Shown here one piece after another: positions 1-64,000 of a stretch of DNA of 64,000 bases. The DNA is taken from the NCBI GenBank assembly GCA_040755005.1, contig JBFMBV010000001.1:5692-69691 (forward strand). The letters run 5' to 3'. The notes under the pieces were generated by a model. It was not told where the DNA came from. It saw only the letters and a list, made by a program, of their open reading frames with translations, and searched no databases. Source of the stretch: Bacillota bacterium (lineage in GTDB: Bacteria; Bacillota; Sulfobacillia; JBFMBV01). Numbering within the stretch: the stretch's first letter is position 1; every line of letters starts with the position of its first letter. The position numbers and the translations under genes are program-made.

Positions 1-127
1 TGACCAGCGTCTGCCCGTTGAAGCGGTCTACCGGCCGCAAGCGGAGCCCCGCCGTCATCACCGCCAAGGCAGCCAAGGCCAGCACTGCCAGGCCTCGCAC
101 GGAACGTCTCAGGTTCAGGACGAGCAA
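1..127 (-). CDS. partial ORF running off window start; N-terminus MLVLNLRRSVRGLAVLALAALAVMTAG looks like a signal or TM segment
   Basis: TTG at 127 with GGAGGAGG 7 nt upstream; frame open to position 1; absent from ORF track because there is no stop in the window. Confidence 0.25.
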   Translation of the reverse strand, partial: MLVLNLRRSVRGLAVLALAALAVMTAGLRLRPVDRFNGQTLV

Positions 128-155
128 CTCGCTACCTCCTCCGTCCCCGGCGGCC

Positions 156-1805
156 TCAGGTGACCATCGGCAAGTCGAGCCCATGCCGTTTGGTCGCGAC
201 CAAGGCCTCGGGGTACCCGGCGTCGGCATGCCGCATCACACCGGTGCCAGGGTCTGTGGTCAGCACCCGTTCGAGTCTGCGGGCGGCAGCCTCGGTGCCG
301 TCCGCCACGACTACCATGCCCGCGTGCAAGGAGTAGCCGATGCCCACGCCGCCGCCGTGGTGGACCGATACCCACGAGGCGCCGGCCGCGCAGTTCACCA
401 GCGCGTTGAGGATGGGCCAGTCCCCGATGGCGTCGCTGCCGTCCCGCATACCTTCTGTCTCCCGGTAGGGGGAGGCTACGGACCCGGCATCGAGATGGTC
501 ACGGCCGATGACGATAGGGGCTGATACCTGACCGGTCCTCACCAGCTCATTGAAGAGCAACCCGACCTTGGCCCTGTCCCCATACCCCAACCAGCAGATC
601 CGGGCCGGCAGGCCCTGGAACTTGATGCGTTCCCGGGCCATGCGCAGCCAGCGCTTGAGGCCCGCATCGGCCGGGAACTCGCGCAACAGCACCTCGTCGG
701 TGCGATAGATGTCCTCAGGGTCGCCCGACAGGGCCACCCAGCGGAAGGGCCCTTTGCCTTCGCAGAACAGGGGCCGGATGTACGCCGGCACGAACCCCGG
801 ATAGTCGAAGGCCCTGGCGCAGCCCCCCAACTGGGCCTGCTGCCTCAGATTATTGCCGTAATCAAAGACCACCGAACCTTGGTCCATGAACCCAACCATC
901 GCCTCGACCTGCCGGGCCATGCTCGCGCGGGCGAGTTCCACATAGCGGCCGGGGTCCGACCGGCGCAGGGCGGCCGCGTCTGCCAGGCTGAGGCCAGCCG
1001 GTACGTAGCCGTTGAGCGGGTCGTGGGCCGAGGTCTGGTCCGTGACCACAGCGGGCACGACCCCCTTAGCCAGGATGGCCGGGTGCGTGTCGGCCGCGTT
1101 GCCCAGCAGGGCGATGGAGAGGGGGCGCCCCTCAGCCTGGGCCGCCCTGGCCCTGGCGAGGGCCGCGTCGAGATCGTCTGCGGCCTCGTCGCAGTAGCCC
1201 GAGGCGAGGCGCCGCTGGATCCGGCCTGGGTCGACCTCCACGGCGATGATGACGGCTTCGTTCATGGTCGCCGCTAGGGGCTGGGCCCCGCCCATCCCGC
1301 CAAGGCCCCCCGTGAGCACCAGCCGCCCGCGCAGGCTCCCGCCGAAATGCCGGCGGGCTACTTCGGCCAGGGTCTCGTAGGTCCCCTGGATGATGCCCTG
1401 CGTGCCGATGTAGATCCAGCTGCCTGCCGTCATCTGGCCGTACATGGTCAGGCCCATGTCTTCCAGTTCCCAGAACTTCTCCAGGGTGGCCCAATGGGGG
1501 ACCAAGAGCCCGTTTGCCAGCAGGACTCGCGGCGCGTCAGGATGGGTACGGAACACCCCTACAGGTTTGCCCGACTGCACCAGCAGGGTCTCGTCGGCGC
1601 CCAGACGCCGCAGGGCAGCGATCATAGCCTCGTAGCATTCCCAGTTGCGGGCGGCCTTGCCCGTCCCGCCGTAGACGATGAGGTCATCAGGCCGCTCGGC
1701 CACTTCCTGATCCAGGTTGTTCATCAGCATGCGGAGGGCCGCTTCCTGCTGCCAGCCAGCGCATGTCAGCTCAGGACCGCGGGGTGCTCGGATGTGTCGA
1801 ACCAT
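156..1805 (-). CDS. hutU: urocanate hydratase
   Basis: 549 aa; N-terminus [21 protein letters not shown] and [10 protein letters not shown] are urocanase hallmarks; AGGAGGAGG RBS before ATG at 1805. Confidence 0.9.
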
Positions 1806-1825
1806 GCCGTCCTCCTCCTCACTAT

Positions 1826-3325
1826 CTATGCCTCGCTTACGCCTGTCATGTCCCGTACCAGGGTAGCCACCCGGCTGATGTCGGTGTGAAGTTCCCTGTC
1901 TCCGTCCAGGGGCGGGATGACGGCGCGTACGGCCGCATGGAGCCGGCGTCCGGCAGGGCTGAGTCTTGATACGCCGTCCCTCAGGTCAATGGCTTGAGCA
2001 GCGCAGATGAGTTCGATGGCCAGCACCTGCCTAGTATGGTCCAGGATGGTCCTGGCCTTTCTGGCTGCAATGGTCCCCATGCTCACGTGGTCTTCCTGGT
2101 TCGCCGATGACGGGATCGAGTCCACACTGGCGGGGGAGGCCAGGAGTTTGTTCTCCGATACCAGCGCCGCAGCGGTATACTGGGCCAGCATCAGGCCCGA
2201 GTGCAGGCCGCTGTTCCGCGTCAGGAACGCAGGCAGGCCGTCATTCAAGGCCGGGTTCAGCAGGCGTTCGGTGCGCCGCTCGCTGATGCTGGCCAGTTCG
2301 GCCAAGGCTATGCCCGCCAGGTCCATGGCGATGGCGACGGGTTGGCCGTGGAAGTTGCCCCCTGACAACACCTCTTCGCCGAACAAGAGGGGATTGTCCG
2401 TCGCCGAATTGGCCTCGGTCCGCAGGACGCCAGCGGCATAGGCTAGGGCGTCCCGGCAGGCCCCGTGAACCTGGGGGATGCAGCGCAGGGCATAGGCATC
2501 CTGGACGCGGGCCTCGCCGGCCCGCGTGGTAAGCCTGCTGCCGGCAAGGTGCGCCCTCAGGTTCCTGGCGCTCTCCACCTGCCCAGGATGAGGCCGGGCC
2601 GAGTGAATCCGCTCGTCGAAGGCGTCGGGGATCCCCCGCAGGACCTCCGTAGTCAGGGCGGCCACCGCATCGGCGAGCCCGGCGAGTCTCAAGCCCTGGG
2701 CCACAGCCAGGGCCCCGATGCCCGTCATGGCTTGGGTGCCGTTGATCAGGGCCAGGCCTTCCTTGGCCTGCAGGCGGATGGGGAGTAGTGCGGCTCTGGC
2801 TAAGGCCTCGCCCCCGTCGCAGACGGTGCCACTGACGGCGGCCCGCCCGCGGCCGATGAGGACCAAGGCGATATGCGCCAGCGGGGCAAGGTCGCCGCTG
2901 GCGCCCAAAGACCCCTGGCTGGGGACGACGGGATGTACCCCGGCGTTGAGCAGATCAAGGAGGAGTCCGATAACCTCAGGGCGCACCCCCGAGTGCCCTC
3001 TGGCCAGGGCGTTGGCCCTCAGCAGGATGACAGCCCGGACCTCTGGTTCGGGCAGGGGGTCGCCGACACCCGCGGCGTGGCTCCTGACTAGGTTCACTTG
3101 CAGTTCCTCGGCGGCCGCCGGTGGAACGGCCACATCCGCCAGCCGGCCGAAACCTGTGGTCACGCCGTAGATCGGCCTGTCTCCCGCCACGAGCCTGTCA
3201 ACCACCTGACGGGTGGCGGCGACCCTCGCCCGGGCGGATGGGCACAAGGCCACCCGTTGTCCTCGGGCCACACGTTCGATGTCGGTGAGGGACAGGGAGA
3301 TGCCGTCAATGCGTAACTCAGTCAT
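1826..3325 (-). CDS. hutH: histidine ammonia-lyase
   Basis: [14 protein letters not shown] (MIO-forming ASG motif); track ORF trimmed to [12 protein letters not shown] start at 3325; 20 nt upstream of hutU. Confidence 0.9.
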
Positions 3326-3330
3326 CGGGC

Positions 3331-3888
3331 TCAGTCCTTCAAGGAGAAGCCGGAGCCCCCGAGGGGCTGGCCCTGCCTCCAGTACTGACCGGCGATGTAG
3401 GCCAGAGCCTCCAGTTTGGCGGAGTCCGGCCGTCCGTTGGCGCCAAGCACCGACTCCTCGGCATGGACGGCCACGACCTCGCCCAGGAAAAGGGTATGGC
3501 TGCCCAGGGGGATGGCCTGGCGCAGGCGGCACTCCACGTTCACCGGGCACTCGGCCACCAACGGCGAGCTGATGCGCGTCGCGGGATAGGCGGTCAGCCC
3601 GGCGCGAGCGAACTTGTCCTCATCCCTGCCCGAGAGGTTGCCGCACAGGTCCACAGCGCGGGCCATGGCGGCGGTCGGCAGGTTCACGGCGAAGTCCCCG
3701 GCCGCCTCGATGAGCCCGTGAGAGTAACGGGTGGGGCGGACGCCGATACTGAGTACGGGCGGGTCGGAACAAACCACGCCCACCCAGGCCAGGGTGATGA
3801 GGTTGGGCCTGGGTTCACCGGCTACGCTGATCAGGGCAGCCGGTACTGGGTACAGGGTGGGGGCGGGTTGCAGGAGCCGTTTCGTCAT
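3331..3888 (-). CDS. flavin reductase-like (FMN-binding split barrel) protein
   Basis: PVPAALISVAGEPRPNLITLAWVGVV and FAVNL motifs typical of the flavin reductase domain; start trimmed to MTKRLL; stop 5 nt before hutH start. Confidence 0.55.
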   Translation of the reverse strand: MTKRLLQPAPTLYPVPAALISVAGEPRPNLITLAWVGVVCSDPPVLSIGVRPTRYSHGLIEAAGDFAVNLPTAAMARAVDLCGNLSGRDEDKFARAGLTAYPATRISSPLVAECPVNVECRLRQAIPLGSHTLFLGEVVAVHAEESVLGANGRPDSAKLEALAYIAGQYWRQGQPLGGSGFSLKD

Positions 3889-3956
3889 GGGAAGCACTCC
3901 CTTCGTGCGGCCACCGGGCCGCCACCCACCAGGATACTGGGGTACGGGGGCAGGCG

Positions 3957-5225
3957 TTACCTGGGATTGATGACGGCCAGGGCGGGGGATGAGCCTGCCA
4001 GGTGGGTGCGCAGCCGCTGGTTGACCTGAGCCTGATTCGCAGCGGCGAGGGCCGTAGGATAGTCGAAGAAGTCGATGCCCCGCAGGGCCCGATCGAGGAT
4101 CTCCCAAGTCAGTCCGGCTAGATCGTCCAGGGAGAGGACGACTTCGCCCCGTAGCTTGTTGCGCACGTCCTCCAGCAGGCCTGGGTCGATCCCGTCCGCG
4201 CTCAGTTCGCTGAGCCTGGCCCTAATCCTCTCCGCCACGCCCTGGGGGGTGTCCGACCGCCCTGACACCGCCGTCCAGCCGAAGCCCCGCTCTACGATGG
4301 AGGTAGCCCCGAAACTGGCATCCACCAGGCCCGACTCGTACAGCTCCTCATACAGTGGGGAGAGACGCCCGAACACCGCTTCGCCGAGGATGGCGTCCAG
4401 GGTCTCCCGGCTCAGCAGATCGCCGGGCCCGCTGGCGGGGGCGGCATCCTTGAAGCCCAGATGGAACAGCGGCTGAGCCACCGACATGCCCCGGGCGTGG
4501 TGGGTCTGGGCGTTCCCCGCGGGCTCGTCCGGCAGCAACCTCCGGGGAGTCCCCGGGGCCGGTCTTACCCGGGCCGCGACCTGTTGATAGACAGCCTCCG
4601 GGTCAATGTCCCCAGAAGCCAGCAACAGCATGTTGCCAGGACGGTAGAATGTCTCGTAGCACAGCTTGAGCTGGTCGACGGTGATCGCTGCGACGGATGC
4701 TGCCGTGCCGGCGATCTCCAGGCGCACTGGATGCCGGTGGTACATCGCGCCCAGCAGATCGTAGTACCCGCGCTGCCTGGGATCATCCTCCCCCATTTTG
4801 ATCTCCTGGATGATGATGTCCCGCTCGCGCTCCACCCCTGCTTGACTGAACCTGGGCGTCTGCACAAACTCCAGCAACAGGTCGAGGCACGGTTCGAAGG
4901 ATCCGGCGGTCGTGAAATAGTAGGCGGTCCCGGTATGCCAGGTGGCGGCGTTATCCATGGCGCCGAGGGCGGCGAACCTGTCGCTGACCGGCCCGTCCGG
5001 GGTCTCAAACAGCTTGTGCTCCAGGAAGTGGGCAATGCCATCAGGCACGCGCACCGTGCGGCCGTCGGGGGTCACGAACTCGTTGTCCACTGACCCGTAG
5101 GCCACGGCGACAGCGGCTGAGCAGCGCTGGGCCCCCCTGCGGGGCACGACGATCACCGGCAGCCTCGCCGGGGTCACGCCGCGCCAAAGCTCGACGCCCA
5201 GTCCGGGATGGGCCGTGGCTCTCAC
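3957..5225 (-). CDS. M16 family zinc peptidase (active subunit, HxxEH)
   Basis: HFLEHKLFE inverted zinc-binding motif; start set at GTG 5225 overlapping the upstream TGA (GTGA). Confidence 0.8.
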   Translation of the reverse strand: MRATAHPGLGVELWRGVTPARLPVIVVPRRGAQRCSAAVAVAYGSVDNEFVTPDGRTVRVPDGIAHFLEHKLFETPDGPVSDRFAALGAMDNAATWHTGTAYYFTTAGSFEPCLDLLLEFVQTPRFSQAGVERERDIIIQEIKMGEDDPRQRGYYDLLGAMYHRHPVRLEIAGTAASVAAITVDQLKLCYETFYRPGNMLLLASGDIDPEAVYQQVAARVRPAPGTPRRLLPDEPAGNAQTHHARGMSVAQPLFHLGFKDAAPASGPGDLLSRETLDAILGEAVFGRLSPLYEELYESGLVDASFGATSIVERGFGWTAVSGRSDTPQGVAERIRARLSELSADGIDPGLLEDVRNKLRGEVVLSLDDLAGLTWEILDRALRGIDFFDYPTALAAANQAQVNQRLRTHLAGSSPALAVINPR

Positions 5226-6502
5226 GCCTCGCCCTCCCCCAGCGGACACAGGGCGTAACGGGTCACCATCTCCACCTGCCTGGCCACCGCCGTGACCGCC
5301 TCGACGGTGACTGCGTTGAGCGCGCTGAGCTCCCGGTCCAGATCGGGTGCGAAGCCGCACCGGGACCCCTCGAAACCATGGTCGAGGACGCCGTGGGCGT
5401 CATCTTCCAGCATGCGCCTGACGCTGAACAGCGACTCCCGAGTGCTGTCCATCTCCTCCCGGGAGATGCGGCCCCGCCGCATGTCCTCCAGCTGCTCGCC
5501 GATGAGAGCCGTGGCCTGCTCCTGGCGGCACGAGTCGATCCCCGCCTCGATCAGCAGCACGCCGGCGGTGCTGTGGAGGACTGACCGGGCGTAGTAGGCC
5601 AGCCCCGCGGCTTCCCGGACGTTGCGGAACAGCTTGGAATGGGCGAAGCCACCGAGGATGCCGTTGTAGAACAGCAGCGCGGCCCACTGGGCGCGCCCGG
5701 GGTTGATGCCCGTGAGGCCTCCCATCACGAGTTTGGCTTGCTGTACATCGTCGCTGTCGCGGCCGTCGCCGGCGCCCGCGGTTGCGCTCAGTGGCTGCTG
5801 TAAAGGCGGTGACTGCCCCGGGTACAACCTCAATGTGCTGTCGAGCAGCTCGAGGAACAGCCCTGGCTCGACGGGCCCGCTCACATGGAGCTCGGCAGGC
5901 CAGCCCCCAACCATCTCCCGGTAGGCCCTGGTCAGCCGGCCCGCATCCACTCCCTGCAGATCCTGGAGCCTGCCCAAACGGTGCACAGCGTAGGCCCTGC
6001 CGGGGAACATGGCCTCCAGGCACCGTTGCCTGGCCAAGGCCAGCTTGTCATTGCGCAACGCGTTGATCTGCCGGGCCAGGAAGTCCCGCTCCGAGTCGAC
6101 CCAGTCCTGGCGCAGGCTTCCGTCCTGGAGGGCAGGATCCAGGATCAGTCCGGACCACAGCTTGAGGACTTTGGTCAGGTACTCCCTGCCTTCACCGATC
6201 CTGGCGGGATCCGGTACATCGAGGCCGAAGACCACCACCTGGCGCTCGCCAACCTTGGCCACATCAGCCCCGAACCCGGCCCCGTACAAGTGAGCCAAGG
6301 CCCTGGCCAGCAGGCGTTGCCCTGGGCACTGAGCCGTGCCGCGCTTGAGCACGCGCGGGATGAGGGCGACAGCGGCCGCCTCCGCTAGCTCCAGCGAACG
6401 GTGGAAGTACAGCCTGGCTACGATGGCCGTGCGGTTGCGCCTTGGCCACACGCGGGCACGCAGGCCGGACGAGAGGGCCGTCTCGACAGCGGACTGGGCC
6501 AA
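5222..6502 (-). CDS. M16 peptidase-like protein (no HxxEH; partner subunit)
   Basis: 426 aa with M16 C-terminal-like architecture; TTG start at 6502 with GGGGAGGTAGGAGC RBS; coupled to the downstream M16 gene. Confidence 0.7.
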   Translation of the reverse strand: MAQSAVETALSSGLRARVWPRRNRTAIVARLYFHRSLELAEAAAVALIPRVLKRGTAQCPGQRLLARALAHLYGAGFGADVAKVGERQVVVFGLDVPDPARIGEGREYLTKVLKLWSGLILDPALQDGSLRQDWVDSERDFLARQINALRNDKLALARQRCLEAMFPGRAYAVHRLGRLQDLQGVDAGRLTRAYREMVGGWPAELHVSGPVEPGLFLELLDSTLRLYPGQSPPLQQPLSATAGAGDGRDSDDVQQAKLVMGGLTGINPGRAQWAALLFYNGILGGFAHSKLFRNVREAAGLAYYARSVLHSTAGVLLIEAGIDSCRQEQATALIGEQLEDMRRGRISREEMDSTRESLFSVRRMLEDDAHGVLDHGFEGSRCGFAPDLDRELSALNAVTVEAVTAVARQVEMVTRYALCPLGEGEA

Positions 6503-6790
6503 GCTCCTACCTCCCCGGCGCCACGCAGGGCATCGCCCTGGGGCCTGATCGCTGACAGTATGCCCAGCACAGCTGCGGGTAAGCAGGCCGCGCGGCAGCG
6601 TCCTAAGTGGCTATTCACCGCGCTGGCGGGCGGTTCCTCCCAGCGAGACCGGTGGCGTCATCGACGGCGCCATGGAGCCAGTGGTCCTTCTCATTAGGCA
6701 TGCGGCAAGGAAAATGTTATACTACTCTCGTACGACACTCGTCTTCGGGAAGTAAGGATGACTGGCGGACAGGCCGGGAGGGAAGGAAGT

Positions 6791-8653
6791 TTGTGCGGGT
6801 TTGTCGGAGTATGGCATAAGAGCGGCGGAACCCGTTCCCGTACTCATTTTACCTCTATGACCAATACCCTGGCGCACCGGGGTCCCGATGACGAGCGTTA
6901 CGCTCACCTGGAGCATGTGGACCTGGGGTTTAGAAGGTTGAAGATCATCGACTTATCCGGCGGGTATCAGCCCATGTATAACGAAGACCAGAGCCTCTGC
7001 CTGGTCTTCAATGGGGAAATCTACAACTACCGGGAGCTGAGGGACGGGTTAAGACAACGCGGACACATTTTCGCCTCGAATGCTGACAGCGAGGTCATCC
7101 TGCACCTGTATGAGGAGTACGGTGAGGTCTGTGTCAACCGGCTGCGAGGCATGTTTGCCTTCTGCATATACGATCGTGCGGAGAACCGGCTGTTTGGCGC
7201 CCGGGATCGCTTTGGCATCAAACCGCTCTATTACCTCGAAACTGCCAACTCATTTGCCCTTGCTTCGGAGGCCAAGGCCCTGCTCGATGTTCCGGGGTAC
7301 AGCCCCATGGTTAACGAAGCGGCGATCCCTCACTATTTGACCTTTGAGTATGTTCCGGAGCCGGAAACAATGTTCAAGGGCATCTACAAGATTCCGCCCG
7401 GACATTCCTTTGTGTACAGCAGCGGGAAGCTGACCCTCTCGCGTTACTGGGAGGTCAACTTCTCACCCGTAGACAAACCCTTTGCCGAAGTTTTGGAAGA
7501 AACGCGACAGGTCATGCGCGAAGCGGTAAAACTGCATACCCAAAGCGATGTTCCCTTGGGGGCGTTCCTATCGGGAGGAATCGACTCAACCATAATCGTG
7601 GCGCTGCTCAGGGAACTTGGGCATGTGTCCACCTTTAGTGTAGGCTATGAGGAATCGGCTTACAGTGAGCTTTCCGAAGCGGCAGAAACCGCGCGCTATC
7701 TGGAGACCGAGCATGAAGAGTATGTGATTGAGCCGGATGAGTTCTGGGCACACCTCCCCCGGCTGATCCATCATTTCGACGAACCGGTGGCGGATCCGGC
7801 AGCGATCTCGCTCTACTTCGTAGCGCGGATGGCCAGAAAGAAGATAACCGTAACCCTGTCCGGAGAAGGCGCGGACGAGCTCTTCGGAGGATACGCGATT
7901 TACATGGAACCGCGCGCGCTCCAGCCCCTGAGTATGTTACCCCCGCCCATGTTGCAGGCCCTGGGGGCGGGCTCCCAACTCCTGCCGGGGTTCATTCCGG
8001 GGAAGAACTACCTGCGCCGGGCCTCTACTCCGTTAAGAAACCGCTTTTACGGAAACGCTCATATCTTCAACGAAGATGAGAAGCGGGCTCTGCTGAAGGA
8101 CAACCAGTTTGTGCCGGCAACGGCCGTAACCGGCCCCCTGTATGACAGAGCCGCCGCCTACGACGACGTGACCAAAATGCAGTATATCGACCTGCATACA
8201 TGGATGGTAGGGGATATCTTGGTCAAAGCGGACAAGATGACCATGGCCAATTCACTGGAGTTGAGGGTTCCCTTCCTGGATCACCACGTCTTTGAGTTTG
8301 CGTCCACTATACCTACGAAATACAAGATCCGCAAAGGCCTCACCAAGTACGTGCTGCGGCAGGCCTTTGCCGGTATTGTTCCCCCAGCTGCCGTTTCCCG
8401 TCCCAAGCGGGGTTTCCCGGTGCCCACCCGTGTGTGGCTCAGGGGACCGATGGGGAAGAAAGCGGAGGAACTCCTGATGGATCCATCGCTGGGGCAGTTC
8501 TTTAGCCCCGCGCCGGTGCGAAAGTACCTGAGCGAACATCGGCTGGGGAAAGCAGATCACAGCCGGAAGATCTGGAGCCTGGTCATTTTCACCCTGTGGT
8601 GGGAGTGTTTCTTCCCCGGTTCACTAGCATCATTGAGCGAAGCCTCCGGTTAA
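6791..8653 (+). CDS. asnB: asparagine synthetase, glutamine-hydrolysing
   Basis: TTG-Cys start (M-CGFVG N-terminal nucleophile) after GGGAGGGAAGGA RBS; SGGIDS PP-loop; about 55% GC versus about 68% flanks. Confidence 0.85.
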   Translation: MCGFVGVWHKSGGTRSRTHFTSMTNTLAHRGPDDERYAHLEHVDLGFRRLKIIDLSGGYQPMYNEDQSLCLVFNGEIYNYRELRDGLRQRGHIFASNADSEVILHLYEEYGEVCVNRLRGMFAFCIYDRAENRLFGARDRFGIKPLYYLETANSFALASEAKALLDVPGYSPMVNEAAIPHYLTFEYVPEPETMFKGIYKIPPGHSFVYSSGKLTLSRYWEVNFSPVDKPFAEVLEETRQVMREAVKLHTQSDVPLGAFLSGGIDSTIIVALLRELGHVSTFSVGYEESAYSELSEAAETARYLETEHEEYVIEPDEFWAHLPRLIHHFDEPVADPAAISLYFVARMARKKITVTLSGEGADELFGGYAIYMEPRALQPLSMLPPPMLQALGAGSQLLPGFIPGKNYLRRASTPLRNRFYGNAHIFNEDEKRALLKDNQFVPATAVTGPLYDRAAAYDDVTKMQYIDLHTWMVGDILVKADKMTMANSLELRVPFLDHHVFEFASTIPTKYKIRKGLTKYVLRQAFAGIVPPAAVSRPKRGFPVPTRVWLRGPMGKKAEELLMDPSLGQFFSPAPVRKYLSEHRLGKADHSRKIWSLVIFTLWWECFFPGSLASLSEASG

Positions 8654-9461
8654 CCCGTGGGTGAACCCCCTTGCGGCGGCCCAATCCCGCCGCAAGAAAG
8701 CTCTGGGCGTGATCACAGCACGAAGCGTCCACTCCACGGTGATGACCGCCCACGCCCAAGGCAGGCCAAGACCCAAAACCCTGACCACCAGGTAGAAGAG
8801 GGGTACCCTCAGCACCCACGCCGCCAGGGCCGTGATGCGCATGGGGGTACGCGTGTCCCCGGCCCCCCTGAGGGCGCCGTTGAAGGCCTCGGTGATGGCG
8901 ATGCCTGGTTGGGTAAGGGCCGCCACGCGCAAACAGGGAACCGGCCAGGAGCACCACGGTGTCCTGGCCGGTGAACAGCCGTAGCAGGGCCGCGGGAACC
9001 GCGAGGAACACCAGGGCGATGGCGCCCATGGCCACCAGGCGCATGTAGCCCGTCCCAGGGATGATGACCGCCTGGCCCATGGCTGCCAGCCGGAAAACGT
9101 GCGGGGCCACGGCCCGCAGGCCGATCGTGAGCAGGACCCCGAGGGCGACCGCCCCACCCACGCCCGCGCCGGCGATAACACGGCAGGCGTCCTTGTCGCC
9201 ACGGCCAGTGGCTTGGCTCACCAACACTTGCGTGCCCATGCTGACCGCAAGCGTGCAGACCCAGATCACCGTCCAGACAATCTGAGCCCCCAGGCTGACC
9301 GCGCTAAGCGCTTCGGCGCCCAGCCGTGCTACCATCGCTGTGTCGACCACCCAGACCAGCATGTGCAGGGACATCTCGATGATGGCAAGCCAGGCCAGAG
9401 TGAGGAAGAGCAGGCGGCGCTCGGCCGGGGAAGCAGGCAGTGGTACGGCGTCCGGGCTCAT
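8630..9461 (-). pseudogene. MATE efflux transporter remnant: first half only, with an internal frameshift
   Basis: Frame A (9461 down to about 8945) has the MATE N-terminus; frame B (about 8926 to 8630) has the AITEAFNGALRGAGDTRTPM MATE motif; switch near tttgcgcgtggcggccctt; ends where TM7 should begin, overlapping the asnB 3' end. Confidence 0.55.
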
Positions 9462-10837
9462 GGCCCCACCTTGGCCCTGACCAGTGCCTCCAAGGCGGGC
9501 TTCGTGTTGAGGGAGGGGTCTTCCAGGACCTCCTCCAGGAGCTCGCGCAGCAGGCGCCCGACCTCGGGCCCGGGGGGCAGCCCAGTGAGGGTCATCACGT
9601 CATGGCCGTCAATGGCCAGGTCCTTCAGGCCGAAGGCGGCGTCCTGGGCCAGCACCTGTTCAATGCGGCGGAGCAGCCGTGCGGTTCCCTTGGAGATAGG
9701 TCCAGGCTTCTTGCCGGAGGCCTTCCTGTCCGCCTCGCGCAACCGCAGCAGGTCGTCCATATGCTCGAGCCCTACCCGCTTGATCAAGCGGCGGATGGCC
9801 GGGTCTTTCATCTGCCGTTGGTAGTGGAGGGCCATATGGTGTTTGATCAGGTGGGACACGCCGTCCACGGTCTGGTTGTCGAACTTGAGCCGTTTGAGGA
9901 TACGTCTGGCCAGGCCGGCCCCGACGTGCTCATGATCAAAGAAGTGCCGTGCGCCGTCGGCGGACACCGACAGGCACCGCGGCTTCGCGACATCGTGCAA
10001 GAGGGCGGCCAGGCGCAGCCTGAGGACTGCTGGGACGGCGTCGAGCGCTACCAGGCTGTGTTCCCAGACGTTGTAGGCGTGATGCACATTTTGCTCCATG
10101 CCCACGCCCTCGAGCAGCTCGGGCAGGAACTGCGCCAGCAACCCGCTTTCCCGAAGCCGTTCCATGGCCCAGGCAGGCCGGGCAGTCAGGAGCATGTTGG
10201 TGAGTTCATCGCGGATGCGTTCGGCGCTGATGTTCCCGAGCAGATGAGCCAGGGGCGGGATAGCCGCCCACGTTGCAGCGTCCAGCTCCATGCCGAGTTG
10301 GGCGGCGAAGCGTACCGCCCTGAGCATGCGCAAGGCGTCCTCATGGAAGCGCTCGGCCGCGTCGCCCACGGCCCGCACGACCTTAAGCCGCAGGTCGGTC
10401 AACCCTCCGACTACGTCGATTAAGCGCCCCCGTCTGTCCAGGGCGAGCGAGTTGATGGTGAAGTCCCTGCGTTTGAGGTCTTCAGCCACATCGTCCACGA
10501 AGCGCACCTGATCCGGCCGGCGGTGATCGCTGTACCCGCGTTCCACCCGGTAGGTGGTGACCTGGACGGGGCGCAGGCTGAGCACAGTGACAGTGCCGTG
10601 CTTGATCCCGGTGGGCACGGATCTCGGGAACAGGCGCCGGATCTGCTCGGGCAAAGCGCTGGTGGCCAGATCCCAATCAGCGGGGGTCCTGCCCAGCACT
10701 AGGTCGCGCACCCCTCCGCCGACGGCGTACGCACTGTGGCCCTGCCGCTCCAGCTCTCCCATCACGTCGCGGACGTAAGCGGGGATGAAGCGGAAAGGCA
10801 GCAACCGCAAGGCAAGCAGCCTGGGAGTAAAGGACAC
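9458..10837 (-). CDS. cca: CCA-adding tRNA nucleotidyltransferase
   Basis: GHSAYAVGGGVRDLVLG, RDFTINSLA and HD-domain HDVAKP motifs; stop overlaps the MATE remnant start (ATGA). Confidence 0.85.
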   Translation of the reverse strand: MSFTPRLLALRLLPFRFIPAYVRDVMGELERQGHSAYAVGGGVRDLVLGRTPADWDLATSALPEQIRRLFPRSVPTGIKHGTVTVLSLRPVQVTTYRVERGYSDHRRPDQVRFVDDVAEDLKRRDFTINSLALDRRGRLIDVVGGLTDLRLKVVRAVGDAAERFHEDALRMLRAVRFAAQLGMELDAATWAAIPPLAHLLGNISAERIRDELTNMLLTARPAWAMERLRESGLLAQFLPELLEGVGMEQNVHHAYNVWEHSLVALDAVPAVLRLRLAALLHDVAKPRCLSVSADGARHFFDHEHVGAGLARRILKRLKFDNQTVDGVSHLIKHHMALHYQRQMKDPAIRRLIKRVGLEHMDDLLRLREADRKASGKKPGPISKGTARLLRRIEQVLAQDAAFGLKDLAIDGHDVMTLTGLPPGPEVGRLLRELLEEVLEDPSLNTKPALEALVRAKVGP

Positions 10838-10841
10838 GGGG

Positions 10842-12428
10842 TCACCTCCGGGGCTGGCGCTGATGGCGGTCGAGGGTCGGTACTACCAGGTGGAGGGCCC
10901 GGTCAAAGTGGGCGGCCGACACCGTCATATTACCGACCTCGCTGGGATCCAAGCGTGCGTCATAGCCCTCCGGCGCCCCCTCGAACCGCTCGCGGATGCA
11001 CTCCAGACCAGCCTCCCGGCACAGGGCGGCCAGATCGGCGCCGACAAAGCGGTCGGTGGCCTTGGCCAGGGCAGGCAAGTTGACATCAGCGGCCAGGGGC
11101 ATCGCCCTGGCATGTATCTTCAGGATAGCCAGCCTCTGCTCCTCACCTGGGGGACTGATCTCCAGCAAGAAGTCGAGGCGGCCCGGACGCTTTACGGCTG
11201 GGTCCACGTTGTCCACCCGGTTGGTGGTACCGATGACCACGACCTGTCCCCTGTCCTCCAGGCCATCCATGCAACTGAGCAGTTGGCTGACGGTCACCGC
11301 CTCGAAGTTGTGCGTGACGTTGGCCCGGTCAGGGGCGATGGAATCCAGTTCATCGAAGAGCACTACCGACGGGGCAGTCTCCTTAGCCTCGGCGAAGAGG
11401 GCCCTAAGGTTCGCCTCGGACTGCCCGTGCCACTGGGAGATGATCTCCGGGCCATTGACCAGGATGAAGTTGGCCTGGCACTCGCTGGCGAGGGCCTTGG
11501 CCAGCAGGGTCTTGCCGGTGCCCGGCGGCCCGTACAGGAGGGCCCCCTTGTGAGCCCGGATGCCCAACCGCTCGAACATCTCGGGGTACTTGAGGGGCAG
11601 TTCGATGGCTTCCCGCAGCCTGCGGAGCTCCCCATCAAGTCCCCCCACATCCGCATACCGCACCGTAGGGACATCCCGCTGTCCGTCCGGGATCCTCGCC
11701 GCGCCGGCCGACGGCGTAGCCGACACGGGGGTCGCCTCGCGTTGGCGCTTCTCCACGCCCACTACCTGGTAGCGGCCGTTATGCCAACCGTGCTTGTACA
11801 CCCAGTTGCCGTCAAGGCGGGGGTCGATACGCTCCGGCAGGTTGACTAGGATGTCTTCCAGCCGGTTCCTGTCCAGCAGCGGGCAGTGCCACGCCAAGCT
11901 TCGCTTGAGATAGTCGCCGACCGCTTCCCTGAGCTTGGCCTTATCGACGATGAAGACCTTCTCCTTGCTGATCCGCCCATACTGGAACCAGCCCAGGTGG
12001 TTCCCCTCGGATACGGGCAGGCGCCGGCAGGGGAACAGCTGCTTGACGGCGCCGACCCCGGTAGCGTGGATGCCCCGTCCGGTGCAGTAGCCCTGGGGAT
12101 CCGCGGAACAAGCCCCCCGCTCGTAGCAGTCCAGGAAGGCATATAGGCGGCGGAGATTGACCGACTCGCCTCCTACGGTCAGTCTGAGCGAGCGCCAGTT
12201 CGCCGCCACGCTGAGTAGGGCTCTCAGCCTGGGCAGGGCGTCGGCGGCGTAGGATACGGTGTACGTTGTTCCGTTAGGGCCGTGACGCATGGCGAAGGAA
12301 GGCTCGCTCTCAGCGACGCTGAGCGCCTCGCCGAAGTGCGCCGACGATGACCGTTGGAACTCGACCTTGATCTCCAAGGGTCCGCCTCCCATCGGGCGTG
12401 GATTATCCCCAGGGCCGTTGAGCTCCAT
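10842..12428 (-). CDS. AAA+ ATPase (Cdc48/FtsH-type single AAA module) with a roughly 280-aa uncharacterised Cys-containing N-terminal domain
   Basis: Walker A GPPGTGKT, Walker B VVLFDELD, SRH TNRVDNVDPAVKRPGRLD; N-domain has no motif I recognise; stop 4 nt from cca start. Confidence 0.75.
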   Translation of the reverse strand: MELNGPGDNPRPMGGGPLEIKVEFQRSSSAHFGEALSVAESEPSFAMRHGPNGTTYTVSYAADALPRLRALLSVAANWRSLRLTVGGESVNLRRLYAFLDCYERGACSADPQGYCTGRGIHATGVGAVKQLFPCRRLPVSEGNHLGWFQYGRISKEKVFIVDKAKLREAVGDYLKRSLAWHCPLLDRNRLEDILVNLPERIDPRLDGNWVYKHGWHNGRYQVVGVEKRQREATPVSATPSAGAARIPDGQRDVPTVRYADVGGLDGELRRLREAIELPLKYPEMFERLGIRAHKGALLYGPPGTGKTLLAKALASECQANFILVNGPEIISQWHGQSEANLRALFAEAKETAPSVVLFDELDSIAPDRANVTHNFEAVTVSQLLSCMDGLEDRGQVVVIGTTNRVDNVDPAVKRPGRLDFLLEISPPGEEQRLAILKIHARAMPLAADVNLPALAKATDRFVGADLAALCREAGLECIRERFEGAPEGYDARLDPSEVGNMTVSAAHFDRALHLVVPTLDRHQRQPRR

Positions 12429-12493
12429 TCCGTTGACCTAAACCTGGTGCATCTTCTCCGCCTGCAGCGACGAATCCTTTGTGCGGCTAGGTA

Positions 12494-12522
12494 TTGACCC
12501 TTCGGGCAGGCCATGCTATGAT
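12494..12522 (+). promoter_or_regulatory. sigma-A promoter of the proBAC leader
   Basis: TTGACC (12494-12499), 17-nt spacer, TATGAT (12517-12522). Confidence 0.6.
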
Positions 12523-12529
12523 TGGTGCT

Positions 12530-12815
12530 AATTAGCGCACCAGCGATGACGAGGAGCAGTAAGCAGCCCTGGGCGGCCCACAGAGAGCGGGGGTAAGGTG
12601 CAAGCCCGCGGCCGCAGGTAGCCGAACCCACCTCTGAGCCGCCGGCGACGAGTCGGCCGGGCAGGCTCCTGCCGTTACCAGCGGAGCAGGTGTAAGGGTC
12701 GCCTGCGGCCCCGCACCGCGGAGTGGATGGCGATGGCCATCAAATTGGGTGGTACCACGGAAGGCAGTCTTAGCCCTTTCGTCCCATGCGGACGAGAGGG
12801 CTCTGTTATTTGGGG
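12530..12815 (+). promoter_or_regulatory. T-box leader (tRNA-sensing riboswitch, presumably tRNA-Pro) upstream of proB
   Basis: GA (K-turn) motif agcgATGAcgaggAG; T-box sequence AAATTGGGTGGTACCACGGAAGG at 12742-12764; terminator GCCCTTTCGTCC/GGACGAGAGGGC followed by TTATTT just before the proB RBS. Confidence 0.7.
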
Positions 12816-12823
12816 GTGTCGTG

Positions 12824-13588
12824 ATGGGGTCGACGATCGTAGTCAAGATCGGCTCCAGTTCGCTGGCTGATGCGGGGGGCCTGTGCCGGGCAGCGGTGGA
12901 GACGCTCACCCGCGAGATTGCGGCGCTGCGCCGCGCAGGCCACCAGGTAGTGCTCGTCACCTCCGGGGCGGTGGCAGCCGGCCAGCGGGCGATGGGCGAG
13001 ACCACCAGCGACGAAGGCAGGCGGGCCGCCGCTGCGGCCGGCCAGGCTGTCCTCATGGCTGGGTACGTCACGGCCTGTACTGAGTTGGGCTTCACCGCCG
13101 CCCAGTTGCTGATCACCTCGGCAGACCTGCGGGAAGGCACACGCTTGTCAGGGGTGCTGGCCAAGCTGCTGGAGGCTGGCGTCCTCCCAGTGATCAACGA
13201 GGATGACGCCCTGGCAGCAAAGGTCATGCGCAACAACGACCTCGTGGCCGCGAGGGTTGCCATGCTGCTGGGCGCTTCGCTGCTGGTGCTGCTGACCGAT
13301 GCCGATGGCCTCCACACTGACGACCCGCGCCGCGACCCCACGGCCCCCGTCGTCTCCCGGGTCACCCGGGTGACCGGTCGCCTCCTGGCCACAGCCGGCG
13401 GGCCGGGGCAGCGCGGCGCGGGGGGGATGCGCGCCAAGCTGAAGGCCGCGGCGTTAGCAGCCTCCGCCGGGGTAGGCGTGGTGATCGCCCGGGCCGGCGC
13501 GCCGGATATCCTGTGCCGGGCCGTGCAGGAGCGGGAAGCTGCCGGCACCTTCGTCATTCCCCGTCGGGCAGGAGGTGGGTATTCGTGA
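12824..13588 (+). CDS. proB: glutamate 5-kinase (short form, no PUA domain)
   Basis: MGSTIVVKIGSSSL N-terminus; start trimmed from the track ORF to the ATG at 12824 downstream of the terminator. Confidence 0.85.
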   Translation: MGSTIVVKIGSSSLADAGGLCRAAVETLTREIAALRRAGHQVVLVTSGAVAAGQRAMGETTSDEGRRAAAAAGQAVLMAGYVTACTELGFTAAQLLITSADLREGTRLSGVLAKLLEAGVLPVINEDDALAAKVMRNNDLVAARVAMLLGASLLVLLTDADGLHTDDPRRDPTAPVVSRVTRVTGRLLATAGGPGQRGAGGMRAKLKAAALAASAGVGVVIARAGAPDILCRAVQEREAAGTFVIPRRAGGGYS

Positions 13589-14853
13589 CAGTGCTTGAGC
13601 AGAGCGCCCGCAGGGCCCGGGAGGCGGCAGGCCTCGTCGCCGATGCCGGGGCCGGCGGCAGGACGCGGGCACTGGAGCTGATGGCAACTGCCGTGACCGG
13701 TGCAGCCGGCACGGTGCTGGCCGCTAATGCCCTCGACATGGCCGCAGCCAGGGCGGCAGGCCACCCCGGCGCCTTCCTGGACAGGCTCCGCCTGGATGAG
13801 GGGCGCCTGCAGGCCATGGTGGCCACCCTGCGCGACCTCGCCGCCAGCCCAGACCCCCTCGCCCAGCCGGGCCTAGCCTGGACCCGACCCAACGGCCTGG
13901 TCGTCGAGCGTCGGCCGGTCCCCCTGGGTGTGCTGGCCGTGATCTTCGAAAGCCGACCCAACGTCGCGGTGGACGCCGCCGCGCTGGCCGTCCGCAGTGG
14001 CAACGCCGTACTGCTGAAGGCGGGCTCCGAGGCCTCCCGCACAGTGAACCGCCTGGTCGAGGTGCTCTCCACCGGGCTGGCCCGGGCGGGCCTGCCGCGC
14101 CAGGCCGTGCAGGTAGTCCCGGGTGACCGCGACGCCGCTCTGGGCTTGGCGCGGCTGAGTGGCTTGGTCGACCTGCTGGTCCCTCGGGGCGGCGGCCCCC
14201 TCCTGCGGGCAGTGCGGGCGATGGCCACAGTGCCCCTGGTGGAGACCGGGCCCGGCAACTGCCACGTCTATGTTGACGCCGCAGCCGACATGGCGATGGC
14301 CTTGGACATCATCGTCGATGCCAAGACCCAGCGGCCCGGGGTCTGCAACGCGGCCGAGACTTTACTGGTACACCGTGCGATCGCGGCCAGGTTCTTGCCT
14401 CAGGCCACCGCGGCCCTCTCCAGCCGGGGTGTCACCCTCCGCTGCTGCGCGGCTGCACTGAAGCAGATGCCGGGGGCCCAACTTGCCACAGCCGAAGACT
14501 GGGATGCGGAATACCTGGATCTCGTCCTGGCCGTGCGGGTTGTCCCTGATATGGCTGGGGCTCTCAGACACATCAGGGCCCACAGTACAGGCCATTCCGA
14601 GGCTATCGTCACAGAGGACCAGGCTGCCGCCGCAGCTTTCCTGTCTGCTGTCGATGCCGCTGCGGTCTATCACAACGCCTCCACGCGGTTCACCGACGGC
14701 GGGGAGTTCGGCTTCGGCGGGGAGCTGGGCATCGCCACCGGGCGTGTCCACGCTCGGGGTCCGCTCGGCCCTGAGCAGCTGGTCACTTACAAGTACGTGG
14801 TCGTGGGCAGCGGACAGACCCGCGGAGAAAGGTGGTCCAGCCGTGGGCGGTAA
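13585..14853 (+). CDS. proA: gamma-glutamyl phosphate reductase
   Basis: VLAVIFESRPNV and GPGNCHVYVD motifs; GTG start overlaps the proB TGA (GTGA). Confidence 0.9.
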   Translation: MTVLEQSARRAREAAGLVADAGAGGRTRALELMATAVTGAAGTVLAANALDMAAARAAGHPGAFLDRLRLDEGRLQAMVATLRDLAASPDPLAQPGLAWTRPNGLVVERRPVPLGVLAVIFESRPNVAVDAAALAVRSGNAVLLKAGSEASRTVNRLVEVLSTGLARAGLPRQAVQVVPGDRDAALGLARLSGLVDLLVPRGGGPLLRAVRAMATVPLVETGPGNCHVYVDAAADMAMALDIIVDAKTQRPGVCNAAETLLVHRAIAARFLPQATAALSSRGVTLRCCAAALKQMPGAQLATAEDWDAEYLDLVLAVRVVPDMAGALRHIRAHSTGHSEAIVTEDQAAAAAFLSAVDAAAVYHNASTRFTDGGEFGFGGELGIATGRVHARGPLGPEQLVTYKYVVVGSGQTRGERWSSRGR

Positions 14854-15682
14854 ACTGGGGCTAGTCGGGGCAGGCGCCATGGCTGAAGCCCTGGTGGCTG
14901 GGGTCACTGCGGCAGGTCTCTATGGGCCGGACCGCATCGTGGTGACTAATCGTCGTAACCTTGCCCGGCGACGCGAACTGGCCTGCCAATATGGGATTTG
15001 TACCGCGGCCAGCTTGGAAGAGTTGTGCCTGACAGCGGACCTGCTGGTATTGGCAGTCAAGCCGGTCGATGCCGCCGAGGTCCTGGCCCGCCTGGCGAGG
15101 ACCATCACCGACAGGCACACGCTTGTGTCGGTGGTCGCAGGCCTCAGCCTGGCCGCGCTCCAATCTCAGCTGCCTGCTGGCATGACCATCATCCGGGCCA
15201 TGCCCAACACCTCCTGCGCCGTCAGTCAATCGGCGACGGCCCTGGCCTGGGGCGAGGGTGTGGGCGCAGGCATGCGCGCACAGGTGCTGGGCATGTTCAC
15301 TGCCATCGGCCAGGTCGTGGAACTGCCCGAACACCTCATCGATGCGGCCACCGGGCTGGCGGGGAGCGGTCCCGCTTACGTCTACTATCTAGTTGAGGCA
15401 CTGGTGGAGGCGGGGCGCCAGGCCGGATTACCCGGCGAGGTGGCCGAGTCCCTGGCCAGGCAGACCCTCTACGGCGCGGCAGTGATGCTGCAGCGGACCG
15501 GCGCTGACCCGGCCGCACTGCGGGCCAAGGTCACATCGCCCGGCGGCACCACCATGGCAGGCGTGGAAACCCTGGAACGGGCAGGGGTCAGGGGCGCGGT
15601 CAAGGCTGCGGTGAAGGCCGCAGCCAAGCGAGCCGGGGAACTGGGCAAGCCGACCACTGGCATGGCGTCAGGCACGGAGTGA
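14843..15682 (+). CDS. proC: pyrroline-5-carboxylate reductase
   Basis: GTG start VGGKLGLVGAGAMAEAL (Rossmann motif); overlaps the proA stop; P5CR C-terminal TSPGGTT motif. Confidence 0.85.
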   Translation: MGGKLGLVGAGAMAEALVAGVTAAGLYGPDRIVVTNRRNLARRRELACQYGICTAASLEELCLTADLLVLAVKPVDAAEVLARLARTITDRHTLVSVVAGLSLAALQSQLPAGMTIIRAMPNTSCAVSQSATALAWGEGVGAGMRAQVLGMFTAIGQVVELPEHLIDAATGLAGSGPAYVYYLVEALVEAGRQAGLPGEVAESLARQTLYGAAVMLQRTGADPAALRAKVTSPGGTTMAGVETLERAGVRGAVKAAVKAAAKRAGELGKPTTGMASGTE

Positions 15683-15765
15683 CCTGGTGTTTGCGGCGGC
15701 CGACACGCGGATCGCGTGGTCTTCGGTCAGGACCCGCTGGCGGCCGCCATCACTCTGGAGATACG

Positions 15766-15793
15766 AGTGAGGCCACCTAACGGTGGCCTCACT
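15766..15793. terminator. bidirectional GC hairpin between convergent proC and the anti-sigma gene
   Basis: agtgaggccacc-taac-ggtggcctcact, perfect 12-bp stem; no U-tract. Confidence 0.5.
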
Positions 15794-15839
15794 GTCGCAT
15801 GCCGCGTATGTCGATGGGTCGCCGCTATGGCCACGGACG

Positions 15840-16330
15840 TCAATCGTCGTCGGAGCCCTCGATGAGGTCGTCGAAATCCTCCAGCGTGGGGTCGGCCTTG
15901 ATGGCAGTCTCGATCTTAGCCAGGGCTTCTGCTTCGGTCAGCCCCGCCTCAATGAGGTCAGCCATCGCTGCGGTGATCGTGGTCAGTTCCTCTAGGGTTG
16001 GGTCTGCTTCCATGGCTGTCTTGAGCATTGCCAGCGCGGCTTCGGACTTGACACCAGCCTCCAGCAGGTCCACCATGGCTGCCGTAAAGGTAGTGATCTC
16101 TTCCAAGAGGAGTTCCCTGTCCGTACCTGCGGCCAGTTGCGCCTCCACCAGGGCCAGCACAGCCATGATGTCCTCGGCCGTTGCGCCGACGTCGTGTAGG
16201 TCAATCGTAGCCGCGACGATGGTGCTCAGCTCCTCGAGTTCGGGATCTGTCACCAAGGTGCCCTTCAGGATAGCCAACGCAGCTTCCTCAGTCATCCCGG
16301 CCTCGAGCATGTCCAGTAGCCCCGCCGCGA
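15840..16330 (-). repeat. in-frame degenerate tandem repeats (about 111 nt, about 37 aa) encoding the C-terminal domain of the anti-sigma protein
   Basis: Four protein units ending DPELEELS, (diverged), DPTLEELT and DPTLEDFD, each carrying a xEAALAxLK core; the antisense frame gives a Ser-rich shadow ORF. Confidence 0.5.
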
Positions 16331-17087
16331 TCGTGTCGAACTCGTCGCTGAACAGCTCAGGGTCGATGTCCAGCTCCGCTTGCAGTTCCAGCACCTTCAT
16401 GGCCAGCTCGGAACCAGCCTCTTCGACCAGATCAACATAGTCATCGGGCAAGATGCCAGCCTTACGTGCAGACTCAGCCAGCTCACCGGTGACTTCGACG
16501 CTCACGACCTTGACCGACAAGCCCTGCTCCTTGAGGTAGCCGTCCAGGGTCCCGCGCACTGTCTCCGTCAAGGCCGTGAGCGCTTTCTGGGGCAGCTTGT
16601 CCTCAATCGGGCTCAAGGCAATGACGATCCGACGCTGAGGATCTAACAGCCCGGCCTTGTGCAGCTCCTCCGCGATGAGGCGCAGCGCCTCATCTACCTT
16701 CTTGCCCTCGAGTTTCAGTCCTGCCAATAGGGCCTCGCCCTGAGCGTCCAGACCTTCCGCGTCCATGATCCTGTCTTTTCCGCTTACGGTCAGTCCGATC
16801 GCAGGGTTGACCTGCAAGGCCAGACTAGCTACGGCCCGAGGGGTGAAGAAAGCCATGTACCCTCCAACCACCAGAGCCACCACGGCAACCGCGGCAACGA
16901 GCTTCCCAACTTTCACTATCATCCCTCCGACAGTCGCTTTGTGGGTTGGGCGATGAACTTTGGCTTTGGCACAGTGCCCACAGGCAAGCAGGGTTCTTCT
17001 CAAGCGCTGCTGGTGTGCCGGCATGTGCACTTCGGGAAGCTGAAGATCCTCCAGCATTGCCTCCAGCTCTGTCCTAACCAACTTCAT
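15840..17087 (-). CDS. putative membrane anti-sigma factor with one TM and an acidic helical-repeat extracytoplasmic domain
   Basis: Immediately downstream of the ECF sigma gene; 55-aa cytoplasmic N-terminus, TM GGMIVKVGKLVAAVAVVALVVGGYMAFF, repeat domain; start ATG at 17087 (TTG at 17096 also possible). Confidence 0.6.
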   Translation of the reverse strand: MKLVRTELEAMLEDLQLPEVHMPAHQQRLRRTLLACGHCAKAKVHRPTHKATVGGMIVKVGKLVAAVAVVALVVGGYMAFFTPRAVASLALQVNPAIGLTVSGKDRIMDAEGLDAQGEALLAGLKLEGKKVDEALRLIAEELHKAGLLDPQRRIVIALSPIEDKLPQKALTALTETVRGTLDGYLKEQGLSVKVVSVEVTGELAESARKAGILPDDYVDLVEEAGSELAMKVLELQAELDIDPELFSDEFDTIAAGLLDMLEAGMTEEAALAILKGTLVTDPELEELSTIVAATIDLHDVGATAEDIMAVLALVEAQLAAGTDRELLLEEITTFTAAMVDLLEAGVKSEAALAMLKTAMEADPTLEELTTITAAMADLIEAGLTEAEALAKIETAIKADPTLEDFDDLIEGSDDD

Positions 17088-17142
17088 ATCGATCAACCCT
17101 CTGTTCCATTAAACTTCGCTCTGGGAAAAAGGTTGCAGCCTG

Positions 17143-17721
17143 TTAACTCCGCGCCTCCAGCGCAGTGCGCAGCCGAGCCAAACCACGATGTAGTAGCGAC
17201 TTGACGGTGCCTTCTGGTTTCCGGAGAATCTCGGCTATCTCTTTGATGGTCTTGTCAGCAAAGAAACGTAAGCCGATCACTTCCTGGTAGATCACAGGCA
17301 GTTGGCGAATGTGCTGCAGACAAGTCAGAAATTGCTGGTGCCGCGTCAACGTCTCCTGCGCCGCGATCAGCTCGGCTTCCACCTCAGTAGCGGATACTGG
17401 TTCTAGCCCTTGGGTCTCGTGCAGGTGCTCCAGGGAAACTGGCGTGTACTTTCCTCTGCGCACATAGGTGGCCAGTTCATTGCCGGCGATGCGGTAGAGC
17501 CAAGCGCCAAAGGAACTGCCCCGCCACTCAAAGCGTCCAATTGCAGACAGCGCTTTGACGAAGGTCTCGGCCGTGATGTCCTTGGCAGCTTCGATGTTGC
17601 CGGTTCGGCGTACAACATAGTTGAGTATCGCCGGGTAGTACCGGTCATAGAGCTGAGCGAAAGCCTCGGGGCTATGCCGGGCGTGGGCAAGCAGTTCCTG
17701 CTCAGTGTCATGGGTGCTCAT
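17143..17721 (-). CDS. ECF-type RNA polymerase sigma factor
   Basis: Sigma-70 region 2 (FAQLYDRYYPAILNYVVRRTG) and region 4 (IKEIAEILRKPEGTVKSLLHRG); start trimmed to MSTHDTEQ with AGGAGC RBS. Confidence 0.8.
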   Translation of the reverse strand: MSTHDTEQELLAHARHSPEAFAQLYDRYYPAILNYVVRRTGNIEAAKDITAETFVKALSAIGRFEWRGSSFGAWLYRIAGNELATYVRRGKYTPVSLEHLHETQGLEPVSATEVEAELIAAQETLTRHQQFLTCLQHIRQLPVIYQEVIGLRFFADKTIKEIAEILRKPEGTVKSLLHRGLARLRTALEARS

Positions 17722-17955
17722 CGCCGTTGCTCCTAACCTCTGTGCGTAACTCATCCCTGCAAGACGCTGCGAGGCCACTGATTCGTTACGCGAGCGGCGA
17801 TTTCCTCTGCCTCTCTCAAGCTTTCCGCATCGTTCGAGCTGCGCTAAGGCTCGAGTGGTCGACGGCGCCGATGCCGGGCGTACAACCCGGCGGGCAGCCC
17901 GTGGGGGCTGCCCGCTGCAAGTGTACAATCATCGCTGACCAGGCACCCTTACCTT

Positions 17956-19179
17956 TCACCGAGGGTCGGCCACAGACCCCATGAACAGCAGGGTGCCGGT
18001 CTTATCGTCACGGATGGCGAAGAAGAACGGACGGTTCACGGTCAGCTCAGCTATGCGCGGCATGGCGGTGACTCGTATCGTGACCGCGGTCACCCCGGCA
18101 GCCTCAGTGCCCGCCTCATTGACATCCACATAGGTCTTGTGCTTGACCTCGCCGATGTACGGTCTTGCCGGGGGTGGACACATGCCGCTGAAGTCCGCCC
18201 TGCCCGCCTCGAAGGCGATGCCCATGCCCAGGGCCGTCAGTGCCCCCGTCAGTTCCTGGTCGTACTCCAGCCTGAACTTAGGCAGGGCCAGCCGCACTTC
18301 GCTGTTGGAGAAGGCCGCCATCCACTCCTGCCAGGCCTCAGGGGTAAGCCTGGCATGGAAGCTGTCCAGGCTGGAGGTCTCGCTGGGTAGGAACACATAC
18401 ATGCTGACCCGGCCGCCGCCGTAAGGCAGGCCCACTGCCTGGAAACCGTCGCCCTCAAGGTAGCGGTACTGGCCGGTGCGGTGCATCAGCAGGTGCTGCT
18501 TCACTGAGCCGTCGGCCACAGTGAAGGGCCCCTCCCGCGTGGCGGCGGGGTCGAATCTGTCCGTCCAGTTGCCCTTGAAGTAGACGGCGTTGACGAGCAC
18601 CATCACGTCCATCGGGTCCAGCTGGTTGATGATGCGGTCAATCTTGCCGTTGGTCTGGCGTTTGACCCAGCTGTTGATCGTCAGGAGTGCCTGCGGATCC
18701 GCGAAGTCCAGCGCGGTCACCTCGGCCTGATAGAAGCGCTCGTTACGCTCCAGGAAGTCGGGGAGGAACGTCATGTTCCGCTCAGCCCAGATGGAGTTGG
18801 CTACCTTGAGCTGCAGCTTGGGATCGGGGTTGTTGAGGATGGTGAGCAGCTCGGCATTGGCGGCGTTTAACTCCTCCAGAGTAAGCCCGTCGAGGCCCAG
18901 CGCCTTGGCCATGGCAGCCTGGGTCGTGCCCGCAGCCCCGTTGTAGGTCATGGCCAGGGCCATGCCTATGCTAACCGGGGAAATGAACAGGTTAGGCCGG
19001 GGCTCAATGGCCAGCAGCTCCCGATAGAGCGTCAAGGCGAAGCCGAGGTTGGCCTCGGCCAGCCTGGGGTCGATCGCCTCGGCCGGCGCCGCCAACGCCT
19101 TGGCCCCGATCGTACAGCCGGCAGCTGACAGTGCCAGCAACACTGCCAGAGCGGAAGTCAACAGTTTGGTTGCGCGCAT
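17956..19179 (-). CDS. serpin-family protease inhibitor, lipoprotein
   Basis: Signal peptide with lipobox LSAAGC; NAVYFKGNW serpin motif; inhibitory-type hinge EAGTEAAGVTAV; AGGAGG RBS. Confidence 0.85.
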   Translation of the reverse strand: MRATKLLTSALAVLLALSAAGCTIGAKALAAPAEAIDPRLAEANLGFALTLYRELLAIEPRPNLFISPVSIGMALAMTYNGAAGTTQAAMAKALGLDGLTLEELNAANAELLTILNNPDPKLQLKVANSIWAERNMTFLPDFLERNERFYQAEVTALDFADPQALLTINSWVKRQTNGKIDRIINQLDPMDVMVLVNAVYFKGNWTDRFDPAATREGPFTVADGSVKQHLLMHRTGQYRYLEGDGFQAVGLPYGGGRVSMYVFLPSETSSLDSFHARLTPEAWQEWMAAFSNSEVRLALPKFRLEYDQELTGALTALGMGIAFEAGRADFSGMCPPPARPYIGEVKHKTYVDVNEAGTEAAGVTAVTIRVTAMPRIAELTVNRPFFFAIRDDKTGTLLFMGSVADPR

Positions 19180-19270
19180 GGCTCTACCTCCTGACGCTCC
19201 CCGAGGTCAGACTCGGACGCAGTCAACGGTTACGACGTCACGACAGCCTTATGGTTCCCCACCTCAGGGA

Positions 19271-19295
19271 AAAACGCCCGGCAGGCGGGCGTTTT
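19271..19295 (-). terminator. intrinsic terminator downstream of ftsH
   Basis: AAAACGCCCGCCTGCCGGGCGTTTTT on the minus strand: 7-bp GC stem plus U-tract. Confidence 0.55.
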
Positions 19296-19320
19296 ACATA
19301 CGTGCAGGGCGTACTGGCTG

Positions 19321-21117
19321 TCAAGCGCAGGTGGCAGCCAAGAGATCCTCCAGTTGCGGGCCTTCCAGCGTCTCATGTTCCAGCAGGGCGCTGGCGATCC
19401 GATCCAGGAGTCCCCTGCACTCGACCAGGATGGCCTTAGCCCTGTCGTTGCACGCATGGATCAAGTCGTGGACTTCCCGGTCAATCACAGCCGCGACTTC
19501 CTCGCTGTAATTGCGGATCTTGGTGATGTCCCGGCCGAGGAACACCTGCTGCTCCTCACCGGTGCCGAAGGTCAGGGGCCCGAGCTTCTCGGACATGCCG
19601 TATTCGGTGACCATCCGCCTCACCAGCTTGGATGCCTTGTCCAAGTCATCATGGGCGCCGGTGCTGGCTTCGCCGAATATCATCTCTTCGGCAGCGCGGC
19701 CGGCCAAGGTGGCAGTCACCCGTTCCAGGATCTCCGAGCGGGTAATGAGGTAGCGGTCCTCGATCGGTAGCTGCAGCACATAGCCCAGGGCCGATCCCCT
19801 CGGCACCACTGACACCTTGTGCACCGGGTCAGTGTTGGGCAGCTTCCTAGCCACCAAGGCATGGGCCGCTTCATGATAGGCGACGGTGCGCTTCTCTTTC
19901 TCGCTGATGATCCGGCTCTTGCGCTCCGGCCCAGCGATGGTCCTGTCGATGGCCGCCTCAAGCTCAACCATGCCGATCCGGTCTTTCCGGCGCCTGACCG
20001 TGAGCAGGGCCGCCTCGTTAACGAGGCTCTCGATATCCGCGCCGGTAAACCCAGGGATGCGCTTGGCGAGGACGTTCAGGTCCACGTCAGTGTCCAGGGG
20101 CTTCCCCCGTACATGCACTTTGAGGATGGCCTCCCTGCCGGTGAGGTCTGGCCTGTCAATTACGACCTGCCGGTCGAAGCGGCCTGGCCGCAGCAGGGCG
20201 GGATCGAGCACGTCAGGCCGGTTGGTGGCGGCCATGATGATGACGCCCTCGTTCACCCCGAACCCATCCATCTCGACGAGCAGCTGGTTGAGGGTTTGCT
20301 CGCGTTCGTCGTGGCCGCCGCCGTAGCCGGCGCCCCGCTGGCGCCCCACAGCGTCGATCTCATCAATGAACACGATGCAGGGCTGATGCTTCTTCGCGGT
20401 CTCGAACAGGTCTCGGACGCGGGAGGCGCCAACTCCAACGAACATTTCGACGAAATCAGAGCCGCTGATGGTGAAGAAGGGCACACCCGCCTCTCCGGAT
20501 ACGGCCCGCGCCAGGTGGGTCTTGCCTGTGCCTGGCGCGCCCACGAGGAGGATTCCCTTGGGGATACGCGCCCCGAGCTCGAGGTACTTGTTGGGGTGCC
20601 GGAGGAAATCGACGACTTCCTCCATCTCCTCCTTGACTTCATCGATGCCGGCCACGTCCGCGAAGGTGACCACCCGGCGGTCCGGCTGGTGCAGCTTGGC
20701 GCGGCTGCGGGAAAACTGCACGGCCCGGTTTCCCCCTGCCTGCATCTGCTGCATGAAATAGAGCAGCAGCCCTCCGAGGATTAGCAGGGGGATGATGCTG
20801 CCCAGCAGCCCTATCCACCAGGCTGGCTCAGCGGGCAGGTCCATGGTCACGACGACACTGTGCGCTTGGAGCCGGTCCAGAAGGGTGCCATCTACGAGCA
20901 CCACGGTCTTGAACTGGGTCCCGTCGGCGAGTTTGCCAGTGAGCACTCGGTCCACGATGCGGACGGAGGCAACCTTACCGGCCTCTAGCTGCTGGATGAA
21001 CTCGGTATAGCCAAGCTCCTGAGGCTTGGACTCAGGCCTCGGCAGCGAACTGGCCAGGAACAGGGCCAGCGCCAGCGCAGCAACGTAGAACATGGTGGTA
21101 CGTAGATGCCGGTTCAC
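19321..21117 (-). CDS. ftsH: ATP-dependent zinc metalloprotease FtsH
   Basis: TM N-terminus, AAA module [15 protein letters not shown] zinc site; 598 aa. Confidence 0.95.
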
Positions 21118-22511
21118 CAGGGACGGACCTCCTCTCTGGCTTCATCGGCAAGATAGACCAAAGTGAGTTCGAGGACGAGCCCGGTGGCTGGAGTGACGTG
21201 GGCGTGTTGCGCCTGGCGCACTCCCCCCACCCAGAGTAGGCTGTCGGCGGCGCAGATGATCAACAGGCGATCGCGGGCCGCGCGAGGCACTTTGGCGTCG
21301 ATCAGGAAGTCTTTGAGTTTTTTCGTCCCCGGCGCGCCCGCCGGCCAGAACCGGTCACCTGCTCTGCGCGTCCGCGCCGTGAGTGGACGTACTACACTAT
21401 TATAGTCAAATCGAGCTGTTAACGCAAACGTGGCTGGCTGTTCATCGCCGGGCAGCCGCCTGCGTACCGTGGAGACCACCTCAAGTTCGAGTTCCGGCAC
21501 CCGCGTCACGCCGGGGATGGTCAACTCCTGTTCGACCAGGGGCGGGGCTTCCGCAGGCAAGCTGGACATGAACTCTAGCTGCCCGTAGGACAGGCTGGCC
21601 CGCACATTCCCGGGGAGGTCGCGGGCCTGCCCGGTCTGTCCCGAGTCCACCAGTTCGACCAATGCGGCGACGTGGGCATGCCCCGCCTGGGCGCCGGCGC
21701 TACGCGCCGCCGTCAGCAGCACGCGGCGCCTGAGCCCAAGGGGGAGCCCGCGCAGGGCGCCGACATCCAGACCGTGGGCCGTGGTCGCTTGGCAGAGGGC
21801 ATGGCTGGTCTCCTGTTCCAGCACCGCTTGATCCGCCTGAAGCAGCGCCGCCGTCTCGCACAGCGCCGCGCGCACGGCGGGGTTGAACTCCTCCAGGACA
21901 GGCAGGAGCCGGTGCCTGACCCGGTTGCGGTCGTAGACTTGCGTCTGGTTGGAGGGGTCGTCCCGCCAGGCCAGGCCTTCCGCCCGGCAGTACTCCTCTA
22001 CCTGCTTCCTCCCCACATGGAGCAAGGGGCGGATGATCCCGGCCCGTTCAGGCCGGATGCCAGCGAGGCCGTCCAGGCCTGCGCCGCGCAGTAAGCGTAG
22101 GAGCACCGTCTCGGCCTGGTCGTCGGCGGTGTGGCCGGTCGCGATGCGGCTGGACCCTGTCTGGGCCGCCGTCCGTCGGAGAAAGGCGTAACGGACTTGA
22201 CGTGCGAGCGCTTGGGCCGACTGTCCGCTGCCGCGTACCATCCCGGGCACATCGGCCTGTGCGATGAAGGCCTCTAGGCCCAACCCGGCTGCGAAGGCAG
22301 CCACATGGTCAGCGTCAGCCTTAGCCTCGGCGCCCCGGAACATGTGGTTCAGATGGGCCACGCGGAGGGTGAACCCCAACTCCTCGCGCAGGCGCCAAAG
22401 GGCGTGGCATAGGGCGAGCGAGTCTGCCCCGCCGCTGACTGCGGCAAGCACGGCCTCCCCTGGTTGGATCAGCCCGTGCTCCATGATGCAACGCCTGACA
22501 TCATCCAGCAC
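21114..22511 (-). CDS. tilS: tRNA(Ile)-lysidine synthetase
   Basis: SGGADSLAL PP-loop; start reassigned to GTG at 22511 after the GGGGAGGGAAGG RBS because the track ATG lies inside the spoIIE terminator loop; stop overlaps the ftsH start. Confidence 0.85.
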   Translation of the reverse strand: MLDDVRRCIMEHGLIQPGEAVLAAVSGGADSLALCHALWRLREELGFTLRVAHLNHMFRGAEAKADADHVAAFAAGLGLEAFIAQADVPGMVRGSGQSAQALARQVRYAFLRRTAAQTGSSRIATGHTADDQAETVLLRLLRGAGLDGLAGIRPERAGIIRPLLHVGRKQVEEYCRAEGLAWRDDPSNQTQVYDRNRVRHRLLPVLEEFNPAVRAALCETAALLQADQAVLEQETSHALCQATTAHGLDVGALRGLPLGLRRRVLLTAARSAGAQAGHAHVAALVELVDSGQTGQARDLPGNVRASLSYGQLEFMSSLPAEAPPLVEQELTIPGVTRVPELELEVVSTVRRRLPGDEQPATFALTARFDYNSVVRPLTARTRRAGDRFWPAGAPGTKKLKDFLIDAKVPRAARDRLLIICAADSLLWVGGVRQAQHAHVTPATGLVLELTLVYLADEAREEVRPW

Positions 22512-22580
22512 GCGCCTTCCCTCCCCTGCCTGACTTCTCCCAGCCCCCCGGCCCTTCCTGCCGTGCCTCGTCAAAGAAAG

Positions 22581-22608
22581 GGAGTGTAGCATGTTGCAGC
22601 TACACTCC
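22581..22608 (-). terminator. GC hairpin downstream of spoIIE
   Basis: ggagtgtagc-atgttgca-gctacactcc, perfect 10-bp inverted repeat. Confidence 0.5.
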
Positions 22609-22640
22609 TGCTAAGGATTGGGGGAGGCTGGGGAGTCTGG

Positions 22641-25160
22641 TCACCCGCCCCGTGGTCTGAGTTGGGCGACCAGAACAGTGATATCATCGGGAACTTGGCC
22701 CTTGCGCATGTCGCAAGCCTTCTCCAGCAGCTCCTCGGCGAGCCGCTGGGGGTCCGCCGTGGTAGAGCGCCTGAGGGCCTTGGCGACCCATTCCTCCCGG
22801 CTGCCGGGGGTCCGGCTCGCCTCGAGCATTCCGTCGGTGACCATCACCAGGGTTTGGCCAGGACCCAGTACGCAGTGGTGATGCTCCACCTCAATGTTGT
22901 TCAGGATTCCGAGGGGCAGGGAAGCGCACCGGACCATGGAGACATCGTCATCGTGGCGGATATAGCTAGGCGCAGCCCCTACCTTGATGAACTCAACATC
23001 ACCCGACCTGAGGTCAATCAGGGCCAGGTCAACCGTGGCGAAGATCTCGTCGGGCGACCTCAGCACCAGGACAGCGTTGACCGTCCGCACGGCTAGGTCC
23101 GTGTCGAACCCGGCTTCCACCAGGTCCTCAAGGAGGGCGACGGTGGCCTTGCTCTCCAGGGCGGCCCGGGGACCTGCCCCCATGCCATCGCTGAGCAACA
23201 GCACCAGCTTGCCGTGCTTCAACTCCTTGATCAGATGGCTGTCGCCGGTGACTACCGCCTGGTCTTTGGCCCGCTTGGCGACTCCTGTGGTGAACTCGAA
23301 GGACCGGGACGGAAACAGCTTATAGGTGCAGCTCGGCTTGCCAGTACGCCAGTGGCACCGGGGGTTCTGCACAGCCAGCGGGATGCCGAGGAGTTTGGAC
23401 ACCCCCGGCATGACTGCCCGGACGCACTGGTCCTGGCTCGAACAGGGCTTTTGGGTGATGACCACTTCGGTGTGGCCGTCGGCCTGCCGCAAGGCCATCA
23501 CGTCTTCCGTGTCCACGCCCAGACCGTCCAGGTGGTCCAGGACCAGGTGCTCGACCTCTTCGGAAAACTCTACGTCGGTCTTCACTTCACGGGCCAGGTC
23601 GTCCATGATGCGCGAGATCCCCTCGAGCTGGCTGAAGACGATCTCCCTGCTTTCAGCGATCTTCTTCTCCCAGGTGCGGTTCATTTTGTAGATCTCGAGC
23701 AGATAATTGATGGTGGTGACGACCTCACCGAGGTGGATGCACCGCCGGCGCTGCTCCTCCGGGATATCCTCCAGGGCGAGGGTCCCCTTCATCTCGGCCA
23801 GGGTAAGCAGATCGAACATGTTCTTATAGGTCCGGTAGAAATCGCTCTCCCAGCAGGACTTGTAGATCACACACGTCTCGCACACCCTGCAGGCGATGCC
23901 GCCGAAGAGCTTGGCCAGGCTACGCTCCTCTGCCCGTTCAGCCGTGGCTGACACCTGGGTGAAAGAGCGGGACAATTCGCCGAACACCTGGCCAAGCTCT
24001 CTCAGCCTGGTGGATGTGAGGTCGCGCAGGCGCCGATCATAGCCGGCCTGACGCTCTACCTGCTCGTTGGACCCCGAAATCACCCTGGCGAGAGGGGCGA
24101 GGGATCTGCGCGGAAGCAGCAGGAACATGAGAAAGGCGACCCCTGATTCCAGCAGCAGGGGATTGATGTCTGCCCCCTGTTCCACGTAGAGGCTGAGCAT
24201 GAGGTAGCCCAGCAGATAACCGAGACCTACACCCGCCTTCCCGAAATCGCGGAAGATGCCGGCCAGCAGGCCGGAGAACCCGTACAGGCCGATGATGGCC
24301 GGGGAGATGGACCCCGCGAAACTGCCGATGACCCCGATCGTCACGCCCACCGCGGCCCCGAGGCCGGTGCCGCCGAGCAGCCCGAAGGTCATGACCAGGA
24401 ACGAGCCGACGATGTTCTTCAGGGCGAGTCCCCGCACGGACACCCCAGCCAGGCCGAGGGTCGCCCCCGCCAGCATGATGAGGAGGCAGATCATCTCCTC
24501 TGCGCTGAGCAAGTGCTTTTTCTGGTCTTTGACGAGCGCCGGCAGGGCATAGGTGAAGATGAAGGCAAGGACGAACACGAGCAGGGACTCGACGAAGGCC
24601 AGGATCAGCCCGTACGGGGTGCGGACGACAAACGCCGCTGACAACGCTTTGACCAGGAAGGAGAAGATGAACAGGAGGGAAGGAACCGACATGCGCCGCA
24701 CGGACTCGTCCGTGCCGCCCTGGACCTTGGCGCCGACGGCCGCGACCCCCGCCGGCAGCAGCATGGCCAAGACGGCCAACTCGATCAGCCGCGGCCAAGC
24801 CTGCATCGAGGCGATGCCGGCCAGGGACCAAAGCGCCACGGCGACCCCGCGGGCGGGGCTGAGCGCGAAGACCGCGCCGTAGAAGGCGTAACCGAAGGGG
24901 GATAAGGAGCCGATGAGTACCGCCCTGCTCAGCAGCAGCCCCACCAGGTTGAGCAGCAGGTTCTGCGGGGCAAGGAGATTGCCTAGCAGTAGGAAGATGG
25001 AAAGAGGACGCTGACGCGCTGACTTCGCCCGCTGGCCCGCCCCCGGCCGGGGCGGCCCGGATGTTCTGATCGGCTTGGCCTGCTCCCGCGCCTTCTGCCG
25101 CAGGGCTCCTTTACCATGCGTCAACGTGACGCTGCGGTTGGCCATACCCCACACCACCAT
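22641..25160 (-). CDS. spoIIE: stage II sporulation protein E (PP2C phosphatase with polytopic membrane N-domain)
   Basis: Multi-TM N-terminal region; C-terminal PP2C LLSDGMGAGPRAALES and TVLVAQL; start trimmed (25160 or 25145) because the track extension overlaps the tRNA genes. Confidence 0.85.
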   Translation of the reverse strand: MVVWGMANRSVTLTHGKGALRQKAREQAKPIRTSGPPRPGAGQRAKSARQRPLSIFLLLGNLLAPQNLLLNLVGLLLSRAVLIGSLSPFGYAFYGAVFALSPARGVAVALWSLAGIASMQAWPRLIELAVLAMLLPAGVAAVGAKVQGGTDESVRRMSVPSLLFIFSFLVKALSAAFVVRTPYGLILAFVESLLVFVLAFIFTYALPALVKDQKKHLLSAEEMICLLIMLAGATLGLAGVSVRGLALKNIVGSFLVMTFGLLGGTGLGAAVGVTIGVIGSFAGSISPAIIGLYGFSGLLAGIFRDFGKAGVGLGYLLGYLMLSLYVEQGADINPLLLESGVAFLMFLLLPRRSLAPLARVISGSNEQVERQAGYDRRLRDLTSTRLRELGQVFGELSRSFTQVSATAERAEERSLAKLFGGIACRVCETCVIYKSCWESDFYRTYKNMFDLLTLAEMKGTLALEDIPEEQRRRCIHLGEVVTTINYLLEIYKMNRTWEKKIAESREIVFSQLEGISRIMDDLAREVKTDVEFSEEVEHLVLDHLDGLGVDTEDVMALRQADGHTEVVITQKPCSSQDQCVRAVMPGVSKLLGIPLAVQNPRCHWRTGKPSCTYKLFPSRSFEFTTGVAKRAKDQAVVTGDSHLIKELKHGKLVLLLSDGMGAGPRAALESKATVALLEDLVEAGFDTDLAVRTVNAVLVLRSPDEIFATVDLALIDLRSGDVEFIKVGAAPSYIRHDDDVSMVRCASLPLGILNNIEVEHHHCVLGPGQTLVMVTDGMLEASRTPGSREEWVAKALRRSTTADPQRLAEELLEKACDMRKGQVPDDITVLVAQLRPRGG

Positions 25161-25304
25161 CCCTATCGGAAACCCTCGTCGTTGATTGTAAGGGCTGGCA
25201 GCATGACTATTTTGTCGGAATTGCTCTGGACCGTCCGAGAGGTTTGCGACATGATCCAGCAAAACACGAAGAACAGCTCCCGCACATGGGGAGCTGTTCG
25301 CTTT

Positions 25305-25377
25305 TGGCCCCAACGGGATTCGAACCCGTGTTACCACCTTGAAAGAGTGGTGTCCTAGGCCTCTAGACCATAGGGCC
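25305..25377 (-). tRNA. tRNA-Glu (anticodon TTC)
   Basis: GGCCCTATGGTCTAGAGG...CTTTCAA anticodon loop...GGTTCGAATCCCGTTGGGGCCA; CCA not encoded. Confidence 0.85.
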
Positions 25378-25387
25378 GGATCTGTGT

Positions 25388-25459
25388 GGGCCATGGGGGA
25401 TTCGAACCCGCGACACCCCGATTAAGAGTCGGGTGCTCTACCAGCTGAGCTAATGGCCC
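25388..25459 (-). tRNA. tRNA-Lys (anticodon CTT)
   Basis: GGGCCATTAGCTCAGCTGGTAGAGCACCCGACTCTTAATCGGG...GGTTCGAATCCCCCATGGCCCA. Confidence 0.85.
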
Positions 25460-25471
25460 AAAATTAACTTG

Positions 25472-25545
25472 TAGCGGCGGCTGGATTCGAACCAGCGACA
25501 CTGCGGGTATGAACCGCATGCTCTAGCCACCTGAGCTACGCCGCC
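25472..25545 (-). tRNA. tRNA with CAT anticodon: elongator Met or lysidine-modified Ile2
   Basis: GGCGGCGTAGCTCAGGTGGCTAGAGCATGCGGTTCATACCCGCA...GGTTCGAATCCAGCCGCCGCTA; G1-U72 and no GGG/CCC anticodon stem, so not an initiator. Confidence 0.8.
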
Positions 25546-25667
25546 GCGCGTCTGTAATGCCACTAGATTATATTATACCGCCCACGGTCGGTCAAGGCTC
25601 TCCGAGCGGTCCAGCCGCATGCAGAAGCCCCGGCAATCTCAGCCGGGGCTTGAGGGTGCGGATGGGC

Positions 25668-26063
25668 TCAAAACATCTCCCCGCGCCGCCCAGCTCCGCG
25701 GCCGCCTCGCTTGGAGTCGGTGTTCTTCCGCAAGTCCGTCAGCCGTTCATCGCTGTCTTTCATGAACCTAGCCAACCTGTCCTCGAAGGACACGTGCCGT
25801 GCCCGGTCGTTCGGCCTGCGGTTCACCTGTTTGATGGACAGCCCGATCTTGTTGGATTGTTCATCAATGGACAGGACCTTCACTTTCACCGGCTGTCGCT
25901 CAGTCAGGTAGTCCTTAATGTCCTTGACAAAGGCATCCGCGACTTCCGAAATGTGAACCAGCCCGGTCTTTCCCCCCGGGAGTTCAACGAACGCCCCGAA
26001 GTGGGTGATACCGGTCACGACGCCTTCGACAATGGCGCCTACCTTCAGCGACATGCTACCCAC
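25668..26063 (-). CDS. S1 RNA-binding domain protein (YabR-like)
   Basis: VGAIVEGVVTGITHFGAFVELPGGKTGLVHISEV S1 fold; Arg/Gly-rich tail. Confidence 0.8.
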   Translation of the reverse strand: MGSMSLKVGAIVEGVVTGITHFGAFVELPGGKTGLVHISEVADAFVKDIKDYLTERQPVKVKVLSIDEQSNKIGLSIKQVNRRPNDRARHVSFEDRLARFMKDSDERLTDLRKNTDSKRGGRGAGRRGEMF

Positions 26064-26152
26064 GATTCCTCCCAGCCAAGTCTGCGCCTGTGCGAGCTAA
26101 TTATAGGGGTTCTGTCGCCTTGTGTCAACAAATGCCCACGTTCGAGCCATTT

Positions 26153-26449
26153 CTACTTGCTCCTTATGTCGAGCTGAGCCGGGACGGCCCGCATATAGGG
26201 GATCTCTCCAGGCCAGACCATCCCCAGTTCCTCTCTGGCCAAGCGTTCGATGTACCCGACGGTCATAAGCAGCTGGGCCTCGCGGTAGAGCGTCTCATTT
26301 TCCCCGCGGATGCCCTCGATCTGGATGCGGAGCGCCGTAAGGTCGCGGGACATGCCGGCGATCCTGATCGCCTGTCCGGAAACGACCACGAGCATATGCA
26401 CCGCCAGGGCCATGAGGAGCAGGCGTCTGACGTTCAGTCGCCAGCGCAT
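26153..26449 (-). CDS. divIC: septum formation initiator (DivIC/FtsB family)
   Basis: Single TM, coiled coil, conserved GYIERLAREELGMV; start uncertain (track ORF extends to 26527). Confidence 0.65.
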   Translation of the reverse strand: MRWRLNVRRLLLMALAVHMLVVVSGQAIRIAGMSRDLTALRIQIEGIRGENETLYREAQLLMTVGYIERLAREELGMVWPGEIPYMRAVPAQLDIRSK

Positions 26450-26495
26450 TGCCACGGCGTCACCTCTTCGTGGTTGGGGCTGCCAATCAAGGGAT

Positions 26496-26918
26496 TCAAG
26501 CCTCGTCGTCCGAATCCTGCTCCTCAAGCTCGTGATGCTTGCGGGAGAACAGCTCGGCCAATGCCCTGAAAGGGGACAACGCGCGCTGGCAGACGCCGAG
26601 GATGAAGCGCAGGGTGTGCGCGGCGGCGATGACCACCACCGGGCTGGCCAGCCAGCGATAGGTCAGTGCACCCAAGCCAAAGCCCACTACGGTGTAGCCC
26701 CTCAACTCGCCGTGGTTGGCGGCGAACAAGACGCCCAGGAACAGCGCCCCGGCCGCAAGGACGAAGCCGAAGTCCGCCATGAACACCAGGGCCGTGCCGG
26801 GCCGCGTCACCCAGCACCAGGCCCTGAGCAGGTCGAACCAGCAGGCGACGCTCACCCCCACCAGCAGTGTCAGGCAGAACACCAGCAGCTGGACGTGGAG
26901 ATAGAGGGAGTAACTCAT
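26496..26918 (-). CDS. yabQ: YabQ-like spore cortex biosynthesis membrane protein
   Basis: 140 aa, 3-4 TM, acidic C-tail; at the position expected between yabP and divIC. Confidence 0.55.
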   Translation of the reverse strand: MSYSLYLHVQLLVFCLTLLVGVSVACWFDLLRAWCWVTRPGTALVFMADFGFVLAAGALFLGVLFAANHGELRGYTVVGFGLGALTYRWLASPVVVIAAAHTLRFILGVCQRALSPFRALAELFSRKHHELEEQDSDDEA

Positions 26919-27023
26919 GGTTCATGGCTATGCTGCCCACCGTCCCCATAACCCGCGCCTCAGAGACTGCCTCGCAGGATGTGCCGCCCGCAGCAACGAA
27001 ACTGCCTCAGGCACAGGGGGGTG

Positions 27024-28004
27024 ATGCCAGCTGTGATCGACAAGCCCGTAGTTGCCGTCGTGGAGAAGGGTGTGAACTACATCTTTCATCTCCTGGCTGT
27101 CGGTAAGGTTGGCTACGACAGCCGCTATGGCGACCGATATGCCCGGTCCGTTGCTGCCTCAGACCTAGGCAGCCTTAGGCGCCATGCTAACCTGCTGGTC
27201 TTCGGCGATGGCAGGGGCTTCGGGCCGCTGACCGCCCTGCTGGTGTTCATACCAGCCTTCCTCAACCTAGATACAGCCGACAAACTCGACCGATACTGCC
27301 ACGGGCTCAAGGCCGCCATCGGCCTGGGAGAGCCCGAGCGCTTCTGCAGTCTTTACGACACTGCGTTAGCCGAGCTAGGAGACTGGATAGAGGACTGTCT
27401 CGATCGAACCCACCAGGCCATCAAACATGCCCATGCTGATTGCCGTGAACCGGCCCTGGAACTCTGCGATGTGGTTCACCGGAGCTTCCTGGTCTATGAC
27501 GCGCAAGTTTGGACCGAGCAGCTGCCTGCGCTTACGGCCAAAGCGCTGGAACTGAATGCGCTGTGCGCGAAGGCCGACATTATCCGACGTTGGGAAGAGG
27601 GCACTGGGCTCCAGTACAGACGCCCTGCCTTCGCCGTATCACTCTGCAGCGCCAACGCAAACGGCCCAGATGCCAACGATCTTGGCTATGACAGGAACGT
27701 GCACTACAGCGGACGCACGCCAACCGACATCTTGAGCTTCGCCTGCCACGAGGTGGGAGTCCGCCTGATCGCGCCTGTCCGTAGGGGACTGCTGCGCGAG
27801 TTGACTCCTGCTCAAGCGCAGTCTGCGTACTGGGTGAACGAGACCCTCGCTGAGTATCTCAGGTGTTCGACCTTTGGCTGCGCTCCGGCCTTTGCCTACG
27901 ACCACACATTGTACAACCTGTTCCAGCAAATGCATAGGTTCTCCCCTGAGGCGTCAGTCGCTGACCTGTTCCGTGCAGGCGTGGAGCATCTGGGCCGGCG
28001 TTAG
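27024..28004 (+). CDS. hypothetical protein with no domain I recognise; opposite-strand insertion between yabQ and yabP
   Basis: 327 aa from MPAVIDKPVV with GGGGGG RBS; clean long ORF; about 58-60% GC; Cys/His-rich (CHGLK, HAHADC, CHEVGVRL). Confidence 0.5.
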   Translation: MPAVIDKPVVAVVEKGVNYIFHLLAVGKVGYDSRYGDRYARSVAASDLGSLRRHANLLVFGDGRGFGPLTALLVFIPAFLNLDTADKLDRYCHGLKAAIGLGEPERFCSLYDTALAELGDWIEDCLDRTHQAIKHAHADCREPALELCDVVHRSFLVYDAQVWTEQLPALTAKALELNALCAKADIIRRWEEGTGLQYRRPAFAVSLCSANANGPDANDLGYDRNVHYSGRTPTDILSFACHEVGVRLIAPVRRGLLRELTPAQAQSAYWVNETLAEYLRCSTFGCAPAFAYDHTLYNLFQQMHRFSPEASVADLFRAGVEHLGRR

Positions 28005-28039
28005 ACGAACCAACTGCCCTAACGGGAACAGGCTGAAGA

Positions 28040-28059
28040 GGCCAGGCGCCTGCCTGGCC
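28040..28059. terminator. bidirectional hairpin between the orphan gene (+) and yabP (-)
   Basis: ggccagg-cgcctg-cctggcc. Confidence 0.45.
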
Positions 28060-28088
28060 CGGGCCTCAGCATGTCATGCACTGCGCGG

Positions 28089-28394
28089 CTACCGGAGGAT
28101 GCGGTCCAGGAACCCCTTGGCCCGGGCCTTGCCGCCCTTGACCCGGCTGGCCGCGTAGGTGACCGAGTTTACGACACCCTCGATGGCAAGGTCACCGTCA
28201 TCGAGGTTGAGCTGTTTGATGTGTAGGTCTTCACCCTTGAGATTCAGCGTGCCCAGGTCAGTGTCGAGGATGATCTCCTCATCGTCGAAGCTGATCACTT
28301 GCAGTACGCCGCTCACCGTCACGTGCTCGCGGTTGGCGATGGTCACTTCGTGATGGTCAGTTGCCTGGCGTGTCATGCGGTCGTCCACGCTCAC
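28089..28394 (-). CDS. yabP: sporulation protein YabP
   Basis: HEVTIANREHVTVSGVLQVISFDDEEIILDTDLGTLNLKGEDLHIKQLNLDDGDLAIEG matches the YabP family end to end. Confidence 0.85.
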   Translation of the reverse strand: MSVDDRMTRQATDHHEVTIANREHVTVSGVLQVISFDDEEIILDTDLGTLNLKGEDLHIKQLNLDDGDLAIEGVVNSVTYAASRVKGGKARAKGFLDRILR

Positions 28395-28447
28395 TCCCCC
28401 CCCTTGCCTTCCATCCCTATGCCGGAAATGGATGGCATATGCGGGGG

Positions 28448-29383
28448 TTACCGCCAGCGCTGTTCGATGACTACCCCGGTGAAGTAGAAGTCGATGATCT
28501 CCTGGGCCGAACGTCCTTCCTTGGCCAGCTTCAGGGCCCCAAGCTGCGATAGCCCGACGCCGTGCCCGTAGCCCCTGCCGCGCATGGCCACCCTGCCGCT
28601 GGCTGTGGAGACGCTGTCGAGCAGGGTCGAGCGCATCCGCGTGCTGCCGATGGCCAGGCGCAACGCGGTAGCCTTAACGCTAACGTTGTTCACCCTCAGG
28701 GTCAGGGCCCTGCCCGACGGGCCCCGGCGTTCGATGGTGATCCGGGTCACGGCGCCCGGGTCCCTGCCTGTGACGGACCGGATCGCGCTCCTCACTTGAC
28801 TGGACGTGAACTGGGCTGACCACCGCGCTTCGCGCTCCGAGGGGCGGTCAGTCACGGGCGTAAGATAGGGCGTCGCCCCGCCGCTGAAGTCAAGCCCCTC
28901 GGCGGGGCTGGCGGTACGGCCGCCGGAGTAGGCATGGAACCACGCCCGTACCGGCCTGCCGTTGTAGGTGACGATCTGGCCGCGGGTTTCTGCGACGGCC
29001 TGACGGACGTTGTCGTTGATGCGCTTGGGGTTATAGGCCTGAAACTCTTTGATGTCTGTGGAGGCATCGGTTCCCCGGGACTGCCTGACCCCTCCGGCGG
29101 CGATGCGTTCCACAGTGAAGGTGCGGGCTAGGATGGCCTGCGCAGCCAGGGCTTCCCGGGGCCAGGTCGGCTCCATCTCCGCGGCTACTACTCCGTGCAG
29201 GTATTCCTCCATCTTGATGGAGACCCGCCGCCCTGTTTCAGCGATGAACAGACTGAGCGTCGGCTCCGTCCCTTGCACGTTCTGCCTGACTTCCGGCCTG
29301 CGCTGGGGCGGACAGCCCGGCAGTAGAACGAGGGCGAGCGCCATCAGCAGCATTCCGCCTCGTAAGGCTGTGTTCTTGAGCAT
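28448..29383 (-). CDS. SpoIID/LytB-domain lipoprotein
   Basis: Signal peptide MLKNTALRGGMLLMALALVLLPGC (lipobox); SpoIID signature GYGHGVGLSQ; ATG at 29383 with GGGGGGA RBS preferred over the GTG at 29416. Confidence 0.75.
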   Translation of the reverse strand: MLKNTALRGGMLLMALALVLLPGCPPQRRPEVRQNVQGTEPTLSLFIAETGRRVSIKMEEYLHGVVAAEMEPTWPREALAAQAILARTFTVERIAAGGVRQSRGTDASTDIKEFQAYNPKRINDNVRQAVAETRGQIVTYNGRPVRAWFHAYSGGRTASPAEGLDFSGGATPYLTPVTDRPSEREARWSAQFTSSQVRSAIRSVTGRDPGAVTRITIERRGPSGRALTLRVNNVSVKATALRLAIGSTRMRSTLLDSVSTASGRVAMRGRGYGHGVGLSQLGALKLAKEGRSAQEIIDFYFTGVVIEQRWR

Positions 29384-29436
29384 GAGTAATCCCCCCGATG
29401 CTGAGATTGTCTGCACCGGGGGGATGCAATATGCCT

Positions 29437-29676
29437 CTACACCACTCGGTAAAGGTTGCGTGCGTCGGCTGCGCTTGCCTGCTCGCGAACCTCGACGACC
29501 TCAACAGTGACGATGCGTTGTCCCAATTCGAGCACGAGTTTATCCCCGACCTTCACCTCAGTGCCCGCCTTGGCCGTCCGTTCGTTGACCTTGACGCGCC
29601 CCTGCTCGCAGATTTCCTTGGCCGCAGTCCGCCTACGGACGAGCCTGGCGACCTTCAAGTACTTGTCCAACCGCAT
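29437..29676 (-). CDS. S4-domain RNA-binding protein (YabO/Hsp15-like)
   Basis: MRLDKYLKVARLVRRRTAAKEICEQGRVKVN S4 motif; 79 aa. Confidence 0.8.
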   Translation of the reverse strand: MRLDKYLKVARLVRRRTAAKEICEQGRVKVNERTAKAGTEVKVGDKLVLELGQRIVTVEVVEVREQASAADARNLYRVV

Positions 29677-29683
29677 GTCAGCC

Positions 29684-29959
29684 TCAGGCCTGGACGCTGT
29701 CCTTGAGGACCTTACCCGCCTTGAACACGGGGACGCGCGAAGCGGCGATCTGGATCTCGGCGCCGGTCTGAGGGTTACGTCCCACCCGGGCCGCCCGTTC
29801 CCTGATCTCGAAGGTGCCGAACCCTACCAGCGCGACCTTGTCCCCGCGGGCCAGCGCTTCGCCGACGGTAGCCGTCAAGGCGTCGATGGCACGCTCCGCG
29901 TCCCGTTTCGTCAGGCCGCTCTTCTGGGCCACGCTGCTCACGACATCAGCCTTGTTCAC
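29684..29959 (-). CDS. hup: DNA-binding protein HU
   Basis: GTG start giving MNKADVV...[42 protein letters not shown]; GGGAGG 10 nt upstream. Confidence 0.85.
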
Positions 29960-31418
29960 CGCATGCATGCCTCCCATTGTCGCTTCGTTCCTCGGTCTTG
30001 GCCTCTTCCCACAGGTCGTCCAGGTCGCTGAGGGACAGGCGGTCAAGCTCCAGTCCGCGCCGGCGGGCCGCCGCCTCCATCGACCTGAACCGCCTGGTGA
30101 AGCGGACCGCGGCTGCAGCCGCCGCTGTCTCCGCTTCCACACCGCACCATCTCGCCACATTGACGGCGGCGAAAATGAGGTCGCCCAGCTCACCCGCCTG
30201 CCGCTGCGTGTCCCCGGCCATGGCCTCCCGCACCTCTGCGAGCTCTTCCTCGAGCTTGGCCAGGACACCAGAGGCGTCGGGCCAGTCGAACCCGGCCCGG
30301 GCAGCCTGCTCCTGCAGGCGCTGGCTCCGTGCCAGAGCCGGCAGGCCGCCGGGTACGGCGAGCAAGGAACCGGGCTCCGGGTGCCCGCGTTCCCCGGCTT
30401 TGATGCGCTCCCAGTTCGCCACGACGGCCTGGGGGGAAGCGGCCGTCACATCCCCGAACACATGTGGATGCCGGCGGACCATCTTCCTGGCGATGGAGCG
30501 GATGACATCGGCCAAGGTGAAGTCCCCCGCCTCGGCGGCGATGAGCGCGTGCAGGCCCACCTGCAGCAGTAAGTCTCCCAACTCGTCACACAGATTATGC
30601 GCATCCCCGCTGTCGATGGCCTCGGCGACCTCCGCGGCTTCCTCCAGCACGAAAGGCCTTAGGCTGGTATGGGTCTGCTGGCGGTCCCACGGGCAGCCCC
30701 CTGCGCCTCTGAGCCGACTCAGGATGGACATCAGCGAGGCCATGCTGCCGCGGGAGGCCGCATCGGCGACAGGGGGCAGATACAGGGTCGTGAGGTGGTC
30801 GAAGGGTCCCAAGGCATGCAGCCTGCCCAGGGCACCCCAGCTGACCGTCTCACCGCCTGGCACACCCGCCGCCCGGACCACCGCCACCTCATGCTCGGGC
30901 GTATAGAGCTCGAGCAAGGTCAGCTTGACATGCCCGGCCAGCAAGTCGCTATAGATCTGGGCCAAGAGGGCAGGCCGCCCCGGATCCAGCTCCGCGACCA
31001 GGAGCGTCTGGGCGTCAAACAGGCCCAGTCCCGAGACGGGATCGATGCCGACCGCGGCCGCCACCACGTCGACGAAGCTCACGGCGGGGTGAATCACCGC
31101 ATCCGGCACTAGACGCTTCAGCTCACTGACGCTAGCCTCGGCGACGCACGGGCTGCCCGGGACAGCATACACCACGGACCCGCCCTCCGCCGCCGCTGCC
31201 ACCCGTTGGGCGATGCGGCGGTAGACCGAGGCGAAGTCCGTGGCGTCCGCGTAGATGTCGTCGCACGCGGTGAAGCGCAGGCCTTGGCTCAGCAAGTGCT
31301 CCACCGTCGGATGCCGGGCTGTGCGCAGGATCACCGGGAACCGGCCCAGCAGGGCAATGGCCTCCCCGGTTAAGTGTCCGGGCCTGCCAGGCCCGAGTCC
31401 CACTACATCTACGCCCAT
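29946..31418 (-). CDS. mazG: tetrapyrrole-methylase-like domain fused to MazG NTP pyrophosphohydrolase (YabN-like)
   Basis: N-terminal methylase-like fold (VYAVPGSP); C-terminal Maz[15 protein letters not shown]...ELGDLLLQV; two MazG repeats. Confidence 0.85.
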
Positions 31419-31422
31419 GCCC

Positions 31423-33027
31423 TCACCTCTTGAGCAGGCCCAGCCGACACAGGATATCGGCAGCCATAGGGCCTACCTTGGGCACTATCTCGAAATCCCG
31501 CCGGGTGACGCCGCCGAGGGCCAGGAGCACCAGGCCGTACACCGCCACGCCCGCGGATATCCCAGCCAGAGTGGCGACGGTGTTTGAGTGGGACAGCCGG
31601 AACGCCCAGTCGTAGCCCCCACGCACGAAGACGGCCATCACGGCGGTGGCGATGACGGGCTTGCCGACGGCAGCGATGACGTCCACGCTGGAGCCGGTCA
31701 GGACGTACATGGCGGCGTAGTTGAGGCTGGCGGCGATGAGGAACCCGATGACGGTGCCATAAGCCGCCCCGCGGATACCCCAGGCGGCTGTGCCCGTCAG
31801 GGACCAGGTCACTGCGACCTTGGCCAAGACCCCCACCAGTAGGTTCTTGACGGGAATGTCCGTGCGGCCGAGCCCCTGCAGGATGCCGGAGGTCGTCTGC
31901 TGGAGGGCCAGGAACATCAGCCCGGCCGACAAGGCCATCAGCGGGATGCCCGCCTGGGGCTCCCTGAAGAGCATGGCCGATATCTCCCGGGCCAACAGGT
32001 ACAGGCCGGCCACGGCTGGCAAAGTGAACAGGAAGGTGAGCCGTAGCGAAGCCTGTGCGCGGTGACGGATGAGGTTCAGGTCGTTGAGGGCTAGCGCTTC
32101 AGACACCGCCGGCACCAACGAGGCCGACAGGGCGGCGGTGACTACAGTGGGCATGGCCATCACGGGGAAAGCCATGCCCGTCAGTTGCCCGTACAAGGCA
32201 GTGGCTGTAGCCGGCTCAAATCCGAGGGCCTGCAGGCGGGAGGGCACCACTAGGCTGTCCATGAGGGTCATCAGGGGCATGACGATGGCCGCCAGGGACA
32301 CCGGCAGGCTGAGGGAGGCGATCCTGGCGATGATGAACCTGTCCGAATCTTGGGGCCGGCCTCTCGCCCGCAGCAGCTCCACCACAGTCGGCCTGGAGCG
32401 CCAGTAGATGAACCCCATGACGCCCAGTCCTACCAGGGCCCCGGTAAAGGCGCCGAAGGTGGCGCCGGCGGCGGCGAACTCGACCCCTCGGGGCAGCAAG
32501 AGGTAGGCGAGGATGAACATGGTGATGACCCGGGTGACCTGTTCCAGGACCTGGGAGACGGCGGTGGGCGTCATCTTCTGCAGGCCCTGGAAGAAGCCCC
32601 GGAACGCAGACATAGCCGTCACGATCATGATGGCTGGGGCCAGCGCCTTGATGGACAACTCCGCGCGGATGTCCTTGGTGACGTAGATGGCGTAGGGCCT
32701 GGCGACCAGGAACATGCCCACTGTGAACACGAGGCCGGTGACAAGCAGGAGGATGAAGCTGAGCTGGAAGACACGGTAAGCCCCTACACCATCGCGTTTG
32801 GCCAGCTTCTCGGCGACCAGCTTGGAGATGGCGAGCGGGATGCCTACGGTGGAGATGGCGAGGACCATGGTGTAGACCGGGTAGGCCATCTGGTAGAGGC
32901 CGATGCCCTCATCGCCTACCACCCGGCTCAGCGGAATGCGGTACACCGCGCCTAGCACGCGGCTGATCAGCCCCGCCCCAGCTAGGATCATCGCGCCGCT
33001 GAGGAAGGACTCCTTCTGTCGCGCCAC
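31423..33027 (-). CDS. MOP-superfamily flippase, SpoVB/YabM-like
   Basis: 534 aa, about 14 TM; N-terminus MARQKESFLSGAMILAGAGLISRVLGAVYRIPLSRVVGDEGIGLYQMAYP typical of SpoVB/MurJ-like proteins. Confidence 0.8.
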   Translation of the reverse strand: MARQKESFLSGAMILAGAGLISRVLGAVYRIPLSRVVGDEGIGLYQMAYPVYTMVLAISTVGIPLAISKLVAEKLAKRDGVGAYRVFQLSFILLLVTGLVFTVGMFLVARPYAIYVTKDIRAELSIKALAPAIMIVTAMSAFRGFFQGLQKMTPTAVSQVLEQVTRVITMFILAYLLLPRGVEFAAAGATFGAFTGALVGLGVMGFIYWRSRPTVVELLRARGRPQDSDRFIIARIASLSLPVSLAAIVMPLMTLMDSLVVPSRLQALGFEPATATALYGQLTGMAFPVMAMPTVVTAALSASLVPAVSEALALNDLNLIRHRAQASLRLTFLFTLPAVAGLYLLAREISAMLFREPQAGIPLMALSAGLMFLALQQTTSGILQGLGRTDIPVKNLLVGVLAKVAVTWSLTGTAAWGIRGAAYGTVIGFLIAASLNYAAMYVLTGSSVDVIAAVGKPVIATAVMAVFVRGGYDWAFRLSHSNTVATLAGISAGVAVYGLVLLALGGVTRRDFEIVPKVGPMAADILCRLGLLKR

Positions 33028-33137
33028 TCCCCAGCCCCCTCTCGCCCCTGAGTCATTATACCAGATGGCCCTGCAACAAAAAAGGCAGCGGCGCTGGGAC
33101 GTCGCTACCTTGTTGCCTAGCTGTACACAGGGTGGTG

Positions 33138-33698
33138 CTATTGCTCCATCTGCTTGGCCAAGAACCCAGCTGCTGTTTCCGCCAGTTTAAGCTCGAGTTC
33201 ACCCATGACGGCTTCGGGCTCCTTCGAGCAGATGATCACGGCGCCGATGGGATCGCCCGCGGCGATGATGGGGGCAATGACCTCCGCCGTGTACTTGCAG
33301 GTTTCCTCGTCCTCGGTCAAGCACTCCTTGCAGTAGCGATGTTCTCCAGCCCTGGTGATCAGGACGCTACGGCGGTCCTCCATGACCCGCTCCACAGCCT
33401 GGCTGACTGGTTTGTTCAGGAACTCCTTCTTGGGGGCGCCGGACACGGCGATGATGACGTCACGGTCGGCGATGAGCGCTATGTGCCCAATGGCTTCATT
33501 CAGCGAGTCCGCGTATTCCTTAGCGAACTCCCCCAACTCCCCGATGGGGGAGTACTTCTTCAGGATGACTTCGCCCTCACGGTCCACAAAGATCTCCAGT
33601 GGGTCCCCTTCGCGGATGCGCAGCGTACGACGGATCTCCTTGGGGATGACAACCCGACCGAGGTCATCGATGCGCCTGACGATGCCGGTGGCTTTCAC
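33138..33698 (-). CDS. spoVT: stage V sporulation protein T (AbrB-type N-domain plus GAF)
   Basis: GTG start giving MKATGIVRRIDDLGRVVIPKEIRRTLRIREGDPLEIF; AGGAGG RBS; 186 aa. Confidence 0.9.
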   Translation of the reverse strand: MKATGIVRRIDDLGRVVIPKEIRRTLRIREGDPLEIFVDREGEVILKKYSPIGELGEFAKEYADSLNEAIGHIALIADRDVIIAVSGAPKKEFLNKPVSQAVERVMEDRRSVLITRAGEHRYCKECLTEDEETCKYTAEVIAPIIAAGDPIGAVIICSKEPEAVMGELELKLAETAAGFLAKQMEQ

Positions 33699-33743
33699 TG
33701 GCACCCCTCCTTCTGCGGGTAGTCTGCCCAAGAGCTTCCGCAG

Positions 33744-33773
33744 ATAGTATATAGGCACCTTGACACTTTTATT
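33744..33773 (-). promoter_or_regulatory. forespore sigma (sigma-G/F)-type promoter for spoVT
   Basis: Minus strand GAATAA, 18-nt spacer, ATACTA, about 40 nt upstream of the spoVT GTG. Confidence 0.4.
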
Positions 33774-36700
33774 CTGAGCTGGCACTTCCCTGGCAGATGT
33801 GCCCCAACGTTACCAGCATGTCCTCAACCAGCCTCAACACACCGGCGCCAGCGGCGATGCCCTCCGTCCGCAGTGTGACCAGGGCAGGCCTGGAAGGCGA
33901 GAACAGAAGGCGCCCTCGCCTCAACTGCGCCAGCTTCACCAGGTGCGCCGGGTCGGGTTTGCGGGCTGGCAGGAACCTCAGCAGGACTTGGTCTTTCTGG
34001 CCGCTGACGGCGATGATCCCCAGGCTGCGGCACAGGCAACGGAGCCTGGCCACGGTGAGCAGGTTGGCCACGGCCGGCGGCACCGGTCCATATCGGTCGA
34101 GGAGTTCAGCCTGGACATCCGCGAGGCCTTCGAGGGACCGGGCCCCGACGATCCGCTTGTAGACCTCGATCTTAAGCCTCGGGTCACTGACGTATTCCTC
34201 AGGCAAGAAGGCGTCGGCCTTCAACTCGATGGTTGCTTCCGGGAGCTTGGGCGGGGCCTCGTCCTTCAGCTCGTTGATGGCTTCCTCGAGCAGCTGGCAG
34301 TACAGGTCGAAGCCTACAGCCAGGATGTGGCCATGCTGTTCCGGACCGAGGATGTTGCCCGCCCCCCGGATCTCGAGGTCCCGCAAGGCTATCTTGAAGC
34401 CGCTGCCTAGCTCGGTGAACTCCTTGATGGCCATCAACCGCTTCTCGGCGGTCTCGCTCACCAGTTTGTCACGCCTGTAGGTGAGGTAGCAGTACGCCAA
34501 GCGGTTCGAGCGGCCGACCCGGCCGCGCAACTGATAGAGCTGGGCCAGCCCCAGGTGGTCGGCGTCCTCGATGATGATGGTGTTGACATTGGCCATGTCC
34601 AGGCCGCTCTCGATGATGGTGGTGCACAGGAGGACTTCGTACTGGCCCTCCAGGAAGTCCAGCATGACGCGCTCCAGGTCGTCTTCCTTCATCTGGCCGT
34701 GTCCCACCGCGATCCTGGTCTCCGGCAGGAGCTTCTCCAAGCGCCGGTGGACCCGGTCGATGGTCTGGACCCGGTTGTGCACGTAGTAGGCCTGCCCCCC
34801 GCGGTTGACCTCCCGCTGGATGGCGTCCCTGACCAGGTCATCCGAGTACTCCACCACGTAGGTCTGGACCGGGAAGCGGTCCTCGGGGGGCGTCTCGATC
34901 ACGCTCATGTCCCGCATGCCGACCATAGCCATGTGCAGCGTGCGCGGAATGGGGGTGGCCGTAAGGGTCAGGCAGTCCACGGTCTCCCGCAAGCGCTTGA
35001 GCCGCTCCTTGTGGGCCACGCCAAAACGGTGTTCCTCGTCGACGACGAGCAGCCCCAGTTCCCTGAAGACCACGTCGTCCTGGATGGCGCGGTGGGTGCC
35101 GATGACGATGTCCACATCGCCCGTCTTGAGCTTGCCTAGGGTGGCCTTCTGTTCCTTGGCTGAGCGGAACCGACTGAGCAGGTCGATGCGCACGGGGTAC
35201 CCTGCGAACCGCTCGCGGAAGGTGTTGTAGTGCTGCTGCGCGAGAATGGTGGTGGGCACCAGCACCGCAACCTGTTTCCCGTCCAGGACCGCCTTGAAGG
35301 CAGCCCTGATGGCGACCTCAGTCTTGCCATACCCCACATCTCCGCAGAGCAGCCTGTCCATGGGCCTGGGTTGTTCCATGTCCCGCTTGATGTCAGCTGA
35401 GGAGTGCAGCTGGTCCGGGGTCTCCTCGTACTTGAAGGCGTCCTCGAACTCGGCCTGCCAGACCGTGTCCTGCCCGTAGGCATAGCCGGGCATGGCCTGG
35501 CGCTTGGCGTATAGGGAGAGCAGTTCCTTGGCCATGTCCTGTACGGCGGCCTTGACCCGGTTCTTAACCCTGGACCATTCGGTGCCGCCGAGCTTGTTGA
35601 CGGACGGCTCAGCGCCCTCGGCGCCCACGTACTTCTGGACCAGTCCGATCTGGTCGCTGGGTACGTACAGCCGGTCCTCCCCGGCGTACCTGATGAATAG
35701 GTAGTCTCGCTGGGCCCCGTCGATGGTGATGGTGCGCATGCCCTGATAGACTCCGATGCCGTGCTGGGCATGGACCACGAAGTCGCCGAGTTTCAGTTCA
35801 TGGTAGTCGGTCAAACGGGCCCCTTCGCGCGGGGCCCTAAGCAGCCGCCTGCGCTTGACCCGCCCAAGCACCTCGCCATCGGTGACCACGATCAGGTCAA
35901 GGAAGGGCAGCTCAAAGCCAGCCTCGAGATTGCCTGTGGCCTGGGCGATTGAACCCGCCGAGGCCAGGGCGGCGAGGGGCTGAATGGCAAGTTCGGCGCT
36001 ATGCAGGCTCTCCTTCAGACGCAGGGCGCGTTCGGTGGTCGCGGCCACCAGCAGGGTTCGCTTACCGGAGCGGCGCCAGCGGCCCAGCTCAGTCAAGAAC
36101 GCAGCTTCCTGCCCGTGGAAGCTGGCCACTGGCCTGCCCTCGAAAGCATGGAGGCAGTCGGGCTCCCGGTCAGGGAGCCGCCTGAGCATCAGGGAGAAAG
36201 TCACAAACTGGCGCCGGCGCAGGTTGCTCAAGGCTCCGGCGAAGTCCTGGTAGAGGTGTCCGTGGGTGGGGAGCACCTGGCCTTGCTCGACCAAGGCCGA
36301 GTACACGTCAGTGACCTGCCGCTCGACCTCGCCGGCGGTCTCACGCAGGCGCGCCGGCTCATCGATGAAGATCAGCTCTGCGGGGGACAGGTACCCGTCT
36401 ACCGAATCCAGCCCGGCGTGGAAGAAGGGCAGATAGAGCTCGTGCCCCTCCAAGGACCGGGCTGTCTCAATGTGCGCCAGGGCCTCTTCGACCCGGCTGC
36501 GTAGCTTGTCGCCGATGGTCTTCCGGCCTGCCCGCTCCAACCGTTTCAGGACAGCGCCCAGCTCTGACCTGACCCGCCCGAGGCCCGGCAGCAGACCCTC
36601 GTACGGCACTATGGCTTCGGTGGCTGGGATGATGTTCCGTTCCGTCAGGGTATCCCGGGAACGCTGCGTGGCCATATCGAACTCGCGGATGGACACGACC

Positions 36701-37299
36701 TCGTCACCGAACAACTCGAGGCGCCAGGGGGCCTGGCCGGCCAGGGGAAAGACGTCGAGGATGCCTCCCCTGACGCTGAACTGGCCGCGGGTCTCGATCA
36801 GCCCCACCCGCTCGTAGCCCAGCTCCACGAGGGTCTGGACGACTCGCTCCAAATTGAGCCTGTCGCCGGTACGAACGGTGAAGGACCTGGAGGTAAGCTC
36901 GCCAAAGGGGACGACCCGGCGCAACAGCGCGGCCAAGGGGGCGACGATGAGCGGGCGCTCTCCCTTCAGCAAGGACTCGACAGCCGCCAGGCGCTGGCCC
37001 AGGACCTCGGGGCTGTGGGCGATGATCTCGAAGGGGAGCACTTCGAGGGCGGGAAACACGAACACAGGCTCTCCCGGCAGGAAAGTCTCCAGGTCGAGGG
37101 CCAGGCGCTCGGCCTGCCCCAACGATGCCGTGACGATCAGGCCGCCCCGGCCGGTGCGCCTGCGCATCGCTGCCAGCAGGCAGGCTTTCTGCGATGCGGC
37201 GAGCCCGTTGACAGCCGTCTCGGCCACTCCCCGGGCGATGTCGGCTAGTAGGGACTCAAACTGGGGTTGGCCGTCCCAGAGCCTAAGCAGGGGATCCAT
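33769..37299 (-). CDS. mfd: transcription-repair coupling factor
   Basis: About 1180 aa; CarD-like domain, DEAD/DEAH helicase LLCGDVGYGKTEVA and VVDEEHRFG, TRG motif; start chosen at MDPLLRLWDG by alignment to known N-termini. Confidence 0.9.
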   Translation of the reverse strand: MDPLLRLWDGQPQFESLLADIARGVAETAVNGLAASQKACLLAAMRRRTGRGGLIVTASLGQAERLALDLETFLPGEPVFVFPALEVLPFEIIAHSPEVLGQRLAAVESLLKGERPLIVAPLAALLRRVVPFGELTSRSFTVRTGDRLNLERVVQTLVELGYERVGLIETRGQFSVRGGILDVFPLAGQAPWRLELFGDEVVSIREFDMATQRSRDTLTERNIIPATEAIVPYEGLLPGLGRVRSELGAVLKRLERAGRKTIGDKLRSRVEEALAHIETARSLEGHELYLPFFHAGLDSVDGYLSPAELIFIDEPARLRETAGEVERQVTDVYSALVEQGQVLPTHGHLYQDFAGALSNLRRRQFVTFSLMLRRLPDREPDCLHAFEGRPVASFHGQEAAFLTELGRWRRSGKRTLLVAATTERALRLKESLHSAELAIQPLAALASAGSIAQATGNLEAGFELPFLDLIVVTDGEVLGRVKRRRLLRAPREGARLTDYHELKLGDFVVHAQHGIGVYQGMRTITIDGAQRDYLFIRYAGEDRLYVPSDQIGLVQKYVGAEGAEPSVNKLGGTEWSRVKNRVKAAVQDMAKELLSLYAKRQAMPGYAYGQDTVWQAEFEDAFKYEETPDQLHSSADIKRDMEQPRPMDRLLCGDVGYGKTEVAIRAAFKAVLDGKQVAVLVPTTILAQQHYNTFRERFAGYPVRIDLLSRFRSAKEQKATLGKLKTGDVDIVIGTHRAIQDDVVFRELGLLVVDEEHRFGVAHKERLKRLRETVDCLTLTATPIPRTLHMAMVGMRDMSVIETPPEDRFPVQTYVVEYSDDLVRDAIQREVNRGGQAYYVHNRVQTIDRVHRRLEKLLPETRIAVGHGQMKEDDLERVMLDFLEGQYEVLLCTTIIESGLDMANVNTIIIEDADHLGLAQLYQLRGRVGRSNRLAYCYLTYRRDKLVSETAEKRLMAIKEFTELGSGFKIALRDLEIRGAGNILGPEQHGHILAVGFDLYCQLLEEAINELKDEAPPKLPEATIELKADAFLPEEYVSDPRLKIEVYKRIVGARSLEGLADVQAELLDRYGPVPPAVANLLTVARLRCLCRSLGIIAVSGQKDQVLLRFLPARKPDPAHLVKLAQLRRGRLLFSPSRPALVTLRTEGIAAGAGVLRLVEDMLVTLGHICQGSASSE

Positions 37300-37885
37300 C
37301 GGCGTCACCTTCCCCGCAAGCGGGGTCGTGGGCATGATAGCGTTCCATGGCTACAGCGAGCCCCTGGGCCAGCATGGTCTTGAGGGCGTCCACCGCCCTG
37401 GCCGTCTGCAGGCCGTACAAGGCCAAGTTCGCTTCAGCGAGCGGCTGGAGCACAAAATCAGCGGGATCCACCCCCAGGGGTGGCCGCCCGATGCCGAGCT
37501 TAAGCCGGATGAAGTCGGCCGTGCCCAGTTCGGTCACCAGCGAGGCAACGCCCCTGTGACCCCCGCTGCCTCCGCCGCGCTTGAATCTGAGCCTGCCCGC
37601 AGGCAAGTCCAGGTCATCGTGGACGACTGTCAACTCGTCCGGGGTCAGCCGATGCTGGACCAGGAGCCTGTGGACGGCCTGACCGCTGAGGTTCATGAAG
37701 GTCAGGGGCTTGGCCAGCACCACTGGGGTCTCGCCCAGCCTGCCGGCGGCCACCAGGCTCTGGCCCTGTCTGGTGAACTTGACGGCCAAGTCAGCAGCCA
37801 GCCGGTTGACGACCAGGAACCCGAGGTTATGACGCGTGCCCGCGTAGCGCTCCCCCGGGTTCCCGAGACCGATAATCAGCCACAT
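37283..37885 (-). CDS. pth: peptidyl-tRNA hydrolase
   Basis: MWLIIGLGNPGERYAGTRHNLGF. Confidence 0.9.
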   Translation of the reverse strand: MWLIIGLGNPGERYAGTRHNLGFLVVNRLAADLAVKFTRQGQSLVAAGRLGETPVVLAKPLTFMNLSGQAVHRLLVQHRLTPDELTVVHDDLDLPAGRLRFKRGGGSGGHRGVASLVTELGTADFIRLKLGIGRPPLGVDPADFVLQPLAEANLALYGLQTARAVDALKTMLAQGLAVAMERYHAHDPACGEGDADGSPA

Positions 37886-37891
37886 GCCTGC

Positions 37892-38518
37892 TTACGCTTC
37901 CGTGTCGCCTACTGCTTCCTGTCCGGCCTCGGCTGCCTTCTCCTCGGCGGCTGGCTCGTCGGCGGCCCGCGGGGCGACCACGCTTACGATCGTCTCCCCG
38001 GCCTCGCTGAGGATCTTCACCCCGGCAGGCGCTGTGAGTGCGCCCACCGTCAGGTGAGACCCCGGCCCGAGCTTCGACACGTCCAGGATAAGGTGCTCGG
38101 GGATGTCGCCAGGCAGGCACTCCACTTCGACGTCGTGCAACTGCTGCTGCAGGATGCCGCCGGCCTTGACCACAGCCTCGTCGCCGACGACGACCACCGG
38201 CACCCTGGTCGTCAGCTTCTCCTGCATGGACACATGGTACAGGTCAAGGTGCAGGATCCGCCCGGTGAGGCTGTCCCGCTGCAGCTCCTTGACGATGGCA
38301 GGTTCCTGCCCCTTGCCGCCTGGCAACTGAACCTGGAAGATGACGTTACTGCCCCCGGTCTGGAGGGCCCTGGTCACATCCCGGCGCGGCACAGCCAGCG
38401 GGCGCGCCTCCTCAGCCTGGCCATAGAACACCGCCGGGATGAGCTCCTCCCGGCGAAGTTTACGCGCGGCCCCTTTGCCGGTACCGCGCTCTGAAGCGGC
38501 GATGGTCACTTGTTGCAT
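37892..38518 (-). CDS. rplY: ribosomal protein L25 / general stress protein Ctc
   Basis: GKGAARKLRREELIPAVFYG L25 N-terminal motif with Ctc-type acidic C-terminal extension. Confidence 0.85.
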   Translation of the reverse strand: MQQVTIAASERGTGKGAARKLRREELIPAVFYGQAEEARPLAVPRRDVTRALQTGGSNVIFQVQLPGGKGQEPAIVKELQRDSLTGRILHLDLYHVSMQEKLTTRVPVVVVGDEAVVKAGGILQQQLHDVEVECLPGDIPEHLILDVSKLGPGSHLTVGALTAPAGVKILSEAGETIVSVVAPRAADEPAAEEKAAEAGQEAVGDTEA

Positions 38519-38584
38519 CCCGTCTCGTCCCCCTCCACATACCTGCCTACGATACTAGCCCGGCTGGTCCTGAAAGTCAAATCT

Positions 38585-39535
38585 TCATTCGAACAGCTTG
38601 GAGACGGACAGATCCTCGTGGATGCGGATGATCGCCTCCCCGAGCAGTGGCGCGAGGGAAATCACCCTGACCTTCGGCAGGGCCTGGTCCGGGCTGAGGG
38701 GGATGGTGTCTGTCACTACGACCTCTTCCAGCACGGACTCGGCGAGACGCTGGGGCGCGGGCCCGGACAGCACAGGATGGGTGCAGCACGCGTAAACAGC
38801 GCGCGCCCCTTTCTCCCGCAGCACCTGGGCCCCTAAGGCGATGGTCCCCCCAGTGTCGATCATGTCGTCGATCATCACCACGTTCTTCCCCTGGACCCGT
38901 CCAATGATGTTCATGACCTCGGCCACCCCAGGTTCCGGCCGGCGCTTGTCGATGATGGCAAAGCCTACGTCGAGGCGGTCGGCCATGTCCCTGGCCCGCT
39001 GCACGCCCCCAAGATCGGGAGCGACCACCACCAGGTCCGCCAGGCCCCTGGCCCTAAAGTCATCCACCAGCAGCGGGACTGCACTGAGATGGTCCACGGG
39101 GATGTCAAAGAAACCCTGGATCTGCCCGGCGTGGAGGTCCACGGTGAGGACGCGCCCCGCCCGCGCGGTGGCGATGAGGTTGGCTACCAGTTTCGCGGTG
39201 ATGGGTTCGCGACCCCGGGTCTTCCTGTCCTGACGGGCGTACCCGTAGAAGGGGATGACCGCCGTGACGCGCTTGGCCGAAGCCCGGCGTAACGCGTCGA
39301 CCATGATCAGCAGCTCCATCAAGCTGTCGTTGACGGGCGTGCAGATGGACTGCACCACGAAGGCATCCGCGCCGCGGACGCTCTCGTTCAGGAGTACCTT
39401 GATCTCGCCGTTGGAGAACCGCCCGACCTCGGCCCGGCCTAACTCGACCCCCAGGTACTTGACGATATCCCTGGCCAGTGCGGGGTTTGCGTTCCCTGTA
39501 AACAGTTTGAGCTTGCCGTCAGCATAGCGCGCCAT
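38585..39535 (-). CDS. prs: ribose-phosphate pyrophosphokinase
   Basis: [12 protein letters not shown]; PRPP-binding [13 protein letters not shown]. Confidence 0.95.
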
Positions 39536-39563
39536 ACGAGTCCCCCGCTTCGAACAGATATCG

Positions 39564-40928
39564 TCACGGGCCCTTCTTCGCCCAGTCCGCCTTGTTCACC
39601 TGCCGGCTGCGGGCGATGGCCAGCGTATCCGGGGGGACGTCCTCGGTGATGGTCGAGCCGGCCGCGATGTAGGCTTCGTCGCCGATGGTCACGGGGGCCA
39701 CCAGGTTGGCGTTGCAGCCCACCATGACCTTGGCGCCGATGTGGGTGCGGTGCTTGCGCCTGCCGTCGTAGTTCACCACGACGGTCCCAGCCCCGAGATT
39801 TGTCCCTGGACCAACCGTGGCATCACCGATGTACGACAGATGGGAGGCCTTCACCCCATCGCCGATGTCCGACTGCTTTACTTCGACGAAATTCCCTATC
39901 CGCACACCTTTGCCCAGCCTGGTGCCGGGCCGCAGCCGGGCGAAGGGTCCCACCGTCGCGTTCTCCCCTACCTCGCTGTCTTCCAGCACGCTGAACTCCA
40001 CCCGGGCCCCGGACCGCACCACGACATCCCGCAACCGCGTGTAGGGCCCGACGACACAGCCCGACCCGATGGTGCAGTTCCCCTCCACGTGGGTGAAGGG
40101 CTGGATGACGGTGTCCGGTGCGATGGAGACACCATAGTCGATGTAAGTGACCTGGGGATCGGTGATGGTCACGCCGCTGACCATGAGTCCGCGGTTGATC
40201 CGCTGGCGCAGCGTGCGCTCCGCCTCGGCGAGTTCAGCTCGGTCGTTGGGCCCCAGCACCACCCGGGGGTCTGCCGCCGTCTCCACCCGTACCGGCCGCC
40301 CGTCCCGGGCCAGCAGGTTCGGCACATCGGTCAGGTAATACTCGCCTTGGGCGTTGGCGGGGGATAGGCGCCTAAGGGCTGGGAAGAGCTCCGCGGTCCT
40401 GAAGGCGAAGACCCCGCTGACTACCTCGGTCACAGCGAGCTCCTCAGGGGTGGCGTCCCTGGCCTCCACGGTCTTGAGGAAACGGCCTCCCTCAGCCCTG
40501 ACAATCCGTCCGTATTTCCCGGGAGCAGCCGCCAGGGCGGACACGATGGTGGCGCTGGCGCCCGACTGCACGTGCCCTTCCACCAGGCTGCGCAACGTGT
40601 CCGCCTCGAGCAGCACGCTGTCGCCCATGATGACCACCGTGTGTTCGTACCTGTCCGCGATAGCGGGTCCCGCCATGAGCACCGCGTGGCCCGTGCCGAG
40701 TTGCTCAGCCTGATACACGTAATGCGGGCCCTCCCCTAACGAGGCCCGCACCGCTTCAGCCTGGAAACCGATGACTACATGGACCCCCTCGATGCCGGCA
40801 CCGGCGACGGCGGACAGGACCCACGCGGCCATAGTCCTGCCCGCTACGGGATGCAGCACCTTAGCGGTCTGAGACCGCATCCTCTTGCCATGGCCCGCGG
40901 CAAGGACGACCGCGGCGACTGTGGGCAC
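39564..40928 (-). CDS. glmU: bifunctional UDP-GlcNAc pyrophosphorylase / GlcN-1-P acetyltransferase
   Basis: [14 protein letters not shown] plus C-terminal left-handed beta-helix hexapeptide repeats. Confidence 0.95.
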
Positions 40929-41170
40929 GGATGGTGCCCCCTTCCAGGACTCAGTCTAGATGGTTCCCCCGGCAGGGCAAACCATGCGTAGTGTATTCCG
41001 CCCGTAGGGGGGCAAGTCCTGCCGCTGATCTACCAGGTCAGTGTGTCCACTGACCCGAAGGTGCTGAGAGTGGACGTCTCCGAAGAACCGGACCTGAGCG
41101 GCGATGGGGAGCAGTGGCTGCTCCAGGCCGTCCTGGGCACGCCATCAGCACCGGTTTCGGGCCTTGGGGC

Positions 41171-41203
41171 AGAAGAAAAGCGCGGGCCGGCTGCGGCCCG
41201 CGT
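41171..41203 (-). terminator. intrinsic terminator after spoVG
   Basis: gcgcgggccg-gctg-cggcccgcg stem followed on the minus strand by CTTTTCTTCT. Confidence 0.5.
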
Positions 41204-41217
41204 TAGTGTATCGCCTC

Positions 41218-41472
41218 TCAGCTGGCCTCGGTGAAGGCCTGCAGCACTGCCTTCTGGATGGCGTCCCTCAGTTCAGCGGTGATGGGATGGGCGATATCGC
41301 GAAACTCGCCATCTGTCCCCTTACGGCTCGGCATCGCCACGAACAGCCCGGTGGGACCGTCGATCACCCTAAGGTCGTGTACCACGAAGCTGTCTTCCAG
41401 GGTGATGGAGGCGACGGCCCGCAGCTTGCCCTCGACGGCGAGCCGCCGCACCCTCACATCGGTGATCTGCAC
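41218..41472 (-). CDS. spoVG: SpoVG
   Basis: [51 protein letters not shown]. Confidence 0.9.
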
Positions 41473-41620
41473 TCAGTCACCCCCTCCTCCGGCAGGGCTC
41501 AGTTCCAGCCGCAACCTCCTAATTCCTGCCAACCCAGGCTTTTCCGCAGCAACTTCATTTGTAAACCCCATGAACACGAAACGGCCCGAATCCGGGCCGC
41601 TGTACTTGTTTGTGATTAGG

Positions 41621-42454
41621 TCAACCTACCAGCCAAGGACTCGGCCCGATCACGACCTGACGGGCAAGCTCGTCGACGCCTTCGAGCACCAGCAGGGCCA
41701 AGTAGTCGTCCACCAGCTTCTTCGCGGGCTCGGCCGTGGCCACCAGCACACCGATGCCGACAACCTCGGCGGCATACTCCACCATCAGGTCCACGCAGCC
41801 GCGGGCTGTGCCCCCGGCCTTCATAAAGTCGTCGATGAACAGGACCCGGGCTTTCTCGGGCAAGGCCCGCCTAGGCAGGGACATCGTAGAGATGCGCTTG
41901 CTCGACCCGCTCAGGTAGTGGATGCCGACCGACGAACCCTCAGTGACCCGGTTGTCGCGCCTGATGATGAGCAGCGGCAGGTTGAGGGCGCGGGCGGTCA
42001 TCAAGGCCATGGGGATCCCCTTGGTCTCTACGGTCAGTACGTACTCGGCGCCAGCCTCACGGAACCGCGAGGCGAAGCACTCCCCGAGCCTGAAGGTGAG
42101 CCTGGGATCAGACACGAGGTCGGTCATGTACAGGAAGCCGCCAGGAAGCACCCGCTCCGGCAGGCTCAACCGCGCTGCCAGGTCCTCGGCCAGCGCCACT
42201 GCGGCCTCGGGACTCCAGGCGGCGACGTAGCGCGCCCCTCCGGCCGGCCCGGTCACCGTCTCGATGTCGCCGAGTCCCAACTCCCTCAGCCCTGCCCGGA
42301 CGATGGCGAGGTCCTCGCTGACGCTGGACTTGGCTGTCCCGAACAAGCCGCTGAAGTACGCCAGGGGCAGCAGCTCGCCCGGCCTGTCCACCAACAGCTT
42401 GAGCATAGCCGCAATACGTTCGCCACGGCGCACCTTTCCGGCCACTCCGCGCAC
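41621..42454 (-). CDS. purR: pur operon repressor
   Basis: N-terminal PurR wHTH (AKSSVSEDLAIVR) plus PRTase fold (VLFIDDFMKAGGTA). Confidence 0.85.
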   Translation of the reverse strand: MRGVAGKVRRGERIAAMLKLLVDRPGELLPLAYFSGLFGTAKSSVSEDLAIVRAGLRELGLGDIETVTGPAGGARYVAAWSPEAAVALAEDLAARLSLPERVLPGGFLYMTDLVSDPRLTFRLGECFASRFREAGAEYVLTVETKGIPMALMTARALNLPLLIIRRDNRVTEGSSVGIHYLSGSSKRISTMSLPRRALPEKARVLFIDDFMKAGGTARGCVDLMVEYAAEVVGIGVLVATAEPAKKLVDDYLALLVLEGVDELARQVVIGPSPWLVG

Positions 42455-42520
42455 CCCGCTTTGACCTACCCGAACAATATGGCTCCTGCCGCCGATTTCA
42501 TTCAGGTTTTCGGCGGCCCC

Positions 42521-43303
42521 TTACCGATTCCTGCTCTGCATCCTCCCCTTCAGGACAGCGTCGGCGAGTTCGTAGTCAGCCGGTTTGTCCACATCGATGC
42601 CGATGTCGGCGTCAGCAGTCACGATCACCTTGCCTGTGACCCCCAGGAGCTTGCACACCCTCCGTTCGAGCTCCGCCAAGGTCAGGCTGCCCAAGAGGAG
42701 GCCGATCAGCGTCCCCCAACCGACGATGGCCGCTTGGCGGGCCGGGCTCTTGCGGGCCTCGGCGAAGCGGGCGCCCAGATCGCGACAGGGTCCGACCACA
42801 TGGGGGTGGATGACGAAAATGTTGCCGCCCGTGACCTTCCCCTCTCGGAATTTGAGATAGGTCCGTTTGGTGCCGGGATAGGCCGCTTCTATGTGCTGCC
42901 TGAACACGACCGGATAGAAGACCTCTCCCCCTGCCGCCAGGCAGGTGTCCACGAAGGCGTCATAGCCTGCGGCGGTGACCAGGGGCGTATCGCCGGCGGT
43001 CAGGAGTATCGGCCCATCTCCGGCCTGCCGCTGGGCTTCGTCGACACCGAGGGCGATATTGTCCATCATGGAGTCGCTGGCCTCCACCAGGGTCAAGCCC
43101 TTGCCTGTGACCTTGCCAGCGCTGTCCGCTGGCCCTACTACGATTATCCCGTCAACCACCCTTGCCCCGGACAGGGCGTCTACCACCCACTGCAGCATGG
43201 GCCTGTCGGCCAGTGGGATCATGGCTTCCCACGCTTCAGCGCTCACGGTCGCCAGCCTGCCGGCGTTCCGGCGGCCGGCCAGGACCACCGCTCTAAGTCC
43301 CAT
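42521..43303 (-). CDS. MobA-like nucleotidyltransferase family protein
   Basis: AVVLAGRRNAGRL N-terminal NTP-transferase motif; overlaps the ispE stop by 11 nt. Confidence 0.55.
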   Translation of the reverse strand: MGLRAVVLAGRRNAGRLATVSAEAWEAMIPLADRPMLQWVVDALSGARVVDGIIVVGPADSAGKVTGKGLTLVEASDSMMDNIALGVDEAQRQAGDGPILLTAGDTPLVTAAGYDAFVDTCLAAGGEVFYPVVFRQHIEAAYPGTKRTYLKFREGKVTGGNIFVIHPHVVGPCRDLGARFAEARKSPARQAAIVGWGTLIGLLLGSLTLAELERRVCKLLGVTGKVIVTADADIGIDVDKPADYELADAVLKGRMQSRNR

Positions 43304-44189
43304 CCTCGTATACCTCCCTCTCTTGGCCCCAGCTGATGGTACGGGCCATCGCGGGCACCGCCCAGGCCGCCAGCCCTGCCCGCTCCAGCCGGCCCCGCAG
43401 CCGGACGGCCCCGGCTTGGTCGGGGCTCACCGCGAACACCGCGCTGCCCGAGCCAGTCAGCTCGGCGGCAAGGGCCCCGCTGTCCCGCAACAGCTTCAGC
43501 ACGGCCTCGATGTCCGGTCTCAGGGAGACAACCGCCGGCCGCAGGGCATTGCCGATCGCGCTGCACAGTGCCTGACGGTCGCTGGCCTTGATCGCTTCTA
43601 CCACCGGGGCAGCAGGGGTTGGCGGTCCGGGGGGCTGCAGATCGTAGTGGGCATAGGCCCGCGCGGTGTCCTGGGGCAGGCCGGGGAAGGCGACGGCGAG
43701 CCAGACGTCTCCAAGTTCCGGCAAGGGCTCCAGCACGTCGCCCCGGCCCCGGGCCAGGCAGGTGCCATGCCCGCCCACAAAAAACGGGACATCGGCGCCT
43801 AACCGTGCCCCCAAGGCCGCCAACCTGTCCGGGCTGGCCTCAACCCCCCAGAGGTGCGCCAGGCAGATCAAAGCCGCGGCCGCATCGCTGCTGCCCCCGC
43901 CAAGGCCGGCCCCGGCTGGGATGCGCTTCTCCAGGACGATCTCAGCGCCGCCGCCGCAGCCGGACTCCCGCCGGAGGAGCTCAGCCGCACGCCGGACCAG
44001 ATTGCCTTCCCCGACGGGGACGCCCGCCGACCACGGTCCAGTCACAGTCAGGCTGATCCCCTCGGCCCGCGGCCTGAAGGTCAGACGGTCCTCCAAGCCG
44101 ATGGCCTGAAGGACCGTGATGAGGTCGTGATAACCGTCGGGCCGCCTGCCCACTATCTCCAGGGCCAGATTCACCTTGGCGCGGGCCAT
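43293..44189 (-). CDS. ispE: 4-diphosphocytidyl-2-C-methyl-D-erythritol kinase
   Basis: AKVNLALEIVGRRPDGYHDL; GHMP kinase motif PAGAGLGGGSSDAAAAL. Confidence 0.85.
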   Translation of the reverse strand: MARAKVNLALEIVGRRPDGYHDLITVLQAIGLEDRLTFRPRAEGISLTVTGPWSAGVPVGEGNLVRRAAELLRRESGCGGGAEIVLEKRIPAGAGLGGGSSDAAAALICLAHLWGVEASPDRLAALGARLGADVPFFVGGHGTCLARGRGDVLEPLPELGDVWLAVAFPGLPQDTARAYAHYDLQPPGPPTPAAPVVEAIKASDRQALCSAIGNALRPAVVSLRPDIEAVLKLLRDSGALAAELTGSGSAVFAVSPDQAGAVRLRGRLERAGLAAWAVPAMARTISWGQEREVYEDGT

Positions 44190-44260
44190 CGCTACTACCG
44201 ACACGGGAGCGCACCCCCCCGGTCGGCCTGAATTCGCCGCCGCCCGCTCCAATCCTGCTC

Positions 44261-46894
44261 TCAGCGCGGACCTCCGACCGCAGCCTCCAGACCCCCGGCC
44301 GCCCTGGCAAGCCCCTTGACTGCGGCCGCCACAGGCCCGTAGTGCTCGTAGAACACCAGCACGATGTCCCCCGGCTGCGCCCGGCCGACCGCTGTCCGCA
44401 CAGCCTCAACTTCGTCCAGGACCATGTCCATGGACTCCACCATGACGCCGCCTTGGGCGCCGGCCCTTAGCAGGGCTGCCGTCTCGCCGGGCTGCCGCCC
44501 CCGCAGGTCTCTGTCTTCCCTGATCACCAGATGGTGAAAGCTGTTGCCGGCGACGCGGCCAAGCTCGTACAGGGCCGCATCGGCCCGGTCACCCGGGGCC
44601 CCGAGCACCCCGATCAGCCTGCCGGGACCCAGCCGGCGGGCCGTGTTGACCACAGCGCGCACGGCTGACGGATTGTGGCCGTAGTCGACGACCACTGTAC
44701 AAGCGCCTACGGCGAACAGCGTGAACCGCCCTGGGTTGTCGTCCTCATTTCCCTGAAAGGACCGCAGCACCGCCCCCATGGCTGTCTCGGCGAGGCCAAG
44801 GCCGACCCCGGCACCCACCGCAGCCAGCACATTCTCCACGTTGTGGGCGGCCCGGCCCCCCAGGGTGAGGGGGAAATCCGCCACCGGACCGACTGACCGT
44901 TCGCCGCGGGCGTCCCGGACGAGCACTTGTCCGCGGCGGACGTAGACAGCCGTCCCGCCGGCGTCGACATGGCGCCTGACGGACAGGTTGTCAGGGACCA
45001 TGCTGAACAGGATCCGCCTGCCCCGGGCCCGGGCCGCAACCGCCATGACCTGCGGGTCATCGGCGTTAAGGACGCTGGCCCCTGCGGGCTTGACTACTTC
45101 GGTGATCAGGCACTTGACCGCAGCCATGTCCTCCATGGTCTCGATGCCATCGCACTCGAGGTGATCAGCGGACACGTTGGTGAGCACGGCCACGTCGCAC
45201 CGGTCAAACCCCAGGCCGCCTCTGATGATGCCGCCCCTCGCCGTCTCGAGCACCGCGGCCTCCACACCTGGGTCCATCAGCAGCCGTCCGGCGCTGGCTG
45301 GACCCGCCATATCTCCTGCGGCGATGAGCCGCCCCTGCAGATAGATCCCATCGGTTGTGGCCCGGGCGGTGCGCAGGCCGGTCGCCTGGAGTAGACGGTC
45401 GATGAGCCTCACCACCGTTGTCTTGCCGTTGGTGCCGGTCACCGCGATCACGGGAATGCAGCCGTCGGCGCCTCCGGGGAACAGGTAGTCGACGATGTCC
45501 GCCGCCACGTCCCTGGGCTGTCCCTCGCAGGGGTGCAGATGCATGCGCAGGCCTGGGGCGGCGTTGACTTCAATGATCACCGCCTCCTCCCCGGCTGGGA
45601 CGGAGATGTCGGGGGCCACTAGGTCCACTCCAGCCACGTCCAGACCGAGGGCGGCGGCTGCCGCCACTGCCAGCTGGGCTTGAGATGGATGGACCTCAGC
45701 GGTAACGTCCCTCGCGGTGCCTCCAGTGGAAAGGTTAGCATTGGGCCGAAGCACGACGAGCCTGCCTGCCTCAGGTACGCTGTCGACGGTCAGGCCTTGG
45801 CGCGCCAAGGTGAGCCGGACGATCTCATCCATGGACACCCTGGTGAGGGGGCGTTCGTGGTCCAGACCCCGCCTGGGGTCGCTGTTCAGAGCCGCGATCA
45901 ACTCAGTGACCGTGTTGTTCCCGTCACCGGTGAGGGTCGCGGGCAGGCGCTCCGCCGCCGCCGCCAGCCGCCCGTCGATCACCAACAGGCGGAAGTGCCT
46001 GCCTGGGATGTACCGCTCGACGATGATCCGCGGACTGAACTGCCGTGCCACCGCGAAGGCCTGCAAGACCTCGTCGTCAGTCCGCAGATCCAAGGCCACG
46101 CCCTTGCCCTGGTTCGCGTCTACAGGCTTGAGCACTACCGGTGGCCCCAGGTCAGCGACGAGGGCCAAGGCCTCGCGTTCGCTGAGGGCCACTCCGCCGG
46201 GAGGGACCGGTAGCCCATGCCGCCCCAACACGTCCTTGGTCTCCGCCTTGTCACAGGCGATGTCCGCAGCCAGGCAACTGGTGGCATCGGTCAGGGAGGC
46301 CCTCACCAGCCGCCGCCGGTGACCCTGCCCCAGCTGGACGAGGCTGTCGCTGGACAGCCGCATGACTGGTATGCCCCGCCTCCTGGCGGCGGCGGCGATG
46401 GCGCTGGTGGTCGGCCCGAGGTCGGACAGCCTGGCCCGCCCCAGCGCCTGCAGGCAGCTGCCGATGTCCACAAGCTCGCCAGCCAGCACCCGCTGGACAA
46501 CATCCACGGCCAGTGGGGCGGCGGCCAGGCCGCAACGGCTTCCGTCACAGCCGCATTCATAGACGACCCTGAAGACCGACCCGTCGCCCACCCGGCGCGT
46601 CTTGCCATAGGTCACTGGCACCCCGGCCAGATTCAACAGCTCAAGGGCAACGTGTTCGACGGCGTGCCCCAGTAGCGTCCCTTCGGTCAGGCGCTCCAGG
46701 AAGCCCCCGGGGTAGCCCCTGGAGCAGTGGTGTCCGGCCAGGCCGGGTAGAGCGGCGACGAGCCTGTCAGGGAAAGACGGGAGACTGTCCGTGTATGTGT
46801 CCACATGCTCCAGCAGGTCGACCAGCAGTTCAATGACGGGTCGGTGACAGTGGATATTCGGGCCGTCGTGGGCACGGACGGCGAGGATGTGCAT
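44261..46894 (-). CDS. cphA: cyanophycin synthetase
   Basis: N-domain HCSRGYPGGFLERLTEGTLLGHAVEHVALELL; ATP-grasp; C-terminal Mur-ligase IAVTGTNGKTT; start MHILAVR with AGGAGG RBS. Confidence 0.9.
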   Translation of the reverse strand: MHILAVRAHDGPNIHCHRPVIELLVDLLEHVDTYTDSLPSFPDRLVAALPGLAGHHCSRGYPGGFLERLTEGTLLGHAVEHVALELLNLAGVPVTYGKTRRVGDGSVFRVVYECGCDGSRCGLAAAPLAVDVVQRVLAGELVDIGSCLQALGRARLSDLGPTTSAIAAAARRRGIPVMRLSSDSLVQLGQGHRRRLVRASLTDATSCLAADIACDKAETKDVLGRHGLPVPPGGVALSEREALALVADLGPPVVLKPVDANQGKGVALDLRTDDEVLQAFAVARQFSPRIIVERYIPGRHFRLLVIDGRLAAAAERLPATLTGDGNNTVTELIAALNSDPRRGLDHERPLTRVSMDEIVRLTLARQGLTVDSVPEAGRLVVLRPNANLSTGGTARDVTAEVHPSQAQLAVAAAAALGLDVAGVDLVAPDISVPAGEEAVIIEVNAAPGLRMHLHPCEGQPRDVAADIVDYLFPGGADGCIPVIAVTGTNGKTTVVRLIDRLLQATGLRTARATTDGIYLQGRLIAAGDMAGPASAGRLLMDPGVEAAVLETARGGIIRGGLGFDRCDVAVLTNVSADHLECDGIETMEDMAAVKCLITEVVKPAGASVLNADDPQVMAVAARARGRRILFSMVPDNLSVRRHVDAGGTAVYVRRGQVLVRDARGERSVGPVADFPLTLGGRAAHNVENVLAAVGAGVGLGLAETAMGAVLRSFQGNEDDNPGRFTLFAVGACTVVVDYGHNPSAVRAVVNTARRLGPGRLIGVLGAPGDRADAALYELGRVAGNSFHHLVIREDRDLRGRQPGETAALLRAGAQGGVMVESMDMVLDEVEAVRTAVGRAQPGDIVLVFYEHYGPVAAAVKGLARAAGGLEAAVGGPR

Positions 46895-46925
46895 TGCCGC
46901 GTGGTCCTCCTTTGACACCGCGGCG

Positions 46926-47792
46926 TTAGCCTTTCCCTGCCCATTTGGGCTTATGCCCGTCCCGATTTGTCCCATCGCGCGGCTGGATGATGTCGCGATT
47001 GACCAGGTCAAAACCATAGCCCGCCGGCAGGACATGCAGGGTGGCGCAGGAGATCGCCAAGGGCTCGTCGGGCGACGAGGCCGAGGCGTTGGTGTGTTCC
47101 ACAGTGCGCCCGTCCAGCACGGTCACGGTCTGTGAACCGATGACCCGAAAGCGTAAGCCCGCTTCGACCACCAGCGCGGTGTCCTCGTCGATGCCGACTG
47201 CAAGCACCGAAGGGTTCTGGGCCACCGCCGCCAACAGCCTTCCGATGCGGCCTCTCTGCGCGAAATGCTGATCGATCACGATGCCTTCCACGAAACCCAT
47301 GCCCGGGGCCATGCTCACCGTGCATCGCTTTGGCCCCTCATCGTCGTCACCGGCCACGATCATCGTCGCGCTCATCACGGAGGCGCCCGCGCTTGTGCCG
47401 GCGATGACCGCCCCTGCCGTGTACAGGCGGTGCAGCGCCTCGTCGGCCCGGGTCCCGCCGATGATGCTGGTGATACGCAACTGGTCGCCGCCGGTGAAGA
47501 ACACCCCGCTTAGGCCCATCAAGGCAGCTTCCATACTAGCTGCGTCCGCCGCCGCCCGCGACTGAAAGCCTAAGACAGTCACAGCGGCAGCGCCAAGGCG
47601 CAGAAAAGCGGTGCGGTAGGTCTCCCCGGCCCCCTTGGCGTCCCCAGTGGCTGCGGCGATCACACCCAGCCGCGCCCTGGCGCCCCCGGCCAGGGAGACG
47701 AACTCCCGTAACACGGCGCAGTCGCCTGTCTTGTCCTCAGCGCCACCGATGACCATCAGCCGCCCGCGCTGCTCCCGGCCCACAGCATGCAC
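46926..47792 (-). CDS. cphB: cyanophycinase (peptidase S51)
   Basis: MVIGGAEDK, FFTGGDQLRITS, catalytic Ser in GTSAGASV. Confidence 0.85.
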   Translation of the reverse strand: MHAVGREQRGRLMVIGGAEDKTGDCAVLREFVSLAGGARARLGVIAAATGDAKGAGETYRTAFLRLGAAAVTVLGFQSRAAADAASMEAALMGLSGVFFTGGDQLRITSIIGGTRADEALHRLYTAGAVIAGTSAGASVMSATMIVAGDDDEGPKRCTVSMAPGMGFVEGIVIDQHFAQRGRIGRLLAAVAQNPSVLAVGIDEDTALVVEAGLRFRVIGSQTVTVLDGRTVEHTNASASSPDEPLAISCATLHVLPAGYGFDLVNRDIIQPRDGTNRDGHKPKWAGKG

Positions 47793-47814
47793 CTCAAGGC
47801 TAGTTATGCCCAGT

Positions 47815-48810
47815 CTAAACCGTGACGCCGAGCAGGGAACACACCCTGGATATCCGGCACGCGATGGTGACCAGGTCGGAGCCCGCCGCCAAGAGTCCTA
47901 CGGCGCGGTTCGCTTCGTCAACCATCAACGAGCCGCTGTCGCCCGGCTGCCCCATGTTGGACGTGATGATCTGCTCGTGGAAGACCCCAGTGCCGACGTC
48001 GCCCAGGCCCACGCGCACGGTGGCGTTGATGACCTTCACCACGCCTGCGGTGAGCCCCGTGGTGCGACCGCTCTTGCGCAGCTTCATCCCCAGTTCTGGC
48101 TCAGCCATGCCGGTGGGGCGTCCCAAGCCGAGGATCTCGGGGAGCACTGCCTCAGGTGAGTAGGGCCTGGCCACGGCGGCGTCGACCAGGTTGCCCCCGC
48201 CGGAGATTGCCTCCAACCGGAGCCGGTACTTGAGCCTTAGTCCTGCGGCTGCCCGGTTAGCTACGCCGTTCAGCCAACGCATGAGCGGACAGACGCCGTC
48301 GCCGACCCGGATGGGCACGAAGCGCAACAGGGTGCCAATGGCGTCGGCCGCCACCCCGCCGTCGTACGGTCCGGGCTGGAGGATGTAGTCCCCTGCCTTC
48401 GCCCGCCCGTCTTCACCGGAGCTGAGGTTGGCGAGGACGTGGTTGTTGGAGAGGATCAGCGGTTCGCCCGTGGCTACGTCAGTTACCAGGGCCCCAAACG
48501 TGCCTGCGGTGACGCGGACATGGGCGATGCTGACCCCGGGCGGGGCTGGCCGGTGCTTGGACGTCCGCTCGAGCAGCCTGAGTTCACCGACCTCCAGCAC
48601 GTCCGTGCTCACTCCAGCCAGCGAGGCCGGGACGATGTTGCGCTTGCCCAGCTTCGCCTCAGGCAGTTTGCGCTTGACCAGGACGGTGGCGGACATGCGT
48701 CCAGTGCACTTGCCGTGCGTCTCCTTGAGCCCGATGCCGACCCCGACCACGTTGTCCAAGCCCAGCAGCGCCGCGCCATGCCGCGACAGGGCGGCAATTA
48801 CCTCCTTCAA
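47815..48810 (-). CDS. putative chymotrypsin-fold (S1-like) serine peptidase
   Basis: Ordered His (SNNHVLAN), Asp (LVDAAV) and Ser (GQPGDSGSLM) candidates; 331 aa; no signal peptide; 22 nt upstream of cphB. Confidence 0.45.
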   Translation of the reverse strand: MKEVIAALSRHGAALLGLDNVVGVGIGLKETHGKCTGRMSATVLVKRKLPEAKLGKRNIVPASLAGVSTDVLEVGELRLLERTSKHRPAPPGVSIAHVRVTAGTFGALVTDVATGEPLILSNNHVLANLSSGEDGRAKAGDYILQPGPYDGGVAADAIGTLLRFVPIRVGDGVCPLMRWLNGVANRAAAGLRLKYRLRLEAISGGGNLVDAAVARPYSPEAVLPEILGLGRPTGMAEPELGMKLRKSGRTTGLTAGVVKVINATVRVGLGDVGTGVFHEQIITSNMGQPGDSGSLMVDEANRAVGLLAAGSDLVTIACRISRVCSLLGVTV

Positions 48811-48861
48811 ACGGAAACCCCCCTTCCGCTATCAAGCTATGCGGGAGGGGGGGCCTGAGGG

Positions 48862-49332
48862 CTACTTGGTGTACTTGTCGGCGACCTTGGAGGCCCCAAA
48901 GGAGTTTGGTTTGATCTTGGCGTCGAAGCCGCTGTACACCACCATACTCACGATCTCGCGAATGAGGTCCTTGGTCTCACCCTGCTGGCCTACATCGATA
49001 TGGATCTCCACGTTCACATTGGCGTGCCCGTTTTCGGCCAGACACTCGGCCAATTTCGAACCGACGCCTAGACTGAGTGAGGTCTCATAGTAGATGCGCT
49101 GCCGCAGGCTCGGCATGGCCCGCTGCCGCCGCCGCCGATAGTAGTACCTCGCCCCTTTGCCCACACGGTGCACGATGACGGCGGTGACAAAGGCGATGTC
49201 GTCGCGGGAATGGGAGTCGGTCCCCACGATCAGCCGATAATCGTCATTGGGGGATGCGTGGACGTAGTCCATGATATCGGTGAACATCCGCTCAAAGGTC
49301 ATCACCCCTTTGGTCGGACTGGTGAAAGTCAT
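48862..49332 (-). CDS. DUF458/YkuK-like RNase-H-fold protein
   Basis: YRLIVGTDSH, HRVGKGA, EIHIDVG and C-terminal KPNSFGASKVADKYTK pattern; overlaps the ksgA stop. Confidence 0.5.
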   Translation of the reverse strand: MTFTSPTKGVMTFERMFTDIMDYVHASPNDDYRLIVGTDSHSRDDIAFVTAVIVHRVGKGARYYYRRRRQRAMPSLRQRIYYETSLSLGVGSKLAECLAENGHANVNVEIHIDVGQQGETKDLIREIVSMVVYSGFDAKIKPNSFGASKVADKYTK

Positions 49333-50180
49333 GGGCCTTCCCCCTTCAGAACCGCGGCCAGTGCGCCGAATTCCCCCAGCGACAGCGTCTCCCCGCGCCT
49401 GCCGCTGTCGATCCCGGCCACCGCGAGGGCTGCGGCCGCCATCTCCTTATCCATGTCCAGCCCGGCGGCCAAGGCATTCAGCAACGTCTTGCGGCGCTGG
49501 CCGAATGCCGCCTTGACCACCCGCGACAGCTCGCCCTTGTCCGCTGAGATGCGCGGCTGAGGGAGGCGGTCGACGGTGATGATGGCCGACTCCACTTCGG
49601 GCCGCGGCCAGAAAGCCTGGGACGGGACCTGCGCCGCCAGGCTGACCCGGGCCTGGTAAGCTGCCATCACTGTCAACGCGCCGTAGTCTTTGCCCCCGGG
49701 TGGCGCGAGCAGCCGCGCGGCGACCTCTCGCTGTACCATCAACACTAGTCTGCTGAAGGCTGGGTCCCCTTCAAGCAGGCGGAAGATGAGGGGAGTGGTT
49801 ATGTAGTAGGGCAGATTGCCCGCGGCCTTGCACGACGCTGGCGCCCCGGCTTCGCGCCAGAGGCCATGGAAGTCGGCCTTCAGCGCATCTCCGTGTACCA
49901 GCCGGACGTTGTCCAGGCCAGCCAGGGTCTCCGCCAGAGGCGTGAGCAGACCTTTGTCGACTTCGATGGCGGTGACCAGCCGGGCCGAACCGGCCAAGGC
50001 CCCCGTCAGGACACCGAGCCCGGGACCAATCTCCAGGACCCAGTCCTCAGGTCCTGGCTCTAAGGCCTGCACCAGCTTGCGCAGGATGTTCCCGTCGACG
50101 AGGAAGTGCTGGCCCAGAGCCCGCTGGGGCCTGAGGCCGTGCCGCTGGAGCAGGGACTGCACTTGCGCGGGACTGGCCAG
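49329..50180 (-). CDS. rsmA: 16S rRNA (adenine1518/1519-N6)-dimethyltransferase
   Basis: LGQHFLVD and SAM motif VLEIGPGLGVLT; start uncertain (no in-frame ATG; CTG at 50180 or GTG at 50162); the track start at 50345 lies inside yabE. Confidence 0.8.
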   Translation of the reverse strand: MASPAQVQSLLQRHGLRPQRALGQHFLVDGNILRKLVQALEPGPEDWVLEIGPGLGVLTGALAGSARLVTAIEVDKGLLTPLAETLAGLDNVRLVHGDALKADFHGLWREAGAPASCKAAGNLPYYITTPLIFRLLEGDPAFSRLVLMVQREVAARLLAPPGGKDYGALTVMAAYQARVSLAAQVPSQAFWPRPEVESAIITVDRLPQPRISADKGELSRVVKAAFGQRRKTLLNALAAGLDMDKEMAAAALAVAGIDSGRRGETLSLGEFGALAAVLKGEGP

Positions 50181-50229
50181 CCCGACCTTAAGTCCCTCCC
50201 AATAGGTAGTCTGTGCCTCAGACGGCAAG

Positions 50230-51240
50230 CTAGTCGAGGATGAACACCTTGACCCGCTTGATGCCCCACCGCATGGCCTCGGGCACGGTATTGAAGCAGA
50301 CGTCGACGCGGTTCCCTTTGATGGCCCCGCCGACGTCGCCGGCAATGGCGAACCCGTAACCGTCCACGTACAACTTGGTCCTCAGCGGGATCACCTTCGG
50401 GTCGACCGCCACGATGCCGGGGCCCGCCACGAGCCCGATGGCCGTATACCCGTCGGCCCACTTGCCCGTGCTCTCCGGTCCCGGGGTGTAGGCTGTGGCC
50501 GTGGCCTCCAGGGCCCGGGAGAAGCGGATGACCTGCCCGTCCCTGTGGACCTGCGTCAGCGTCCCCACGCCTATCAGCCTGTCAATGGGTCCGCTGACCA
50601 CCTTACGGGCGATGAGTTCCTTTCCGGCCACCCTGCCATCCTCATAGCGCACCTTGACGGTGAGTTCCTCACTGCCGTCCCGTCCGGGGCGGAGCACCCT
50701 GGTCAGGCCTAGTTCCAGCGAAGGGTCATCCCGCCGCTGGGTCCCGCGGGGCAAGGTCGTGGCTTCGGTCCGCACCGCGAAGGTGACCCCGATGATATGC
50801 ACTATCGCCTCGGGCATGTGGTCCAGGGCAGCCGCCGGCATCCACTCGGTGAACAGCAGGTCGTGGGGACCCACCGGGAACCCGGCGGCGGCCGCGATCT
50901 GCCAGACATCGTCAGCCGCCGTGCGGACCAAGGCCGTCTCCGGCCCTTTCGCTACTCCCAGGATGCGGCCCCGGATAACTGAGACTTCCGATAGTCCCCT
51001 TACCCCTGCGGTCGCGAAGACAGCGTCGCCCTCCGACAGTGTCACGCCTGCTTGTCTCAGCACCGCCTCCGGCTCGGTCCAGGCGCTCCTCACCGTGAAC
51101 CGGCGCCCTTCCACGGCTATCGCCACTTCCGGGAAGGCAGCCACCAGCGTAAGGTGGAGGAACGCCAGCAGGGCTGCGGACAGCCATAGGTAAGTGTCGA
51201 GTCGCCGCACTGAGGACCACCTCCCGCAGCCGCAGGCCAA
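50230..51240 (-). CDS. YabE-like protein (DUF348/G5 plus C-terminal 3D domain)
   Basis: Signal-anchor YLWLSAALLAFL; C-terminal 3D motif PLRTKLYVDGYGFAIAGDVGGAIKGNRVDVCF. Confidence 0.7.
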   Translation of the reverse strand: MACGCGRWSSVRRLDTYLWLSAALLAFLHLTLVAAFPEVAIAVEGRRFTVRSAWTEPEAVLRQAGVTLSEGDAVFATAGVRGLSEVSVIRGRILGVAKGPETALVRTAADDVWQIAAAAGFPVGPHDLLFTEWMPAAALDHMPEAIVHIIGVTFAVRTEATTLPRGTQRRDDPSLELGLTRVLRPGRDGSEELTVKVRYEDGRVAGKELIARKVVSGPIDRLIGVGTLTQVHRDGQVIRFSRALEATATAYTPGPESTGKWADGYTAIGLVAGPGIVAVDPKVIPLRTKLYVDGYGFAIAGDVGGAIKGNRVDVCFNTVPEAMRWGIKRVKVFILD

Positions 51241-51407
51241 GATGTTGCACCCTTTCTACGGAGGCACTGACTTATCCTGTTTACCAGTTCATGGCAGGGA
51301 AGTACCCGCCCGCACGGCGCTTTGGTGTATCCGGTCAGTCTAGGAAGGACTTTCCTGTATTGGCTACTAAGTACTCCTGCTGCAACCACAAGGGAGGTAG
51401 GGGAGAT

Positions 51408-53102
51408 TTGGGAGCACGAACTACGAGGGTAGCGCCGTGCCTGCGGACAGCGCTTGCGGAGGCCGAACGTGCCCGCGAGACGCTGGCCGAGGAACTGCGG
51501 GTCATAGGCCAGCTACACAGCATCACCACCAAGGTCATGCGGCATGGTGAATGGAGGGAGGTGCTCCTCGGCATCCTCGATGCGGCCCTGGCCATAACGC
51601 ACGCAGACATGGGGGACGTGCAATTGCTCGATGCGGAAGCGAACTGCCTCAGGATAATTGTGGCAAGAGGGTTCGACGAGGCATTCCTGGACAGCCTCCG
51701 TGCAGTCTATCCCCACACCCGTACCTCGTGTGCCGCGGCCTGGCAGCAGGGCAGGCGGATAGTGATCGAGGACATGAGCAGGAGCGACCTCTTCGCAGGC
51801 ACACTCGAGCTAGAGCTGCACACCCGCGCCGGCAGCCGGGCTGTCCAGTCAACTCCGATCTGCTCGCGCTCAGGGGAGGTCCTGGGCATGTTCTCAACGC
51901 ACTACCGGGTCCCTACCACAGTGAGCGCAAGGGACATGGAACTCTTGGATATGCTGGCCCGCCACGCCGGGGATATCATCGCCTGGCACCTGGCCGAGCA
52001 GTCGAAGGTGGAAGCCCAGCTCCTTGCCGAGCAGCGGGCGACGGAGTTCGAAGCCTTGTTCAACTCAATCGGCGAAGCAGTCTTTCTGGCTGACGAGGCT
52101 GGAGCGATCATCTCGCTCAATCCGGCGGCCAAGCGGTTAGCGGGACTTGACGATACCCCGACTCCGTACGCAGCAGTCAGGATGTCCAGCATGCTGGGGC
52201 TGAGCGAGGCAGCTGGCGGTAAGCACCCCGAAGAGACGCCTATGTCCAGGGCGTTACGGGGTGAAGCTTTCGTGAACATGCCCTACCGCTTCGTAAACCT
52301 GCAGGGGCGCGAGATCGAGGCTTTGACCTCGGGCGGCAAGATTGAGACACCGGTAGGTGCCAAGGCATACACGCTGTGCCGCGACATCACTGACCTTCGC
52401 CGCCTCGAGCGGAACAAGGAGGAGTTCATGCAGGTCGTGAGCCACGAAATCCGCAACCCCCTCCAGGTGCTGAAAGGGTTGGTCCAGCTGATAGACCTGA
52501 AGCTGGATGACCAGAGTAGGCGCTCGCTCGGGAAACACCTACACTCCCTGCACAGTCAGGTGAACTATCTCGCCGCGCTGGCTGACGACATCCTTACCGC
52601 CTACAGGCTGGGCACTGGCAAGATGGCAATTGAAGTCCGTGAGACGCACCTCTTGGATACCCTGGCGGAGGTGGTGTCCCCTCATCTCCACGAAGGCACT
52701 CACAACCTCACGACCGAGTACTCAGTCCCGCCTGCCCTACGCGTGAGGGCGGACCCGCAACGGCTCATCCAGATCGTGTCAAACTTGCTCAGCAATGCCC
52801 GCAAGTACACTCCGGAAGGCAAAGGCATCTGGGTCAAGGCGTCTGTTGAGGACTGGGTTGCGGTTGTGCGCATCGAAGACGAAGGCATAGGCATTCCCGC
52901 AGACCAGAGGGAGAAGGTCTTCGAAGGCTTCGTGCGGGCGCACAACGTGACCGAGTGGAGGTCAGGCGGGATAGGCCTGGGCCTCTATATCAGCAGGAAC
53001 TTGGCGCGCAGGATGGGTGGGGACATCTATGCTGAGCAACGTCTGGGTGGTGGAACAGCAATGGTGCTCAAGCTGCCTCTCGCTGCCTCACAGTCCGAGT
53101 AA
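51408..53102 (+). CDS. orphan GAF-PAS sensor histidine kinase (soluble)
   Basis: TTG start after GGGAGGTAGGGGAG; GAF; PAS; HisKA VSHEIRNPL; HATPase GGIGLGLYISRNLARRMGG; no response regulator adjacent. Confidence 0.8.
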   Translation: MGARTTRVAPCLRTALAEAERARETLAEELRVIGQLHSITTKVMRHGEWREVLLGILDAALAITHADMGDVQLLDAEANCLRIIVARGFDEAFLDSLRAVYPHTRTSCAAAWQQGRRIVIEDMSRSDLFAGTLELELHTRAGSRAVQSTPICSRSGEVLGMFSTHYRVPTTVSARDMELLDMLARHAGDIIAWHLAEQSKVEAQLLAEQRATEFEALFNSIGEAVFLADEAGAIISLNPAAKRLAGLDDTPTPYAAVRMSSMLGLSEAAGGKHPEETPMSRALRGEAFVNMPYRFVNLQGREIEALTSGGKIETPVGAKAYTLCRDITDLRRLERNKEEFMQVVSHEIRNPLQVLKGLVQLIDLKLDDQSRRSLGKHLHSLHSQVNYLAALADDILTAYRLGTGKMAIEVRETHLLDTLAEVVSPHLHEGTHNLTTEYSVPPALRVRADPQRLIQIVSNLLSNARKYTPEGKGIWVKASVEDWVAVVRIEDEGIGIPADQREKVFEGFVRAHNVTEWRSGGIGLGLYISRNLARRMGGDIYAEQRLGGGTAMVLKLPLAASQSE

Positions 53103-53861
53103 GGGAAACAGCTTGAGCGCATTGGCAGTGGTGGCGCCTGCGACGTCATTGACCGGCAACCCGCGCAAGTCGGCCAGGCGTCGCAGGACTTCGGCGACCA
53201 AAGCAGGTTCGTTCCGATCGCCCCGCCTGGACTGGGGCGCCAGATACGGACAGTCGGTCTCCACCAGCAGCCTATCCAGTGGCGCCTTCTGGGCTACATC
53301 CCGTAGGGCGTGGCTGCCTGGATAGGTGAGTGGCCCTGCCAGCCCAAGGTAGAAGCCCATGTCCAAGGCCCGCCGGGCCACACCCCAATCCCCTGAGAAG
53401 CAGTGCAGTACGCCTGGCAGCCCCCGTCCTTCGCTCCCGAGCACGTCGAGGATGTCAGCATGGGCGTCGCGGTCGTGCACGATCACCGGCAAGTCCGCGT
53501 CCCGGGCCAGGCCCAACTGCCTGGCGAAGACCTCCCGCTGGACAGGCCGGGGGGACAGGTCGCGGTAGTAATCGAGCCCCATCTCACCGACAGCCACTAC
53601 GGCGGCATCTGCCAGGAGCCCTAGCAGGGCGTCCCAGTCCGCCAACTTGACCTTGGCTGCGTCATGGGGATGCACGCCGACCGCCGCCTTCACCATGGAC
53701 GTGCGGCTGGCCAACCGCACCGACTGCCGGGAGGAGGCGAGGTCGAAGCCGACATTGATGATGGCTGCCACCCCAGCGTTGCGGGCCCGATCCAACACAT
53801 CGGCCAGGTCCCCCCTGAAGCGTGGCCCATCAAGGTGGGCGTGGGTGTCCACCACCCGCAT
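53088..53861 (-). CDS. tatD: TatD-family deoxyribonuclease
   Basis: MRVVDTHAHLD; 257 aa. Confidence 0.9.
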   Translation of the reverse strand: MRVVDTHAHLDGPRFRGDLADVLDRARNAGVAAIINVGFDLASSRQSVRLASRTSMVKAAVGVHPHDAAKVKLADWDALLGLLADAAVVAVGEMGLDYYRDLSPRPVQREVFARQLGLARDADLPVIVHDRDAHADILDVLGSEGRGLPGVLHCFSGDWGVARRALDMGFYLGLAGPLTYPGSHALRDVAQKAPLDRLLVETDCPYLAPQSRRGDRNEPALVAEVLRRLADLRGLPVNDVAGATTANALKLFPLLGL

Positions 53862-55763
53862 CTACTTCACCTCACTGCCGGACACGACGGGACGGTCCGG
53901 GGTGAGCACGGCCAAGCCGGTCGCATCGGACGCGGCCAGCAGCATGCCCCGAGACTCCAACCCGCGGATCTTCGCAGGTTTGAGGTTGGCCACCACCACG
54001 ACGGACTTGCCGATGAGGTCCTCGGGCCGGTAGTGCTCGGCGATGCCCGCCACGATCTGCCGCTCCTCCCCTGCCAGGGTGACTTGGAGTCTGAGCAACT
54101 TGTCTGCGCCCTGCACCCGTTCTGCCTCGACCACCACGGCGGTGCGCAGGTCGACCTGGCGGAAGGCCTCGATGTCCAGCAGGGCCCCAGCGGCCTCGGG
54201 GAGCGCAGTCTGGGCAACGGCCTTTGGCGCCTCGATCTCGATCCGGGGGAACAACGGACTCCCCCTCTGGATGGCGAGCCCCGGTTCGAGCAGCCCCCAG
54301 GTGGCAGCGTCCCGCCAGGTGGCCTCCGCGATGTCTGCGGTCAGGCCTAGCTGCTGCCAGATGCGCGCCGGCGCCTCAGGCAGGAAGGGGCTAAGCATCA
54401 CCGCTACCGCCCGCAGGGTCTCGGCCAGGTTGTACAGGACTGTATGCAGGCGCTCCCGCCTGCCGGGGTCCTTGGCCAGGTCCCAGGGGGCCTCCCGGTC
54501 GATATACTTGTTGGCCGCGCCGACCAACCGGAAAATGGCCCCCGTCGCATCTTGCAGGGCCAGATTGTCCATGGCCGCGGCGACTTGGTCGGCGGTAGCC
54601 GCCAGCTGCCTTGAGAGCTGGCCATCATCGGCAGCCGCGGAGGGCTCAGGGATGCGGCCGCCGGCGAAGCGCTCGAGCACGGCCAGGGTACGATGGACGA
54701 GGTTGCCCAGGTCATTGGCTAGATCCACGTTGATGCGCCTGATTAGGGCCTCCTCACTGTAATCGCCGTCAGCGCCGAAGGGGACTTCCCTGAGCAGGAA
54801 ATGCCGCACCGCGTCGACCCCATACTGCTCGACCAGCTTGATTGGGTCGATCACGTTCCCCCTGGATTTGGACATCTTCTCGCCAGCAAGGTTGAGCCAG
54901 CCGTGGCCATAGACCCGCTTCGGCAGGGGCAGTCCGAGGGCCATCAGGATGATCGGCCAGATCACCGCATGGAAACGTACGATCTCTTTGCCCATCAGGT
55001 GGACATCGGCCGGCCAGTAGCGCTGGAACAGGTCCCCCCCAGGCGGCCAGCCCAGTACCGTGATGTAGTTGGCGAGGGCATCGAACCAGACGTAGATGAC
55101 ATGCTTGGGGTCCCCGGGTACCGGGATCCCCCAGTTCAGCTTGGTGCGGGAGACACAGATGTCCTCCAGACCCTGCTTGATGAAGCTGACCATCTCATTC
55201 CGGCGCGACGCCGGCTGGATGAAGTCAGGGTGCGCTGCGATATGGTCCAGCAGCCGCTGCTGGTATTTGGACAGCTTGAAGAAGTAGCTCTCCTCCCGGA
55301 CGAGCTCCACCTGGCGTTTGCAGTCGGGGCACTTGCCGGCGTCCAACTGGCGCTCCAGCCAAAAGGTCTCACACGGGGTGCAGTACCAGCCTGCGTACTC
55401 ACCCAGGTAGATGTCCCCATTGGCTTGGATCCGCTTGAAGATCTCGCCCACGGCGTGCACATGCCGCGGCTCGGTGGTGCGGATGAAGTCGTCATACGCG
55501 ATGTGCAACGCCCGCCACAGTGGGACGATCTTGGCCACGATGCCGTCAACGAACTGCTGCGGCCCCATCCCCTGTTCGGCCGCACTGCGCTCCACCTTCT
55601 GGCTGTGCTCGTCGGTCCCGGTGACGAAGTAGGCGTCGTAGCCCTGCAGCCTCCTAAAGCGCGTGATGGCATCGGCGGCCACAGTGGTGTAGGCGTGGCC
55701 GATGTGCAGGTCGGCGCTGGGATAATAGATCGGGGTCGTGACATAATATCGCGGTCTGGCCAT
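53862..55763 (-). CDS. metG: methionyl-tRNA synthetase with C-terminal tRNA-binding domain
   Basis: HIGHAYT and KMSKS motifs; start MARPRYY with GGAGGG RBS. Confidence 0.95.
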   Translation of the reverse strand: MARPRYYVTTPIYYPSADLHIGHAYTTVAADAITRFRRLQGYDAYFVTGTDEHSQKVERSAAEQGMGPQQFVDGIVAKIVPLWRALHIAYDDFIRTTEPRHVHAVGEIFKRIQANGDIYLGEYAGWYCTPCETFWLERQLDAGKCPDCKRQVELVREESYFFKLSKYQQRLLDHIAAHPDFIQPASRRNEMVSFIKQGLEDICVSRTKLNWGIPVPGDPKHVIYVWFDALANYITVLGWPPGGDLFQRYWPADVHLMGKEIVRFHAVIWPIILMALGLPLPKRVYGHGWLNLAGEKMSKSRGNVIDPIKLVEQYGVDAVRHFLLREVPFGADGDYSEEALIRRINVDLANDLGNLVHRTLAVLERFAGGRIPEPSAAADDGQLSRQLAATADQVAAAMDNLALQDATGAIFRLVGAANKYIDREAPWDLAKDPGRRERLHTVLYNLAETLRAVAVMLSPFLPEAPARIWQQLGLTADIAEATWRDAATWGLLEPGLAIQRGSPLFPRIEIEAPKAVAQTALPEAAGALLDIEAFRQVDLRTAVVVEAERVQGADKLLRLQVTLAGEERQIVAGIAEHYRPEDLIGKSVVVVANLKPAKIRGLESRGMLLAASDATGLAVLTPDRPVVSGSEVK

Positions 55764-55945
55764 GGGCACCCTCCTCACATAGCGTCACCGGCGGCAAACA
55801 GCCCCCATCCCGCGAGGGACGGGGGCCGCGCAAGCCACCGTGTTACCACCTTGTTTCGCCCCGGCCTTGGGCGCGGGCTCCCACCTTCCCGGCTCGCTTC
55901 CGCCCTGCACCGCGGGTACTCATCCCTATCGCAGCCTGTATGGGA
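55764..55945 (-). promoter_or_regulatory. T-box leader (tRNA-Met sensing) upstream of metG
   Basis: Minus strand GGATGAGTAC (possible AUG specifier), T-box-like AAGGTGGTAACACGGTG, then terminator GCCCCCGTCCC-tcgc-GGGATGGGGGC and TGTTTG, then the RBS. Confidence 0.55.
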
Positions 55946-55948
55946 TTG

Positions 55949-55978
55949 ATTGTAAGGCCGGCGGGCCCTCGCTGTCAA
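55949..55978 (-). promoter_or_regulatory. sigma-A promoter for the metG leader
   Basis: Minus strand TTGACA, 18 nt, TACAAT; overlaps the GNAT gene stop. Confidence 0.5.
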
Positions 55979-56790
55979 GTTACGGGGTCCAGCCGGTAGA
56001 TAGCCCGGTTGCCGTAGGGGACGAAACCCAGCTTGGCATAGACCGGCAGGCCCTGGGCCGTGGCCTGGAGGACTGCGGTCCGGCAGCCCATGACCCTGGC
56101 AGCACGCAGGGCAGCCAAGGTCATGGCCGTGCCGATGCCCCTCCGCCGGTGTCCAGCGTTGGTGCCGACGCCGTATACGCCCGCTACCCCGGCTCCGCAC
56201 ACCAGCGTCGAGCAGGCGACCGCCTCCCCCTGCACGGTGCCTAGATAGTGACGAGCCGGCGCGTCGTGCCGCAGGTTGGCCCCTCCCCAGCAGGCCAGGC
56301 TCTCCGTGAGGATCTCCCCGGTCAGCCCGAAGACCGTCTCCCAGACCCTGCCCAACGACTGTAGGTCCGCTGTATCAGTCACCCGGCGCAGCTCCAAGCC
56401 GACGGGGAGCGCCGCCCCCAATGGCTCCCAAGTCAGTTCCCTAGCCATGCAGGTGCTGTGGCTATGCGGGCGGAAACCCTGTCCGGAAAGGAGCTCCTGC
56501 AGCTCCCCGTCCACTTCCCCTGGCCACAGCACCCAATAGGGGACACGGGCGTGCCACCGAAACCCGGCGGCGACCGCTTGCACCTGGTGCGCCTCCACCC
56601 TGCCGCGGACGGCCAGGACCATGTTGACGATGGGGTGGGGGATCGCGCCGTGGACATAGCAGACACCATGCTCCTCCACCAGCCGGAGCGTGCCGGTTCC
56701 TTGGGACATCGCCCTGAAGTAGTCGACGAAATTCCCGCGTCCCGCCTCGACCAGTGCCTCGGCGGGCAGGCTTGTCTGAGCCCAGGCCAC
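55975..56790 (-). CDS. GNAT-family N-acetyltransferase
   Basis: Acetyl-CoA motif HRRRGIGTAM and C-terminal GFVPYG. Confidence 0.75.
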   Translation of the reverse strand: MAWAQTSLPAEALVEAGRGNFVDYFRAMSQGTGTLRLVEEHGVCYVHGAIPHPIVNMVLAVRGRVEAHQVQAVAAGFRWHARVPYWVLWPGEVDGELQELLSGQGFRPHSHSTCMARELTWEPLGAALPVGLELRRVTDTADLQSLGRVWETVFGLTGEILTESLACWGGANLRHDAPARHYLGTVQGEAVACSTLVCGAGVAGVYGVGTNAGHRRRGIGTAMTLAALRAARVMGCRTAVLQATAQGLPVYAKLGFVPYGNRAIYRLDPVT

Positions 56791-56922
56791 TGTAGGATCC
56801 CTCCCTGCGCCTCGACCCCAACCGGCACTGTCGGCACCGGCTCGCCAGCCTACCCCGACCGCAGGTAGCTGAGTTGTGTGGAATACTTAATGAAAAAAAG
56901 AGGCCAAATAACAAAAAAGGGG

Positions 56923-56951
56923 TTGACGCAAATTTACATATCTGGTACAAT
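56923..56951 (+). promoter_or_regulatory. sigma-A promoter of abrB within an AT-rich island
   Basis: TTGACG, 17 nt, TACAAT, preceded by an A-tract (aatgaaaaaaagaggccaaataacaaaaaa). Confidence 0.6.
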
Positions 56952-57003
56952 CCGCACAGGTCGGTGTCGAAATATGTAGCTGGGGAGGGAACCGAAGACC
57001 AAG

Positions 57004-57255
57004 ATGATGAAATCCACTGGGGTCGTTCGCAAAGTCGACGAATTGGGCCGCGTGGTCATCCCGATCGAGCTGAGACGGACGTTCGGTATCGAAGAAAAGG
57101 ACGCGCTGGAGATTTACGTTGACGCCGACAAGATCATCCTCAAGAAGTACGAGCCTGCATGCATCTTCTGCGGGAATGCCTACGATGTAGAGACTTTCCG
57201 CGGCAAGAAGATCTGCCGCAGCTGCATCGAAGCGATGCAGGGTAAGGCTGTTTGA
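57004..57255 (+). CDS. abrB: transition-state regulator AbrB
   Basis: MMKSTGVVRKVDELGRVVIPIELRRTFGIEEKDALEIYVD SpoVT/AbrB swapped-hairpin domain. Confidence 0.9.
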   Translation: MMKSTGVVRKVDELGRVVIPIELRRTFGIEEKDALEIYVDADKIILKKYEPACIFCGNAYDVETFRGKKICRSCIEAMQGKAV

Positions 57256-57384
57256 CGCGTCCGGCGGGGGCCCTGGCGGCCCTCGCTTTGGTTTGGGGCC
57301 ACATGGCCGGGTGTCACCCAGGGCTATACTTCGCTCGTAGGAACGGTTATCCTCCTGTTCCGGTTCAGAAGGGGGGCAGAGACT

Positions 57385-57876
57385 GTGCCGCGTAGACTGC
57401 TCTGCCTGAGCGGGCCATCAGGGGCCGGCAAGACCACCCTGGGCGAGCTCCTGGTCGAGGCGCTGGTACGAAGGGGTCTAAGCGTAGCAGTGGTCAAGCA
57501 CACCCACCATCCCCTGCCAGGCGACACCGCAGAGTCCGACACTGGCCGCTACGCGGCCGCGGGGGCTGCCGCTGTCGCCTTGGCCGGCCCAGGCGGCCTG
57601 AGGCTGTTCCTGGCGGGGGAGGATCCGTCACCGGCGGTCCTGTCAGGGCTGTTTCCCGCGGTGGATCTCGTCCTACTGGAAGGATACAAAGGCAGCGACC
57701 TGCCCAAGGTCGAAGTGCTGCCCAGGGGCAGCCCGGCCCCAGACCCTGAGCGCCAAGGGATCATCGCCGTGGTGGGAGAGGCAGTGACAGAGGACAGGTT
57801 CCCCGCTTTCCGCCCGGATGAGCTCGAGCGGTTGGCCGGTTTCGTCGCGACCTGGCTGGCCGGGAGTGGGGAGTGA
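57385..57876 (+). CDS. mobB: molybdopterin-guanine dinucleotide biosynthesis protein B
   Basis: GTG start; P-loop CLSGPSGAGKTTL. Confidence 0.8.
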   Translation: MPRRLLCLSGPSGAGKTTLGELLVEALVRRGLSVAVVKHTHHPLPGDTAESDTGRYAAAGAAAVALAGPGGLRLFLAGEDPSPAVLSGLFPAVDLVLLEGYKGSDLPKVEVLPRGSPAPDPERQGIIAVVGEAVTEDRFPAFRPDELERLAGFVATWLAGSGE

Positions 57877-57889
57877 CAGGAGGGGGCGC

Positions 57890-58540
57890 ATGGCAGGCAT
57901 CGTCGTCGCAGGTGGGAGATCTAGCCGTTTCGGACGGGACAAGGCCTCCCTGCCCTTTGGGGGGGGCACCCTGGCCGGGCACGTTGTCCAGACGCTACGA
58001 GCAGTCACAGGGGAGGTAATCGTAGTCGCAGGCTGGACGGCGGCGCTGCCAGATGTCAGGGTGCCGGTGGTCCCGGACCTCGTGCCGGACCGGGGCCCCC
58101 TGGGTGGCATCCATGCGGGCCTGCACGCCGTCAAGGACTCCCTTGCTGTTTGCGTGGCCTGCGACATGCCTTTCTTGAGGCCGGACTTGCTTCAGTACAT
58201 GCTGAACGAGTCACCCGGATACGATGCGGTGGTCCCCTGCGTTGACGGCCTCTATGAACCCCTGCACGCTGTGTACGCCAAGTCCTGCCTCCCCGTCATC
58301 GAGCGGGCCCTGGCCACGCCGGGCGCCCGGGTGGCCTCGGTCTATCCCGAGCTGAAACTGCGCCTCCTTGAGCGGGCTGAGCTCGAGCGCTTCGGTGACC
58401 CGGCGATCCTGTTATTCAACGTCAACACTCTCGCTGACTATCAGCTGGCAATCGGGCGGCTTGAAGCGGCACCGGCCATCCCACCTTGCCGGAGCCACGG
58501 CCTGCGGGAGGAAAACAAGGCAGGACGCGAGAAGTATTGA
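57890..58540 (+). CDS. mobA: molybdenum cofactor guanylyltransferase
   Basis: MAGIVVAGGRSSRFGRDKASLPF; GGAGGGGG RBS. Confidence 0.8.
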   Translation: MAGIVVAGGRSSRFGRDKASLPFGGGTLAGHVVQTLRAVTGEVIVVAGWTAALPDVRVPVVPDLVPDRGPLGGIHAGLHAVKDSLAVCVACDMPFLRPDLLQYMLNESPGYDAVVPCVDGLYEPLHAVYAKSCLPVIERALATPGARVASVYPELKLRLLERAELERFGDPAILLFNVNTLADYQLAIGRLEAAPAIPPCRSHGLREENKAGREKY

Positions 58541-58588
58541 AAGGTTTTGGGCAGTTGCATGCACAGGTTCGTGCAGGGAGGGTCGGTC

Positions 58589-59083
58589 ATGCGGCACAGG
58601 CAACTGGTAGGCCTCACCTTTGCCGGGCTATTGGCCGTCTGGATCCTCCTGGTCGGGTCCCTCGCTACGCAAGAGCTGGTCTTCGGCGCCGTGGCGGCGG
58701 CGGGCATCACCTGGTTCTCGGCTCCCCTGCTGTTCACCCGCGCTGAGCTGCCACCGTTGACCTTCAGGCGCGCAGCGGCCCTGGTAGCCTATTGCGCGTA
58801 CCTGGTCCGCGAAGTCGTCATCGCCAATCTGCACGTTGCCTATATAGTGCTCCACCCCCGCCTGCCGATCAGCCCCGGGTTCGTACGGTTCTCGACCAAG
58901 CTCCGTTCCGAGCTCGGCCGGGCCGCGCTGGCCAATTCCATCACCCTCACGCCCGGCACGCTGACAGTCGAGGCTGAGCAGGACGACTTCCTGATCCATG
59001 CCCTGACCGCCCAGGCGGCGCAGGGCGTAGTCGGATGGGAGGCCGAAGACCGGTTGCGGCGATTGGAGGCGGCCGAGGGATGA
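58589..59083 (+). CDS. mrpE: Mrp/Mnh cation:proton antiporter subunit E
   Basis: MnhE-like 2-TM N-terminus then soluble domain; GGGAGGG RBS. Confidence 0.7.
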   Translation: MRHRQLVGLTFAGLLAVWILLVGSLATQELVFGAVAAAGITWFSAPLLFTRAELPPLTFRRAAALVAYCAYLVREVVIANLHVAYIVLHPRLPISPGFVRFSTKLRSELGRAALANSITLTPGTLTVEAEQDDFLIHALTAQAAQGVVGWEAEDRLRRLEAAEG

Positions 59084-59343
59084 TGCTTGCGTTAGAGCTG
59101 ACCGCAGCCGCCCTCCTACTGCTGACCTTCCTGTCCTTGTACCGAGCGGCGGTCGGGCCGACCGTCGCCGACCGCGTCGTGGCGGTCAACGTGGTGTCCA
59201 CCAAGACCGTGGCGGTCATCGCGGTTGTGTCCTACCTCGCCGACGCCCATTTCTTCCTCGACGTCGCCCTCGTCTATGCCCTGATCGGCTTCCTCACCAC
59301 CGTGGGCGTAGCCAACTATGTAGAGAGGGGGAAGGTGTGGTGA
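59080..59343 (+). CDS. mrpF: Mrp antiporter subunit F
   Basis: ATGA overlap with the mrpE stop; 3-TM 87-aa protein. Confidence 0.7.
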   Translation: MMLALELTAAALLLLTFLSLYRAAVGPTVADRVVAVNVVSTKTVAVIAVVSYLADAHFFLDVALVYALIGFLTTVGVANYVERGKVW

Positions 59344-59666
59344 TGGTGATGGCCTGGGTGTCCGGGACCCTGCTGGGCCTCGGGGTGTTCTTTTTCGCCG
59401 TCGGCACGCTGGGGCTGTTGCGCCTGCCCGACGTGTACACCCGGATGCACGCCACCACAAAGGCCGACACCCTGGGCGCAGGCCTAGTCCTCTTGGGCCT
59501 GGGCGCCCGCGGCGGATCCCCGGCCGATCTGGCCAAACTCGGCCTGCTGATCGTCTTCGTCTGGCTGACCAGCCCGACCGCCGCCCACGTCATGGCCCGG
59601 GCCGCGTACCGCGCGGGCATCACCCCGGTCGCCGGCACCGTCAACGAGGAGGGGGCGCGCAGATGA
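59343..59666 (+). CDS. mrpG: Mrp antiporter subunit G
   Basis: LRLPDVYTRMHATTKADTLG conserved MnhG motif. Confidence 0.75.
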   Translation: MVMAWVSGTLLGLGVFFFAVGTLGLLRLPDVYTRMHATTKADTLGAGLVLLGLGARGGSPADLAKLGLLIVFVWLTSPTAAHVMARAAYRAGITPVAGTVNEEGARR

Positions 59667-59902
59667 GCGGGCTGCTTTCCCTGCTCTTGCCCGCCTACCT
59701 GATCGCCGCGGCCATCGCCGTCGCCCAGACCAGGGACCTGTTGGGAGCCACCATCATCTTCGCCTCGTACAGCCTGATCATGGCTGTCGTCTGGCAGCAA
59801 CTGCAGGCACCCGACGTGGCCATCACTGAAGCCGCCATCGGCGCCGGTGTGACCACCCTGCTGTTCTTGGCCGCCATCGCCCGTACAAGGAGGCAGGAGT
59901 GA
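59663..59902 (+). CDS. small MrpB-related membrane protein (DUF4040-like)
   Basis: 79 aa, 2-3 TM; ATGA overlap with mrpG. Confidence 0.55.
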   Translation: MSGLLSLLLPAYLIAAAIAVAQTRDLLGATIIFASYSLIMAVVWQQLQAPDVAITEAAIGAGVTTLLFLAAIARTRRQE

Positions 59903-59903
59903 C

Positions 59904-60188
59904 ATGCGCAGCTATGTCGGACTGCTCCTTCTAGCCGTGGTGGTGCTGGCCTTAGGGCCGATGGTGCTGGAGATGCCCGCCATGGGCGATCCCTCTAGCC
60001 CTGCCAACAACACAGTGGCCCGGAAGTACGTGGAAGACGCCCGGACCGACACAGCTTCCATCAACGCTGTCACGGCGATTATCTTCGATTACCGTGCCTA
60101 CGACACTCTGGGCGAGACCACTGTCCTGTTCACCGCCGTGATCGCGGTCTTCGCCGTCTTGGCCGGTACACGCAGAGGAGGTCACTAG
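59904..60188 (+). CDS. mrpB: Mrp antiporter subunit B, N-terminal part
   Basis: VTAIIFDYRAYDTLGETTVLF MnhB signature. Confidence 0.7.
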   Translation: MRSYVGLLLLAVVVLALGPMVLEMPAMGDPSSPANNTVARKYVEDARTDTASINAVTAIIFDYRAYDTLGETTVLFTAVIAVFAVLAGTRRGGH

Positions 60189-60192
60189 GGAC

Positions 60193-60615
60193 ATGCGGGA
60201 CACCGTCCTCGACATCACGGTCAGGATCCTGTTCCCGGTGATCCTCCTGTATGGGCTGTTCGTGGTGATCCATGGGCACCTCTCGCCCGGCGGCGGGTTC
60301 ACAGGCGGCGCCATCATGGGCGCGGCGATGCTGCTGCTTGGCCTGGCCAAAGGCTCGACCGCCGCCCACCGGCTGCTGACCGAGTCCCTCTCGACCGCCA
60401 TCGACAGTGGCGGCGCCCTGCTTTACCTGGCATCAGGCCTTACTGGGCTGCTCCTGGGTTCGCGGTTCCTGGCCAACAAGGCCGCCGGCTTCCCAGTAGG
60501 GACGCCCGGACAGCTGCTGAGCTCGGGCCTGATCTGGATCATCGGGCTGGCCGTCGGCGCCAAGGTGCTCGCCACCATGTGGTCTTTGTTCACGGCCCTG
60601 GCAGGGGAGGAGTGA
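60193..60615 (+). CDS. Mrp antiporter subunit B, C-terminal part
   Basis: GHLSPGGGFTGG MnhB signature. Confidence 0.7.
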   Translation: MRDTVLDITVRILFPVILLYGLFVVIHGHLSPGGGFTGGAIMGAAMLLLGLAKGSTAAHRLLTESLSTAIDSGGALLYLASGLTGLLLGSRFLANKAAGFPVGTPGQLLSSGLIWIIGLAVGAKVLATMWSLFTALAGEE

Positions 60616-60617
60616 GC

Positions 60618-60971
60618 ATGGCCCCCCTGGTCGACCGGGTCTACTACTTCACGTCCCTGGCCCTCTTCGCCATCGGCTTTCACACACTGGTCACCAACAA
60701 CAACCTCATCAAGAAGATCATGGGCCTGAACATCATGGATACGGCGGTCTTCCTCTTCTTCGTGGCCACCGGCTTCGTCCGCGGGGGCCGCGCCCCACTC
60801 GTCACGGGGCCCGGAGTGTACACGAACCCGCTCCCGCCTGCCCTGATCCTCACGGGCATCGTCATCGCCGTGAGCACCACCGGCTTCGCTCTGGCTCTGG
60901 CCATCCGTATCTACCATCACGCCGGCACCCTGAACGTCGACGAGCTGACCCGGCGTATCAGGGGGGGCTGA
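60618..60971 (+). CDS. mrpC: Mrp antiporter subunit C (NuoK-like)
   Basis: GLNIMDTAVFLFFVA; GGGGAGGAG RBS; ATG immediately after the upstream TGA. Confidence 0.8.
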   Translation: MAPLVDRVYYFTSLALFAIGFHTLVTNNNLIKKIMGLNIMDTAVFLFFVATGFVRGGRAPLVTGPGVYTNPLPPALILTGIVIAVSTTGFALALAIRIYHHAGTLNVDELTRRIRGG

Positions 60972-60972
60972 A

Positions 60973-62454
60973 ATGGCGGTAGTGGAGCACCTGCCTGTCC
61001 TGGGCGTAGCCGGCCTGTTAGCGATGGCGTTCGTCATCCCCCTCCTGCCCGAGGGCCGTTTACCTGCCATGCTGGCTCTGGCAGGCTCAGTGTGGGCAGC
61101 CCTTGCCCAGGCAGGCACCCTCTTCGCTGTCCTCGCTGAAGGGACCCTCGTCTACCATGTAGGAAGCTGGCCGCCCCCCTGGGGCATTGAAGTCAGAGTG
61201 GACCTGCTGGGCGCAGTGGTGGCGTTCGTAGTGGCGGCCGTGGGGTTGTTCATCGCGGTCTACGCCCTGGGCAGCGTCCCCCTGGAGATCCCCGGACCCG
61301 CCAGGCGGTGGTACTTCTGCCTTCAAACCCTACTGAGCGCAGGGATGCTGGGCCTGATCAACAGCGGCGACCTGTTCAACATCTTCGTCTTCCTGGAGAT
61401 CACCTCCCTGGCGGCCTACGCCTTGGTGGCCGTCGAGGACAAGCTGGAGAGCCTGGAGGCATCCTTCAAGTACCTCGTGCTCGGCTCAGTGGGTTCGGGG
61501 CTGGTCCTGCTGGGTATCGCCATGATCTACATGGTCACAGGCCACCTCAACCTGGAAGCCCTGGCAGGCGCTGTGCCGGCAGCCGCCGAGGCCTTCCCGC
61601 GGAACCTGACCGCCGGGCTCAGTGTGTTCGTGGTCGGCATCGCTGCCAAGAGCGCCCTGTTCCCCCTGCATGTATGGCTCCCCGACGCCCATGCCAACGC
61701 CCCGTCTCCGGCCAGCGCCCTCTTGTCGGGGCTGGTCCTGAAGACATCCCTGCTCGTCCTGGTGCGGGTCACCTTCAACGTCCTCGGGCCAGCTTTCGCC
61801 CAGGCGACGCCCTTGCCCATGGTGCTATTCTGGTTGTCGACGGGTGGGATCCTGCTGGGCAGCCTGTTCGCCATCGCCCAGCGTGACCTCAAGCGCATGC
61901 TGGCATACTCCAGCGTGGCTCAGGTAGCCTACATCTTCTTCGGCCTGTCCGTGTTCACGCACAACGCGGTGACCGGCGCGTTCCTCCATATCGTGTATCA
62001 CGCCATGCTCAAGGCCAGCCTGTTTATGGCGGCCGGGCTGATCATCGCCCGGACGGGGCAGCGCCGCCTGGGCGCCCTCTCGGGGATCGGGCGGCACATG
62101 CCGCTGACCACGGCAGCCTTCGCCATCGCGGCGGTTGGCATGATCGGCCTGCCCCCGACCGGCGGGTTCCTGAGCAAATGGTACTTGGCCCTGGGCAGCG
62201 TAGACGCGGCTAAGCCGCTCTATGCCTTCGTGATCGTCTTTTCGAGCCTATTGAACGCCATGTACTTCCTGCCGCTGATCATCAGTGCCTTTTTCGGGCC
62301 CGCGCTGCAGACCTTGGCCCCCGGCCGCGAGGGACCGCTGACCATGGTCCTACCTACGCTGCTGTTGAGCGTCGTCACCTTACTCATCGGCATCGTACCC
62401 CATTTCCCGCTCAATGCCCTGGCCGCCGCAGCCGCAGCCCTGCTCGGACGCTGA
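60973..62454 (+). CDS. mrpD: Mrp antiporter subunit D (NuoN/M-like)
   Basis: WLPDAHANAPSPASALLSG and LAYSSVAQ motifs; 493 aa. Confidence 0.85.
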   Translation: MAVVEHLPVLGVAGLLAMAFVIPLLPEGRLPAMLALAGSVWAALAQAGTLFAVLAEGTLVYHVGSWPPPWGIEVRVDLLGAVVAFVVAAVGLFIAVYALGSVPLEIPGPARRWYFCLQTLLSAGMLGLINSGDLFNIFVFLEITSLAAYALVAVEDKLESLEASFKYLVLGSVGSGLVLLGIAMIYMVTGHLNLEALAGAVPAAAEAFPRNLTAGLSVFVVGIAAKSALFPLHVWLPDAHANAPSPASALLSGLVLKTSLLVLVRVTFNVLGPAFAQATPLPMVLFWLSTGGILLGSLFAIAQRDLKRMLAYSSVAQVAYIFFGLSVFTHNAVTGAFLHIVYHAMLKASLFMAAGLIIARTGQRRLGALSGIGRHMPLTTAAFAIAAVGMIGLPPTGGFLSKWYLALGSVDAAKPLYAFVIVFSSLLNAMYFLPLIISAFFGPALQTLAPGREGPLTMVLPTLLLSVVTLLIGIVPHFPLNALAAAAAALLGR

Positions 62455-62548
62455 CCGCTCCTCCGCTAGAATGGGTGAAAGCGCCCATTGGGGCACTCCC
62501 GGCAGGCACGCCCGCAGCTGCTCCAACCTAGACTGCATCAGGCAGCGT

Positions 62549-62578
62549 TTGACACAAACAGCGCGAACCCGCTATACT
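62549..62578 (+). promoter_or_regulatory. sigma-A promoter of the second D/A-like antiporter gene
   Basis: TTGACA, 18 nt, TATACT. Confidence 0.5.
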
Positions 62579-62650
62579 GGGCTCGGGTTTACATAGCCCT
62601 TTTCATCGGCGGACGCTTGTGCGAAGTTTCACAGGAAAGAAGGCGACCCT

Positions 62651-64000
62651 CATGTCGTTCGCAGGCCAGACTGTCCACTCGTCCCTGCCGCTGGTGGCGT
62701 CGATCACGCCTATGGCAGGCAGCCTGCTGGTCTACTTCGCCGGTTTGGTCAACGATCGCGCACGCAACGCAGTCGCCATCGCCATCGCCGCCCTCACCCT
62801 CGTCCTCGTGCTCATGATGTACCCGCAGGTCAACGCAGGCCTGATCCTGGAAGCGAACTACGGCGAGTTCCTGCCTCCCTTGGGCATCTCCTTTCGGGTG
62901 GATCTGCTCAGTTTCTTCCTGGCCGGGCTCTCTGCTTTCATCTGGCTCCTGGCCACGGTCTACTCGCTTGAATACATGCAGGGGGAACACGGCACCAACC
63001 GCTACTACTCCTTCCTTACCCTGACCCTGGCGGGCGCCTTGGGGACGTTCCTGGCCGGGGACCTGTTCACCCTGTTCCTGTTCTTCGAGTTCATGTCCCT
63101 GCCCGCATACATCCTGGTCGTGCACGAAGAGACGGACGAAGCCATGCGTGCTGGCCTCAAATACCTCTTTATGACCATCGGCGGTGGCCTGTGCTTTTTC
63201 TTTGCGCTGGTGGCCACCTATGAGTTGGGCGGAACGGTCACCCTCGGTCAGGTAGGGCTGATCAAGGACGTGTCCCTACTATCAGCCTTGGCCTTCGTGG
63301 GTTACCTCATCGCGTTTGGGATGAAGGCCGGCATGGTGCCGCTGCATGTATGGCTGTCCGACGCCCACCCGGTGGCGCCATCGCCTGCCAGTGCCTTGCT
63401 CTCCGGCATCATGATCAAGACCGGCGCCTACGGATTGCTGCGGGTGATCTACGGCGTGTACGGGCCGGAGTTCATGGCCAGGGTCAATTGGCCCTCGTTC
63501 CTGTTGGCCGCGGCCGCCATCACCATCCTACTCGGCTCAGCGGTCGCCATCATGCAGCAGGACATCAAGCGGCGGCTGGCGTATTCCAGCATCGGGCAGA
63601 TGGGTTATATCCTTCTGGGCATGTCGCTCCTGACCGAACGGGCGCTGACGGGGGACATCTTCCACATCTTCGCCCATGCCTTCATGAAGGCTTGCCTATT
63701 CCTGGCGGCTGGCGCGGTGATCAAGCGGACGGGCAAACGTCTGATTGCCGACTACGCCGGCATCGGCTTCAAGATGCCGGTCACCATGGGCTGCTTCACC
63801 GTCGCCGCCCTGACCATGGTAGGAATCCCGCCGCTGAACGGCTTCATCAGCAAGTGGGAGATAGCCCTCGGCGCCTTCGACGCGGGCAAGCCGTTGTTCG
63901 CCTTCCTGCTCGTCGTGAGCAGCCTGATGAACGCCGTGTACTACTTCCCGATCATCATTTCGGCGTATTTTGGCCGGCCGGCCCATGACTCCCTTGCGAC
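62651..64000 (+). CDS. second NuoL/M/N-family (MrpD/MrpA-like) proton-pumping subunit, runs off window end
   Basis: MSFAGQTVHSS...WLSDAHPVAPSPASALLSGIMIKTGAYGLLRV...LAYSSIGQMGYIL; not in ORF track because no stop; the track ORF 63350-63988 is an overlapping wrong frame. Confidence 0.75.

What the first reader, a model, noticed from the sequence alone, without database searches (positions are those of the whole stretch)
6690..9461. Low-GC asnB island ends where a MATE efflux gene is truncated and frameshifted
asnB and its promoter region are about 55% GC, against about 68% elsewhere. The convergent MATE gene ends inside the asnB 3' end, exactly where TM7 should begin, and it also carries a +/-1 frameshift near 8930-8950: the frame with the MATE N-terminus and the frame with the GDTRTPM motif are different. 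I found no integrase or transposase. This looks like a horizontally acquired asnB cassette whose insertion destroyed a transporter gene.
Basis: seen in the sequence. Interest (0 to 1): 0.55.

Follow-up and report, generated by a model that had tools for sequence, protein, structure and literature searches.

The report
Foreign asnB cassette beside decayed MATE gene
A 2-kb low-GC asparagine synthetase cassette replaced a neighbouring anion-symporter gene, and the adjacent MATE efflux gene was broken later by a separate internal deletion and two frameshifts, which is ordinary bacterial genome turnover.

Summary
The sequence features are mostly real. The causal story is wrong in its key step.

**Composition.** Window 6649 to about 8657 is 56.4% GC, against 65.5 ± 2.3% for equal-sized windows (z = -3.9). 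It holds one intact asnB gene, whose true start is the TTG at 6791.

**Three related contigs give three states of this locus:**
- L001 (about 90% nt identity) has CCA-MATE-DASS symporter-M16 on one strand and no asnB.
- L024/L028 (about 97% identity) has the same asnB cassette in place of the DASS gene, next to an intact 456-aa MATE.
- The window has asnB plus a damaged MATE.

So the cassette replaced the DASS symporter and only rewrote the last few MATE codons. It did not truncate MATE.

**MATE lesions in the window.** Both termini are present. The gene carries:
- an in-frame 561-nt deletion (residues 142-328, TM4-TM8) between 11-nt direct repeats GCCTGGTGGCC (junction 9030-9040);
- a +1 insertion at 8943-8944;
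- a +1 insertion at 8666-8670.

All single-base indels against the 97% relative fall in this gene or in intergenic DNA.

**Origin.** The closest asnB homologues outside this clade (70-72% aa) are Dethiobacter-like, from loci of 48-52% GC. I found no integrase, tRNA or flanking repeats.

This is ordinary and of low interest.

The parts
6649..8657 (+). Low-GC asnB cassette (island). It occupies the place of the DASS symporter gene and terminator of the relative L001 (L001 3028-4471). The right edge can only be placed between 8658 and 8676.
   Evidence: blastn of L001 against the window gives homology at 11121-9021, 9040-8658 and 6644-6477 only. GC is 0.564, z = -3.9.
6695..6723 (+). Promoter-like site inside the cassette (TAGGCA-17-TATACT with an upstream TG), about 68 nt before the asnB start. 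This is a consensus match only.
   Evidence: 1 site found against 0.9 expected from shuffles, so not significant on its own.
6791..8653 (+). asnB, glutamine-hydrolysing asparagine synthetase, 620 aa and intact. The start is TTG, so the protein begins M-C-G-F with the catalytic Cys at position 2. The 631-aa ORF from the ATG at 6758 is an over-extension.
   Evidence: Pfam GATase_7 plus Asn_synthase, both full length. TIGR01536 equivalog at 535 bits against a cut-off of 267. Sequence read. Alignment A3 shows Cys2 and S-G-G-x-D-S conserved. The gene call in L024 is 620 aa.
8630..9461 (-). MATE efflux transporter pseudogene. It runs from the ATG at 9461 (ATGA overlap with the CCA gene stop) to the frame-B stop at 8630. 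It retains TM1-3 and TM9-12.
   Evidence: Pfam MatE hits in two different frames. Alignment to intact orthologues P0001 and L024.
9030..9040 (-). Deletion junction: a single copy of the 11-nt repeat GCCTGGTGGCC. Intact orthologues have two copies 561 nt apart, and the 561 nt (187 codons, residues 142-328, TM4-TM8) between them are missing here.
   Evidence: TM mapping by hydropathy. The intact protein aligns over residues 20-437 to the solved MATE 6fv6.
8943..8944 (-). +1 insertion (CC in place of C on the minus strand), which shifts the frame within TM9/TM10.
   Evidence: Absent from L024, L028 and L001.
8666..8670 (-). Second +1 insertion in a G run (minus strand). It changes the last few codons and moves the stop from the GGTTAACC site to 8630.
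9458..10837 (-). CCA-adding tRNA nucleotidyltransferase gene, native and directly upstream of MATE on the same strand.
   Evidence: Pfam. Conserved in L001, L024 and L028.
5222..6648 (-). Native M16-family peptidase gene (5222-6502) and its upstream intergenic DNA (6503-6648). This is the left flank of the cassette and is conserved in L001.

Best explanation
The locus records two separate events in a high-GC Bacillota lineage.

**Event 1 (inferred order).** The ancestral arrangement was CCA enzyme, MATE, DASS anion symporter and two M16 peptidases, all on one strand with overlapping stop and start codons. The DASS gene and its terminator (1.44 kb) were exchanged for a 2.0-kb foreign cassette in the opposite orientation. 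The cassette carries about 140 nt of 5' leader and a complete glutamine-dependent asparagine synthetase gene (asnB), and probably came from a lower-GC, Dethiobacter-like Bacillota donor. The right-hand junction lies in the last few codons of MATE. MATE received a new short tail and a new stop codon that overlaps the asnB stop, and it stayed intact.

**Event 2 (shown by comparison with a 97%-identical relative).** In the window's lineage MATE was then inactivated. Slippage or illegitimate recombination between two 11-nt direct repeats removed 561 nt (TM4-TM8), and two single-base insertions shifted the frame. asnB is intact and presumably functional. MATE is a recent pseudogene.

The transfer mechanism is not visible in the sequence. 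The absence of mobility genes and repeats fits uptake of DNA followed by illegitimate or homology-facilitated recombination.
For: **Three allelic states**
- L001: CCA-MATE(456 aa)-DASS(464 aa), no asnB, about 90% nt identity.
- L024/L029 and the identical L028 from a second sample: asnB plus an intact 456-aa MATE, about 97% nt identity across window 1368-14347.
- Window: asnB plus a damaged MATE.

**Timing of the cassette**
- asnB divergence between the window and L024 is 2.7%. Flanking native genes diverge by 1.9-3.6%. The cassette therefore predates that split.

**Foreign origin of asnB**
- The cassette is 0.564 GC, z = -3.9.
- The L001 DASS gene is 0.68 GC with GC3 of 0.90, which is native-like.
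- The nearest asnB homologues outside the clade are 70-72% identical, carry names such as Dethiobacter sp., Bacillota and Syntrophomonadaceae, and lie in loci of 48-52% GC where asnB matches its surroundings.

**MATE lesions**
- They were mapped base by base against two intact orthologues.
- Of the six single-base indels between the window and L028 over 13 kb, four are intergenic and two are in MATE. None falls in the other roughly 10 kb of coding sequence.

**asnB is intact**
-.
Against: - **No outgroup.** Nothing keeps this synteny. The Thermaerobacter-like MAGs L002 and L003 have an M24 peptidase after the CCA gene. The metagenome scan found nothing above 48% identity. More distant MATE homologues sit in unrelated contexts. 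The direction DASS to asnB therefore rests on composition, strand and parsimony.
- **Reads not available.** The window comes from a MAG (P0241 = MEW6307435.1), so the three MATE lesions could not be checked against reads.
- **No signal of relaxed selection.** Substitutions polarised with L001 give 7 synonymous and 6 non-synonymous on the window branch, against 4 and 5 on the L024 branch. This fits a very recent inactivation but adds no support.
- **No donor at nucleotide level.** The 5' leader does not align with the upstream regions of the 70%-identical homologues.
Confidence: 0.8

Rival explanations
1. One reading: insertion of the asnB cassette itself truncated MATE at the boundary between the N-lobe and the C-lobe (TM7), removing the C-terminal half.
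For: asnB and the MATE remnant overlap at their 3' ends, and the remnant is only about 275 codons long against about 456 in intact relatives.
Against: The remnant's last 128 codons align with residues 329-456 of the intact orthologues, that is TM9-TM12 and the native C-terminus. L024 and L028 carry the same cassette at the same junction beside an intact 456-aa MATE.
Confidence: 0.02
2. The MATE lesions are artefacts of assembling or binning a metagenome (a chimeric join at the repeat, homopolymer errors), and the organism has an intact MATE.
For: The window derives from a MAG. Both single-base changes lie in short G/C runs. I could not inspect reads. Substitutions show no sign of relaxed selection.
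Against: Three independent lesions fall in one 0.8-kb gene, while no other coding sequence in the 13 kb compared has an indel. By my estimate the chance is about (0.8/11)^2, roughly 0.005, if errors were spread at random over coding DNA. An 11-nt exact repeat is shorter than the usual assembly k-mers, so a collapse there is unlikely (my inference).
Confidence: 0.12
3. Reverse polarity: asnB was at this site first, and the L001 lineage later replaced it with a DASS symporter gene.
For: No syntenic outgroup was found.
Against: The DASS gene has host-like composition (GC3 0.90), sits on the operon strand with a TTGA stop/start overlap to MATE, and has its own GC-rich hairpin terminator. asnB is 9 GC points below the host and lies on the opposite strand. 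asnB would still have had to arrive by transfer, so this scenario needs two events at identical junctions instead of one.
Confidence: 0.08
4. The low GC of asnB is an intrinsic property of the gene (amino-acid composition or expression) and does not indicate foreign origin.
For: Other patches of the window are also below average: 16-18 kb at 0.58-0.60 and 52-53 kb at 0.60. Several other ORFs have GC3 of 0.60-0.70.
Against: In the Dethiobacter-like loci asnB matches its surroundings to within 1-2 GC points. Here it is lower at all three codon positions. The gene is absent from this site in L001.
Confidence: 0.05

Closest known systems
Glutamine-hydrolysing asparagine synthetase, AsnB type (TIGR01536; Pfam GATase_7 + Asn_synthase)
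   Same: Both domains are present at full length. The N-terminal Cys follows the initiator directly. The SGGxDS PP-loop is present. The score is twice the equivalog cut-off.
   Different: Nothing differs structurally apart from a short variable C-terminal tail. From my own knowledge, some Bacillota AsnB homologues amidate peptidoglycan meso-diaminopimelate and do not make asparagine. The physiological role here is not settled by sequence.
MATE family efflux transporters (TIGR00797, Pfam PF01554; solved examples Aq128 6fv6, NorM 3mkt, PfMATE 3vvn, DinF-BH 4lz6)
   Same: The intact orthologue in L024 aligns over residues 20-437 with solved 12-TM MATE proteins and passes TIGR00797. The window copy keeps TM1-3 and TM9-12 at about 89% identity to the intact orthologue P0001.
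   Different: The window copy lacks TM4-TM8 and is frameshifted twice. An odd number of helices is lost, so even the in-frame deletion product could not keep the MATE topology (my inference).
Genomic islet acquired without a mobile element; gene-for-gene replacement by illegitimate or homology-facilitated illegitimate recombination (general knowledge of bacterial transformation and horizontal transfer)
   Same: A single foreign gene has atypical composition. The flanks are conserved. The resident gene is removed exactly. There are no mobility genes, no tRNA site and no flanking repeats.
   Different: The mechanism is inferred from the absence of other signatures. The donor DNA and the recombination intermediates are not observable.
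Pseudogene formation by slipped-strand or microhomology-mediated deletion between short direct repeats
   Same: One copy of an 11-nt exact repeat remains at the junction, and the intact alleles hold both copies 561 nt apart.
   Different: Nothing unusual. By my estimate about one 11-nt repeat is expected by chance in a 1.4-kb gene of this composition. The two copies are not equivalent positions of the two MATE lobes: one is at the start of TM4 and the other at the start of TM9.

Membership tests
AsnB-type asparagine synthetase (TIGR01536) | Whole-protein score above the curated equivalog cut-off | tested here: met
   534.9 bits against a cut-off of 267.1.
AsnB-type asparagine synthetase (TIGR01536) | N-terminal nucleophile Cys directly after the initiator Met (class II / Ntn glutamine amidotransferase) | tested here: met
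   TTG 6791 followed by TGC 6794, with a GGAGGG-rich stretch just upstream. Cys2 is invariant in alignment A3.
AsnB-type asparagine synthetase (TIGR01536) | C-terminal synthetase domain with the ATP pyrophosphatase loop SGGxDS | tested here: met
   Asn_synthase profile matched at positions 2-353 of 354. S261, G263, D265 and S266 are invariant.
AsnB-type asparagine synthetase (TIGR01536) | Catalyses Asp + Gln + ATP to Asn | not testable with these tools
   This needs an enzyme assay or complementation of an asparagine auxotroph.
MATE efflux transporter (PF01554 x2, TIGR00797) | Two MatE repeats forming 12 transmembrane helices in one reading frame | tested here: not met
   The window copy has one partial MatE hit in frame A (profile 2-136) and a fragment in frame B (profile 114-161). 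Residues 142-328 are missing and there are two frameshifts. The orthologue in L024 meets the feature.
Classical integrative genomic island | Atypical base composition relative to the host | tested here: met
   0.564 against 0.655 ± 0.023, z = -3.9.
Classical integrative genomic island | Integrase, recombinase or transposase gene within or beside the island | tested here: not met
   The island holds only asnB. The neighbours are M16 peptidases, the CCA enzyme and an AAA ATPase.
Classical integrative genomic island | Insertion at a tRNA/tmRNA gene with flanking direct repeats | tested here: not met
   The only tRNA genes in the window are at 25.3-25.5 kb. No direct repeats bracket 6649 and 8657.
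DASS sodium-coupled anion symporter (the replaced gene, in L001) | Match to Na_sulph_symp / TIGR00785 | tested here: inconclusive
   Pfam Na_sulph_symp at 148 bits against a gathering score of 27. TIGR00785 at 149.6 bits is below its subfamily cut-off of 198.6. No remnant is left in the window (tblastn).

The most novel reading that the evidence does not exclude
The cassette brought its own promoter and sits tail-to-tail with MATE. Their stop codons overlap and there is no terminator between them. asnB transcription could therefore read antisense through MATE and silence it. A silenced MATE would be dispensable, which would explain its rapid decay. On this reading the insertion killed the transporter indirectly, giving a natural three-step series of operon remodelling after a transfer that involved no mobile element.
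Probability: 0.1. Interest if true: 0.35.

Novelty: new member of a known kind. Interest (0 to 1): 0.15.

Why it matters
It matters mainly for annotation.
- The MATE ORFs at 8589-9461 and 8630-9202 should be called one pseudogene.
- The asnB start should be moved from the ATG at 6758 to the TTG at 6791.
- The strain probably lacks both the MATE exporter and the DASS symporter that close relatives have.

The three related contigs also give a small, clean example of stepwise remodelling of a locus: gene replacement by transfer, then loss of a neighbouring gene by microhomology deletion. The example could be used to date such events within one uncultured Bacillota clade. It opens no new biological question.

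Tried and rejected
- **Outgroups in reference genomes.** The genome-contig scan with the CCA enzyme found its best relatives at 59% identity (a Thermaerobacter sp. MAG and Bacillota ZC4RG37). Those loci are not syntenic: an M24 peptidase follows the CCA gene.
- **Outgroups in metagenomes.** The metagenome-contig scan with the same protein found nothing above 48% identity.
- **Contexts of more distant MATE homologues.** P0002 and P0007 sit in unrelated neighbourhoods.
- **Exact look-ups of the window's own proteins.** The CCA protein and P0241 are not on record, so the source contig could not be retrieved.
- **RNA families.** The Rfam scan of 6300-9700 gave only a chance-level nrdJ match (E = 0.98). 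There is no leader or riboswitch upstream of asnB.
- **Donor leader.** The cassette's 5' leader does not align with the upstream regions of Dethiobacter-like asnB genes.
- **Plasmid and phage collections.** Only weak hits (67-74% identity, at most 19% coverage) to the asnB coding sequence turned up, with no vector candidate.
- **Flanking repeats around the island.** None bracket the junctions. The 19-nt inverted pair at 6290/9203 lies outside the island and is probably chance.
- **Relaxed selection on MATE.** Polarised substitution counts are too few to be informative.
- **Recombination between the two pseudo-symmetric MATE lobes.** I considered this as the cause of the deletion and rejected it. 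The repeat copies lie at the start of TM4 and the start of TM9, which are not equivalent positions.
Full report
**1. The observation**

A 300-nt sliding window shows GC falling from 0.65-0.73 to 0.53-0.62 between about 6600 and 8700, and rising again on the far side. The block finally delimited, 6649-8657, is 0.564 GC. Every other window of equal size in the 64 kb averages 0.655 ± 0.023, with a minimum of 0.589, so z = -3.9. The long ORF at 6758-8653 has GC1/2/3 of 0.59/0.42/0.69. Neighbouring genes are near 0.70/0.50/0.82. The compositional anomaly is real and is the strongest in the window. Milder dips exist at 16-18 kb and 52-53 kb.

**2. What the genes are**

The ORF is a complete AsnB-type asparagine synthetase.
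- Pfam GATase_7 and Asn_synthase both match at full length.
- It scores 535 bits on the TIGR01536 equivalog, against a cut-off of 267.
- The catalytic Cys must follow the initiator. The real start is therefore the TTG at 6791 (TTG-TGC-GGG-TTT = M-C-G-F), preceded by a GGAGGG-rich stretch.
- The same start was called in a relative, giving 620 aa. The alignment with homologues agrees.
- The 631-aa form from the ATG at 6758 is identical to NCBI protein MEW6307435.1, "MAG: Bacillota bacterium". This identifies the window's source and shows that the deposited start is over-extended.

On the minus strand two overlapping ORFs carry MatE matches in different frames. ORF 8589-9461 matches profile positions 2-136. 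ORF 8630-9202 matches profile positions 114-161.

**3. Related loci give three states of the same site**

A search with a frame-corrected MATE translation found P0001. It is 456 aa and 89% identical over the aligned part.

- **L001** is the contig that carries P0001. It reads CCA enzyme, MATE (456 aa), then a 464-aa Na_sulph_symp/DASS symporter, all on one strand. blastn of L001 against the window gives three blocks:
  - L001 1-2101 = window 11121-9021;
  - L001 2643-3027 = window 9040-8658;
  - L001 4472-4629 = window 6644-6477.
  
  These blocks are about 86-90% identical. So L001 3028-4471, the symporter gene and its hairpin terminator, corresponds to the asnB block in the window. L001 2102-2642 has no counterpart in the window.
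- **L024** carries the best asnB homologue, P0121 (99% aa). The same contig was retrieved again as L029. L028, from a second sample, is 100% identical to L024 over 9.9 kb. These contigs are about 97% identical to window 1368-14347. They have the same asnB cassette at the same junctions, next to an intact 456-aa MATE.
- **The window** has asnB plus a damaged MATE.

**4. Anatomy of the MATE lesions**

The three-way nucleotide alignment shows the following.

(a) The intact alleles contain GCCTGGTGGCC twice, 561 nt apart. The window has one copy, at 9030-9040 on the minus strand, and lacks the DNA in between. The loss is 187 codons, in frame, covering residues 142-328.

(b) The window has an extra C at 8943-8944 (CTGGCCGG against CTGGCGG). 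Removing it restores ...VVLLAVPCLRVAALTQPGIAITEAFNGALRGAGDTRTPM..., which is identical to the orthologues.

(c) The window has an extra G in the run at 8666-8670. This changes the last codons and moves the stop to 8630.

Hydropathy of the intact protein, together with its end-to-end alignment over residues 20-437 to solved MATE transporters such as Aq128 6fv6, places the deleted block at TM4-TM8. TM1-3 and TM9-12 remain. The C-terminal end (...RAFLRRDWAA) is present.

Over 13 kb compared with L028, six single-base indels separate the two sequences. Four are intergenic (3939, 6678, 6743, 12699) and two are in MATE. None lies in any other gene. This pattern fits real mutations filtered by selection, with MATE released from it. 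It fits random sequencing error poorly.

Substitutions polarised with L001 are too few to show relaxed constraint: 7 synonymous and 6 non-synonymous on the window branch, against 4 and 5 on the L024 branch. The inactivation is therefore recent.

**5. Anatomy and origin of the cassette**

*Left junction.* The window, L024 and L001 agree up to ...CTCCCAGC(G/C)A(G/A)A, which ends at window 6648. L001 then continues into the symporter's GC-rich hairpin terminator. The window continues into the asnB leader.

*Right junction.* Homology to L001 is clear up to ...TGGGCCGC (window 8676) and fades by 8658. That point is only a few bases beyond the asnB stop at 8651-8653. In L024 the MATE stop and the asnB stop overlap within GGTTAACC. 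The exchange therefore gave MATE a new tail of about 6 codons and left it otherwise whole.

*Contents.* The cassette holds about 140 nt of leader, with one promoter-like site at 6695-6723 (not significant on its own), plus asnB and nothing else.

*No mobility signatures.*
- There is no integrase or transposase nearby.
- There is no tRNA nearby.
- No repeats bracket the junctions.
- There is no Rfam element.
- There is no close plasmid or phage match.

*Evidence for foreign origin.*
- The L001 symporter gene has native composition: GC 0.68 and GC3 0.90.
- The nearest AsnB proteins outside this clade are 70-72% identical. Those that carry names are called Dethiobacter sp., Bacillota or Syntrophomonadaceae.
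- In two such loci asnB is 0.48-0.52 GC, like its surroundings.
- The window's asnB GC3 of 0.69 lies between that of the donors and that of the host.

*Timing.* asnB has diverged 2.7% between the window and L024, similar to the flanking genes at 1.9-3.6%. The cassette was therefore acquired before those two lineages split and after, or apart from, the L001 lineage.

**6. Interpretation**

The best reading has two steps. First, a foreign asnB cassette replaced the DASS symporter gene. Second, MATE decayed independently in the window's lineage through a repeat-mediated deletion and two frameshifts.

Two uncertainties remain:
- The direction of the DASS/asnB exchange lacks an outgroup.
- The MATE lesions could not be checked against reads.

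**7. Comparison with known systems, and verdict**

All components belong to well-known families: AsnB, MATE and DASS. Both processes are textbook genome dynamics: acquisition of a single gene with atypical composition and no mobility gene, and pseudogenisation by deletion between short direct repeats. This instance is undescribed, but it is a new member of known kinds.

Its value is for annotation: one MATE pseudogene, a corrected asnB start, and loss of two transporters relative to sister strains. Interest is low.

The only less ordinary reading not excluded is that convergent transcription from the cassette silenced MATE and so made its loss neutral. I give this about 10%.

Noticed in passing
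window 6758-6793: The deposited annotation of asnB (MEW6307435.1, 631 aa) starts at the ATG at 6758. The conserved catalytic Cys requires the TTG at 6791, giving 620 aa that begin MCGF. In L028 the same gene was called at only 598 aa, from an internal Met.
   Followed up: yes
window 15840-19206 (minus strand): The second lower-GC patch (0.58-0.60 at 16-18 kb) encodes an RsgI-like anti-sigma factor (15840-17108), a sigma-70 family factor with regions 2 and 4 (17143-17928) and a full-length serpin (17956-19206). A bacterial serpin next to a SigI/RsgI-type pair may merit a look.
   Followed up: partly
window 25305-25545 (minus strand): A cluster of three tRNA genes (Glu-TTC, Lys-CTT, Met-CAT). 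It is followed by several ORFs with lower GC3 (25.5-28 kb) that have no Pfam match.
   Followed up: partly
L001 4423-4471: The DASS symporter gene of the relative ends with a GC-rich hairpin (AGGCCGGCCTGGGTCAGGCCGGCCT) followed by TTTCCATTT, a likely intrinsic terminator. It was removed together with the gene in the asnB-carrying lineages.
   Followed up: partly
window 9386-9388 (MATE codon 25): The Pro of the LAWP motif is invariant in all six aligned intact MATE homologues. In the window copy it is Leu (CCT to CTT on the window branch). This is a possible further inactivating change, or a sign of relaxed constraint.
   Followed up: partly
window 10842-12428 (minus strand): A 528-aa protein has a C-terminal AAA+ ATPase module (AAA plus AAA_lid_3) and a roughly 280-aa N-terminal region with no Pfam match. 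It is conserved in L028.
   Followed up: no
window 6290-6308 and 9203-9221: A 19-nt inverted repeat (89% complementary) lies about 350-550 nt outside each end of the asnB/MATE region. It sits inside coding sequence on both sides and is probably chance.
   Followed up: no

Follow-up and report, generated by a model that had tools for sequence, protein, structure and literature searches.

The window analysed here, a 64,000-nt stretch of a Bacillota genome (GCA_040755005.1, contig JBFMBV010000001.1), encodes an ATPase in which a single Cdc48-like AAA module is preceded by a member of an unnamed domain family that we define here and call X. We put a probability of roughly 55% on the following explanation: this protein, X-AAA, is a self-contained, single-ring unfoldase or remodeller of the classic clade (Cdc48/PAN/FtsH) to which X is tethered by a flexible linker, and its link to cca, the gene for the CCA tRNA nucleotidyltransferase, reflects the gene order of one lineage.

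The longest open reading frame of the gene (10842-12428; all features are on the minus strand unless marked +) encodes 528 aa, as the first-pass annotation had it, although a product of 511 aa (10842-12377) is likelier. The real start is probably the TTG at 12375-12377, with which the NCBI model P0001 begins (511 aa, N-terminus MEIKVEF). Homologues start at the equivalent position in the alignment, a GGAGG ribosome-binding site can be read in the sequence at 12385-12389 with a 7-nt spacer to the TTG, and residues 1-15 of the 528-aa frame were modelled as disordered, with pLDDT below 50. Across the whole N-terminal half of the frame GC3 stays at 0.73-0.90, from which we take this half to be coding. 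Residue numbers count from the long frame, the TTG being residue 18. X-AAA occurs in bacteria, in metagenome-assembled genomes of Bacillota.

X spans residues 18-235 (11724-12377). An N-terminal domain of some 280 residues without a nameable relative had been proposed. Profile and structure searches indeed matched no well-known family, and X found no counterpart in Pfam, NCBIfam, PADLOC or the PDB (residues 1-250 gave zero Pfam or NCBIfam matches), but the domain is smaller than proposed, ~215 aa (about 210-215), and is followed by an Ala/Pro-rich linker (residues 231-252; 11673-11738) that varies in length in the family and is predicted to be disordered (pLDDT <50). X is not an orphan; it is an ancient, widespread and independently folding domain family. 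An exhaustive phmmer search with X recovered 371 cluster representatives at E<=1e-3, 79 of them at E<=1e-10, and a local profile built from 156 X sequences gave the window protein a score of 213.6 bits. There is also a match to phrog_16260, in the N-terminal half of X.

The family is marked by four invariant cysteines spaced C-x13-C-x18-C-x47-CP. Across the 156 aligned X sequences, Cys101 (codon 12126-12128), Cys115 (12084-12086, with a conserved Tyr/Phe just before it) and Cys182 (11883-11885) are present in every one, Cys134 (12027-12029) in 154 and Pro183, which follows Cys182, in 155. C107, which lies in the first cysteine motif flagged earlier, is not conserved. An F-x2-S-x-S loop and a D-K pair complete the family signature, and the window protein has every conserved column.

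The AF2 model of X (pLDDT 92.4, pTM 0.83) predicts a ferredoxin-like subdomain and, after it, a module containing the four cysteines, with pLDDT dipping to about 78-89 near C115 and C134. The subdomain, of beta-alpha-beta-beta-alpha-beta topology (residues 19-90; 12159-12374), includes the conserved F24-x2-S27-x-S29 loop and shows weak fold matches of ACT/PII/Cas2-like type; a structure search with the model of X taken whole found no solved relative. The invariance of the four cysteines in cytoplasmic proteins suggests that they probably bind metal, and their single spacing looks more like that of an Fe-S site than of a zinc knuckle. The full-length monomer model has a pTM of 0.50, and because the linker is disordered and of variable length as well, X and the AAA module appear to be independent halves.

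The second half is a single canonical AAA module of Cdc48/FtsH type, as already recognised in the first-pass annotation. The ATPase core (PF00004; residues 297-424, 11157-11540) scores 142.2 bits against a gathering threshold of 21.2, and the lid (PF17862, AAA_lid_3; residues 448-483, 10980-11087) 49 bits against 27.2. Walker A is GPPGTGKT (residues 300-307; 11508-11531), Walker B is VVLFDELD (residues 355-362, with D359 and E360; 11343-11366), and the second region of homology, TTNR...RPGRLD (residues 401-419; 11172-11228), carries sensor-1 N403 and the arginine fingers R414 and R417. Pore loop 1 reads Q-W-H-G-Q (11421-11435; W333-H334-G335) in the window protein and K-W/F-H-G-E in the family consensus. 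Walker A, Walker B, sensor-1, the arginine fingers and the pore-loop H-G are invariant across 12 family members, with W or F at the aromatic position; judged by sequence, all catalytic and pore motifs are intact. Sequence identity of the module to archaeal Cdc48 is 58% for D1 and 50% for D2.

X-AAA shares Walker A and B, the second region of homology, the aromatic pore loop and AAA_lid_3 with archaeal Cdc48/VAT/p97 (TIGR01243). However, Cdc48 has tandem D1-D2 modules where X-AAA has one, and TIGR01243 reaches only 321.9 bits (cutoff 802.65), covering profile positions 169-441 of 733. The Cdc48 N-domains PF02359 and PF02933 (double-psi barrel and beta-clam) are missing, their place being taken by the ferredoxin-like subdomain and four-cysteine module. 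Cpa, a Cdc48-like protein of actinobacteria, carries two AAA modules. Like PAN, Mpa/ARC and Cpa (PMC6017811), X-AAA is a prokaryotic classic-clade ATPase, probably ring-forming, with a distinct N-terminal domain that would serve in recognition. Unlike the proteasomal ATPases, it has neither a coiled-coil or OB N-domain nor a C-terminus of HbYX or GQYL type; the PAN models NF003069 and TIGR01242 give 267 and 258 bits where 500 are needed, and no proteasome genes were found near X-AAA. FtsH likewise has a single classic AAA module and lid, but its membrane anchor, FtsH_ext and M41 peptidase have no Pfam match in X-AAA, which scores 209.6 bits with TIGR01241 (cutoff 600).

The X-AAA stop codon (TGA, 10844-10842) is separated by CCCC from the GTG start (10837) of cca, which agrees with the 4-nt gap noted earlier, and the GGAGG ribosome-binding site of cca (10845-10849, 7 nt before the GTG) lies within the last X-AAA codons. 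For these two reasons the genes are probably co-transcribed in this genome. The cca gene (9458-10837) encodes an enzyme with PolyA_pol head, RNA-binding and HD domains in Pfam and 303.6 bits with NF009814 (cutoff 290). The ATGA overlap between cca and the following frame is real, but that frame (8589-9461) is no intact gene: it is what remains of a MatE gene, truncated and frameshifted. On the other side, outside the AAA unit, the divergent proBA(C) operon is preceded by the T-box leader that had been reported (12537-12789, +; 78.5 bits, E 2e-17, under the Rfam gathering score of 93), with a terminator-like hairpin at 12772-12802 and a sigma-70-like promoter site at 12494-12522 (+), on the strand opposite to X-AAA. 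The direct neighbours of X-AAA are cca and proB, with no protease gene adjoining; the ftsH gene of the window (19321-21117) lies 7 kb away, and the region also contains two M16 peptidase genes and one for a serpin.

This arrangement is rare among the 24 X-AAA loci in which the gene is complete or nearly so. The cca gene lies near X-AAA in three of them (the window and the loci L003 and L007), all from one clade, and it is absent from the sequence available around the others. The L003 and L007 proteins share 83% identity, and their identity to the window protein is 55-57%; in both loci a DHH-CBS-DHHA2 gene stands between X-AAA and cca (intergenic gaps in the operon of 5-39 nt), so that direct contact is seen only in the window. 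An operon kept in two lineages with only 55-57% identity exceeds what random juxtaposition would lead one to expect. Nevertheless, the window and L007 have a larger block in common, tilS-ftsH ... X-AAA ... cca ... M16, which explains the proximity of cca by descent, and the adjacency in the window looks like inherited regional synteny followed by loss of the DHH-CBS gene. No neighbour is universal: the six clades show six contexts, namely DHH-CBS then cca, DUF2156 then a GNAT, a GNAT upstream, bPH_5, a convergent TraG-like gene, and miscellaneous neighbours. In one clade a stand-alone LPG_synthase_C/DUF2156 protein is encoded after X-AAA, its fold being that of aminoacyl-tRNA-dependent transferases, and in another the loci lie beside TraG-like and integrase genes. 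The association of X-AAA with cca is best read as a lineage-specific gene order and not as a conserved functional coupling.

Relatives of X, in part those of phrog_16260, are homologous along the entire domain and keep the same four cysteines, but the position of the ATPase in X-AAA is taken in them by a zinc ribbon, VRR-NUC, RNase_T or TerB, or is left empty. Among 90 multi-domain representatives the partners were zinc ribbons (32), AAA (14), VRR_NUC (10), TerB (6) and RNase_T (2), the last in both domain orders; X is also found as a stand-alone protein. Current annotations include 'zinc ribbon domain-containing protein' (Iocasia fonsfrigidae WP_230868234.1) and 'exonuclease domain-containing protein' (Symbiobacteriaceae HYF94468.1). 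Several relatives are prophage-borne. Long Bacillota contigs yielded three X proteins, namely the zinc ribbon-X protein P0213, the RNase_T-X protein P0180 and the X-RNase_T protein P0157, and each of them sits between a cI-like repressor/ImmA gene and a prophage integrase; P0180 was also found in an IMG/VR viral contig.

The functional pairing with tRNA 3'-end repair that had been suggested for this gene would make X-AAA and the CCA enzyme a tRNA or RNP quality-control module, X reading RNA 3' ends or the CCA enzyme itself and the motor remodelling or releasing the complex. The tight junction in the window and the related operons of L003 and L007 speak for it, as do the fusions of X to RNase_T-family 3'-5' exonucleases, the LPG_synthase_C/DUF2156 neighbour in another clade and the basic X domain of the window protein (pI 9.4, net charge +8). 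However, the X family is not basic (median pI 7.06), DNA is the substrate of VRR-NUC, its other nuclease partner, the RNase_T fusions are located in prophages and not near tRNA genes, and cca is confined to a single clade in which shared synteny accounts for it. We consider such a module quite improbable, the idea being only weakened because the adjacency is not absent from all relatives. A further reading, which is speculative and about equally doubtful, would have X act as a new metal-cluster (possibly Fe-S) sensor of a nucleic-acid end or structure, or of a small ligand, common to prophage-encoded nucleases and this Cdc48-type motor; in X-AAA it would recruit the unfoldase to a nucleic-acid-bound or aminoacyl-tRNA-linked target; the cca and DUF2156-GNAT operons would then be traces of a link to tRNA or N-terminal tagging. 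Alternatively, X-AAA might be a conflict or defence protein in which X senses a component or signal of the invader, as it would in the X-nuclease proteins of prophages, and the motor dismantles a phage or mobile-element protein complex. The prophage positions of X, its occurrence in a viral contig, the SMI1_KNR4 immunity-type gene adjoining P0139, the varied effector-like domains joined to X and the TraG-like and integrase genes near one clade of X-AAA loci are all consistent with this, and PADLOC models of the anti-phage ATPase IetA/IteA match X-AAA at E 9e-30. This last likeness is nevertheless generic to the AAA core (NCBIfam IteA, NF042959, reaches 92.7 bits where its cutoff is 510). X-AAA differs from IetA in its N-domain and has no IetS-type serine protease partner; X itself is matched by none of the PADLOC models, and a search of viral contigs turned up no relative of X-AAA. 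The surroundings of the window gene are a conserved block of housekeeping genes (spoIIE-tilS-ftsH ... cca) and are free of defence genes. On balance we regard a defence role as unlikely.

X-AAA could also be the unfoldase partner of a separate protease, either proteasome-like or another chambered peptidase, with X delivering the substrate. Its AAA module belongs to the clade common to PAN, Mpa/ARC, Cdc48 and FtsH, and peptidase genes (ftsH and the two M16 genes) and the serpin gene do occur in the region. However, the family C-termini are unconserved (...HQRQPRR in the window protein) and lack an HbYX-type tail, every NCBIfam cutoff for proteasomal ATPases is missed, and in none of the clades is a protease gene a conserved neighbour, all of which makes this partnership very unlikely. 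Substrate delivery by the N-terminal domain, the other role proposed early on, is plausible in itself; no partner protease is indicated.

We therefore favour X-AAA as a self-contained unfoldase or remodeller. The protein would form a hexamer, X would select the target or ligand for the motor, and the bound substrate would be threaded through the W/F-H-G pore loops with ATP. N-domains define the function of classic AAA unfoldases and, since X has no characterised homologue, its part in target recognition is proposed by analogy with them.

Bacteria are considered to have few Cdc48-type motors. Here a Cdc48-like motor is joined to a domain family of at least 371 clusters that has no match in the Pfam, NCBIfam, PADLOC and PDB libraries searched. 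A module of AAA protein and tRNA repair, though it would be notable if real, is unlikely on present evidence. The X family recurs beside nucleases within prophage lysogeny modules, and its characterisation would annotate together hundreds of proteins now called 'hypothetical' or 'zinc-ribbon' and could uncover a new sensor in phage-host conflict.

The AAA gene that directly precedes cca, the gene of the CCA-adding enzyme (9458-10837, minus strand), lies in an open reading frame of 528 aa (10842-12428, minus strand), the numbering of which is used for all residues here. The first-pass annotation had taken the whole frame as the gene. The frame is present, but translation very probably begins at TTG 12377 (residue 18), which would yield 511 aa. 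Several observations converge on this codon: a GGAGG sits 7 nt upstream, P0001, the identical protein as modelled by NCBI (titled 'MAG: AAA family ATPase [Bacillota bacterium]'), has 511 aa and begins with MEIKVEF, the homologues share this starting point, and residues 1-15 are disordered in the structural model. A non-coding or mis-called N-terminus was rejected, since GC3 values of 0.73-0.90 along the entire N-terminal half mark it as coding and its conservation also speaks against this possibility.

At its 3' end, the stop codon of the AAA gene (TGA, 10844-10842) is separated from the GTG start of cca (10837) by CCCC, exactly the 4-nt gap originally described, and a GGAGG (10849-10845) precedes the cca start from within the AAA gene. 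Judging from this junction, the two genes are likely co-transcribed here, which is no evidence of a common function. The stop of cca overlaps the ATG of the next frame (ATGA), as also proposed, but that frame is not intact: it belongs to a remnant of a MatE efflux gene, with one MatE domain spread over two reading frames (8589-9461 and 8630-9202, minus strand), the second MatE domain absent, and the 3' end of asnB (8653) overlapping it. This remnant is either a pseudogene that arose when the region downstream of cca was rearranged, or an error in the MAG assembly.

The divergent T-box promoter region claimed for the opposite strand was recovered as well, with a sigma-70-like, promoter-like site (12494-12522, plus strand) and a T-box leader upstream of proB (12537-12789, plus strand; 78.5 bits, E = 2e-17), which a default search misses because it scores under the Rfam gathering score of 93. 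The leader has a terminator-like hairpin (12772-12802, plus strand). Since the listed proB ORF begins inside it, at 12749, the real start is probably further downstream, near 12821 (MGSTIVVKIGSS). Elsewhere in the window, a full-length bacterial serpin gene (17956-19179, minus strand; Pfam Serpin, E = 1e-118) is placed between ftsH and the gene of an RsgI-like anti-sigma factor (15840-17096, minus strand). Serpins are not common among bacteria. In the RsgI-like protein, repeated Glu/Ala/Leu-rich units of ~35-40 residues (...DPELEELSTIVAATIDL..., ...DPTLEELTTITAAMADL...) make up the C-terminal half. Two consecutive M16 peptidase genes (3957-6502, minus strand), listed as ORFs overlapping by ~140 nt, probably encode a heterodimeric pair, the start of the second having been called too far upstream.

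The single canonical AAA module attributed to the protein was verified. Pfam detected an AAA core of 142 bits at residues 297-424 together with an AAA_lid_3 domain (448-483), with no match N-terminal of residue ~250, and the motifs GPPGTGKT (300-307) and VVLFDELD (355-362), the SRH with R414 and R417, and a W333-H-G pore loop are all present. The best matches outside the family of proteins sharing both halves were all archaeal Cdc48 (~730 aa), aligning with the query only over its C-terminal half; the identity of the module to an archaeal Cdc48 amounts to 58% for D1 and 50% for D2. All NCBIfam matches were partial and under cutoff, namely CDC48 (321.9 bits vs 802.65), PAN (267 vs 500), FtsH (209.6 vs 600) and IteA (92.7 vs 510). 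Although the protein presumably works like a Cdc48/PAN-type motor, it falls outside CDC48, PAN, FtsH and IetA on the basis of domain architecture, curated cutoffs, C-terminal motif and partner genes. The identities PAN, FtsH, CdvC and EccA were rejected, each being far under its NCBIfam cutoff, and so was SpoVK, for which NCBIfam gives no match although JGI applies this name to one homologue. Going by what is established for the classic AAA family, we infer that the protein would form a hexamer and thread its substrate. Its full-length model (pTM 0.50) consists of two separate folded units with a disordered linker (231-252) between them, and across the family this linker is Ala/Pro-rich and variable in length.

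A full-length search retrieved a family of ~500-590-aa proteins (92-97% query coverage, 49-57% identity) in which the N-terminal halves are as conserved as the AAA halves. The region initially described as an unrecognised N-domain of ~280 aa indeed matches no named family in the libraries searched, but it maps to a shorter unit, the four-cysteine domain X, at about residues 18-235 in 160 of 160 sequences tested after local iteration. In the profile-HMM searches proposed for this region, which took in the window protein and 18 other members scanned singly, no Pfam, NCBIfam or PADLOC model covered X; among the families listed in a 90-member scan, only partner domains appeared and none for X. Its sole library match was phrog_16260 (PHROGs), a family without an assigned function, covering the N-terminal half only; a PDB sequence-profile search returned just a de novo protein as a chance match (E = 0.88), and we found no description of X or of the X-AAA architecture in the literature. 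X is not an orphan domain: when residues 1-251 were the sole query, exhaustive HMMER searching gathered 371 cluster representatives at E ≤ 1e-3, of which 79 also passed E ≤ 1e-10. A word-index search restricted to the N-domain gave no match at all, missing even the database copy of the same protein, and with a diverse profile it gave only five matches, an outcome that stems from the limited sensitivity of the tool and does not indicate orphan status. Across 156 aligned X domains, the cysteines C101, C115 and C182 never vary, C134 occurs in 154 and P183 in 155, and F24, S27, S29, W78, W147, G151, D162, K163 and P198 are strongly conserved. The three cysteine motifs first singled out in the sequence coincide exactly with conserved cysteine sites, with the exception of C107, which is not conserved. 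The window copy has a pI of 9.4, but with a family median of 7.06, X is not systematically basic.

Among 90 multi-domain representatives, X was joined to zinc ribbons (32), AAA (14), VRR_NUC (10), TerB (6) and, more rarely, RNase_T (2), TPR (2) and DprA_WH (1), and the source databases name these proteins after the partner domain alone. Single-protein scans resolved ZnR-X, TerB-ZnR-X, X-AAA and VRR_NUC-X, some of the latter with a CFI-box C-terminal domain, as well as RNase_T fusions in both orders (RNase_T-X and X-RNase_T) and an X-HEAT protein with a weak HEAT_2 match (E = 8.8e-4, under the Pfam cutoff). Genomic context was readable for five non-AAA members. Three of them, P0213 (Iocasia), P0180 (a Symbiobacteriaceae MAG, also found in an IMG/VR viral contig) and P0157, lie between a cI-like repressor/ImmA gene and a prophage integrase or recombinase; one adjoins an SMI1_KNR4 gene, and one VRR_NUC-X gene is found among Thy1, DEAD/SNF2 helicase and MgsA genes. 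In these three prophages, which are unrelated (L017, 8001-10136; L033, 7001-8482, with an identical protein on the IMG/VR contig L036; L034, 7001-8518), the slot between repressor/ImmA and integrase is filled by X proteins with a zinc-ribbon or RNase_T exonuclease partner. This slot is the usual site of superinfection-exclusion or defence cargo. A tblastn search of GenBank phages with a zinc ribbon-X protein found no match, and a viral-contig scan with the X-AAA alignment no relatives.

For the neighbourhood of the AAA fusion, we compared 29 further X-AAA loci (28 distinct, L002 and L011 being on one contig), 23 of them (22 distinct) with a full or near-full gene. ORF-caller neighbours were accepted only with Pfam confirmation, since in some GC-rich loci the caller had chosen antisense ORFs. 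Using the window CCA enzyme, tblastn detected cca in L003 and L007 only (63% identity), in the order X-AAA, DHH-CBS-DHHA2 (440 aa), cca, PNP_UDP_1 and ECF sigma factor, with gaps of 5-39 nt. The two X-AAA proteins share 83% identity; with that of the window they share 55-57%, and together with it they form one clade. Because some flanks are short, absence of cca is informative mainly where at least ~2 kb lies downstream (L002, L004, L005, L009, L012, L013, L024, L025, L029 and L030; marginally, with ~1.8-1.9 kb, L006 and L028). In the test of adjacency suggested at first, cca is nearby in L003 and L007 but not adjacent, and other clades have other neighbours: GNAT upstream (L021, L026, L031, L032), bPH_5 (L002, L012), a convergent TraG-like gene plus DsbD/redoxin/CcmH (L004, L005, L009, L010, L018) or, in the remaining loci, miscellaneous genes. 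In one further clade, a stand-alone LPG_synthase_C (DUF2156) gene follows X-AAA at 60-100 nt (L024 and L025, both 8581-10047; L029, 1524-2970; L030, 1392-2896; L023, 2701-3501), with a RimJ/L-like GNAT next in four of the five loci. Both are amino-group-modifying transferases, and this arrangement could reflect substrate tagging or plain synteny.

The DHH-CBS-DHHA2 gene directly upstream of cca in the two closest relatives (L003, 3221-4543; L007, 6846-8168) is absent from the window. Gene order in the window is spoIIE-tilS-ftsH-serpin-RsgI-(proBAC, other strand)-X-AAA-cca-(MatE remnant, asnB)-M16-M16, and in L007 tilS-ftsH-...-X-AAA-DHH/CBS-cca-...-M24-M16. The simplest account is that both lineages would have inherited a regional block vertically and that the window lineage would then have lost the DHH-CBS gene, so that the AAA gene came to lie beside cca. 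In A-adding tRNA nucleotidyltransferases, a long extension is present at the N-terminus, and in the NCBIfam profile NF041569 (880 positions) the head domain occupies 480-710; therefore, DHH-CBS and cca may be the real functional pair in the lineage of L003, L007 and the window.

Of four readings, we rate as most likely (probability about 0.55) that the protein is a ring-forming unfoldase or remodeller acting autonomously, in which X, probably metal-bound, selects the target. The pairing of AAA protein and tRNA repair put forward by the first-pass annotation found no support, and a genuine tRNA or CCA-enzyme partnership appears unlikely. Two observations leave it some probability: the X-AAA...cca operon has been kept between proteins only ~55% identical, and in another clade the neighbouring DUF2156 protein has the fold of aminoacyl-tRNA-dependent transferases. 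However, cca was detected at only two of the 29 further loci, both in the clade of the window, and descent explains most simply the block shared with L007. A role in conflict or defence, borrowed from the prophage X proteins, is somewhat less doubtful; the partners and gene contexts of X point in general to nucleic-acid or conflict-related roles, which are not thereby established for the AAA fusion. Coupling to a protease seems the least probable of all; the C-termini of the X-AAA family are not conserved and lack an HbYX-type tail. Whatever target the putative autonomous unfoldase selects, what is new here is that a motor of the classic AAA type is joined to a family of N-terminal domains not described before, and the X family deserves a name of its own.

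Follow-up and report, generated by a model that had tools for sequence, protein, structure and literature searches.

The question raised by this locus is what kind of switch is formed by an ECF sigma factor and the membrane protein encoded directly after it, whose extracytoplasmic part is acidic and repetitive. We analyzed the pair within a stretch of 64,000 nucleotides (the window), together with related loci from other genomes. We consider it likely that a canonical ECF sigma factor is here paired with a cognate anti-sigma factor that spans the membrane once, and that the latter, by means of a SEAL domain, forms an RsgI-like, autoproteolysis-gated RIP switch carrying a new sensor/stalk module.

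A conserved ECF sigma/anti-sigma gene pair

17143–17721, minus strand: ECF sigma gene, 192 aa, start ATG (MSTHDT), ribosome-binding site AGGAG at 17734–17730
15840–17087, minus strand: anti-sigma gene, 415 aa, start ATG (MKLVRT), from the open-reading-frame listing and its translation

The only Pfam domains found in the 192-residue protein are Sigma70_r2 (2e-16) and Sigma70_r4_2 (5e-13), and the same search found neither region 3 nor sigma-1.1. A protein with sigma-2 and sigma-4 only belongs to the ECF (group 4) factors, and the NCBIfam sigma70-ECF model TIGR02937 is matched with 98 bits, its cut-off being 43. Among the more specific NCBIfam models the BldN-like TIGR02952 comes first, at 117 bits and under its cut-off of 206; group ECF121 includes BldN (PMC7826278). 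Factors of the SigI type are without a canonical sigma-4 and have a sigma-I-C domain instead (PMC7826278); the sigma factor of the window carries canonical region 4 and is not of this type.

The anti-sigma gene follows the sigma stop codon after 55 nt. We found 67 homologues of its product. In 23 loci carrying the same repeat protein the sigma gene lies immediately upstream, the sigma orthologues of related loci being 48–69% identical, and in five further loci of the sigma clade another SEAL protein takes the place of the repeat protein. The order of sigma gene and partner is fixed in at least 28 other loci (23 + 5), the arrangement of an ECF factor with a co-encoded cognate anti-sigma factor. 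A first-pass annotation had called the genes an ECF sigma/anti-sigma pair, and this is borne out by the domains, the TIGR02937 score, the adjacency in the 23 + 5 loci, and the recurrence of an N-terminal motif among the partners of the clade (see below). The public NCBI copy of the anti-sigma factor (P0002; 358 aa, labelled hypothetical) begins at residue 58, and the cytoplasmic part is therefore missing and the anti-sigma nature of the protein hidden; the full-length reading corrects this.

A short cytoplasmic segment and a single transmembrane helix

16980–17087, minus strand: conserved cytoplasmic segment, aa 1–36, putative sigma-binding element (invariant residues; motif common to the clade partners)
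16836–16904, minus strand: single transmembrane helix, aa 62–84 (hydropathy and AF2)

The short cytoplasmic N-terminus and the one transmembrane helix noted at first pass are both present: 61 residues precede the helix, hydropathy windows above 1.6 are confined to residues 51–87, and AF2 predicts a helix for residues 64–78. Residues 1–61 are basic (net charge +5) and the ectodomain is acidic (net charge −48). In the cytoplasmic segment, L15, L17, P18, P23, L29 and L34 are invariant in the homologue alignment, and the motif L..L.LPEV.MPAHQ.RLR..LL recurs in partners of the sigma clade whose ectodomains are unrelated (beta-propeller or small).

The segment resembles none of the anti-sigma domains searched for. 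A Pfam search of the N-terminus gave no match to zf-HC2 or RsgI_N; RsgI_N (PF12791) was not found at E ≤ 0.1, and PDB profile matches at E ≤ 1 were confined to the SEAL part. The anti-sigma factor carries no zinc-binding or class I signature (zf-HC2 or HxxxCxxC), and its C36-G-H-C39 is not kept in the homologues. AF2 models the segment with low confidence (pLDDT 45–72). We regard residues 1–36 as a putative sigma-binding segment, short and, as far as sequence comparison goes, unlike known anti-sigma domain models, through which the protein would bind its sigma factor.

A juxtamembrane SEAL domain with a predicted autocleavage site

16452–16835, minus strand: juxtamembrane SEAL/RsgI_M domain, aa 85–212 (128 aa), Pfam PF23750, E = 3.1e-18
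16803–16808, minus strand: codons of Asn94-Pro95, the predicted autocleavage site, invariant and aligned to cleaved RsgI chains

The repeats had been placed directly after the transmembrane helix, which is not the case: a 128-residue SEAL domain and a degenerate fifth repeat unit intervene. The identity of the SEAL domain is also supported by a PDB profile search with the anti-sigma factor, which returned the RsgI periplasmic-domain chains 8her, 8u9o, 8t9n, 8hdj, 8hep and 8heq, and by Foldseek, which aligned the domain model (pLDDT ~90) to Bacillus subtilis RsgI (8t9n_A) with a TM-score of 0.80 and E = 2e-5.

Asn94 and Pro95 are invariant in 20 homologues. In the model they lie in a three-residue turn between strands 85–92 and 96–102, and in the profile search Pro95 is aligned with the first residue of the C-terminal chains that cleavage leaves in the RsgI structures. 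The protein has two features of the RsgI family, the juxtamembrane RsgI_M/SEAL domain and an Asn-Pro pair in the beta1–beta2 turn. In RsgI proteins, cleavage between Asn and Pro has been demonstrated experimentally, with the site in a beta-turn (PMC10328401, PMC10556640). The presence of this well-characterized autoproteolytic domain fixes the likely mechanism, and by analogy we infer that the SEAL domain self-cleaves at Asn94-Pro95.

The SEAL domain also occurs in other combinations. The protein of one locus (L014) has the N-terminus, transmembrane helix and SEAL domain as here, but another C-terminal module; the second gene of L010 and a gene of L024 encode SEAL-repeat paralogues without the cytoplasmic segment; and in L053 a SEAL-PepSY paralogue is encoded beside a related sigma gene.

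An acidic helical-repeat module

15876–16451, minus strand: five acidic two-helix units, U0 (aa 213–249), U1 (250–286), U2 (287–330), U3 (331–367) and U4 (368–404) (shuffle z-scores and AF2)
15843–15875, minus strand: C-terminal capping helix and short acidic tail, aa 405–415 (FDDLIEGSDDD), with a model helix at aa 405–414

The first-pass claim of four degenerate 37-residue repeats over about 150 residues agrees with units U1–U4, which together span 155 residues and are real at the protein level, U2 being 44 residues long. As judged by comparison with shuffled sequences, U1, U3 and U4 (37 aa each) reach z = 13–17 and U2 z ~4, while U0 is weak (z 2–3). There is no tandem repeat at the DNA level in this region. 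The AF2 model of residues 211–415 has a pLDDT of 93.9 and a pTM of 0.87 and contains 13 helices. Residues 213–415 (203 aa, repeats plus C-terminal tail) carry a net charge of −45, with a pI of 4.05, and the acidic EGSDDD is, as described earlier, the C-terminal end of the protein.

The module had also been called unusual, and the searches agree. No Pfam family matches the repeat region above threshold; T2SSF, ISP_coupler and Acetyltransf_11, returned at E ≤ 10 for the repeat domain or consensus units, were all sub-threshold and were rejected. The matches that Foldseek returned from the PDB for the repeats were all to designed helical-repeat proteins (best E = 0.015), with no natural solved fold among them, and in 1.84 billion representative proteins a profile search gave only 73 matches. 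On the evidence of these comparisons, the acidic helical-repeat module is a previously undescribed one, almost confined to the family of the anti-sigma factor.

Orthologues have from about 2 to 8 repeat units, stand-alone secreted repeat proteins exist, and many carriers come from serpentinizing, hyperalkaline habitats. Beyond the capping helix, 49 homologues have a tail whose median length is 73 aa (20% Glu, 14% Pro, 13% Asp), compared with 6 aa here; signalling by B. subtilis RsgI requires a long disordered tail (PMC9732909). Homologues that differ in repeat number and in having or lacking the tail form a natural series on which the mechanical-dissociation model of SEAL signalling could be tested. 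The more specific idea that the repeats are a new extracytoplasmic sensor or stalk that gates the SEAL switch, for example as a wall-spanning, length-tuned ruler or as a responder to cations or alkalinity, is tentative, and we judge it unlikely; if true, SEA/SEAL-type force sensing would extend from SigI to canonical ECF sigma factors.

Two promoter motifs

17781–17808, minus strand: sigma-H-type promoter candidate AGAGGAAAT-N12-AACGAAT upstream of the sigma gene (consensus match)
17109–17137, minus strand: ECF-type promoter candidate TGCAACC-TTTTT...-AGTTTAA in the sigma/anti-sigma spacer (family matrix)
17761–17789, minus strand: first-pass promoter candidate GTAACGAA...CGTCTT, unsupported

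Promoters of the sigma-H type have a spacer of about 11–12 nt. A strict match of this type, AGAGGAAAT-N12-AACGAATCA, spans 17808–17779 upstream of the sigma gene, and it is the single match to AGGAWWW-N11-12-RNNGAAT in 64 kb, with 0.05 expected (sigma-H consensus RNAGGAWWW / RNNGAATWW; PMC8510167). The site is kept in the closest relative (L042). Of 13 lineage groups, 7 have a similar motif, CAGG-N17-CG[AT]A, in front of the sigma gene, and 2000 shuffles never gave more than 3 groups. To judge from these matches, the operon appears to be transcribed from the sigma-H-type promoter. We also considered GCAGG-N17-CGAA as an ECF autoregulatory promoter and rejected it: the motif fits the sigma-H consensus and is also found upstream of ispE, purR-spoVG, glmU and other genes of the window. 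It is possible that the ECF factor itself has a sigma-H-like specificity and is the source of the motif. A small ORF that follows a second GCAGG-N17-CGAA copy in L001 has no homologue in the other loci or in the window.

The second motif lies between the two genes. [TC]GCAACC...CGTTA (AAC-N16-CGT) is present in the same spacer of at least 12 related loci; the promoter of the relatives reads TGCAACC-N15-CGTT, and the −10 element in the window is AGTT. A matrix built from 19 sites ranks the spacer site first in the window with 18.1 bits, the next best site scoring 6.1, and nothing beyond it stands out in a window-wide regulon search with this matrix. Motifs of the spacer type also precede the SEAL-repeat paralogues that are without the cytoplasmic segment, as well as other secreted-protein genes.

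The promoter proposed at first pass, GTAACGAA-17 nt-CGTCTT, fares poorly. GTAACGAA occupies 17789–17782 and CGTCTT 17766–17761, which leaves a gap of 15 nt, with 18 nt from AAC to CGTC; the AAC-N-CGTC pattern is at chance level (TAAC-N16-19-CGTC, 2 found versus 2.8 expected); and the upstream regions of 10 orthologous sigma genes lack the motif, the −10 in L042 reading CGCTTT. GTAACGAA was rejected as an ECF −35 element and is better read as the −10 of the sigma-H-type promoter. A search of 15600–19500 for Rfam families gave sub-threshold chance matches only.

The serpin neighbour and alternative readings of the locus

17956–19179, minus strand: serpin gene with a lipoprotein-type signal, upstream of and co-directional with the sigma gene (Pfam E = 1e-118)
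19234–19258, minus strand: GGAAC-N16-CGTC motif, generic ECF-like, in the ftsH–serpin intergenic region
17890–17915, minus strand: GC-rich hairpin without a U-tract, after the serpin stop codon

The upstream neighbour had been described as a divergent serpin lipoprotein. A serpin it is, with PF00079 covering profile positions 2–370 of 370 and hence the full-length fold, and LSAAGC is a plausible lipobox; it is not divergent but on the same minus strand. The region 17870–17960, which includes the hairpin, folds with −47.1 kcal/mol (z = −3.1), and a terminator scan made no call on the hairpin. As for a promoter copy in front of the serpin, a GGAAC-N16-CGTC motif does lie there, identical in L042 (three in the window versus 1.25 expected), but against the family promoter matrix it ranks 51st with −6.8 bits. 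The serpin adjoins the pair only in L042, the 91%-identical relative, and is absent from the 23 other repeat-protein loci.

The serpin could be part of a protease-sensing circuit, in which extracellular proteases of foreign origin would attack the ectodomain as a bait, and its degradation would free the SEAL stub and activate the sigma factor, which in turn would induce the adjacent serpin. Inhibitor genes adjoin three lineages of the sigma clade: here and in L042 a serpin gene stands upstream, in L044 and L047 one comes after the gene of the beta-propeller partner, and in L046 a downstream gene encodes a Kazal-domain protein. Prokaryotic serpins are rare, so that the repeated adjacency is unlikely to be due to chance, and the ECF-like motif upstream of the serpin would fit induction. 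Against this, none of the 23 repeat-protein loci has an inhibitor gene and none is listed in the five other SEAL loci, the motif has the poor matrix score given above, the serpins of L044 and L047 are just 34–37% identical to that of the window, and the GC3 of the serpin gene is host-like (0.84) compared with 0.64 for sigma and 0.72 for anti-sigma. We consider protease sensing very unlikely.

The first-pass model combined a conventional repeat sensor after the transmembrane helix, autoregulation from GTAACGAA-N-CGTCTT, and the serpin as regulon member or signal source. Its pair and repeats are real, promoters of the AAC...CGT type are used by the sigma clade, and the motif upstream of the serpin is kept in L042; as a whole it is nonetheless highly improbable, given the SEAL domain between helix and repeats, a promoter with an 18-nt spacer that occurs at chance frequency, is missing from the orthologous loci and is mutated at its −10 in L042, the overlap of its “−35” with the −10 element of the one site in the window that strictly fits the sigma-H type, and the lack of the serpin in all 23 other repeat-protein loci. 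Least probable of all is that the 415-residue protein is a co-transcribed envelope protein with sigma controlled otherwise, as the paralogues without a cytoplasmic segment (L010 second gene, L024), the stand-alone secreted repeat proteins and an N-terminus matching no known anti-sigma domain model might suggest, since the N-terminal motif is invariant and accompanies the sigma clade in combination with ectodomains of different kinds, sigma gene and partner keep their order in at least 28 loci, and the architecture parallels that of RsgI.

Proposed mechanism

To return to the proposed RsgI-like switch, the anti-sigma factor has the order putative sigma-binding segment (aa 1–36), transmembrane helix (62–84), SEAL domain (85–212), five repeats (213–404) and six-residue acidic tail. 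The SEAL domain would cleave itself between Asn94 and Pro95, its halves remaining held together by a shared beta-sheet, by analogy with the RsgI proteins of B. subtilis and Clostridium thermocellum. An envelope cue acting on the repeats, or in most homologues on the repeats and a long acidic, proline-rich disordered tail, would pull on or destabilize the C-terminal fragment. The stub left behind, with about 10 extracytoplasmic residues, would then be a substrate for a site-2 protease (RasP/RseP); this intramembrane proteolysis, which we infer from the known systems, would free the sigma factor. Through the ECF-type promoter in the spacer, active sigma may raise the level of anti-sigma and so provide negative feedback.

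Comparison with known systems

In the portions of the SEAL literature available to us, autoproteolysis is so far described for SigI/RsgI systems, and anti-sigma factors “similar to RsgI” are mentioned there without discussion of a coupling to canonical ECF sigma factors. Together with its relatives, the present locus indicates that the same self-cleaving SEAL chassis works for an entire clade of ordinary ECF sigma factors by way of a different, very short cytoplasmic binding segment, and that this chassis carries interchangeable sensor modules, one of which is the undescribed acidic helical repeat. Such a chassis with interchangeable C-terminal modules is shared with SEAL-PepSY and other SEAL proteins (Brogan et al. 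2023); the available part of that survey gives seven domains appended to RsgI-like anti-sigma factors.

The repeats themselves, a solenoid of two-helix units of about 33–44 residues, recall designed helical repeats and the TALE-like BurrH, but the resemblance is geometric only (Foldseek E ≥ 0.015, TM ≤ 0.47), with no sequence relationship. As in RsiW/SigW, RsiV/SigV and RseA/RpoE, an ECF sigma factor is co-transcribed with a single-pass anti-sigma factor, and site-2 intramembrane proteolysis is expected; in those systems, however, site-1 cleavage is carried out by a separate regulated protease, whereas enzyme-independent self-cleavage is predicted here, and the zinc-binding or class I anti-sigma signature is not present.

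The RsgI1–9/SigI1–8 systems of C. thermocellum likewise have an Asn-Pro autocleavage motif in the periplasmic domain and, after it, a C-terminal sensor of modular kind; the aligned Pro is the exact starting point of the profile matches to 8her, 8hep, 8heq, 8hdj and 8u9o. Their sensors are carbohydrate-binding or glycoside-hydrolase-like, whereas an acidic helical solenoid is found here, and the sigma family differs. With B. subtilis RsgI/SigI the protein has in common one transmembrane helix, the juxtamembrane SEAL domain and the conserved autocleavage turn (TM-score 0.80 to 8t9n), as well as, in most homologues, an acidic, proline-rich disordered C-terminal tail, and by analogy the same sequence of constitutive autocleavage, regulated dissociation and RasP cleavage is expected. 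It differs in its cytoplasmic domain, which is not RsgI_N, in being paired with a canonical ECF sigma factor that has sigma-4, and in the folded helical repeats that separate the SEAL domain from the tail, the protein of the window being almost tail-less.

Gene order and domain architecture

The sigma and anti-sigma genes lie in the order spoIIE-tilS-ftsH-serpin-sigma-anti-sigma, converging on proCAB, with the following coordinates:

17956-19179, minus strand: serpin gene
17143-17721, minus strand: sigma factor gene, 192 aa, ATG start, with the ribosome-binding site AGGAG at 17734-17730
15840-17087, minus strand: anti-sigma ORF, 415 aa, after a 55-nt gap from the sigma gene

The G+C content of the window is 65%. 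Within 15840-17928, GC3 is 0.64 for the sigma gene and 0.72 for the anti-sigma gene, compared with 0.81-0.85 in the flanking genes including the serpin gene, and the pair may have been acquired later, from a Bacillota lineage of lower GC. The NCBI entry for the 415-aa protein (P0002 / AB1492_00095, 358 aa, ‘hypothetical protein’) begins only at residue 58 and therefore lacks the conserved cytoplasmic segment (aa 1-58, window 16914-17087).

The N-terminal 61 residues of the anti-sigma protein are basic (net +5) and precede a single hydrophobic helix (aa 62-84), while the rest is strongly acidic. Residues 87-217 match the Pfam family PF23750 (RsgI_M; E = 3e-18), the self-cleaving juxtamembrane domain referred to here as SEAL, which had been overlooked in the domain layout of the first-pass annotation. 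A profile of 20 homologues matches in the PDB the periplasmic domains of C. thermocellum RsgI1, RsgI2, RsgI6 and RsgI9 and of B. subtilis RsgI, and the proline aligned with Pro95 is the first residue of chain B, the C-terminal chain, in entries 8her, 8u9o, 8hep, 8heq and 8hdj. Asn94 and Pro95 are invariant in the alignment of the anti-sigma family and, in the AlphaFold model (ectodomain pLDDT ~90), make up a turn of three residues that joins strands 85-92 and 96-102; superposition of the model on B. subtilis RsgI (8t9n) gives a TM value of 0.80. In RsgI proteins, autocleavage has been demonstrated at exactly the Asn-Pro turn, the shared sheet keeps the fragments together, and RseP/RasP-dependent sigma release requires this cleavage (PMC10328401, PMC10556640).

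Acidic helical repeats

Five two-helix units make up residues 213-404: a degenerate first unit, three closely similar 37-aa units (z = 13-17 versus shuffles), and a 44-aa unit (z ~4) with one additional short helix. The repeats reported previously are real at the protein level; DNA-level repetition was looked for in the repeat region and none was found. The model of residues 211-415 is very confident (pLDDT 93.9, pTM 0.87) and contains 13 helices. As judged by Foldseek against the PDB, it resembles designed helical-repeat proteins only (best E = 0.015) and matches no natural fold, in line with the earlier view of an unusual sensor domain. No Pfam family reached threshold, even when searching at E ≤ 10, and a profile search of 1.84 billion representative proteins with the repeat domain retrieved only 73 proteins.

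The SEAL domain is present in 101 of the 124 collected proteins; the remainder include many short or truncated sequences and small secreted proteins that carry signal peptides. The length of the repeat domain varies among orthologues from 79 to 322 aa, with increments of about 37, 44 or 81 residues, and most orthologues run on into a low-complexity tail rich in acidic residues and proline (median length 73 aa; 6 residues in the window's protein).

Many carriers among loci L001-L017 are metagenome-assembled genomes (BA1A, NSHQ14 (Samail), CROMO Dethiobacter and Clostridium, Candidatus Hakubella, and NPL-UPA2), whose names we take to indicate serpentinising, hyperalkaline sites; the marked acidity of the ectodomain may have to do with such a habitat. 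SEAL-repeat homologues also occur on contigs binned as methanogenic archaea (L005, a Methanobacterium sp. MAG, and P0046, Methanobacteriaceae archaeon), probably through a binning artefact or horizontal transfer.

Pairing of the sigma and anti-sigma factors

The sigma protein contains only Sigma70_r2 and Sigma70_r4_2 by Pfam and passes the ECF superfamily model TIGR02937, with its best specific model, the BldN-like TIGR02952, scoring well under cut-off. It is a canonical ECF sigma factor, and not of the SigI type, since SigI-type factors lack the canonical sigma-4 domain (PMC7826278) found here.

A sigma gene sharing 48-69% identity directly precedes the anti-sigma homologue in 23 related genomic and metagenomic loci, and in five further loci SEAL proteins follow sigma homologues of 50-62% identity. 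The anti-sigma alignment reveals an N-terminal motif, L.NL.LPEV.MPAHQRRLRETLL, invariant at six positions, which recurs in partners of more distant clade sigmas with unrelated ectodomains (a beta-propeller protein of 680 aa and two others of 153 and 253 aa). The protein in locus L014 keeps the N-terminus, the membrane helix and the SEAL domain and differs in its C-terminal module. Together, the synteny, motif recurrence and module swap point to a putative conserved sigma-binding segment, itself modelled with low confidence, on a modular chassis.

A second SEAL protein without a cytoplasmic segment adjoins the pair in many loci (L010 2512-3699; L043 1640-2905; L049, L051 and L053); in L043 and L051 a TGCAAC-N16-CGTT promoter of its own precedes it, and in L053 it carries a PepSY domain.

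Promoters

Upstream of the sigma gene, the first-pass annotation had placed a candidate ECF-like promoter with a 17-nt spacer. Both elements, GTAACGAA and CGTCTT, are present, but they lie 15 nt apart, which puts AAC 18 nt from CGTC. The AAC-CGTC pattern is no commoner than chance in the window and was not found in orthologous upstream regions, and CGTCTT reads CGCTTT in the closest relative (L042, 91% identical); we therefore do not retain this promoter.

The same region contains a sigma-H-type site, AGAGGAAAT-N12-AACGAAT, which fits the consensus RNAGGAWWW / RNNGAATWW (PMC8510167) and is the only strict match in 64 kb (0.05 expected). The relaxed motif AGGA-N14-15-RNNGAAW has seven matches including this site, against 1.73 expected, with no shuffle reaching seven, and each of the seven lies between genes and faces the gene that follows it in the correct orientation:

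17808-17781, minus strand: strict site, upstream of the sigma gene
6613-6638, minus strand: upstream of an M16 peptidase gene
26976-27001, plus strand: upstream of an unknown 326-aa gene
40995-41020, minus strand: upstream of glmU
42508-42532, minus strand: upstream of purR-spoVG
44232-44256, minus strand: upstream of ispE
51253-51278, minus strand: upstream of a G5/3D YabE-like gene

Of 13 lineage groups, 7 have a related motif, CAGG-N17-CG[AT]A, ahead of the sigma gene, versus 3 in the best of 2000 shuffles. The AGGA...GAAT motif may alternatively be read by the ECF sigma itself.

The 326-aa ORF (27024-28004, plus strand) has no Pfam match and no homologue in any fetched locus; its GC3 (0.70) is below that of its neighbours, and the sigma-H-like motif and a G-rich ribosome-binding site precede its start. 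The gene at 44261-47035 (minus strand), directly upstream of ispE, resembles a cyanophycin synthetase, with Cyanophycin_syn, Mur ligase and ATP-grasp domains. In locus L001, the 27-nt sigma-H-like motif recurs almost unchanged 3′ of the anti-sigma terminator (7536-7562), followed by a 101-aa ORF for which the other loci have no homologue.

At least 12 loci share, in the spacer between the sigma and anti-sigma genes, a motif of typical ECF type, [TC]GCAACC-(T-rich)-CGTTA (AAC-N16-CGT), which also occurs upstream of SEAL-repeat paralogues without the cytoplasmic segment and of other secreted-protein genes. Using a matrix from 19 sites of this type, the top score in the window is 18.1 bits at 17140-17106, the orthologous spacer, versus 6.1 for the next best; the -10 element is AGTT, not CGTT, in both the window and L042. 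From these motifs, we read the operon as one that would be transcribed from the sigma-H-type promoter, with ECF-dependent feedback on the anti-sigma gene.

In three Dethiobacter-like loci (Dethiobacter and Clostridium sp. MAGs), a TGCAACC...CGTTAT promoter (minus strand; L007 8463, L008 8224, L013 8289) precedes an opposite-strand gene ~1.3 kb past the anti-sigma gene. This gene, a candidate member of the regulon, encodes a secreted protein of ~315 aa whose C-terminal repeats look copper-amine-oxidase-N-like by eye.

The serpin gene

The serpin gene, previously described as divergent, shares the minus strand with the pair and is thus co-directional and upstream. It adjoins the pair only here and in L042. 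A GGAAC-N16-CGTC motif 52 nt upstream of its start codon is identical in L042 and scores only -6.8 bits (rank 51) against the family matrix. Stable GC-rich hairpins with no U-tract follow its stop codon (17870-17960, minus strand; -47 kcal/mol, z = -3.1), and may either stop transcription or let it run on into the sigma gene.

Protease-inhibitor genes also occur near more distant clade sigmas (~51-55% identity). In L044 (3710-6564) and L047 (4616-8564), the sigma is followed by a beta-propeller partner with the same N-terminal motif and then a serpin; in L046 (3596-5943), by a small partner and then a DUF5667-Kazal protein. A functional link between the sigma clade and protease inhibitors is accordingly possible but weakly supported.

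Proposed mechanism and comparison with RsgI

The best-supported reading is an RsgI-like autocleavage switch that would release a canonical ECF sigma: (i) Asn94|Pro95 would be cleaved constitutively, (ii) separation of the two SEAL fragments would be regulated, and (iii) site-2 proteolysis would then free the sigma factor, with the acidic helical-repeat module as the element receiving the signal. In the literature searched, we found no description of SEAL anti-sigma factors coupled to an ECF sigma. The RsgI family is characterized by an RsgI_N cytoplasmic domain and a SigI partner, whereas the anti-sigma factor described here lacks RsgI_N and is paired with a canonical ECF sigma; it would thus work like RsgI without being a member of that family.
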